NCBI GenBank assembly: GCA_048882505.1
Contig: JBHLRO010000005.1
Span: forward strand, 120,001-152,000
Length of the DNA: 32,000 bases
Direction: 5' to 3'
DNA from: Candidatus Thorarchaeota archaeon
GTDB taxonomy: Archaea; Asgardarchaeota; Heimdallarchaeia; Hodarchaeales; Hodarchaeaceae
The translations under genes were made by a program, and so were the position numbers. Shown one piece after another: positions 1 through 32,000 of the stretch. A model generated the notes under the pieces. It saw nothing but the letters and a program-made list of their open reading frames with translations, had not been told where the DNA came from and made no database searches. Numbering within the stretch: the stretch's first letter is position 1; each line of letters opens with the position of its first letter.

Positions 1-2
1 TT

Positions 3-419
3 GGGGACGATTTTGATCCTGAATTTGTTGTCGCTCAATTGATTGAACAGACGGAGCTAATTCATACACTAATTGACCATTTCTACTTCTCAAACTGGCA
101 CCTAGGTAAATACGCTACCTTATTTTTTGAAAGACCGTCATTCCCACGAACATTCGTACATATTCAAACAGTTATAGAAGAGGTTGAATACCTGTTACAA
201 AGGAATAGAGCTCCTAATGTTCGAATCTACGGTAGTTATACTGATACCGGTGAGAAATTAGTGATTGAAGGTCGCGTCTCAAAAATTGACCATGATTGGT
301 CTAGTGGGGTATTTACTATATTCATTATGGAACCTAATTCTGGAAAAGAAATCCCGGTAGGTGGGATTAGGGCGCAGTATGAAGATGTTACGGCGGATAG
401 GATCACAATATTGGATTAA
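3..419 (+). CDS. trmB: TrmB-family transcriptional regulator, C-terminal sugar-binding domain (5'-partial, runs off window edge)
   Basis: Frame is open from position 3 (GDDFDPEFVVAQLIEQ...), so the TTG at 39 is probably not the start. The C-terminus 'FPRTFVHIQTVI...VRIYGSYTDTGEKLVIEGRV...VGGIRAQYEDVTADRITIL' matches my recollection of the TrmB effector domain (G...TGE...EG.V...VGG.A..ED). It lies directly upstream of a trehalose/maltose-type ABC operon. Confidence 0.7.
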   Translation, partial: GDDFDPEFVVAQLIEQTELIHTLIDHFYFSNWHLGKYATLFFERPSFPRTFVHIQTVIEEVEYLLQRNRAPNVRIYGSYTDTGEKLVIEGRVSKIDHDWSSGVFTIFIMEPNSGKEIPVGGIRAQYEDVTADRITILD

Positions 420-516
420 TCCCTTCTCATTTAAATCTGCAAGCGGTTTATGAAGAAGAATTAGACCTCCTTTGGTATGTTATAATTGTCTCGTTAATAG
501 GAAAAACGGACATGGA

Positions 517-536
517 CAGTTTATAACTATAAACTG
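517..536. promoter_or_regulatory. Perfect 9-bp inverted repeat, candidate operator
   Basis: CAGTTTATA-AC-TATAAACTG in the trmB-malE intergenic region. Confidence 0.35.
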
Positions 537-820
537 AAGAGAGTTGAGTTTTTTTTATGGAAACGGCTGTGACCAGGTCCATTAACTCGTCGTGAAGGAA
601 ATAGAACAATGAAAAGACTGAACCAAGTTCCGAAATAGCTTAAGTAACGATTTTACGAGCTTTTCTACCTTAATTTAATAAAATAGAATCATCCGAGCCA
701 GCTGACCAATAACATAGGACAATTACTTTCAATTGGTCTTCCTCTATGTTTATGGTATAAAACAGGATCAAACCTATGTTAACTACTCCATAACTAACTC
801 GTATACCGATATCCTATCAT

Positions 821-833
821 AAAGTATTTATAG
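821..833 (+). promoter_or_regulatory. Candidate archaeal BRE/TATA promoter of the sugar ABC operon
   Basis: AAAGTA-TTTATAG: purine-rich BRE-like segment followed by TTTATA (827-832), ~115 nt upstream of the TTG at 948. Confidence 0.45.
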
Positions 834-868
834 CAGGAAAAGCCCTTTGTGGTTTACATATTCTCATA

Positions 869-887
869 ATACTACTTAAGATAGTAT
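869..887. promoter_or_regulatory. Inverted repeat downstream of TATA, candidate TrmB-type operator
   Basis: ATACTA-CTTAAGA-TAGTAT. The TACT...AGTA half-sites recall the Thermococcus TrmB site TACT-N3-AGTA, but the spacing differs. Confidence 0.35.
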
Positions 888-947
888 AATGTTCCTATTG
901 GACATAGAGAGAGAAATGTTGTAAAAGAAAATAAGGGTGTATAAAAA

Positions 948-2384
948 TTGAAAAAACTATTAGCTCTAGCACTTATGGTCGGGTTACTGGGTTTATCTTC
1001 GGCTCCAATGTTTACAGCTTCCGGAAAGGTTTCCCAAGATGTAACATTGAAAATTATTGTCTCAGATCAGCAGAAACCTGCCATAGATGGAGTGATAAGT
1101 GATTTTTTGGCAAGTAGTCTTGGAACAGGCGTTAGCGATGTTGAAGTCGTTGCGAGTGGAACACGAGCAGATGATCAATTAACCTATCTCGTGACTCAAA
1201 TGACTGCAGAAGACGATGAATTTGATGTAATTGGTCTTGATACAGTCTGGCCGGCACAATTTGCTGAAAATGGATGGATTGTAGATCTTACAGATAAATT
1301 GGACGCCAATGAAATGGATGCGTACGTTGACGGAATGGTTGATTCTTCCACATATAACGGAAAAGTATATGCCTATCCCTATTTCATGAACTTGGGGGTC
1401 CTATTTTATCGTAAAGACATGATTGCGCGCAATGGATTTACCACCAGTGATTTTGATACATGGGCCGAATTCAACGCGACCGCAAATGCAATATTGGCGA
1501 ATGCAACCGAACAAGCACTTAATCCAGATCTAGTCGGATTTGTGGGTCAGTTCGATGCCTACGAAGGAGGAGTCGTTAACTTCGTAGAATGGTTGGGAGG
1601 CAACGGGCTTACATCCCTCTTTGATGCAAACGGGAACCCCAATCTGAATACATCGGATGCCCAATATGCTATGAACTTTCTGAAAGGTTTAATAGCTCCA
1701 CGTTATACTGGTGTCCAGGATACACAGTATATCATACCTAGAAGCGCCCTCACGATGGATGAAGGTTCTTCAGTAGGTAAATGGCTTGCCGGTGAATCTA
1801 TCTTCATGAGACAATGGACATTCGCATATGGCTCCAGTGCAAGCGAGGCGGGCTTAAATGCAACCGACACAAGCGGAGACTACACACAGTTCGGGGTTGC
1901 TCCTCTTCCGACACGAAGTGGCGCTACTGATGAAAAATCCTCTTGCGTTGGTGGTGCAGTTCTCGCCATATCCAGCTTTAGCCAAAATCAAGAAGAGGCA
2001 CTAAACCTCATCCGCTACCTTGGAGATGAACACGCTCAGATTTTCGAGTTGACAGAGGTTTCAAATTTCCCAGCGTTAAAATCCGCCTATAGTAATCTTC
2101 CAACAGGATATGAGTGGGCAAACGAATTCTTCTCTGCCTTTGATAAAACTCTGGCTCGTCCAGTACATCCGAAGTACTCAGTAATCTCTACTGAAATCGC
2201 GGACAAGTTTAGCGATTTGTTAAGCGGAGTTAAATCAGTTCCTCTGGCATTGGGCGAAATGGATGAGGATATAGCTGAAGTGATTGGTGGCCGTCCAACA
2301 ACGAGTCCGATAGATCTTCCACTGATCATATTGGCTATTGGTTCGTTAGCAGCCATATTTGAGATCCGTCGAAAGAGAAAGTGA
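948..2384 (+). CDS. malE: Sugar ABC transporter substrate-binding protein, trehalose/maltose-binding (TMBP/MalE-like), C-terminally anchored
   Basis: TTG start; signal peptide with no lipobox Cys. Family-1 SBP motifs DVIGLDTVWPAQFAENGW, GKVYAYPYF, LFYRKD, YEGGVVNFVE, FMRQWTFAY, GGAVLAIS, RPVHPKY parallel T. litoralis TMBP. Ends in TM helix + RRKRK. Confidence 0.9.
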   Translation: MKKLLALALMVGLLGLSSAPMFTASGKVSQDVTLKIIVSDQQKPAIDGVISDFLASSLGTGVSDVEVVASGTRADDQLTYLVTQMTAEDDEFDVIGLDTVWPAQFAENGWIVDLTDKLDANEMDAYVDGMVDSSTYNGKVYAYPYFMNLGVLFYRKDMIARNGFTTSDFDTWAEFNATANAILANATEQALNPDLVGFVGQFDAYEGGVVNFVEWLGGNGLTSLFDANGNPNLNTSDAQYAMNFLKGLIAPRYTGVQDTQYIIPRSALTMDEGSSVGKWLAGESIFMRQWTFAYGSSASEAGLNATDTSGDYTQFGVAPLPTRSGATDEKSSCVGGAVLAISSFSQNQEEALNLIRYLGDEHAQIFELTEVSNFPALKSAYSNLPTGYEWANEFFSAFDKTLARPVHPKYSVISTEIADKFSDLLSGVKSVPLALGEMDEDIAEVIGGRPTTSPIDLPLIILAIGSLAAIFEIRRKRK

Positions 2385-2411
2385 TTTTCTCTCCCATTCT
2401 TCTTTTTTTTT
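2374..2411 (+). terminator. Hairpin over stop codon plus T9 tract (terminator/attenuator-like)
   Basis: AGAGAAA(2374-2380)/TTTCTCT(2386-2392) stem with the TGA in the loop, then a pyrimidine tract ending in 9 T (2403-2411). Confidence 0.45.
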
Positions 2412-2433
2412 GACCGCAATCGGAGGCATGATG

Positions 2434-3417
2434 ATGGGCGTTCCTACTGTTTCCAGAAAACAATTCGAAATCAATCCCCCTACCGAAAACAGATTTATTG
2501 GCGGAATGATAGTTCCTGCTGCCTTGATCTTCCTTTTTGGTATCTTGTTTCCCGTTGTCACTGGATTGGTCATTAGCTTTACGGACAGTAGCGCTATTAA
2601 TGGCTATTTTGGAAAACAGATAACTTTAGTTAATTATTATGAATTGATTTTTTATGGGGGGATAAATGGCAGGGATTTTTGGCAATTTACCTATCAAACT
2701 CTTTTCTTTTCATTTGTTGCAGTGACGTTGGAATTTCTACTGGGATTGGGGTTTGCTTTAATGCTTAACAAGGAATTCAGGGGTCGCGGAATAGCTCGTG
2801 CAACACTTCTGATCCCTTGGGCTCTTCCTACGATCGCTTCGGCCACGATTTTTAGGTATGAAATTTTTGAAACTCTGGACTCTCACGGAGTAATAAACAA
2901 TATATTAGCTATTTTTGGTCTCCGCCCGATCACTTTCTTTGGATCTGATGTTGATATCTTGTTTCAATTGCCCGTATTTTATCCGTTTGATCCATTTCTG
3001 ACCTCAATTCCGATTACTTTTACGATGGTTACAGCGATAGCGATTGATGTTTGGAAGACGACTCCCTTCTTCAGTCTCTTAATCCTGGCCGCATTGCAGG
3101 TCGTACCCGAAGACCTATACAGCGCGGCAGATATTGCAGGGGCTTCAAACTGGGAAAAATTTCGTCATATAACCTGGCCTCTAATCAAACCAGGAGTTGG
3201 AATAGCTCTCGTCTTCAGAATAATGGATGCAATCCGAGTATATGATGCCATCGTGGTTTTTCGAGATGAAAGCGTCCGATCAATGACTTACCAAGCTGTA
3301 GACTTCTGGGCAAGATCCCAAGAGTATGGTTTGGCCTCGGCAGTGGCGGTCATTGAGTTTTTATTGATCATCTTCTTTGCTTTGCTCGTAATTGCGCTAA
3401 CCAGGAGGCAAACCTGA
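2434..3417 (+). CDS. malF: Sugar ABC transporter permease (MalF-like)
   Basis: Multi-TM; LNKEFRGRGIARATLLIPWALP and EAA loop DLYSAADIAGASNWEKFRHITWP. GGAGG at 2422-2426 favours an ATG at 2428-2434 over the ORF-track start at 2359. Confidence 0.92.
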   Translation: MGVPTVSRKQFEINPPTENRFIGGMIVPAALIFLFGILFPVVTGLVISFTDSSAINGYFGKQITLVNYYELIFYGGINGRDFWQFTYQTLFFSFVAVTLEFLLGLGFALMLNKEFRGRGIARATLLIPWALPTIASATIFRYEIFETLDSHGVINNILAIFGLRPITFFGSDVDILFQLPVFYPFDPFLTSIPITFTMVTAIAIDVWKTTPFFSLLILAALQVVPEDLYSAADIAGASNWEKFRHITWPLIKPGVGIALVFRIMDAIRVYDAIVVFRDESVRSMTYQAVDFWARSQEYGLASAVAVIEFLLIIFFALLVIALTRRQT

Positions 3418-4349
3418 TGGAAAAGGCGGGTCTAGCTCCCATATCCGAGTCCACCCTTACACGACTCCGAAGAAGAAGACAAGTTTCCAGAATTTTGTTT
3501 TATGTTGGGATAGTGGTTATGTGCCTCTTCTGTGCTGGTCCTTTTATTTGGATCTTTGTGAGGTCGTTGAGGGATCCCTTTATTGCGCAAACCGATTTTG
3601 AACTTCTTCCTAAACATCCTTCGTTGGAATCGTATTTCGTGGTATTTGAAAACTCCGAATTTTATGGAGTTACATTTGACCAGGCTTTGATTAATGGCTT
3701 CATACTATCAGGTTTAACTGCGATAGTAGTGCTATTTGCCGGTTCATTCGTTGCCTATGTCCTCGCAAAATTCACGTTTCCAATGAAAGGCGTTGTAACG
3801 GTTATAATATTCGCTATGACCAGTTTACCACCACTGATAATTGTGATCCCCTACTTTATTCAGGTTAAGACTCTTTCCGATATCCTTCCAATATTGGATC
3901 TCCATGACAATCTTCTGGGATTGGTTTTGCCCTATTCGGCATTTAATCTCCCCTTATCGGTTTTCGTCCTAAGAGCGTTTTTTGAAGAAATCCCTGATGA
4001 TTTATGGAAGGCCGCCAAAGTGGACGGTGCATCGAATTTTCAGATATTTACCAAAGTAATTCTGCCATTAACGGTTCCTGGAATCTTCACAACTCTAATG
4101 TTGGTGTTTATAGCGTCTTGGAATGAGCTACTCTTTGCACAAATATGGCTTACCTCTGATGTAAATCACACCGTTCCTAGGGCAATCCTAAGGTTTGTAC
4201 AGAGTCCGCTCAGTCTACAAGCAAACTGGGATACGGATCTTGCACTCATGGCCGCAACTTCTATTGCAACAATTCCCTTAGTGATTTTAGTCCTAATATT
4301 TCAGAAACAGCTGATTAAGGGAATTACCAGTGGTGCAGTAAAAGGTTAG
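3417..4349 (+). CDS. malG: Sugar ABC transporter permease (MalG-like)
   Basis: TGATG overlap with the upstream gene; EIPDDLWKAAKVDGASNFQIFTKVILP; WNELLFA; QKQLIKGITSGAVKG C-terminus. Confidence 0.93.
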   Translation: MEKAGLAPISESTLTRLRRRRQVSRILFYVGIVVMCLFCAGPFIWIFVRSLRDPFIAQTDFELLPKHPSLESYFVVFENSEFYGVTFDQALINGFILSGLTAIVVLFAGSFVAYVLAKFTFPMKGVVTVIIFAMTSLPPLIIVIPYFIQVKTLSDILPILDLHDNLLGLVLPYSAFNLPLSVFVLRAFFEEIPDDLWKAAKVDGASNFQIFTKVILPLTVPGIFTTLMLVFIASWNELLFAQIWLTSDVNHTVPRAILRFVQSPLSLQANWDTDLALMAATSIATIPLVILVLIFQKQLIKGITSGAVKG

Positions 4350-4359
4350 GTGATACAAA

Positions 4360-5463
4360 ATGGCTGAAATTAAATTGGAAAACGTAAACAAAATCTTTGG
4401 GGGGGAAGTTCATGTTCTCAAAGACGTTGACCTTAAGATTAAAGACAAAGAATTCATGGTTCTGGTAGGGCCCAGCGGATGCGGCAAATCTACGTGCTTA
4501 AACATTATTGCGGGTCTTGAATACGTTACAGATGGAAAGATAGCTTTTGGTGAGATCGATGTTACTGAGCTGCCTCCCAAAGAACGTGAAATCGCGATGG
4601 TTTTTCAATCCTATGCCCTATATCCCCATATGAACGTTAAAGAGAATATGAGCTTCGCGTTAAAATTGGCCAAAGCCGATCAGGCCTACATTGATGAACA
4701 AGTTAGAAAGGCTGCTGAAATACTGGACATTAGCCACTTATTAGATAGAAAACCGAAGGAATTGAGTGGGGGTCAGCGACAGCGAGTCGCATTGGGCAGA
4801 TGTATAGTTCGAAATCCGCAGGTTTTTCTATTTGATGAGCCATTAAGCAATCTAGATGCAAAATTACGTACCCAAATGCGAGCTGAAATAATTAAACTGC
4901 AAAAACGTTTGGAAACCACTTTGGTTTACGTTACCCACGATCAAGTTGAAGCAATGTCGATGGCCGATCGAATTACCATTTTACATGAAGGGAAGATTCA
5001 ACAGGTCGGAACGCCTCCCGAGGTTTATAATACTCCAGCAAATGTCTTTGTAGCTGGCTTCATTGGTTCACCAACCATGAATTTCTTTGAAGCAACAATC
5101 GAAGGTAATACAATTACCTTTGGAGAAAACTCATACGCAATAACTGAAGATCTGGCCAATAAGGCAATGAAAGCCTCAAAAGAAGAGTTATATTTGGGAA
5201 TCCGTCCCGAACACATAAAGATAACCCCAGAAAGACACCAAGGGGCCATTTACGAAGTCACCGTCACAGTTGTTGAATATTTGGGTGCAGAATCTCTTAT
5301 TACCTTTGAATTTGTCGATGGAATTTCAGCAAAGGCAATCAGCGATGGACATTATAAGGCTAAACCCAACGACAAAGCATATGTATCCTTTCCCAACAAT
5401 AAAATTCATATCTTTGATAGAACCACGGAAGAAAATCTCCTGCACGAGATAACGTGGGAATAA
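4360..5463 (+). CDS. malK: Sugar ABC transporter ATP-binding protein (MalK/MsmX family)
   Basis: Walker A GPSGCGKST, VFQSYALYPH, LSGGQRQR, FDEPLSNLDA, YVTHDQVEAM, GIRPEH and C-terminal TOBE region; GGTGA SD-like motif upstream. Confidence 0.96.
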   Translation: MAEIKLENVNKIFGGEVHVLKDVDLKIKDKEFMVLVGPSGCGKSTCLNIIAGLEYVTDGKIAFGEIDVTELPPKEREIAMVFQSYALYPHMNVKENMSFALKLAKADQAYIDEQVRKAAEILDISHLLDRKPKELSGGQRQRVALGRCIVRNPQVFLFDEPLSNLDAKLRTQMRAEIIKLQKRLETTLVYVTHDQVEAMSMADRITILHEGKIQQVGTPPEVYNTPANVFVAGFIGSPTMNFFEATIEGNTITFGENSYAITEDLANKAMKASKEELYLGIRPEHIKITPERHQGAIYEVTVTVVEYLGAESLITFEFVDGISAKAISDGHYKAKPNDKAYVSFPNNKIHIFDRTTEENLLHEITWE

Positions 5464-5520
5464 TTAATATAAGATAATTCCCATCACGATCTTTATTACA
5501 TTAACAAGCCCAAAACGTGA

Positions 5521-5982
5521 GTGTTTTTGAGTAAATTTTATTCTATTACTGAAGTAATGAAAAGACATAACGCGTTGACGGGGATGGCAATCAATGACCT
5601 TGTCACCTTCGTATTTTTCTTAGTTAATCCCATTTCTCTGATTTACTGGGGAGATCTAGATTTTATTATTGGGAGCATTTGCGGATTAACTTACGCGGTT
5701 TACCACCGGAAACAATCACAAGGAGTAATATCGCTTTCACTTGTGGTGGCCATTTCTGGGGGAATTCTTTCAGCTATATCCATCTCGATTCACACGTATT
5801 TTGCGTATTATGCACTTTCCAGTCTAAATGTCTTCTTCGGTATTCATTTTTCTTTCATTTTGATGGGAGGTATCGTTGGAACTCTAATAGGGAGCATAGG
5901 AGGGCTCATAGTATACTTAGTAAACCCACGCACAACAGAAGTTTCTGATGATACCTTTAAACCATTTAAAATGCGATATTAA
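5521..5982 (+). CDS. Hypothetical membrane protein (~4 TM, Gly-rich helices)
   Basis: ORF with four hydrophobic segments. Start is GTG 5521 or ATG 5558. No family recognised. Confidence 0.65.
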   Translation: MFLSKFYSITEVMKRHNALTGMAINDLVTFVFFLVNPISLIYWGDLDFIIGSICGLTYAVYHRKQSQGVISLSLVVAISGGILSAISISIHTYFAYYALSSLNVFFGIHFSFILMGGIVGTLIGSIGGLIVYLVNPRTTEVSDDTFKPFKMRY

Positions 5983-6274
5983 AGAGGATAACAATTCCTC
6001 CAAAATCCTCAATCGTTTCCAAAACCTTTCTAATTTTCATCATTAAAATCAGCTGGGAACAATGAAACCTTCTTCTCAACTCACCGTACTGAATGCTTTC
6101 TTTAACGAAATACTTCTATCTAGCCTGATGCTGGGAATGTTTCTACCCTCTTGCCTCGGGAGGCTTATCACATAGATATTATATTCTCTGAGCTGTCATT
6201 GTTGATAAAACAGGTTATCCTGTGGCTAGATTTGCAAATTGCCAGTTTACGCTAAAATCAGACACGTGTAATGC

Positions 6275-8926
6275 TTATTCCTTAAATCTTTCATCAAGGT
6301 ACTGATCATACATTTTTGTCCAATCCTCCCATTCTGATTTTCGCTTCGTACTCATAGTCTTGGGCAGTTCGCTATTCAAAGCGAACGCGATCACAGTGTT
6401 TACAGTACGACGGGTCGTAACCCTAGCGCTCACATTAGTAATCACGAAGGAGACCACAATCCAGAAAAGAATGAGGATAGGATCTGGTGTTATCTCCATC
6501 GGAATTGAGAAGCTGATAAACCATCTTAAGAGTTCGGAACCCACGATACCTCCGATTACTCCGTAAAGTATCCCAATCGTCCCGAGAAGGAATGATTCTG
6601 CTGAAAACAGTGCAAGAGCATCTTTGAAAGGCAAACCCAGAGCCCGCAGTATTCCCATTTCTCGCTCCAGCATCAAAGATGACATGAGAGTGCTAAGGAA
6701 TTGAGCAAGGGAGGAGAGGAGAAAGGAATAAAAAATCAAGATCTGTAAAAACAACGATGTACTCGTTAAAGCGCTTCTTATTGTTTGAGCATAAAACTCT
6801 ACTGGAACGGCCTCTCGCAAGATAGGATACTCTCCGAGCAGCTGACTACCTACAATATTAGGTCCAGCACTATCGGGGGATAATGTTATAGCAAACCAGT
6901 TTGCGCTATCATCATTCCAAAGCTCCTGAAAGAGAGCACTGGACATAAACACATACTCCCCATCTTGGAGAAAAGGGTTACCAACAACAATCCCTACTAT
7001 GGTAACATCGAAATGCGAACTTTCGTTTACTTTTATCGGAATTTCGTCACCGATCCGCCCTCCGACTCGACGGTTCAAACGGTCTGCCATTATAATTCCA
7101 GGAAGCGTATTATTTAGGAGGTTTTCTATATCTACATTCAAAGGTAGAATCATATTATCCTCGATAAAATGGCCAAAGGTTTGGGGGTCGATCCCAAAAA
7201 CATACCCCTCCTTGGTACCAATCTCTGTCCTCTGTTGTTGGATAAATGATGCATTGAGGATATCTGAGTTATTAGCTGCTAGATCAGTTCCAAATTGTAA
7301 AGGTTGTCTGCTACTATCTCTCGTCTCAACCAGAAGGTCAATTTTGCCAAAGCGCTCCTCATAATAAGCCGGTACGGAATCAATCAAAGCATTAGAAACA
7401 ATTCCAATAATTAAGATAAATGTTAAAGCCAATCCAGTTACCATAATGGTAATTGTTGATTTCTGCGAGTTACGGGTAACATTACGCGTTGCTATGGTTC
7501 TGGGTACAATATTTACTCCTCTCAAAAACTTCATCCCCACCTTGGGGAGATATCTCAAAAAGCCAGTTAGGAGGAGGAACAGACCCAAAAATATTGAAGC
7601 AACGACAAAAAAGTGACCCGTAAAGAGATCCAAAGACAAAAACTCAATTGGGCCAAGGATTTGGAGTGTTACTACTCCCAACGCCGTGAAAAAAATCCCG
7701 AGTAGAAGAAATACACCGTAAGTTAGCTTTCTTGGCCTTCTAGACGATTGCCAGTGAATGTTTTGAACTGCGGGCAATCTTAGCGTCCTAAAGACGATGG
7801 GATATAGGCCTGCCGCTATTGTGATCATCATTCCCAATAAATATGTGAGGACCAGTAAGCTAGGATTGAAGGTCAGATTCAATTGAATTCTTCTAAAGTT
7901 TAAGTTTAAAAATGTAACAGATAAAATGTAAAATCCAATGCCTAGAACATGTCCAATCGTGTCCCCTAATAGGCCTATTAATAAAACCTCAATTCCTAGG
8001 ATCCAGATCATCTGTTGTTTGGAAGAACCCAAGGCCTGCAATATACCGAATTCTTTTGCCCTTTCTGACACATTAATCGTCAATATATTTGTTACAAAAA
8101 GAAACTCCACCAAGAACGATGCAATAATGATTAATCCCATTCCTATCTGGTACGCGTTTATAGCTAAAATATCTGTCTCGCTAACTTGCTTCTCTCGAAA
8201 TACCTCATAATCTAGTCCGATAAAATCTTGGATTTCGGAGGAAACGGTATTAATTGCACCGATGTCTCCGACTTCAACCGCTATATGAAAATCAATATTA
8301 TCTAGGGAAGAAAACAAACCAATCATATAGTCTAAATCAACAAGAACAAATAAGAAACCCGAGTAGCTCCCAAAATCAGTTCTATCGCTTATATAGTTCG
8401 TAACAGAAACATTAAGACCATTAAAACCAAGCTCTGGGGTTGCAGGGAGCTGGAGTATATTTCCTGGAAAAGCTCCAAGCTCTTGTGCTATAGAGAATGA
8501 AATAACGCTTGTATCTGGGAGTAGGACTTCGTCATCTATATCCTGAAGATTACTAAAATCAGGATGGGAAGAAGATTCCAGCCCGTAGAGAATTATAGTG
8601 TTCGTGATATTCTCTAAATTAGAAACATTTTTTTGAATCACAAATATGGCTACTGGACTAGCTCTCTGGATTCCATTCAATGGCTCAATGGAAGTACCCA
8701 GCTCTCTAATTCCTTGAAGCGTCGTAGACTTTTTAGGATGGACAGTTATATCTGTTAAAGTCGTTCCACGACTACGGGACGAGAAATCTGATTGAAGAGT
8801 ATCGATTGTTAGAGCGATTCCTACCTCCAATCCCACTGCTATGACTATCGCAGCGATTAGTAAGGAGGTTCTTAGGCGGTTTCGTGTCATATTTCTCCAG
8901 GCAAGCTTGTACAGCATCGCTCTCAC
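6275..8926 (-). CDS. FtsX/MacB-like (type VII ABC) permease, two-repeat architecture
   Basis: AWRNMTRNRLRTSL start; two FtsX modules with ERAKEFGILQALG and EREMGILRALG; two large extracellular domains. No adjacent ATPase. Start is GTG 8926 or ATG 8917. Confidence 0.88.
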   Translation of the reverse strand: MRAMLYKLAWRNMTRNRLRTSLLIAAIVIAVGLEVGIALTIDTLQSDFSSRSRGTTLTDITVHPKKSTTLQGIRELGTSIEPLNGIQRASPVAIFVIQKNVSNLENITNTIILYGLESSSHPDFSNLQDIDDEVLLPDTSVISFSIAQELGAFPGNILQLPATPELGFNGLNVSVTNYISDRTDFGSYSGFLFVLVDLDYMIGLFSSLDNIDFHIAVEVGDIGAINTVSSEIQDFIGLDYEVFREKQVSETDILAINAYQIGMGLIIIASFLVEFLFVTNILTINVSERAKEFGILQALGSSKQQMIWILGIEVLLIGLLGDTIGHVLGIGFYILSVTFLNLNFRRIQLNLTFNPSLLVLTYLLGMMITIAAGLYPIVFRTLRLPAVQNIHWQSSRRPRKLTYGVFLLLGIFFTALGVVTLQILGPIEFLSLDLFTGHFFVVASIFLGLFLLLTGFLRYLPKVGMKFLRGVNIVPRTIATRNVTRNSQKSTITIMVTGLALTFILIIGIVSNALIDSVPAYYEERFGKIDLLVETRDSSRQPLQFGTDLAANNSDILNASFIQQQRTEIGTKEGYVFGIDPQTFGHFIEDNMILPLNVDIENLLNNTLPGIIMADRLNRRVGGRIGDEIPIKVNESSHFDVTIVGIVVGNPFLQDGEYVFMSSALFQELWNDDSANWFAITLSPDSAGPNIVGSQLLGEYPILREAVPVEFYAQTIRSALTSTSLFLQILIFYSFLLSSLAQFLSTLMSSLMLEREMGILRALGLPFKDALALFSAESFLLGTIGILYGVIGGIVGSELLRWFISFSIPMEITPDPILILFWIVVSFVITNVSARVTTRRTVNTVIAFALNSELPKTMSTKRKSEWEDWTKMYDQYLDERFKE

Positions 8927-9249
8927 ATGTTTAGTAACTACAACGGGGGAAAGAGCCAGAAGAATTAAATATTGTCTTGATTGCGTGATGGATGTGAGCC
9001 TCGATAGGAATTAATCCAGATCCATAAAATCCGGTATTTTTCTCGGAAATCCAATCCTCCGGACTTTTTTAATTATTAAATGGAGATCTAGCCCAATAAT
9101 CCCAAGACACTGAAGCTTTTACGATCGCACAACGCTTTGGAGCTCTTTTTAATCAGAAAGATTGCTCTGAGATTCTATCCTATTCAAAAGATACGATATC
9201 GAAGGCCTTGAGCATCCAAGTTATTAGACCGATGTTTACGAGCTATAAA

Positions 9250-10395
9250 TCATAATCCAAGCTTCATATCGAGTTGAGAGGAAAACGTGAGATAGACTCC
9301 GATTCGTTGGGCTTCTTTTTTCAGATGCCTAAGTCTTTTTATGGGTCTACGTAATCTTCCACGAATATTAATTCGGAAAACAGCTGCAAAATCTGAAGGA
9401 TTACTGTCTCGCATCTTTTCCAAGGTGGCCATCGCATCCATTGCCCTATCAAGATAGTTCCTTAATGGCGATGATTCGAGATCCCACTTTTGATAGATAA
9501 TGGGGGTAGCCTTAATCGGATAAAACGTGAAATGAGCTTGTGACCTGGTAACTTCACCAATTACATAACCCTTCGGCTCGTTTCTCTCCTGTAGGGATAC
9601 GCGATCGAGACTTCCAGAATAGCAAACAATTGGCCCTGAATTCGTGAAGCTGGCCTCTTCTTTTCTTCGCCAAGTACCGTCACGTTCTTGGACAATCTCT
9701 AGAAATCCACTTGAGGATCGGATACGACCCCCTTTCTTGTAGACAATTTGATAACGGTGAACATGACCACAGGCAAGGTAATGAAATCCGAGTGGAATCT
9801 GCGAGTATCCAATAACGTTTTTGCCCTTCCTGAAGGTGTAATTTTCAACCTGTGAACCTTCGAACAGTTGATGGGTTGCCAAAATCCCATAAAAGGATTG
9901 GGATGCGTTCTCAGTTGAAACCACATTATTTTGAGCTATTTGGAGCATTCGATTGAATTTAGCAGGAGCTTCTTCACGGATATATGGATGGCCTGAAATT
10001 TTTACCGCGAGTCCGTTTTTAGAATAAATGAAAGTACATGGTTTTACGAACAAATGGAAGTTTTCATGATAAGAGATCAAACCCACTGGAAGTTTTCCCC
10101 TTTCATGGTTTCCCGCCACGATATAAACAGGGATCCCTCGAGAAGCAACCTTTACGAAAGGTTCAACGGCTCGATCGACAACTTCAGGAGGGGGTTGACT
10201 TCGATTAAAAAAATCACCAGAATGGATTATAAAATCCACTCGATGCCTAATTACAGCTTCTTCCACTATCTTTTGAGCCTGCTGAAAGAAACGCTCACCG
10301 TAAGCACGACGTTGCATGTTTTTGGGTCTTAACGCGTAATGGGCACCGAAGTGGGTGTCTGCTATATGAAGAAATTTGATCGAATCTTCCTTCAT
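9250..10395 (-). CDS. SbcD/Mre11-like metallophosphoesterase (DNA repair exonuclease family)
   Basis: ADTHFG, SGDFF, AGNHE, THQ, GHVH and YSGSLDR...E..KGY motifs. Confidence 0.88.
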   Translation of the reverse strand: MKEDSIKFLHIADTHFGAHYALRPKNMQRRAYGERFFQQAQKIVEEAVIRHRVDFIIHSGDFFNRSQPPPEVVDRAVEPFVKVASRGIPVYIVAGNHERGKLPVGLISYHENFHLFVKPCTFIYSKNGLAVKISGHPYIREEAPAKFNRMLQIAQNNVVSTENASQSFYGILATHQLFEGSQVENYTFRKGKNVIGYSQIPLGFHYLACGHVHRYQIVYKKGGRIRSSSGFLEIVQERDGTWRRKEEASFTNSGPIVCYSGSLDRVSLQERNEPKGYVIGEVTRSQAHFTFYPIKATPIIYQKWDLESSPLRNYLDRAMDAMATLEKMRDSNPSDFAAVFRINIRGRLRRPIKRLRHLKKEAQRIGVYLTFSSQLDMKLGL

Positions 10396-10663
10396 TTGTA
10401 CTTTTCCTATGTAAGCTCCTTAGACTCTGGTACAGAATCATCAATCCCGACACTCTCCCCATTATTAAACCGATAGGATTTCACTTCGTAATACCAGATT
10501 CTTACCGTGAAACAAGCTCTATTGATACTAGGAGCTTAGAAGGTAGCATTCATTCTAAACCATTTTTATCCCCTCTGGAAAGGAGAAAAAGATCAGTTCG
10601 GGCAGTTTTCGTGCCGCAGAATTCAGATAATCCTCACAAGGCTCCTTGAATCCTTAGAAAACG

Positions 10664-12154
10664 CTACTTTATTGATTTTGGATCCCTAATATCCTCTACG
10701 ATGCTTTCAATCTCATCTATGAGCCCATCTATTAATCTTAGAGTCGTACGAAGATTGAGTATGCAAACACGAATAGTGGCTCTACCCTTAAGCGAAGTTC
10801 GACTCAAATAATACCTTTTTTTTCTTTGTAATACCCCCACAATGTTCTCATTAAGCTGGTCAGAACCCCTCCAGCGAAAGCAAACAATTGCTAATTTCCC
10901 GTCCGACATCAATTCAAGATGTGGATGATTTTGGATCTTGTGACGTAAATAATCAGCGGCGAGGATGTTTCGGGTTATTAATTGGCTTAATCCACGTTTG
11001 CCATAGGAACTAATAAGCATCCAGATCTTTAACCCCCGCAATCCTCTCGAGAGAGGGAATCCATAGGATCGAAAATTACGTTGAAGAATATATTCATCTT
11101 CCAATTCAGAATCCTTGAGATATTCCGCACTCAGTTCAAAGGCATTTCTTAGTTTTTCACTATCTTTTACAATTGCACATCCCGCTTCGAACGGCGTAAA
11201 AAGCCATTTATGGGCATCTAATGCAATGGAGTCCGCCAACTTAATACCTGCCAATTCCTCGGATATGGGAGTGTTGGTGATTCTTGCAAATGCTCCATAT
11301 GCTCCATCAATGTGGAACCACATCTTTTTTTCTTTTGCTAGCTCATAAAGTCCTTCCAGATCATCTATTGAACCAGTATTCGTTGTCCCGGCTGTTGCCA
11401 CTATAACTGCGGGAATTACTTCTTTGTCTTCTTCATCTTTTTTGATGACAGAGCGAACTGCTTCGGCTGTCATCCTGAAGCTATCGTCGCTTTGTATTAT
11501 TTTGACACTTTCTTCTCCTAAACCTAGCAGCATGGCCGTTTTTAAAATACAGTTATGGCTTTGATCAGATGTATAAATCCTTAATCGTTTTTGATTGAAT
11601 AATCCCACCTTTTTAAGATTCCAGGGAGCTACACTCACGAGGCCTGTGTAAATACAGGTTAAATTGGCATCCGATCCTCCTATTGTAAAGCTACCCCAGC
11701 TAGAATCATCGAGATCCAGAAGCTGAATAATCCATTTAATTGCGAGGCTTTCAACTGCAGTTCCACCTGGAGATCCTATAACTGTACCAACAAATTGATT
11801 GAAGATTGGAGTCAACAAGGCCCCGAGCATGGCTGGAGGTGCAGGATCTCCTGGAATGTAGGCCAAAAAGTATGGATTTCCCACAGACGGGAATCTCGGA
11901 ATCATGTCATTTCTTATGGAATGGATTATCGTCTCCCAAGACTGGGGATGTTCAGGGATACTTGAATCAAATGCTTGATTTATTTCTTTAGGTGTTTCCT
12001 CGCTATAATGGGATCTGATCGTTCTCCCATCAAGAAATTCTCTAATAATCGGAAAAAGCGATTCAATCATCTGTGTAAGTTCATCAGACTCAATAATTTT
12101 GAGGTGGGGTATATTCTCAAATTTCGATCGGATTTCTTTGACGGGATTCATCAT
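10664..12154 (-). CDS. Group II pyridoxal-phosphate-dependent amino acid decarboxylase (DDC/GAD family)
   Basis: FTIGGSDAN, HNCILK, ATAGTTNTGSID, WFHIDGAYG, DAHKW (PLP lysine), LSRGLRGLKIW. Substrate cannot be determined from sequence. Confidence 0.92.
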   Translation of the reverse strand: MMNPVKEIRSKFENIPHLKIIESDELTQMIESLFPIIREFLDGRTIRSHYSEETPKEINQAFDSSIPEHPQSWETIIHSIRNDMIPRFPSVGNPYFLAYIPGDPAPPAMLGALLTPIFNQFVGTVIGSPGGTAVESLAIKWIIQLLDLDDSSWGSFTIGGSDANLTCIYTGLVSVAPWNLKKVGLFNQKRLRIYTSDQSHNCILKTAMLLGLGEESVKIIQSDDSFRMTAEAVRSVIKKDEEDKEVIPAVIVATAGTTNTGSIDDLEGLYELAKEKKMWFHIDGAYGAFARITNTPISEELAGIKLADSIALDAHKWLFTPFEAGCAIVKDSEKLRNAFELSAEYLKDSELEDEYILQRNFRSYGFPLSRGLRGLKIWMLISSYGKRGLSQLITRNILAADYLRHKIQNHPHLELMSDGKLAIVCFRWRGSDQLNENIVGVLQRKKRYYLSRTSLKGRATIRVCILNLRTTLRLIDGLIDEIESIVEDIRDPKSIK

Positions 12155-12295
12155 TTCAACCTATGAGAGCTGTTTTTCCTTAAATCATGACCTTTTTACG
12201 GATCACGATCTGCACGTGTATCTCAACAATCTTTATATCAATTTTTTTAATTCAAATGCACTCGGCTCTTTTATGAAAGAGCTTCCCTATCCCAG

Positions 12296-12949
12296 GTGTT
12301 GGTTGTGCGAAATCTTGGGCCTACAATCTTTCAAGAGGACACCGTATTAACGGAACCTTTGATCGGAAATGGTCCCCTCCGAGCTTATGGAAATCTTAAA
12401 GGACCTTCTTTTAGAATTAACGGACCCTTCGATGTGGAATCAAACATCGAAGTGCAAGAGAATCTTCGTGTGAATGGGCCTAGTGTTATTCATGGAAGTT
12501 TAATCTGCCATCTCCAGTCCAGAATAAGAATCAATGGACCCCTAACGGTGCACCAAGGTATTAAAGGAGGATTTTTACGGATCAATGGGCCCCTTTCGAC
12601 GAGGTTTGCAGAGGTTGGCGGCTTACAGATTCACGGATCTGTAGAAATTGAGGATGATCTTAAGGCCACTCATGAGATTTCCATTACTTTGGGGCACCTA
12701 AAGGCAAAAAAGAAACTTCGGGTCGGAGGAATAGTCTCCGCTCCTTACGTTCATATAAAGGATCCCGGATCGTGGATCAATCTTATTCCTGGGATGAGAA
12801 TATTTCGTAGAACAATTGGACTGCGATCAGTTTCCAGGAGTAAATTCCAGATAAGAAACCTGAGGATTTTCGCTGATCGTCTTGTTCTGGAAGGAGTAGA
12901 GCTACTTGAATGCGATATCAATGTAAAGGAAATGGAAAACGTTGAATAA
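12296..12949 (+). CDS. Bactofilin-like (polymer-forming cytoskeletal) beta-helical repeat protein
   Basis: Five NGP-centred repeats at aa 25, 42, 60, 80 and 97 (17-20 aa period) plus IHGSV; alternating hydrophobic beta pattern; no TM or signal peptide. Start could be GTG 12305. Confidence 0.6.
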   Translation: MLVVRNLGPTIFQEDTVLTEPLIGNGPLRAYGNLKGPSFRINGPFDVESNIEVQENLRVNGPSVIHGSLICHLQSRIRINGPLTVHQGIKGGFLRINGPLSTRFAEVGGLQIHGSVEIEDDLKATHEISITLGHLKAKKKLRVGGIVSAPYVHIKDPGSWINLIPGMRIFRRTIGLRSVSRSKFQIRNLRIFADRLVLEGVELLECDINVKEMENVE

Positions 12950-13052
12950 TCAATATAAGACCAAAACCTTGAACGGTAGTACGATTGATGGAATCTATGC
13001 CTAGTTTGGGATACAACCATATTTTTCGCTTTGATTTCGATTTAATATTCTT

Positions 13053-13568
13053 TCAAACAACCAGTCTCAACATGAGGGCAGCAATCCCGAGAAGACAAAT
13101 GGCAGCCCCTATATCTTCTTTCATATTTCCAAACTGAAGCAGTCCCAGGTCAAATTTAAATCGTTCATCTGGATTTTGGGTGTACCTTTTTCTTGCTTCG
13201 AAGCTCTTATAGCTTTTACGGGCTGATGTTCTTGACCAATCTCCCCAGCCAGCCATGATAAAAAAAATTCCGGCCACGAGAAACATAGCGATCCCCCAGA
13301 TCCTGAAAAAGTCAAGATTGGCATTCAAGAAAACATTTACCATGTAAAAAACCAGGGCTGAAATGAAAGAAAATATCACTCCGGAAGCGATCTTTACTCC
13401 AAACGATTTGAGAGAAGTTGGCACAAAATAAGGATAAACGACATCCGCGGAGTTTACTTTTGGGGGATCCCAATAGGATGTTTTTTTGATTGATTTTACC
13501 CCTTGTGAACGGGGACCGGGTTTCTTCCCCTTCTCGTAATCCTCCAAGGCATCTTCTGTTCGAACCAA
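13053..13568 (-). CDS. Hypothetical membrane protein (3 TM), distal to oppF
   Basis: TTG start 32 nt after the oppF stop, same strand; charged N-terminus and three hydrophobic segments. Confidence 0.7.
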   Translation of the reverse strand: MVRTEDALEDYEKGKKPGPRSQGVKSIKKTSYWDPPKVNSADVVYPYFVPTSLKSFGVKIASGVIFSFISALVFYMVNVFLNANLDFFRIWGIAMFLVAGIFFIMAGWGDWSRTSARKSYKSFEARKRYTQNPDERFKFDLGLLQFGNMKEDIGAAICLLGIAALMLRLVV

Positions 13569-13600
13569 GTGTTATCTTCTCAATTATATACGATTTCGGA

Positions 13601-14608
13601 TCATGTAACTTCATCTAACGGAAAATGGCAAGCAACAAAATGGCCAGGTCGGAGTTCTCTTAACTCAGGCTCGACTTCTGTGCATTTCCTTTGTGCGTAG
13701 ATGCACCTTGTATTGAAACGGCAGGCGGCAGGTGGATTTAAAGGACTCGCCACGTCTCCACGAAGTATGATCCGCTTCCTTTCCAGTGTCGGGTCCGGAA
13801 TTGGAATCGCGGAAATTAAGGCTTGTGTATAAGGATGGAGGGGAGCTACTATAAAATCATCAGCGGGGGCTAGTTCAACTATCTGTCCCAAGTACATGAC
13901 TGCGATTCTATTGCTTATGTGGCGTACGACACTTAGATCGTGTGCTATGAAAACGATGGTCAAATTAAATTTATCTTTAATATCCTTAAGCAGGTTCAAT
14001 ATTTGTGCCTGAACCGCCACATCCAAGGCAGAAACAGGTTCATCGGCAATTATTAGCTGAGGTTCGACAGCTAAAGCACGAGCAATACCGATTCGTTGCC
14101 TTTGGCCTCCACTGAATTCATGAGCGTACCTGAGGGCATGATAGTCCTCCAACCCACATAGTTGAAGCAGTTTGATGACCTGTTCGTGCCGCTCCTGTTT
14201 AGACTTTCCTCGTTGATGAATGACGTAAGGTTCACCAACGATTTCACTAACTGTCATACGGGGATTCAAACTGAGGTAAGGATCCTGAAAAATCAATTGG
14301 GCTTGTCTACGAAACCATAGTTCCCTTTCCCGAGACTCAATGTCATAGATATTAACCCCATCAAATAAAACCTCCCCTGAGGTCGGTGGGATTAAATTGA
14401 GGAGAACTCGTCCAAAGGTGGTTTTTCCACACCCACTCTCCCCGACAAGTCCAAAAATTTCCCCTCTCTTTATATCGATGGAGACCTGGTCCACTGCTTT
14501 AATGAAGCCGATTAATGTTCTTCGAACAATCCCTGTTTGAAATACAGGAAAATGTTTGGTTATCTTCCTTGTTTGAACTATTGGTTCATTTGAAACCATT
14601 GAAACCAC
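13601..14608 (-). CDS. oppF: Oligopeptide/dipeptide ABC transporter ATP-binding protein (OppF/DppF)
   Basis: GLVGESGCGKTT, QLIFQDPY, FSGGQRQR, ADEPVSALD, HDLS, HPYT; C-terminal CRFNTRC..C...VACH Cys cluster. Confidence 0.95.
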   Translation of the reverse strand: MVSMVSNEPIVQTRKITKHFPVFQTGIVRRTLIGFIKAVDQVSIDIKRGEIFGLVGESGCGKTTFGRVLLNLIPPTSGEVLFDGVNIYDIESRERELWFRRQAQLIFQDPYLSLNPRMTVSEIVGEPYVIHQRGKSKQERHEQVIKLLQLCGLEDYHALRYAHEFSGGQRQRIGIARALAVEPQLIIADEPVSALDVAVQAQILNLLKDIKDKFNLTIVFIAHDLSVVRHISNRIAVMYLGQIVELAPADDFIVAPLHPYTQALISAIPIPDPTLERKRIILRGDVASPLNPPAACRFNTRCIYAQRKCTEVEPELRELRPGHFVACHFPLDEVT

Positions 14609-14629
14609 ATTTTTAATTGAAGGCTTTTA

Positions 14630-15673
14630 CTAATGTTCGATTTCCTCATGGAAATGGCAGGCGACCATATGATCGCCCTCCCAATGAAGCAACGGCGGTA
14701 CTTCTTCTGCACACTTTTGTTTGGCATAACTGCATCTGGGATGGAAACGACATCCTGTTGGGGGGTCAATAAGGTCAGGAACACTCCCAGGTAGCGTATG
14801 CAGCTGATCAACGGTCATATCTAGTCGTGGAATGGCGTTCATGAGGGCAATGGTGTATGGATGACGGGGATCCTTGAAAATGGTCTTGACAGAGGCTATT
14901 TCCACGAGATACCCTCCGTACATTACTCCCACTCGATCGCAATTCTCAGCAATAATCCCAAGATTATGGGTTATCAATAAAACAGACATTCCGAATCTAT
15001 CTTGAAGCGATCGGATAATATCCAAAATTTGGGCTTGAATCGTTACATCCAGAGCTGTTGTTGGCTCATCCGCGATCAATAAAGACGGATTGCAGGACAA
15101 CGCTCTCCCGATCATAACCCGTTGTCTCATACCTCCACTAAATTGATGGGGGTAGTCATTGACTCGTTCTTTCGCGAGGGGTATCCCTACTTCTTGCATA
15201 AGCTGGATGGCTCTTTCGCGGGCCTCCATTTTATCGAGACCTTGATGCAATTGGATTACCTCGGAAATTTGCTCCCCTACTGTAAACACTGGATTAAGAG
15301 AGCTCAGTGGATCCTGAAAAATCATGGAAATTACCGCTCCCCTAATTTTTCGAATCTCACTTTCTTTAAGCTTTAAAAGATCTGTACCGTTATATAGCAC
15401 TTGGCCTCCTTCGATAATCCCGGGAAATCGAACAAGCTTAAGGCAGGACAATGCTGTGACCGTTTTTCCACATCCACTTTCCCCGACAAGTCCAAAAAAT
15501 TCCCCTTTCTTGACATGAAATGATACACCTTCCACAGCCTTAACAATTCCAAATTCCGTATAAAAGTAGGTTGTTAAGTCCTTTATTTCAATAAGTACAT
15601 CGTTTTCACTGGCTTCTTCAATCGTTGTGCTACTACTATCTTGTGCAGACAGGGTCATATTTGGTAACTCCAA
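14630..15673 (-). CDS. oppD: Oligopeptide/dipeptide ABC transporter ATP-binding protein (OppD/DppD)
   Basis: GLVGESGCGKTV, SMIFQDPLSSLNP, YPHQFSGGMRQR, ADEPTTALD, THNLG; C-terminal CRFHPRC..C...VACH. Confidence 0.95.
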   Translation of the reverse strand: MELPNMTLSAQDSSSTTIEEASENDVLIEIKDLTTYFYTEFGIVKAVEGVSFHVKKGEFFGLVGESGCGKTVTALSCLKLVRFPGIIEGGQVLYNGTDLLKLKESEIRKIRGAVISMIFQDPLSSLNPVFTVGEQISEVIQLHQGLDKMEARERAIQLMQEVGIPLAKERVNDYPHQFSGGMRQRVMIGRALSCNPSLLIADEPTTALDVTIQAQILDIIRSLQDRFGMSVLLITHNLGIIAENCDRVGVMYGGYLVEIASVKTIFKDPRHPYTIALMNAIPRLDMTVDQLHTLPGSVPDLIDPPTGCRFHPRCSYAKQKCAEEVPPLLHWEGDHMVACHFHEEIEH

Positions 15674-15705
15674 TTTAAAACTTTTAACGGGATTGTGGAT
15701 TCTAA

Positions 15706-17160
15706 TCAGCGTAACCGAGGATCGAAGGCATCCCGCAAACCATCACCAAGAAGATTAAAGGACATCACTGCAAGGATTATGAAAAGTGCAGGGAAGATTA
15801 CTGACCACCATGATACCGATGCGATAAGAAAGCCGTTGTTTAATTCACGTCCCCAACTGGAAAGATCTTCACTCGTAAATCCGAGAAAAGCGAGACCTGC
15901 TTCTACCAGTATGTTGGCAGACATATTCAAAGTTACCACAACTATCAATGGGGCCAACACATTAGGAAGGATGTGAATAATCATAATCCTTCTATCAGAG
16001 GCTCCCAAAGCACGCGCTGCCTCTACATAGTCAGTTTCACGAACCTGGAATATTGAGGCACGAACAAGACGCGTAATACCCATCCATCCAAAGATACCAA
16101 GCCCAAACATTACCGCAATGACGATCACTTCGGTGGTAACTCCTAACTCCCTTAACAGATTGTCCACCCATTGAGTGTTCTGGATAACTACAATTGCCAA
16201 GATTAGGACAAAATAGAATGGCAAAGTCAGAAAAACGTCCGTAGCTCTCATAATAATCTCATCTACTCTCCCTCGGTAATATCCCGCAAGCAAACCTAGT
16301 GGAAGACCTATAATCAAAGAAATGAAGATGGCTCCAAAACTAATCAAAAGGGAAACACGTGAACCATAAATTAACCGAGTGAATAGGTCCTCCGAATGAA
16401 AATTTGTCCCCATTATATGAGTAAACTGAAAGTATTCTCCTCCGCTAAGGAAGAAATCATCAACTAGAACATCCGATCCGCCAGTGTCCTTTATAAGAAC
16501 AACTTCTTCAGGATTACGAACCGAAAGGCCATAGTCTTCATGAAGATCAAGTCTCACAAAGGTCCAGCCACTCGGAGAGGGCTCAATAAGAAGATCTATC
16601 TGGTCCTCCATATCATCATCGTACCTAAAAACAACCGAAAGAGTTGTTTGATCAGGACCATCTAGATAAACCCTGAAGTTTAACTCCATATAGTAAAAAT
16701 CTTCATTGGTCGAAATGTCTTGGGAGAGTTCTCCATTACCTAAATTGCTCCCTGCGGCAAAGGTTCCCACTCCTCCTAAAATTCCTTGTTCTGTAAGATT
16801 AACCTTATTCCATCCATTGAGTATCCATCCTAAGTTCAACTCAAAACTGGGATCTAGTAATCGATTAGCGTATAAATCTTCGAATAAACCTCCTTCCTTG
16901 ACACCAGGCGCTTGATATCCTGGAGAATAACCTGGATAGTTTAGCAAGAACTGTTCCTCTGGATCATAAGGCGCGATAAAATCGGCAAAAAACGCCATGA
17001 TGATCAAAAGAACAACAAAGAGCAAACCTATTAAGCCTGCTCTATTCTTTCTAAATCTACGAAAACTGATGGAAAGCTGGCTACCAGACACTTCTTCTGC
17101 TCTTTTGTATTTCTTTTTCAGGAGCTTCTTTTTTCGTCTCTTTGTCTGTGATTCAAACAT
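15706..17160 (-). CDS. oppC: Opp/Dpp-family permease OppC with a large extracellular insertion
   Basis: RRFRKNRAGLIG, APYDP, HIMGT..EDLFTRLIYGSRVSL, GYYRGRVDEIIMR, EAA loop DYVEAARALGAS, LGDGLRDAFDPR; ~160 aa extra between QAPG and HIMGT. Confidence 0.92.
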   Translation of the reverse strand: MFESQTKRRKKKLLKKKYKRAEEVSGSQLSISFRRFRKNRAGLIGLLFVVLLIIMAFFADFIAPYDPEEQFLLNYPGYSPGYQAPGVKEGGLFEDLYANRLLDPSFELNLGWILNGWNKVNLTEQGILGGVGTFAAGSNLGNGELSQDISTNEDFYYMELNFRVYLDGPDQTTLSVVFRYDDDMEDQIDLLIEPSPSGWTFVRLDLHEDYGLSVRNPEEVVLIKDTGGSDVLVDDFFLSGGEYFQFTHIMGTNFHSEDLFTRLIYGSRVSLLISFGAIFISLIIGLPLGLLAGYYRGRVDEIIMRATDVFLTLPFYFVLILAIVVIQNTQWVDNLLRELGVTTEVIVIAVMFGLGIFGWMGITRLVRASIFQVRETDYVEAARALGASDRRIMIIHILPNVLAPLIVVVTLNMSANILVEAGLAFLGFTSEDLSSWGRELNNGFLIASVSWWSVIFPALFIILAVMSFNLLGDGLRDAFDPRLR

Positions 17161-17189
17161 CTTGATAATACCAACCGCATGATGACCCG

Positions 17190-19262
17190 TTATAGGGAGA
17201 CTCTTGGATCGATAATTGAATATAAAATATCAGTCAGGAGATTTGCAATCAATATCAGAAGTGCTGTAACCATGATAATTCCCATAACAGTGGTATAATT
17301 AAAATTGTTGAACTGTTGGACTGCATAGCTACCAAGACCCGGCCAAGCTAGAGTTGTCTCTGTGAGGGGAGCTCCTCCTAAAAGTCCACCAATGCTTAAC
17401 CCTATGTAGGTCACGAGAGGGATCATAACATTCCGAAGGGCATGCCGCCAGATTATCGACCGTCTCGAAAATCCGTAAGCTTGGGCAGACAATATATAGT
17501 CCTGCCTGATAACTTCCAATAATCCAGACCTCACTAGCCGAACGAAAAGGGCGAGGGAGATCAAAGTAATGGCTGTGATCGGAATAACTAAATGGAACGC
17601 TAAGTCCCAGAACTCCCAGGTAAAAAGTTGTCTGAGAAACGTATCAAGATATAGTCGAATGTACATGGATGTGGCCCCCTGCGCAACATCCCATGATAGA
17701 CTCAGGCCGGCTGAGGGGAAAATAGGAATATAGTATGAAAAAAATACGATTAGGAATAAGATAAACAGAAAAATTGGGATTGAAAGCCCGACTGCTACAA
17801 AAAGGGCAATCGCGTTATCAGTAGTAGAATACTGTTTGAGAGCGGCATAAATTCCTAGAGGGACTGATATCAACAAGGTTAAAATGAGGGGGATGACTGT
17901 AATCAGCAGTGTTGGGCCGACTCGACTGCTTAATAGGTCGGCAACTCTTCCGCCACCCAATATTGAAATTCCCATGTCTCCCATGGCGAAATGGAGAAAC
18001 CAGTTAAACCATTGGGCCTGGGGTGGTGCATCTAAGCCATAAAGCCGAGTAAGTTGTTCTCGGAGAAGTGTTCTATTGGTCCCTGGACGACTTGTTTGCA
18101 CGATTAAATCTATAGGATTACCTGTAGTGATCATCAGTGCATAACTAATTATTGATACCCCGATGAAGATCGGAATAAGAGAAAACAGCCTTCGGATTGT
18201 GTATTTAACCACTCTATCATCTAGAAAGGGTTTTAAGGCTCTCGGTACGTTAAGCAAGAGCAGGAAGATCAAGAATATGACTACAACCTGGGCTCCGATC
18301 TTAAACAGGTCTATCTGGAGACTATAAATTGACTCAAGGCCGGTATCGAGTGCAACCAACCATTCGATTCCCATAACTAGAAAAAGGAGCGCCATTAGTA
18401 ATAAAACCAGATAGAAGAGCCTCCAAGAACCTCGTTTGAACCTCAAGAAGTATTCACCCATTCTTTCAGTGAATGTTGGATCTAAAATGGGGGAATATGG
18501 CTTCTTCAAGCTCATTCTCAGTAGAAGTAATCCACAGATGAAAATAACCAATGGATATGTATAAATCTCTAGGTTCAGGTAAAATCCAGCAAGTACGGTC
18601 GTCGCGGAAGATCCTAATGGGAGATCCAGAATGGTCTCCAAAATGCCGTCCCTTTCCACGGAAACATAATTGGGCTGGTACAAGCTAAATACAAATGCTG
18701 TCAGGAGAAGGAAAACAATCCCTGTGATTAGAATATCTGAAGATTGGTTTTGTCTTAATGTCCATCTGGCAATCCTTAATTCTGAGGTTCTATACCTCAT
18801 GAACAGACCACTTAGAAGGATTATTACTGTAATAAGGCCCAGTAGAAGGACAGGGATTAATGTAATGCTAATTAACGTGTAGATTGACACGATTAATAGT
18901 TCATAATAGTAGATAAAGAAAAATAACACATCAAACCCAGTAAATGAGAAGGAAGTTATGAGTAGGAGGATACTGCCGAGAACTGATATCTCTCTGGAGC
19001 GAACTGTAATTCCAGAACCGATGTGAAGTTCCCAATCCTTTAGTTCACCCAATAGGAGGAATAATAGTGACAAAAGTACCATCACAATGAGGACAAGGGA
19101 GGGTGAAAGCGAAACGTTTGGTAACTGGATTACAACTGACTCTGACAACCTGCCAGGAAATAAATATCCCCATACCGCTGCCACAATAGCCAGAAGGGTT
19201 ATTAATCCAAAGTTCCTCAATTGGGTATCTTTAGTTGAAAACTCACCAGACAAATATCTCAC
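17190..19262 (-). CDS. oppB: Opp/Dpp-family permease OppB with a ~350-aa N-terminal multi-TM extension
   Basis: OppB core from VVKYTIRRLF (starts 18212): YGLDAP..QWFNW, GDMGISI, RVGPTL, RSGLLEVIRQDYILSAQAYG, HALRN, YSIIDPRV. Confidence 0.92.
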   Translation of the reverse strand: MRYLSGEFSTKDTQLRNFGLITLLAIVAAVWGYLFPGRLSESVVIQLPNVSLSPSLVLIVMVLLSLLFLLLGELKDWELHIGSGITVRSREISVLGSILLLITSFSFTGFDVLFFFIYYYELLIVSIYTLISITLIPVLLLGLITVIILLSGLFMRYRTSELRIARWTLRQNQSSDILITGIVFLLLTAFVFSLYQPNYVSVERDGILETILDLPLGSSATTVLAGFYLNLEIYTYPLVIFICGLLLLRMSLKKPYSPILDPTFTERMGEYFLRFKRGSWRLFYLVLLLMALLFLVMGIEWLVALDTGLESIYSLQIDLFKIGAQVVVIFLIFLLLLNVPRALKPFLDDRVVKYTIRRLFSLIPIFIGVSIISYALMITTGNPIDLIVQTSRPGTNRTLLREQLTRLYGLDAPPQAQWFNWFLHFAMGDMGISILGGGRVADLLSSRVGPTLLITVIPLILTLLISVPLGIYAALKQYSTTDNAIALFVAVGLSIPIFLFILFLIVFFSYYIPIFPSAGLSLSWDVAQGATSMYIRLYLDTFLRQLFTWEFWDLAFHLVIPITAITLISLALFVRLVRSGLLEVIRQDYILSAQAYGFSRRSIIWRHALRNVMIPLVTYIGLSIGGLLGGAPLTETTLAWPGLGSYAVQQFNNFNYTTVMGIIMVTALLILIANLLTDILYSIIDPRVSL

Positions 19263-19274
19263 CTAACCAAATCA

Positions 19275-19353
19275 AACATGCACGGCCAAAATTATTGCAA
19301 TAAATGCGCATGTTCGACACTTCGTTTAAAAGATTTTGTTGCATGCAACAGAA
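19275..19353. promoter_or_regulatory. oppB promoter region: TATA-like element flanked by palindromes
   Basis: Minus-strand CAAAATC-TTTTAAA (TATA-like ~19324-19332). Perfect palindromes TGTTGCATGCAACA (19337-19350) and TTATTGCAATAA (19292-19303). AACATGC/GCATGTT inverted repeat (19275-19281/19308-19314). Confidence 0.45.
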
Positions 19354-19600
19354 TATCCTGTTGGAATCAAAAGGAGAGAATGGAAAGAGGATCATTTTCA
19401 ACCGATTTATAAAAAATGATTTCTAATTAAGGTTTGGTGAGAACATCATTACTCAAAAAAGTCCTTCATTGGGACGTGAGAACAATAGCTCAGAGACTGA
19501 GAACTAGGACTCCGAAGAGAGGCCCATTGCAATAGAAAAGCATGATTTCTTCTCAATATCAATTCTGGAGAGACGATTCCAATTTGAGCCCAAAATCAGG

Positions 19601-19620
19601 AGAAAATGTTTTTAAAAAAC
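19601..19620 (+). promoter_or_regulatory. Candidate BRE/TATA promoter of oppA
   Basis: AGAAAATG-TTTTTAAA ~75 nt upstream of the ATG at 19689. Confidence 0.45.
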
Positions 19621-19688
19621 TTTGGGTCGAGGTAAGTGTTCAAGATAACAATCTTGAATGACAAAAAGAAACATAGGAAATACAAAAA

Positions 19689-21569
19689 ATGCGAAAACTA
19701 AAGCTATTAATCGTGGTGGGCTTGTTTCTCGGTAGTATGATGGCCCTAGCAGTGACAGTCCCTGTATCCGCTCAAAGAGAAGGACCAGAATGGTTCTATG
19801 ACAATTTAACGGCAGCGGATCGGCTTAAAATCAGGACTGCATTTGATCTTGCCATTCCTCGGGATCAAGTCATCACAAGCTTGATGGATGGTTGGGCATT
19901 TAAGATTGCCACACCAGTCACCAAGGGCGCATTCGGATACGACGAAAACGTTGTTCCCAGAGAATTCAATCAGACAAAAGCATTGGACCTATTAGCCGAA
20001 GTCTTTGGCTACACGTACAATGAAAGCGCTGATGATATTGAGGAAAGAGAAGGATATTTCCCCATGACCCTTGCTGCACCCACATCCCGTGATGACCGAG
20101 TGCAATGGGCTACATTGGTCACCAAGTCCTTCCAAGAAATCGGAATTGACGCTACGATCAAATTCGGTAATTGGAACATCATGGTTCCCCGTGTTTTCGA
20201 TCCAGCTCCCGAAGTAGTAGGAAAAGACTATAAACATGGTGGAATTGATGCCTTCTTTGTCGGTTGGACTGGCGATCCATTCCCAGACATGAGCCAGTGG
20301 TTTACCAGATCGAACTTTGTACCTGCAGGAACCAACCTTGCCTATATCGACAGTACTGAAGTCGAAGGTATCATCAACGAAACATTAGATCCAGCCAATA
20401 CCGTTGCCGAACGAGAAGCTGCTTGGACAGATTTCCAGGAATGGTTCTACGACAACATTCCCTATCATATCATGCTTCAAGAATTAAACCTCTGGGCGCA
20501 TGATCCAGACTTGCACGGTGGACAATATGACTCCTGGGGTTGGCCAAACTATTACAACCTAACCCATGGCGGAACTGATGGCGATGTTAACACCGATGGT
20601 GACAAACCTACAGTCATCGTTGTTTCTACTCCTGGTGAATTCATTGATTCGAATCCCTGGATAGTAGGCTCGTATTACGATGGCCTAGCAGTCTATCCTA
20701 TCTATGAAAGCTTGCTCTCTGGTCCGTTACCCGACGACTTGGGAACCTATTATGGTGCCGTCGCGGAAACATGGAGCGGAAGCGCGGATGGACTAGAATG
20801 GACCTTTAATCTCCGATCAGATGTTAAATTCAGCAACGGCGATGCTCTGACGGCAGACGACGTTGTCTGGAGTTATGAACAAGTTCTGAAACCAGACGTA
20901 GGTGCATACTCCCAGGTCTTCTATTCTACGTACTTTGATACCATTGAGAAGGTTGATGCCGACACTGTCAAAGTCACCTTGAAACAAGGATATGCATACG
21001 CAGAAGGATTAGCTGGCGGTGTACCAATCCTTGACATGTCCGAATTTTCCGGAGTTGCTGATGCTGACTTTGAAAGCCACTCAACCAATACAGGCACTCC
21101 AGCCCGTGGTTCTGGCCCCTATATGTGGGACGCTGCCAATTCAAATTGGGCTCAGAGTACAGCTAGGTTGACCCTCAACCCACACTACGTTGCTAGCAGG
21201 TATCTATCCGGCGCCAATCCACACGCCATCCAGAATATCGAAGTCAAGCTCTACACAACAGCGGCATCCACAGTTGCTGATCTAAGCAATAACATATTGG
21301 ATGTTATTGACGCCAACACCGGTATTCAGCCATTCCTCGATGACCTTAACGCCAGTGCAAATGCCGAGATCGTTATATCTCCCGACTTGGGTCACCAAGC
21401 CTTCTATCCTAACCAAAACTCGCCATACTGGGGAATGAATCCGAAAGACCCCCGTGTACTCTACCCAGAGGATTATGTATCTCCTGTGGATATCGTGGGT
21501 ATTTTGGCGGCTCTTATGACCCTTGGTTTGATTGGTCAGGTCTATAGGTACAGAAAGCGAAAGAACTAA
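19689..21569 (+). CDS. oppA: Family-5 (OppA/DppA-like) ABC substrate-binding protein, circularly permuted, C-terminally anchored
   Basis: Signal peptide. All family-5 motifs are present (IRTAFDLAIPR, KALDLL, QEIGID, VGW, YESLL, AETW..DGLEWTFNLRSDVKFSNGDALTADDV, GSGPY, NPHY), but the halves are swapped. TM + YRYRKRKN tail; divergent from oppBCDF. Confidence 0.9.
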   Translation: MRKLKLLIVVGLFLGSMMALAVTVPVSAQREGPEWFYDNLTAADRLKIRTAFDLAIPRDQVITSLMDGWAFKIATPVTKGAFGYDENVVPREFNQTKALDLLAEVFGYTYNESADDIEEREGYFPMTLAAPTSRDDRVQWATLVTKSFQEIGIDATIKFGNWNIMVPRVFDPAPEVVGKDYKHGGIDAFFVGWTGDPFPDMSQWFTRSNFVPAGTNLAYIDSTEVEGIINETLDPANTVAEREAAWTDFQEWFYDNIPYHIMLQELNLWAHDPDLHGGQYDSWGWPNYYNLTHGGTDGDVNTDGDKPTVIVVSTPGEFIDSNPWIVGSYYDGLAVYPIYESLLSGPLPDDLGTYYGAVAETWSGSADGLEWTFNLRSDVKFSNGDALTADDVVWSYEQVLKPDVGAYSQVFYSTYFDTIEKVDADTVKVTLKQGYAYAEGLAGGVPILDMSEFSGVADADFESHSTNTGTPARGSGPYMWDAANSNWAQSTARLTLNPHYVASRYLSGANPHAIQNIEVKLYTTAASTVADLSNNILDVIDANTGIQPFLDDLNASANAEIVISPDLGHQAFYPNQNSPYWGMNPKDPRVLYPEDYVSPVDIVGILAALMTLGLIGQVYRYRKRKN

Positions 21570-21597
21570 GCTTTCTCTTCTCCCCCCCTTTTTTTTT
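21552..21597 (+). terminator. Hairpin over stop codon plus C7-T9 tract
   Basis: AGAAAGC(21552-21558)/GCTTTCT(21570-21576) stem with TAA in the loop; T9 at 21589-21597. Confidence 0.5.
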
Positions 21598-22025
21598 CTT
21601 CGATTCAATTCTAACCGACTTTTTGGATCCAAAGCATGGGTCCCTTGATGTTTTATTGCCATTTAATTTGATTTTACTTAATTTAGCCAGTAAGAATAAT
21701 AGTCTAATCCTGATTCGGGGATTGATGCAGATAACCCTTACCTTCCCCCATCGTTTAACAAGTCCACTTATTATTAGGGATCACTAGATCTGTGCGGACG
21801 GCTATTGGTTAGAGGAATGAAACGGATCTATATCAGTATTCCTGCACTGATCCTTCGTCATTCAAAGGAATTGAATGATTCCTATGAGTCTAAGTACGCC
21901 TTTTTCTTGTAAAGGTTATCTCCACGATCCCAACCTGGAAATCCAATCTGGGCAATATGTTAAGGTAGCATCTCTAGATTCGGGAAGTTAAACGATTAGA
22001 TCATTCAATCAAAGGATGGACCATT

Positions 22026-24905
22026 ATGCCAGAATCTTTGAAGAAAATGTTCGATTTGAGTTACGTATCGTATCGTTATGTCATGAACAACCGTAAGGCT
22101 CTTTTGGCAACATTACTAGGCTTAGTAATTGGTGCTACAATCATGGCAGCAAGTGCAATGCTGGTAGACTCATACAATTCTGAATTAATTGATGAAATAC
22201 TTTATTCGGAAGAGAGATCGAACTTTAGTGGTGATATCCAAATCGATCTTACCCCAACCGTCGATAGTGGGGAACTTGCTTGGATAAATGACTTCGATGT
22301 TTTTCCTCATTTGGTGAATGAATCTTTTGGTCAGGCCGATTATGAGGGCTATTTCATCAAACAGCAATGGTTTGGGGAATTTTTACTAGGTTATTGGTTG
22401 ACTTTTCCTCTAGCATATCAGAATTACCATCCTGCGTTTGTACGGTCAGTAGAACTAGACCTTTTAGCAAGTCTCGAGTCTTATTTAAATCCTGGTAGTC
22501 GTTTACCTAATAACTACACGGAGATAATTGTTGTCTCCATGCAGAATGAATCGTTCTTAGAAATTGGACAGGTAATTTCAGTAGGAATTTCCCCAGCAGA
22601 CGCATATTGGGCTACATCCACCGCTGTCAATGTATCTATTGTGGGAATGTTGGATTATGAAAAAGTGGAAGATTTATTTCTAGAATTATACTTCCTCCAA
22701 CTAAATCCTCTTAAAAGAGAATCAATGCCTCCAGATAGTTTTTTTATGATAGCTTCTTTGGAAAACGCCTTAAATTTAACCAATCAAATAATGAATGAAA
22801 ATTTCAAGGCTATTTCATCTATTTATGGGAAAATCTTCCTTGACAACGAAAAATTCAATGTTTATTCTCTACCATTTGAGAAAGAAAAGTTAAACGCGTT
22901 ATTTACTCAGATTAATAACAGGTTTGTAAATATTGAGAATGGCAGTTTATCAATCGAAGTTATGGATGTTTACGGACTTCTTGAGAATCTTGACGCCGCA
23001 ATCGAAGATGTTAGGATTTTACAGGTTCTCTTATTATTGATTGATATTCCTGTGATAGCCATTGCTATATATCTGGTCAGTTTCTCCTCTAGTTTGATTA
23101 AACGTCAGAAAAAGGAAACTATCGGGATCCTTAAAACTCGTGGAGGATCGTGGCAGCAAATAACCGTCTTTCTCCTCGGAGAGTCAGTTGTCGTAATCGG
23201 AATTACCCTTATCAGTGGTTTGTCACTTGGCTACGTCGTTACGAGTACTATCATTCGATCGATAGGTTTTCTTGATTTTTCAGGTGCAGAACTACCAGTA
23301 GTTGTCACGGCTTCTCATATTCAATTGCTCCTTTTTTTCGTGGTTGGAGCTACGATTATCATTAACACTTCCGCAATAATTCAATATACCAGAATGACTA
23401 TTCAGGAATCAGTTATTCCAGTCGAGGAGAGTACTCCAGTCTGGAAAAATTATTATATTGACGTTTTTGCAATACTTCTTGGTTTGGGAGGCTATATTGT
23501 ACTTACAGAGCTAGGAAGGATTATTGGGTCATCACTAGGACCTCTCCCCTTGTTAACTGTTGTTTTTTTAATTGTGGGTGTTCCGACGCCGTTTTTACTG
23601 TTTTTTGGTGTCATTCTCTTAATTTCAAGACTATTTCCAGTTTTTTTGGATAGATTAGCTCAATTCCTTTGGAGAAAGAGAGGAAAGCTGGGCGCTTTTG
23701 CCTTAAGAAACGTGGTACGCCATAAAGAAGCTGCAAGTCAGGCAGTAATCCTTATTACTTTGGCTATCTCGTACACAATCATCTCGGGCTCTTTAACCGT
23801 ATCTGTTGATGAAACGAAAAAAATGGGTTATTATTTTTATACGGGAGCAGATTTAAAAATCAATATCGTTGGCGAATATAGTAATCAATCATTCCTCGAT
23901 GAGGTAAGGAATGTCTCTGGGATTTCTCGTGTCACCCAGACTTTTTTCACTCATACACCTAGTGAAACAGGGAGACAATACTATGTATTCTCATTTGTAG
24001 ATCCTAAAACTTATGCAGAAGTCGCTTTTTTCGATGAAAGCCGATTTGGTTTAAGTTCGCCTTTGTCAGACCTTATGGACAAGATTGCTGATAACAAATC
24101 AATCATCCTTTCTAAATCGAATCTAGATGAACAGCCCAACCTGGAGATCCATGATGCATACGGATTCCATTTTTACAATAAAACCCTGTTTTATGCCGGA
24201 GTCTCCGATTATAGAAACTATAGTATTGTGGGCACATTTAATCTATGGCCCCAACTTCAAGAATACGAATGGGCTCCTAGTGGTGCAATATTTGCGGTTG
24301 CTAGCATAGGTATGTTCTATGACCTAAATACTTTCGAATATCTAGCAATTGAAGAGTCAAGCGTGCTTTGCGAATTAGAACCGTCAGCTGATCCAGCAGA
24401 AGTCTACTACAGAGTAAAATATCTGTCACATAAAACTCCTCATACCTATTCAGCTATAGTTGATTATCAAAATTATCTGGCGAGCACAAAACGTCGTTTT
24501 ATGATAGCAGTTTTGAACGCCGCGCTCCTAGCTTGTATCCTGGTAACAGTTTTGGGGTCGGTTATGTTCTCACTTTTCACATTCCTTGAACGTGGAAAAG
24601 AAAGAGGTGTGGAAAGGGCGTTAGGTATGACGCGTATTCAGACAGCAAAGTTGTTCGCAATGGAAGGATCAATAATACTTCTTATAGGGATCATTGTTGG
24701 ATTTGGAGTTGGATTAACCAACACCTCAATTTTCCTGCTGGTTTTTGAAATGGGCAGGACGATACCCCCGATTGTTGTGAACTATCCGCTAGAATTCATT
24801 ACTTTTTTCCTGGCGTTCGTAATTCTAGTGGCATCGATAGGAACGCTCATAATAGCATTTCAATCGTCTAAAAAGGATATAAGCCGAGTTTTGAAGGTGG
24901 AATGA
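22026..24905 (+). CDS. FtsX/MacB-like (type VII ABC) permease, large two-repeat form
   Basis: KETIGILKTRGGS and ERGKERGVERALGMT FtsX motifs; ALRNVVRH; GADLKI; two large sequon-rich extracellular domains. Followed by two ATPases. Confidence 0.88.
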   Translation: MPESLKKMFDLSYVSYRYVMNNRKALLATLLGLVIGATIMAASAMLVDSYNSELIDEILYSEERSNFSGDIQIDLTPTVDSGELAWINDFDVFPHLVNESFGQADYEGYFIKQQWFGEFLLGYWLTFPLAYQNYHPAFVRSVELDLLASLESYLNPGSRLPNNYTEIIVVSMQNESFLEIGQVISVGISPADAYWATSTAVNVSIVGMLDYEKVEDLFLELYFLQLNPLKRESMPPDSFFMIASLENALNLTNQIMNENFKAISSIYGKIFLDNEKFNVYSLPFEKEKLNALFTQINNRFVNIENGSLSIEVMDVYGLLENLDAAIEDVRILQVLLLLIDIPVIAIAIYLVSFSSSLIKRQKKETIGILKTRGGSWQQITVFLLGESVVVIGITLISGLSLGYVVTSTIIRSIGFLDFSGAELPVVVTASHIQLLLFFVVGATIIINTSAIIQYTRMTIQESVIPVEESTPVWKNYYIDVFAILLGLGGYIVLTELGRIIGSSLGPLPLLTVVFLIVGVPTPFLLFFGVILLISRLFPVFLDRLAQFLWRKRGKLGAFALRNVVRHKEAASQAVILITLAISYTIISGSLTVSVDETKKMGYYFYTGADLKINIVGEYSNQSFLDEVRNVSGISRVTQTFFTHTPSETGRQYYVFSFVDPKTYAEVAFFDESRFGLSSPLSDLMDKIADNKSIILSKSNLDEQPNLEIHDAYGFHFYNKTLFYAGVSDYRNYSIVGTFNLWPQLQEYEWAPSGAIFAVASIGMFYDLNTFEYLAIEESSVLCELEPSADPAEVYYRVKYLSHKTPHTYSAIVDYQNYLASTKRRFMIAVLNAALLACILVTVLGSVMFSLFTFLERGKERGVERALGMTRIQTAKLFAMEGSIILLIGIIVGFGVGLTNTSIFLLVFEMGRTIPPIVVNYPLEFITFFLAFVILVASIGTLIIAFQSSKKDISRVLKVE

Positions 24906-25757
24906 ATGTTTCTTGAATGTCAGGATGTATTTAAGCTTTATAAGGATCCAGTAACTAAAATCCAGGTGCCAGCTTTACGTGGCGTTGAATTATCGGTTAA
25001 TAAGGGTGAATTGAGTGCGATCATTGGGCCCAGTGGAGCAGGTAAAAGTACTCTAATCAATTTGATCGGAGGAATTGATAAACCATCCTCAGGTGATATT
25101 ATCGTTGATGGTCAAACAATTAATAAGCTCAAATCAAAGGAGTTAATCCGATATCGTCGCCATAACATCGGATTCCTTTATCAAAACCCTAAGAGAAACC
25201 TTATCTGGAATATAACCGCTTTTCAAAATGTTATCGTCCCAATGAAATTGGCTAGCCAGTGGGGACTTGAAATCCAGAAACGAAGATCCCTTGAATTATT
25301 GGAGAGAGTCGGTTTAGAAAGAAGGGTACACCACAAACCTCACGAATTATCTGGAGGGGAAGCGCAACGTGTTGGAATAGCTGTTGCTCTAGCTAATGAT
25401 CCAGCCATAATTCTTGCAGATGAGCCAACCGGCGAGCTTGATAGTGTTACCACCTTCAAAATCATCGATTACTTTCAGAAGATAAATAAAGAGCTAGGTA
25501 CAACATTTATCGTCGTTACCCATGACCATCGTTTTGCTGATATGACGGAGCAGGCTGTGAATATCCTTGATGGTCAAATAATCGGTTTACACCGTAGAAT
25601 TGATAGTAATAGACCTGTTTCAGAGCGAGAAGAAGTTTTTTATGTAGATGACCATGGAAATCTACGCTTACCAGAAGAGATGCGTAAGACAGCAGGTGTT
25701 AACAAACACGTGAAGCTAGAACTAATCAATGGCCGTATAACTATCATTCCTGCATGA
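24906..25757 (+). CDS. LolD/MacB-like ABC ATPase with C-terminal AbrB/SpoVT-like domain
   Basis: GPSGAGKST, LSGGEAQR, ADEPTGELD, VVTHD; tail VDDHGNLRLPEEMRKTAGV..VKLEL....ITIIPA resembles a swapped-hairpin AbrB fold. Confidence 0.9.
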   Translation: MFLECQDVFKLYKDPVTKIQVPALRGVELSVNKGELSAIIGPSGAGKSTLINLIGGIDKPSSGDIIVDGQTINKLKSKELIRYRRHNIGFLYQNPKRNLIWNITAFQNVIVPMKLASQWGLEIQKRRSLELLERVGLERRVHHKPHELSGGEAQRVGIAVALANDPAIILADEPTGELDSVTTFKIIDYFQKINKELGTTFIVVTHDHRFADMTEQAVNILDGQIIGLHRRIDSNRPVSEREEVFYVDDHGNLRLPEEMRKTAGVNKHVKLELINGRITIIPA

Positions 25758-25770
25758 GGTGATCCTTGAA

Positions 25771-26475
25771 ATGAGTGATTCAGTGGCAACCGAGCCCATT
25801 ATTGAACTAGAAGGGGTGAGTCAGCGATACAACCTTGGTATGAACGTAATCGATGCTCTCACAGATGTGAATCTCGTAATTCACGCACATGAATACGTAA
25901 TTGTCATGGGACCAAGCGGGAGCGGTAAAAGTACCTTATTAAACACTATAGCCGGATTAGAAGCGCCCTCAGCTGGAAATGTTCGGATCTTGGGGAAGGA
26001 TTTACTGAAATTGAATGATCGCCAAAGATGTGAGATAAGGCGTCATAAGCTTGGCTTTGTTTTCCAGTTCTTTAATCTTCACCCTATTTTGACCGCCCAG
26101 GAAAACGTTGAATTACCAATGTTAATTGCGGATATTGATAGATCAATTAGAGAGAAACGAGCCAAGGAACTGTTAAATTTGGTTCATCTCGAGCATCGAT
26201 TGAATCATCACCCACATGAGCTTTCTGGTGGTGAAAAACAACGTGTGGGAATTGCCCGAGCTTTAGCAAACGATCCAATGATCATACTAGCTGATGAACC
26301 TACAGGAGACATGGATTCTGTCGCTGGGAATGAAATAATCTCAATAATTACAAAACTTAACCATGAATATGATAAAACGATAATATGTGTTACCCATGAT
26401 GAGGACATGCTTAAACCAGGGATGAGACTTATTCGTATGGATGATGGGCACGTGATTTCCGATACATATGTTTGA
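25771..26475 (+). CDS. LolD/MacB-like ABC ATPase
   Basis: GPSGSGKST, GFVFQFFNL, LSGGEKQR, ADEPTGDMD, VTHD. GAGGTGA at 25756-25762 favours ATG 25771 over GTG 25759. Confidence 0.93.
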   Translation: MSDSVATEPIIELEGVSQRYNLGMNVIDALTDVNLVIHAHEYVIVMGPSGSGKSTLLNTIAGLEAPSAGNVRILGKDLLKLNDRQRCEIRRHKLGFVFQFFNLHPILTAQENVELPMLIADIDRSIREKRAKELLNLVHLEHRLNHHPHELSGGEKQRVGIARALANDPMIILADEPTGDMDSVAGNEIISIITKLNHEYDKTIICVTHDEDMLKPGMRLIRMDDGHVISDTYV

Positions 26476-26842
26476 ATTGATTATTCCAAATTCTGATTTA
26501 CGGATTCAGGTGGGTCTCAGGTTTATTCTCGGGATTTAATCGAAAATGCTTCGCCTTGCAGGGATTCGGTGGAACTTTCTTTCATTCTGTTTCATATAAC
26601 CATTTGGAAGCGCGTTTCCTAAACTATTAGGGATCGAGTTTTCACTTGGTGGTAAGAACTGGTGAAATATTTAACAAAGGACAAAATCCTGCGTTAGGGT
26701 AGGTAACGGGGGAACCTGAGGTTGATCGTGGAGTAGTTTATGGTCAGATCGGGTGTTTCGTAGAACGAAGGGGACAGTAGTAAGGTCACGAAAGCAGTAC
26801 AGTCTGCCAAAACTGCCCATCTCCGATTCCTCGCCAGTTTTA

Positions 26843-28075
26843 TTATACGATTTTTCTCCGAATCCGGAGCACAGCTAAAATGACGATCGCAAAAAATAAA
26901 GATTCTAAGATCATTAGCCCACTTGTAGTTTGTGCTTGATTTGACGGTTGGGGAATTAAATATGCTCCAGTGGGATGATCCACGAAAGATTCGTTAATGT
27001 ATATTTTGCTTTGAGTATAAAAAACACTTGCAGCAAACCAATAGGCAATATAACCTGGAAGGGGCTTTAAAGACTGACCTTTAAGGGGGCCCGAGATCGC
27101 TTTTCCTTTTAAGTTCCATGTGGTACCAGATTTGTCTTGGAAGGAAAATTCGTCGTTATTCAAGGAAGTCCCTTTGGTGAAGTCAAGGATCGTACCATCT
27201 GGGAGTTCTGAATTAAATGCAACGACTAAATGAGTGTTTGGATTTGATACCAAGATAGAAGCACTTGTGCCGTACGATACATTTACTATCGGAGTTTTCA
27301 TCAATTCCTGAAAAGGAAAAACGAAGGTCTGGGCTTCCAATTGTAAGATGTAAGACCTTTCCTTGATTGGAAACCAGTTATACGGTTCCTTTCCAAAACG
27401 ATAAGCGCTGGGGAAGAAGATAGTGTCTCGCGAATCATAAGACCCGTAGGGATTGTAATTATAGTTCTTATGGTACCCCGTATTCCTGCTTAGTATGAGA
27501 GTATCTGGATATAAAGTTTTCCAAGTTTTCCAAGTAGTTTCAACCATATTTCCCCGATCCAAAGCTCCATCCAATTCTCCACACCAAACGATGCCGTACA
27601 TCTGGTTCCAGAATGTATCAGTCTTTCTATCATAAAAAACCAGATTGTTTTCATACAGATAGCCAGTAGTCCCTAATGTACTACCTCCTATTGAACTCGT
27701 GTGAAAAAGGATGCCCGAAGCTGTTAGAGGACAGTAGGTTACACTAAACGTCGTTGCGTCACCGATTCGATCATTAACGATCTCATGCCAGGTTAAGATG
27801 TCAATTGGATAGGCTCTAGCACTTCCATTAATCTCGACACCCAGAATGAACTTGTCAGAATAATCTTCGCCTATTGTGCTTTCGAATTCTTCAATTGTAA
27901 TGAATTTTGGGCTATCTATGGCAGGAATACCATCCTTTGATACCCCTCCGCTGACAAGTTCTGGACCACAGGGATTTGTGGGTGAAAGGGGCCTACCAGA
28001 AATCAACTTGAAATTGAACGTTATCACTAGGGTCGTTGAAAAGGTAATAAAAATAAGAAATATCGTTCTCTTCAT
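26843..28075 (-). CDS. DUF3179-family secreted protein with C-terminal membrane anchor
   Basis: GGVSKDGIPAIDSPKF, ARAYPIDILTWHEIVND, TYCPLT, LYENNLVFYDRKTDTFWNQ, W.TWKTLYPDT, YWFA; N-terminal signal; TTSGL-TM-RIRRK tail. Confidence 0.85.
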   Translation of the reverse strand: MKRTIFLIFITFSTTLVITFNFKLISGRPLSPTNPCGPELVSGGVSKDGIPAIDSPKFITIEEFESTIGEDYSDKFILGVEINGSARAYPIDILTWHEIVNDRIGDATTFSVTYCPLTASGILFHTSSIGGSTLGTTGYLYENNLVFYDRKTDTFWNQMYGIVWCGELDGALDRGNMVETTWKTWKTLYPDTLILSRNTGYHKNYNYNPYGSYDSRDTIFFPSAYRFGKEPYNWFPIKERSYILQLEAQTFVFPFQELMKTPIVNVSYGTSASILVSNPNTHLVVAFNSELPDGTILDFTKGTSLNNDEFSFQDKSGTTWNLKGKAISGPLKGQSLKPLPGYIAYWFAASVFYTQSKIYINESFVDHPTGAYLIPQPSNQAQTTSGLMILESLFFAIVILAVLRIRRKIV

Positions 28076-28548
28076 CTAATATGACTTATACTGTGATATT
28101 TTTAATGAATCTTTCCATTAGAAAATCGTCATAAGGATCACATATCGATGCTCGTAAATCTAAATGCAGAAGTTGGTCTAGAGTCTAGTTCAGGTCGGTG
28201 TACCTGCTGGGGCCATAGTATACAAGTTTGCAAAATCCTATGTATGGAAATTGACTATTTATGGTAATTGATGAATTCTTCCATGAATTATCAGGCCAAG
28301 CCAAGATGTAGGTTTGGAGGAAGGGAAACTGCTTCTAAAACAAAGCCTACTTGCCGGAGTAGTGATCTAACCATAGAGTTTATATGGAAGGCTAGGTCTT
28401 CTTTTTATGGTAGATCATAGCAAAATGAAATCTTCGGATTATTAGGGGCATCATTCAGCCAAAGAATCTGAAGGCCTTCCAGTATTTAGAAGGAATCATA
28501 CCCTAGGTGTCGGGAACTTATAATCGAAACCTTCCATCGTTTTCACCT

Positions 28549-28586
28549 AACAAAACATAAAAAAGCTGGAGGCTTTTATTTTTGTT
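28549..28586. promoter_or_regulatory. Imperfect hairpin just upstream of the third permease
   Basis: AACAAAACATAAAAAAGC-TGGAG-GCTTTTATTTTTGTT; ends 26 nt before the ATG at 28613. Confidence 0.3.
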
Positions 28587-28612
28587 AAAATATCTTTGAG
28601 AGCAAAATCACA

Positions 28613-31318
28613 ATGGATCTAACGCTGCCATGGAGGAATGTGACACGAGAACGGTGGCGAACGATTTTGTTGGTGGGAGGGATTATAATCACAGTTGGCT
28701 TGGAAGCTGGAATCGCAATTTCGGTTGACTCGCTATACGAGGACTTTATAGGCAGCCATCGTGGGAGGAACCTTACGGATATCACTCTTCATCCAAAGAA
28801 TAATGCAACCTTGAATGAAATAAAGGAAAAAATGGACACCATTGCCCAGGTTGCAGGCGTTCGGAAAGTAAGTCCTGTAGCGACGTTCACCCCGATAGAT
28901 GAATTACCCGATTTAGTAGAGCTGCCTAATAATGTCATTCTATACGGATTAGATCCAAATACCCATCCAGATTTTCCTGGTTTAACAGTGATTGCCGGAA
29001 ATAAAACCCTGGAGCCTGGCGAGGTCATTATATCTAGCACGATTTCTTCGGAACTTAACCTATTCCCAGGAATTCGGTATTCTGTTTCAGAAATTCCTGA
29101 TTATGGTTTTTCTGGAGTTACTGTATATTGCTCTGGTGTCATTGAAGATAATTCGCAGTTCGGGAACTATCTTGGTTTTTTTTTCATCCTAATTGATCTT
29201 GATTACTTTACAAGCCTTTTCAGTGACCAAAATTACTTAAATTTTCATCTTGTAGTTGAATTAGACGAATTTATCGAAATTAATAACATTGCAGCACGTT
29301 TGGACAGCATCGTCGGCAACGACTTCTACGTTTACCGTGAAAAGGCCCTGAGTGATACTGAAATCCTTGCTTTTCAATCTTATCAAGTGGCTATGAACTT
29401 GATAGTTCTTGCTTCCTTTGTTGTGGAGTTCCTTTTTATTACAAACATCCTTACGATTAATGTGAGAGAAAGATACCGTGAATTTGGAATTTTAAGAGCC
29501 AATGGTGCAAGTACCTTCCAACTTGTCGCGATGCTGAGTGTTGAAATCCTTTTTTATAGCCTGATTGGCAGTTTCTTTGGGGATCTCCTCGGAATAATAA
29601 TATCCATAATCTTCGTTGTGTTTCTTAATGCGAGTTTCCCTCAAATTAGCATTAACGTTCTGGTTCTCAGCCCAAGTTCATTAATATCAACTTTCTTTAC
29701 AGGCATATTCTTGGCGTTTATCGCGGGCCTATATCCGATTTTTATTGCAAGTACTATGGCTGTAGTACAAAACATTCATTGGCGTATGAGGGCCAAGAGG
29801 AAACGTTTCTCCCAGTGGGTGTATTTGATACTAGCTGGGACATTGATGTCCATTATAGGAATTGGTACAACCTATTTCATAGGGCCAAGCCGATTTCTGT
29901 CTTTTGAGTTAATTTCATGGCATTTTTTTGCAGTTTGGGCTACCTTCCTTGGCATCGTTTTGATGGAAGGGGGATTTCTCAATTTTCTTCCCCTGATAGG
30001 GAGCAAGCTTCTGTTTTGGCATGGAAAGGTTCCAAAAACCATAGCCAGCAGAAATATAGGACGGCAGTCTCAGAAATCTGTTGTTACTATAATGGTGACA
30101 GCACTTGCCCTTTCGTTTATTCTGACAATTGGAATTGTATCTGCTGCAATAATTGATACTGTTCCGAAGTACTACGACGAGCAATTCGGAAAGATAGATA
30201 TCGTTGCACAAACAACTGATGACGCCCAGGTCTCCATATCTTTTGCCCAGGAACTGGTTGAGGATAACTCTCTTATTGAACGCGCAGCCTTCTTACAACA
30301 ACAACGCACTCTGATTAATAATATTGAAGCGTCTGTCCTCGGAGTCAACCCCGAGACATATGGTTATTTTTTTATTGATAATATTTTGTTACCGGCAGAT
30401 CCGCAAGTAGCCGAACTACTAAATGCCTCTACGAACAGTGTCATAATAAGTGATCTTCTTCTTGTCAGGATAGGTGCACGAATCGGAGAAAACATTACCG
30501 TTATGACTTCGCAAAACCGGTCACTAGAAGTAGTTATAAAGGGTATTACCTCTGGAAATCCGTTTTTATTACACGGTAACTATATTTATTGCTCGTATTC
30601 GCTATTTCAACAGTATTGGTATAATGAAACCGCAAACTGGTTTATTATGTCGACTGTAGAAACCGATATACCTCTGAATACCATTACCGATAGTTTATCT
30701 AACAAATATTCTGCATTCAGCGAGGTCATAGGGGTTGATTTCTATTCCCAGCTTATTGAAAACTCGTTGATTATCCAGCGAGGTTTCTTCCAAGTTCTGT
30801 TCATTCACACCTTTCTTCTTTCAGGCTTAGCCCAGTTTGTATCAATATTAGTAACCACTTTGAATATGGAGAGGGAAGTGGGGATATTAAGGGCATTGGG
30901 GTTGTACAAGAGGGAAGTGTTCACCACTTTTCTTGCGGAATCAACTCTACTCGGAATATCTGGAGTTGTTATAGGTGTAATCAACGGTATCATCGGATCA
31001 GAACTTCTCTCTTGGTACATTAGCTTATCTATTCCCATTCAAACATCAGTTACATTCAATAGTCCCTTTATAATCTACTGGGCTCTATTCTCTCTCTCCA
31101 TAACAATTGCGAGTACTGTGGCACCCAGTTACAGGGCATCACGACGGAATATCGCTAATGCTATCAATTATTACGCGCCTATCCGCAAATCTGTCATCCT
31201 AGTTATATGGGAAGGCTGGGATGGTTATATTGATGATTATCTCGTACAAAGGGACGAATCAGTTCGATCGAATCTTCTTCGCATTTTCTCTAAAGGGAAA
31301 AAGAAGAAAACCCAATGA
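28613..31318 (+). CDS. FtsX/MacB-like permease, paralog of 6275..8926
   Basis: Collinear with 6275..8926, e.g. FVVEFLFITNILTINVRERYREFGIL vs FLVEFLFVTNILTINVSERAKEFGIL, YYDEQFGKID vs YYEERFGKID, GNPFL in both. Confidence 0.9.
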   Translation: MDLTLPWRNVTRERWRTILLVGGIIITVGLEAGIAISVDSLYEDFIGSHRGRNLTDITLHPKNNATLNEIKEKMDTIAQVAGVRKVSPVATFTPIDELPDLVELPNNVILYGLDPNTHPDFPGLTVIAGNKTLEPGEVIISSTISSELNLFPGIRYSVSEIPDYGFSGVTVYCSGVIEDNSQFGNYLGFFFILIDLDYFTSLFSDQNYLNFHLVVELDEFIEINNIAARLDSIVGNDFYVYREKALSDTEILAFQSYQVAMNLIVLASFVVEFLFITNILTINVRERYREFGILRANGASTFQLVAMLSVEILFYSLIGSFFGDLLGIIISIIFVVFLNASFPQISINVLVLSPSSLISTFFTGIFLAFIAGLYPIFIASTMAVVQNIHWRMRAKRKRFSQWVYLILAGTLMSIIGIGTTYFIGPSRFLSFELISWHFFAVWATFLGIVLMEGGFLNFLPLIGSKLLFWHGKVPKTIASRNIGRQSQKSVVTIMVTALALSFILTIGIVSAAIIDTVPKYYDEQFGKIDIVAQTTDDAQVSISFAQELVEDNSLIERAAFLQQQRTLINNIEASVLGVNPETYGYFFIDNILLPADPQVAELLNASTNSVIISDLLLVRIGARIGENITVMTSQNRSLEVVIKGITSGNPFLLHGNYIYCSYSLFQQYWYNETANWFIMSTVETDIPLNTITDSLSNKYSAFSEVIGVDFYSQLIENSLIIQRGFFQVLFIHTFLLSGLAQFVSILVTTLNMEREVGILRALGLYKREVFTTFLAESTLLGISGVVIGVINGIIGSELLSWYISLSIPIQTSVTFNSPFIIYWALFSLSITIASTVAPSYRASRRNIANAINYYAPIRKSVILVIWEGWDGYIDDYLVQRDESVRSNLLRIFSKGKKKKTQ

Positions 31319-31732
31319 TAAAAATAACCCGAAACAAGTCAATATTAAACATCAGATAATCAAATGCTATTCCCACTAAGTAGTAGAATATTCTGCTTAG
31401 GAAATCTTATGGGTCACGAACCATAAGGAGATTTAATCACCATGTTTGGGCCCTCTTGAATCGTTTGGTGATTCAGAGGTGGTTCTCCGAAGGAAGCTCT
31501 AATTAGTACTAAAATGTCATGATTGAATATCAGAATTGAATTTGTGGCTTGAAACTTAAATAAGGGAATTGAACCTGAAAAATCGCTTTGGGATAAGTTT
31601 GTAGAATACCAACACAAAGCCAAAGCCTGCAATTTTACGAATTATGCTGTAATGATCATAATTTGGGTTCCGTTCCTACTTTATCAAGAAATCCGACTGT
31701 TAAAAACGGATCAAAGCCGAGTTTTCGTTTTA

Positions 31733-31999
31733 CTAAGGTAGCTTGAATGCTCGAAGCGTATCTCCTATCCAATCGGCAAAAGTAAGACTCTCATTAAGAA
31801 TTCGATTAACCTGAACCTCATATTCTTCCGCTGCGGTCTGTGTAGGTATAATCAAGAAGGCCTCTTTATTTTCGATTGTTTGTAACCTTACCATTGGTTT
31901 TTCTATTCTTGATGCGTCATCTGCTGTAGCCAATTCAAGTTCCAGAAGAAACAGGAAATCTCGAACTTTTATGTTCTCGAATCCATATTTCACCATATC
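31733..31999 (-). CDS. C-terminal fragment of an unknown soluble protein (5'-partial)
   Basis: Frame stays open to the window edge (GAT codon precedes the ATG at 31996); protein-like composition; no family recognised. Confidence 0.6.
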   Translation of the reverse strand, partial: DMVKYGFENIKVRDFLFLLELELATADDASRIEKPMVRLQTIENKEAFLIIPTQTAAEEYEVQVNRILNESLTFADWIGDTLRAFKLP

Positions 32000-32000
32000 G

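Follow-up and report, generated by a model that had tools for sequence, protein, structure and literature searches.

Within the window, by which the whole 32,000-nucleotide stretch of DNA under analysis is meant, the open reading frame at positions 19689-21569 of the plus strand encodes a permuted member of the SBP_bac_5/cluster C superfamily of substrate-binding proteins (SBPs) with a non-canonical order of its segments. The most probable reading, at roughly 0.88, is that the product is a true circular permutant and, as we infer for its functions, a working, exported and membrane-anchored family-5/cluster C (OppA/DppA/NikA) SBP. Family-5 binding proteins are among the best-studied transport receptors of Bacteria and Archaea and are widespread biosensor scaffolds. 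Their canonical chain order is Ia-II-Ib-III-Ic; this collinear order is absent from the window protein, in which the segments run III-Ic-Ia-II-Ib. A search of open-access papers and preprints returned no report of a naturally permuted family-5/OppA-type SBP.

Chain layout

The reading frame is uninterrupted, begins with ATG and specifies 626 amino acids (ORF map and translation), arranged as signal peptide, domain III, segment Ic, a short linker, Ia, II, Ib, a conserved tail and a C-terminal transmembrane (TM) anchor, all encoded on the plus strand. Alignment A1 comprises the window protein and 11 full-length relatives (31-50% identity) that share its order, signal and anchor. The Sec-type signal peptide (aa 1-28, 19689..19772) has an MRKLK n-region, a hydrophobic core and a VSA cleavage-like site, and its sequence holds no lipobox Cys; the assignment agrees with N-terminal hydropathy across the family and with an AlphaFold (AF2) helix at residues 2-20 (low pLDDT at 17-27). 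The mature protein starts with a segment (aa 29-43, 19773..19817) bearing a W-x-Y-x-N motif, with W35, Y37 and N39 conserved to at least 90% in A1; it corresponds to the part of the cut hinge-1 loop downstream of the break. Domain III and the returning segment Ic (aa 44-292, 19818..20564), the C-terminal part in ordinary family-5 SBPs, are delimited by matches to Pfam, AppA 1xoc and NCBIfam Opp4A.

The linker from Ic to Ia (aa 293-306, 20565..20606) joins the ancestral C- and N-termini, as indicated by A1, by pLDDT and by a junction comparison in which the canonical C-end (NWT) is connected to the canonical first strand. It contains an 11-residue Gly/Asp-rich insertion unique to the window protein, at which 11/11 relatives are gapped in A1, and its residues 299-302 have a pLDDT below 50 in the AF2 model. 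Ia-II-Ib (aa 307-590, 20607..21458), the N-terminal part in ordinary family-5 SBPs, was assigned from Pfam profile positions 2-212 and from VIA-align. It leads into a short conserved tail (aa 591-601, 21459..21491; pLDDT 69-71) with the pattern LYPEDY..P.D, which represents the part of the cut hinge-1 loop upstream of the break and is the putative membrane tether. In A1, conservation of Y592, P593, D595, Y596 and P599 is complete or reaches at least 90%. The C-terminus runs into a TM anchor, as had been proposed from the sequence: the final stretch (21492..21569) encodes a hydrophobic helix (aa 602-619), the basic stop-transfer tail RYRKRKN and the stop codon, in agreement with an AF2 helix at 602-625 and with C-terminal hydropathy across the family.

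Evidence for the swapped order

The sequence-only reading had deduced a circularly permuted family-5 SBP from the order of its motifs, which, with their coordinates, are all present in the ORF; the four checks it suggested all gave the expected result. The permutation is borne out by reversed two-piece matches to Pfam, NCBIfam and PDB entries. Pfam SBP_bac_5 (PF00496) matches the protein with 185 bits (cut-off 32.4, E 3e-54) over two stretches in reversed order. The genome-level profile search separates two pieces, with scores of 120.7 and 70 bits. Profile positions 2-212 (E 1e-34) lie at nt 20748-21428 (aa 354-580), downstream of positions 213-356 (E 3e-19) at nt 19815-20297 (aa 43-203). Likewise, phmmer against PDB sequences aligns query residues 44-280 with residues 280-504 of AppA (1xoc) and query residues 359-501 with residues 70-208, and HbpA (3m8u) and YliB (1uqw) are matched in the same reversed manner. 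The III-Ic half alone reaches E 2e-9 against solved cluster C proteins, and positions 317-547 of NCBIfam Opp4A correspond to query residues 46-284.

The AF2 model of the window protein (pLDDT 88.9, pTM 0.84) agrees with this assignment piece by piece. By VIA-align, model residues 299-568 superpose on AppA 17-266 (Z 24.2, rmsd 1.9 Å, 246 aligned) and, with Z values exceeding 21, on about 50 further entries of cluster C, and the Ia-II-Ib half aligns with residues 1-263 of DppA (1dpp) with a Z of 22.5. With each of the solved family-5 structures of NikZ, Bacillus subtilis AppA and DppA, both halves align in swapped order, the first half of the chain matching the C-terminal part and the second half the N-terminal part. 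The top Foldseek matches are all cluster C proteins, with TMt values of 0.35-0.42 over about 240 columns. Sequential structure aligners such as VIA and Foldseek cover one half per match, and the mutual placement of the two halves in the three-domain fold is a prediction for which AF2 confidence (pTM 0.84) is the only source.

A natural counterpart of a re-ordered protein is found in P0031, a tandem-fused relative whose residues 281-848 run in canonical order. This segment of a close relative is predicted to fold as a complete, full-length DppA-like SBP, matching DppA 1dpe (Z 31.0, 469 aligned, rmsd 2.5 Å, TMt 0.83) and YliB (Z 31.9, 470/487 aligned), in a model built with an alignment of canonical relatives and thereby biased toward the canonical fold. 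Standard annotation gives permuted forms the usual "SBP_bac_5" label, and a sequential structure aligner captures half of such a protein, so these variants stay invisible unless they are sought.

Relatives, spread and cut points

The order of the window protein, here called type A, is shared by about 50 representatives of sequence clusters, which come from assemblies of JGI, ENA, NCBI and Logan, and was found in independent Hodarchaeota/Promethearchaeota MAGs. It occurs in 8/21 genomes of the window's genus code and, among the 301 Asgard genomes sampled, is confined to the window's genus-level group (Hodarchaeales-type MAGs). An artefact of assembly or gene calling, in which the halves of one SBP gene or two tandem genes were mis-joined, is conceivable in principle, given that these genes also occur in tandem arrays and as tandem fusions. 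It is nevertheless extremely improbable, since the signal-first, anchor-last order recurs in 50 cluster representatives and at least 8 same-genus genomes, the reading frame runs through without a break and relatives conserve the junction. Mis-assembly, raised earlier as grounds for rejecting the permutation, thus fails on recurrence of the order in several independent MAGs.

The breakpoint, too, is conserved among relatives. It had been placed at the DPRV motif; the cut itself lies about 8 residues further on, after LYPEDY. Chain order was read from the domain maps of 177 relatives. Both segment orders exist among homologs, with the old termini linked and the new termini at one site. A second cut point is more widespread than type A, and at least two further, rarer ones occur.

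In a 151-row tree, the canonical proteins P0060, P0086 and P0100 fall into one clade with the window protein (support 99). Canonical relatives in this clade carry the same signal peptide and the same C-terminal TM/RKRK anchor as the permuted form, so that this anchor is common to both orders. The suggestion that the permutation serves C-terminal anchoring is therefore not supported: what the permutation shifts is the site at which the anchor attaches to the fold, not the presence of the anchor.

Evolution of chain order

In the careful tree, canonical P0060/P0065 are nested within the type-A clade with support of 100/97. A single type-A clade is rejected by an AU test (delta lnL 107, p 8e-12), performed on 27 rows under LG+G4 for a group named after the tree had been seen; the 64-row tree was calculated with PMSF. 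Tandem fusions hold two complete type-A units per chain (P0031, 1217 aa; P0032, 1524 aa), genome G062, from the same genus, has a frame of 1536 aa with two units, and locus L020 carries three type-A genes in tandem. The nested canonical proteins bear junction scars at the hinge, where the type-A C-tail motif is followed by a spacer and then by the type-A N-terminal motif; the W-x-Y-x-N motif lies within the Ib-to-III junction of these proteins and of the tandem fusions. The presence of both type-A end motifs at the hinge agrees with an origin of the permutation in duplication and fusion and with a chain order that has switched more than once. Duplicated copies of one hinge segment at both termini were also considered and dropped, as canonical junctions show a clean loop cut with no remnant.

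The type-A order would thus have arisen by tandem duplication and in-frame fusion of neighboring paralogs, after which the outer halves were presumably lost but the signal peptide and anchor retained. Chain order may then have changed again, more than once, by the same duplication-fusion route, for which the tandem-fused relatives may represent the actual intermediates. A possible, though rather unlikely, alternative is that type A was not gained once and then reverted, but was gained repeatedly from canonical ancestors with a long hinge-1 loop, cut each time at the same permissive site. Parsimony on the careful tree is almost even (4 gains versus 1 gain and 2 reversions), the junction content of P0060/65/54 is compatible with either direction of change, and other lineages have several independent cut points. 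A single origin is simpler, however, because breakpoint, terminal motifs and Ic-Ia linker architecture are identical across the 53-row clade; moreover, the fused double type-A proteins that reversion requires as an intermediate do exist. On the tree, type A may have switched to canonical, or canonical several times to type A.

Under either direction, canonical, rotated, fused-double and apparently reverted orders occur in one clade and sometimes in one genome. This natural series amounts to an existing test of how a protein with two hinged lobes copes when its chain and tether are rewired, and provides a rare case in which the duplication-fusion route to circular permutation appears legible in extant intermediates and junction scars.

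Transporter partners

The SBP gene is separated by a divergent intergenic region (19263..19688, ORF map) from a permease operon on the minus strand, a layout also found at loci L014, L017 and L022. The first gene of the operon (17190..19262) encodes an OppB-like permease of 690 aa. Its canonical core, recognized by Pfam BPD_transp_1, spans aa 467-689, and the protein is extended ahead of it by some 345 additional residues of strong hydrophobicity; aa 1-345 gave no Pfam match. Over its full length this permease is 52-57% identical to its counterparts in L014, L017 and L022, while Bathyarchaeota locus L021 matches aa 338-690 only. The OppC-like permease (484 aa, 15706..17160, minus strand; Pfam OppC_N and BPD_transp_1) shares 64-67% identity with those of the same three loci, and its first extracellular loop is enlarged by an insert (aa ~63-243) some 180 aa long. 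A Pfam search with the insert was empty; its structural neighbors in the Atlas are CBM_4_9-type beta-sandwiches (TM 0.55-0.61). The ATPases OppD (14630-15673) and OppF (13601-14608), both on the minus strand, each combine Pfam ABC_tran with a C-terminal oligo_HPY domain. In the ORFs at 13053-13568 and 12296-12949, Pfam detected nothing besides a weak Bactofilin match.

Across orthologous loci, OppD and OppF are 72-82% identical and the SBP 45-48%, which makes the SBP the faster-evolving component. This divergence and the loss of one hinge crossing in the permuted form could point to a decaying protein, or to one without a role in transport, such as a surface receptor, a chemoreceptor or a structural surface protein. 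In addition, a family-5 SBP of the cultured Asgard archaeon P. syntrophicum ranks with the surface proteins of highest abundance and heaviest glycosylation in its host, and chemoreception has been considered for it (PMC11284389). Such a role is improbable for the window protein, as its gene is intact and conserved, its fold is confidently predicted, orthologous loci always pair it divergently with a complete OppBCDF set, and the close family conserves a GW..P..D segment, the counterpart in alignments of the HbpA/AppA peptide-binding loop.

Function and mechanism

For a transport SBP, we infer ligand, export, anchoring and docking as follows. The short linker connects the ancestral N- and C-termini, which belong to domain I, and the break in the chain lies in the loop from Ib to III, the first hinge between the lobes. 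From III to Ic the chain still crosses the hinge covalently, as its one remaining crossing, and the conserved terminal segments occupy the site of the former second one. The C-terminal segment would enter the membrane helix within about 10 residues, so that the tether would be positioned at the hinge instead of domain I. The ligand is most likely a peptide-like or oligosaccharide-like solute, caught as lobe I+II closes on lobe III in Venus-flytrap fashion, and would be handed to the divergently encoded OppBCDF-type importer.

All NCBIfam equivalogs score far below their cut-off (the best being Opp4A, with 65 bits versus 650), and hence no substrate assignment can be carried over to the window protein. 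Hints at the substrate class diverge, with sequence neighbors that bind peptides or nickel and an OppC insert that resembles a carbohydrate-binding module. The C-terminal 67 residues gave no match to NCBIfam sorting domains; for the relatives P0035 and P0032, Heimdall-CTERM gave E-values of 2.5e-4 and 1e-3, below cut-off. Exosortase/archaeosortase PF09721 was not detected in the genome with a model that is insensitive (the control matched 1/14 genomes).

A broader proposal, offered tentatively and more probably wrong than right, is that chain order in family-5 SBPs of Asgard and other archaea is labile and reversible, being reset via tandem-fused doubles. Type A would then be a 'single-hinge' SBP with mechanics of its own, fixed to the membrane at the hinge, that co-evolved with the extra polytopic domain of OppB and the CBM-like ectodomain of OppC, forming a new subtype of Opp-class importer.

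Comparison with known systems

The canonical cluster C proteins B. subtilis AppA (1XOC), E. coli DppA (1DPE/1DPP), YliB/GsiB (1UQW), NikZ/NikA and OppA share the three-domain fold of the window protein piecewise (Z 22-24 for Ia-II-Ib). As for the window protein, their partners are OppB, OppC, OppD and OppF with oligo_HPY, and they are exported, as the window protein presumably is, with a Venus-flytrap mode of binding that is likewise presumed for it. The window protein differs in that its rotated chain has domain III first and Ib last, with hinge 1 cut, keeps one covalent inter-lobe crossing, and has its anchor leaving from the hinge region and not from domain I.

The archaeal Opp/Dpp-class SBPs of canonical order (P0060, P0086 and P0100) have the same signal peptide, C-terminal hydrophobic helix and Arg/Lys tail. 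Their chains run Ia-II-Ib-III-Ic and mostly have a long Ser/Thr-rich stalk ahead of the anchor, whereas about 10 residues separate fold and helix in the window protein. An archaeal Opp/Dpp-class binding protein with signal peptide and C-terminal TM anchor has been described in P. syntrophicum (DSAG12_03090), and in the one Asgard archaeon studied by proteomics, SBPs of this kind make up a major part of the surface proteins (PMC11284389).

A parallel for the permutation itself is TpMglB-2 (Tp0684) of Treponema pallidum, a circularly permuted glucose-binding protein of 'Type Ic/Cluster Bc' (PMC4990184). It is also a natural permutation of an ABC-transporter binding protein, tethered and conserved in its family, for which no tandem intermediates or reversions are reported (PMC4990184). 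Membership of the window protein in a TpMglB-2-like 'Cluster Bc', defined by a cluster B (MglB-like) fold with permuted strands in the N-lobe, was rejected, as its sequence and structure matches are all to cluster C, and the likeness is a functional analogy only. The two permutations also change the hinge in opposite ways: that of TpMglB-2, a cluster B protein, adds a fourth hinge crossing, whereas that of the window protein, a cluster C protein, removes one.

Reversed order of the two halves

The window protein, encoded by a single 626-codon open reading frame (19689-21569, forward strand), has a well-known binding-protein fold in circularly permuted form; the permutation is genuine and conserved. 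Pfam SBP_bac_5 recognizes it in two stretches (185 bits). In a six-frame genome search with this profile, nt 19815-20297 (aa 43-203) match profile positions 213-356 and nt 20748-21428 (aa 354-580) match positions 2-212, so that the profile is broken exactly between 212 and 213 and its parts are swapped. The same reversal is obtained by phmmer against the PDB sequences of AppA, HbpA and YliB, with residues 44-280 matching AppA 280-504 and residues 359-501 matching AppA 70-208. The NCBIfam models for Opp4A, NikA, GsiB and DppA match the same two regions, likewise reversed and all far below their equivalog cut-offs. The swapped halves of a family-5 substrate-binding protein (SBP) proposed by the sequence-only reading, and the two reversed profile pieces it expected, are borne out by these searches.

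The chain starts with a Sec-type signal peptide without lipobox (aa 1-28) and a conserved segment containing a W-x-Y-x-N motif, followed by domain III with the returning segment Ic (aa 44-292), a linker joining the canonical C- and N-termini between Ic and Ia, and the segments Ia-II-Ib (aa 307-590). The linker contains an 11-residue insertion that is unique to the window protein. After Ib come a short, highly conserved tail (LYPEDY..P.D) and a C-terminal hydrophobic helix (aa 602-619) with an Arg/Lys-rich end. The break had been placed at the DPRV motif; the chain is actually opened about eight residues past that motif, within the hinge loop between Ib and III. The loop is cleanly cut, and duplicated remnants were ruled out by comparison with canonical relatives.

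In cluster C binding proteins, the chain crosses between the lobes twice, at Ib-III and at III-Ic. Given this topology, the cut at Ib-III leaves the window protein with a single covalent crossing. Its membrane anchor likewise departs from the hinge region. The conserved terminal segments would form a non-covalent clasp at the hinge. Immediately ahead of the C-terminal helix and its RKRK tail (window 21480-21566) stands a P-F-(G/S)-D motif, which reads P-V-D in the window protein and recurs in the relatives P0045, P0053, P0060, P0052, P0035 and P0032. Some relatives have PGF-type tails with a weak NCBIfam Heimdall-CTERM match (E 2.5e-4, below cut-off). The pre-helix motif and these tails may represent a sorting or processing signal. 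The ectodomain contains five N-x-S/T sequons (aa 39, 94, 111, 230 and 289). They are notable since P. syntrophicum, a cultured Asgard archaeon, has a family-5 SBP as its dominant N-glycoprotein (PMC11284389).

Predicted structure

The AlphaFold2 model, built on an alignment of 37 same-order relatives, is confident (pTM 0.84, mean pLDDT 88.9) and weak only at the signal-peptide end and the inter-half linker. VIA-align superposes model residues 299-568 on AppA 17-266 (246 residues, rmsd 1.9 A, Z 24.2) and the same residues on DppA 1-263 (Z 22.5), while Foldseek aligns about 240 columns with a target-normalised TM of only 0.35-0.42. On the predicted structure, sequential aligners thus reach just one half of the protein.

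A natural control for the canonical order is provided by P0031, a 1217-aa relative consisting of two complete permuted units in tandem, so that its residues 281-848, spanning the unit boundary, read Ia-II-Ib-III-Ic. The model of this stretch (pTM 0.86) aligns over 470/487 residues with canonical full-length YliB (Z 31.9) and with DppA (1dpe; TMt 0.83, rmsd 2.5 A, Z 31.0). These full-length matches indicate, at the level of models and with a control alignment made up of canonical relatives, that type A halves (those with the order of the window protein) form a complete canonical fold when read in canonical order.

Distribution of chain orders

The nearest relatives of the window protein are found in MAGs titled Candidatus Hodarchaeota or Promethearchaeota, which makes the source organism an Asgard archaeon. 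A word-indexed search yielded 11 full-length relatives (31-50% identity) that share order, signal and anchor with the window protein, and 46 matches below 1e-30 came from an exhaustive HMMER search over 1.84 billion representatives. Chain order was assigned for 177 retrieved proteins by mapping all stretches on the query and on an HMM of the permuted core: 50 are type A, 49 canonical, and 40 belong to type B, which has a second cut point. The expected homologs sharing the break are present, so the window protein belongs to a family and is no isolated oddity. In type B, the chain opens at the first strand of the domain III core, and the initial ~75 residues of domain III come last before the anchor. 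Rarer orders from the same clade start at HMM position ~150 (P0049, G286:C663:891-2663) or read Ib-III-Ic-Ia-II (P0085 and P0132, nested among type B proteins).

Among 301 sampled genomes of the phylum, type A is confined to the genus-level group of the window (8/21 genomes, own included); type B occurs in several families, and also on one Bathyarchaeota chromosome. The window's own genome (94.5% complete, 83 contigs, 4.3 Mb; window GC ~41% throughout) encodes three type A, one type B and four canonical proteins. Its type B paralog (575 aa, G000:C6:~86970-88466, locus L001) adjoins OppD/OppF-like genes, and the other type A paralogs are located on contigs C6 (650 aa) and C20 (957 aa). Every archaeal-type member, whichever of the three orders it has, carries a signal peptide, a C-terminal helix and a basic tail, so the permutation does not account for the anchor. 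Of the earlier interpretation, the permutation is supported, but its suggested link to C-terminal anchoring is not, as canonical archaeal-type members carry the same anchor.

Origin of the permutation

For phylogenetic analysis, the proteins were cut into matched pieces that were set in a common order. A 151-row tree unites the archaeal anchored proteins in a single clade (99) that contains at least 19 chain-order changes. A careful 64-row tree of the type A clade and outgroups recovers a 53-row clade (100/95), with the canonical P0060 and P0065 nested amid type A proteins (100/97) and the canonical P0054 as sister of a 13-row subclade. An AU test on 27 rows rejected a single type A clade (delta lnL 107, p 8e-12), with the group named after the tree had been seen and under the simpler LG+G4 model. 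On the tree, type A may have had either one origin with reversion or several origins.

How canonical proteins can nest inside type A is explained by the junctions. Between Ib and III, the nested canonical proteins contain the tail motif of type A, then ~30-35 spacer residues and the N-terminal motif of type A. In canonical proteins of the outgroup, this position is occupied by a short loop. The type A linker corresponds to the C-end of canonical proteins fused to their first strand. In the fused doubles P0031 and P0032, the tail that closes the first unit directly joins the N-terminal motif of the second. Three type A genes stand in a row in locus L020, and a same-genus genome contains a two-unit frame of 1536 aa (G062:C170:36934-40362); further two-unit single chains are P0032 (1524 aa) and a frame of 1801 aa (G208:C27), besides P0031. 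The two units of such a chain fall on different sub-branches of the tree; these chains therefore combine diverged paralogs and may act as dual-receptor proteins. Permutation would have proceeded by duplication, fusion and truncation, with signal peptide and anchor kept, a route that fits the trees, junctions, tandem genes and fused frames.

Importer context and neighboring genes

The SBP gene is divergent from a four-gene operon on the reverse strand, encoding an OppB-like permease (690 aa, 17190-19262), an OppC-like permease (484 aa, 15706-17160) and the ATPases OppD (14630-15673) and OppF (13601-14608), both with the oligo_HPY domain characteristic of Opp/Dpp systems. The OppB core is preceded by ~345 extra residues that are strongly hydrophobic, multi-TM-like and without a Pfam match. 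OppC has an insert of ~180 aa (aa ~63-243) in the first extracellular loop, for which an ESM Atlas model finds CBM_4_9-type beta-sandwich neighbors (TM 0.55-0.61). Three other MAG loci (L014, L017 and L022; Hodarchaeota/Promethearchaeota) keep this divergent arrangement and the long forms of OppB and OppC, with the OppB extra stretch conserved at full length. Identity there is 52-57% for OppB, 64-67% for OppC, ~80% for OppD and ~72% for OppF, but falls to 45-48% for the SBP. In the Bathyarchaeota type B locus L021, the permeases are of normal length and the OppC insert is absent. The remodelled permeases may be functionally tied to the hinge-tethered SBP.

The window also encodes three very large FtsX-family permeases, of 883 aa (6275-8926, reverse), 959 aa (22026-24905, forward) and 901 aa (28613-31318, forward). 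Two ABC ATPase genes (24906-25757 and 25759-26475) come after the 959-aa gene, which is syntenic downstream of the SBP in L017 too. A second complete ABC importer (948-5463, forward) combines an SBP of family 1 with two permeases and a MalK-like ATPase that has OB/TOBE domains, and probably transports sugar. Other genes encode a DUF3179 protein (26843-28075, reverse, E 2e-74) and a 217-aa product (12296-12949, forward) whose Bactofilin match is weak (E 6e-3, below cut-off).

Comparison with known systems

Full-text literature searches turned up no published natural permutant of the OppA/DppA type. The closest published precedent is TpMglB-2, a permuted glucose-binding protein of cluster B, for which a link between permutation and tethering has also been suggested (PMC4990184). 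Among the dominant surface proteins of P. syntrophicum is an N-glycosylated family-5 SBP with terminal helices, whose chain order is not discussed there (PMC11284389). To these systems, the present locus adds an Asgard-specific clade, multiple cut points, fused intermediates and junction scars.
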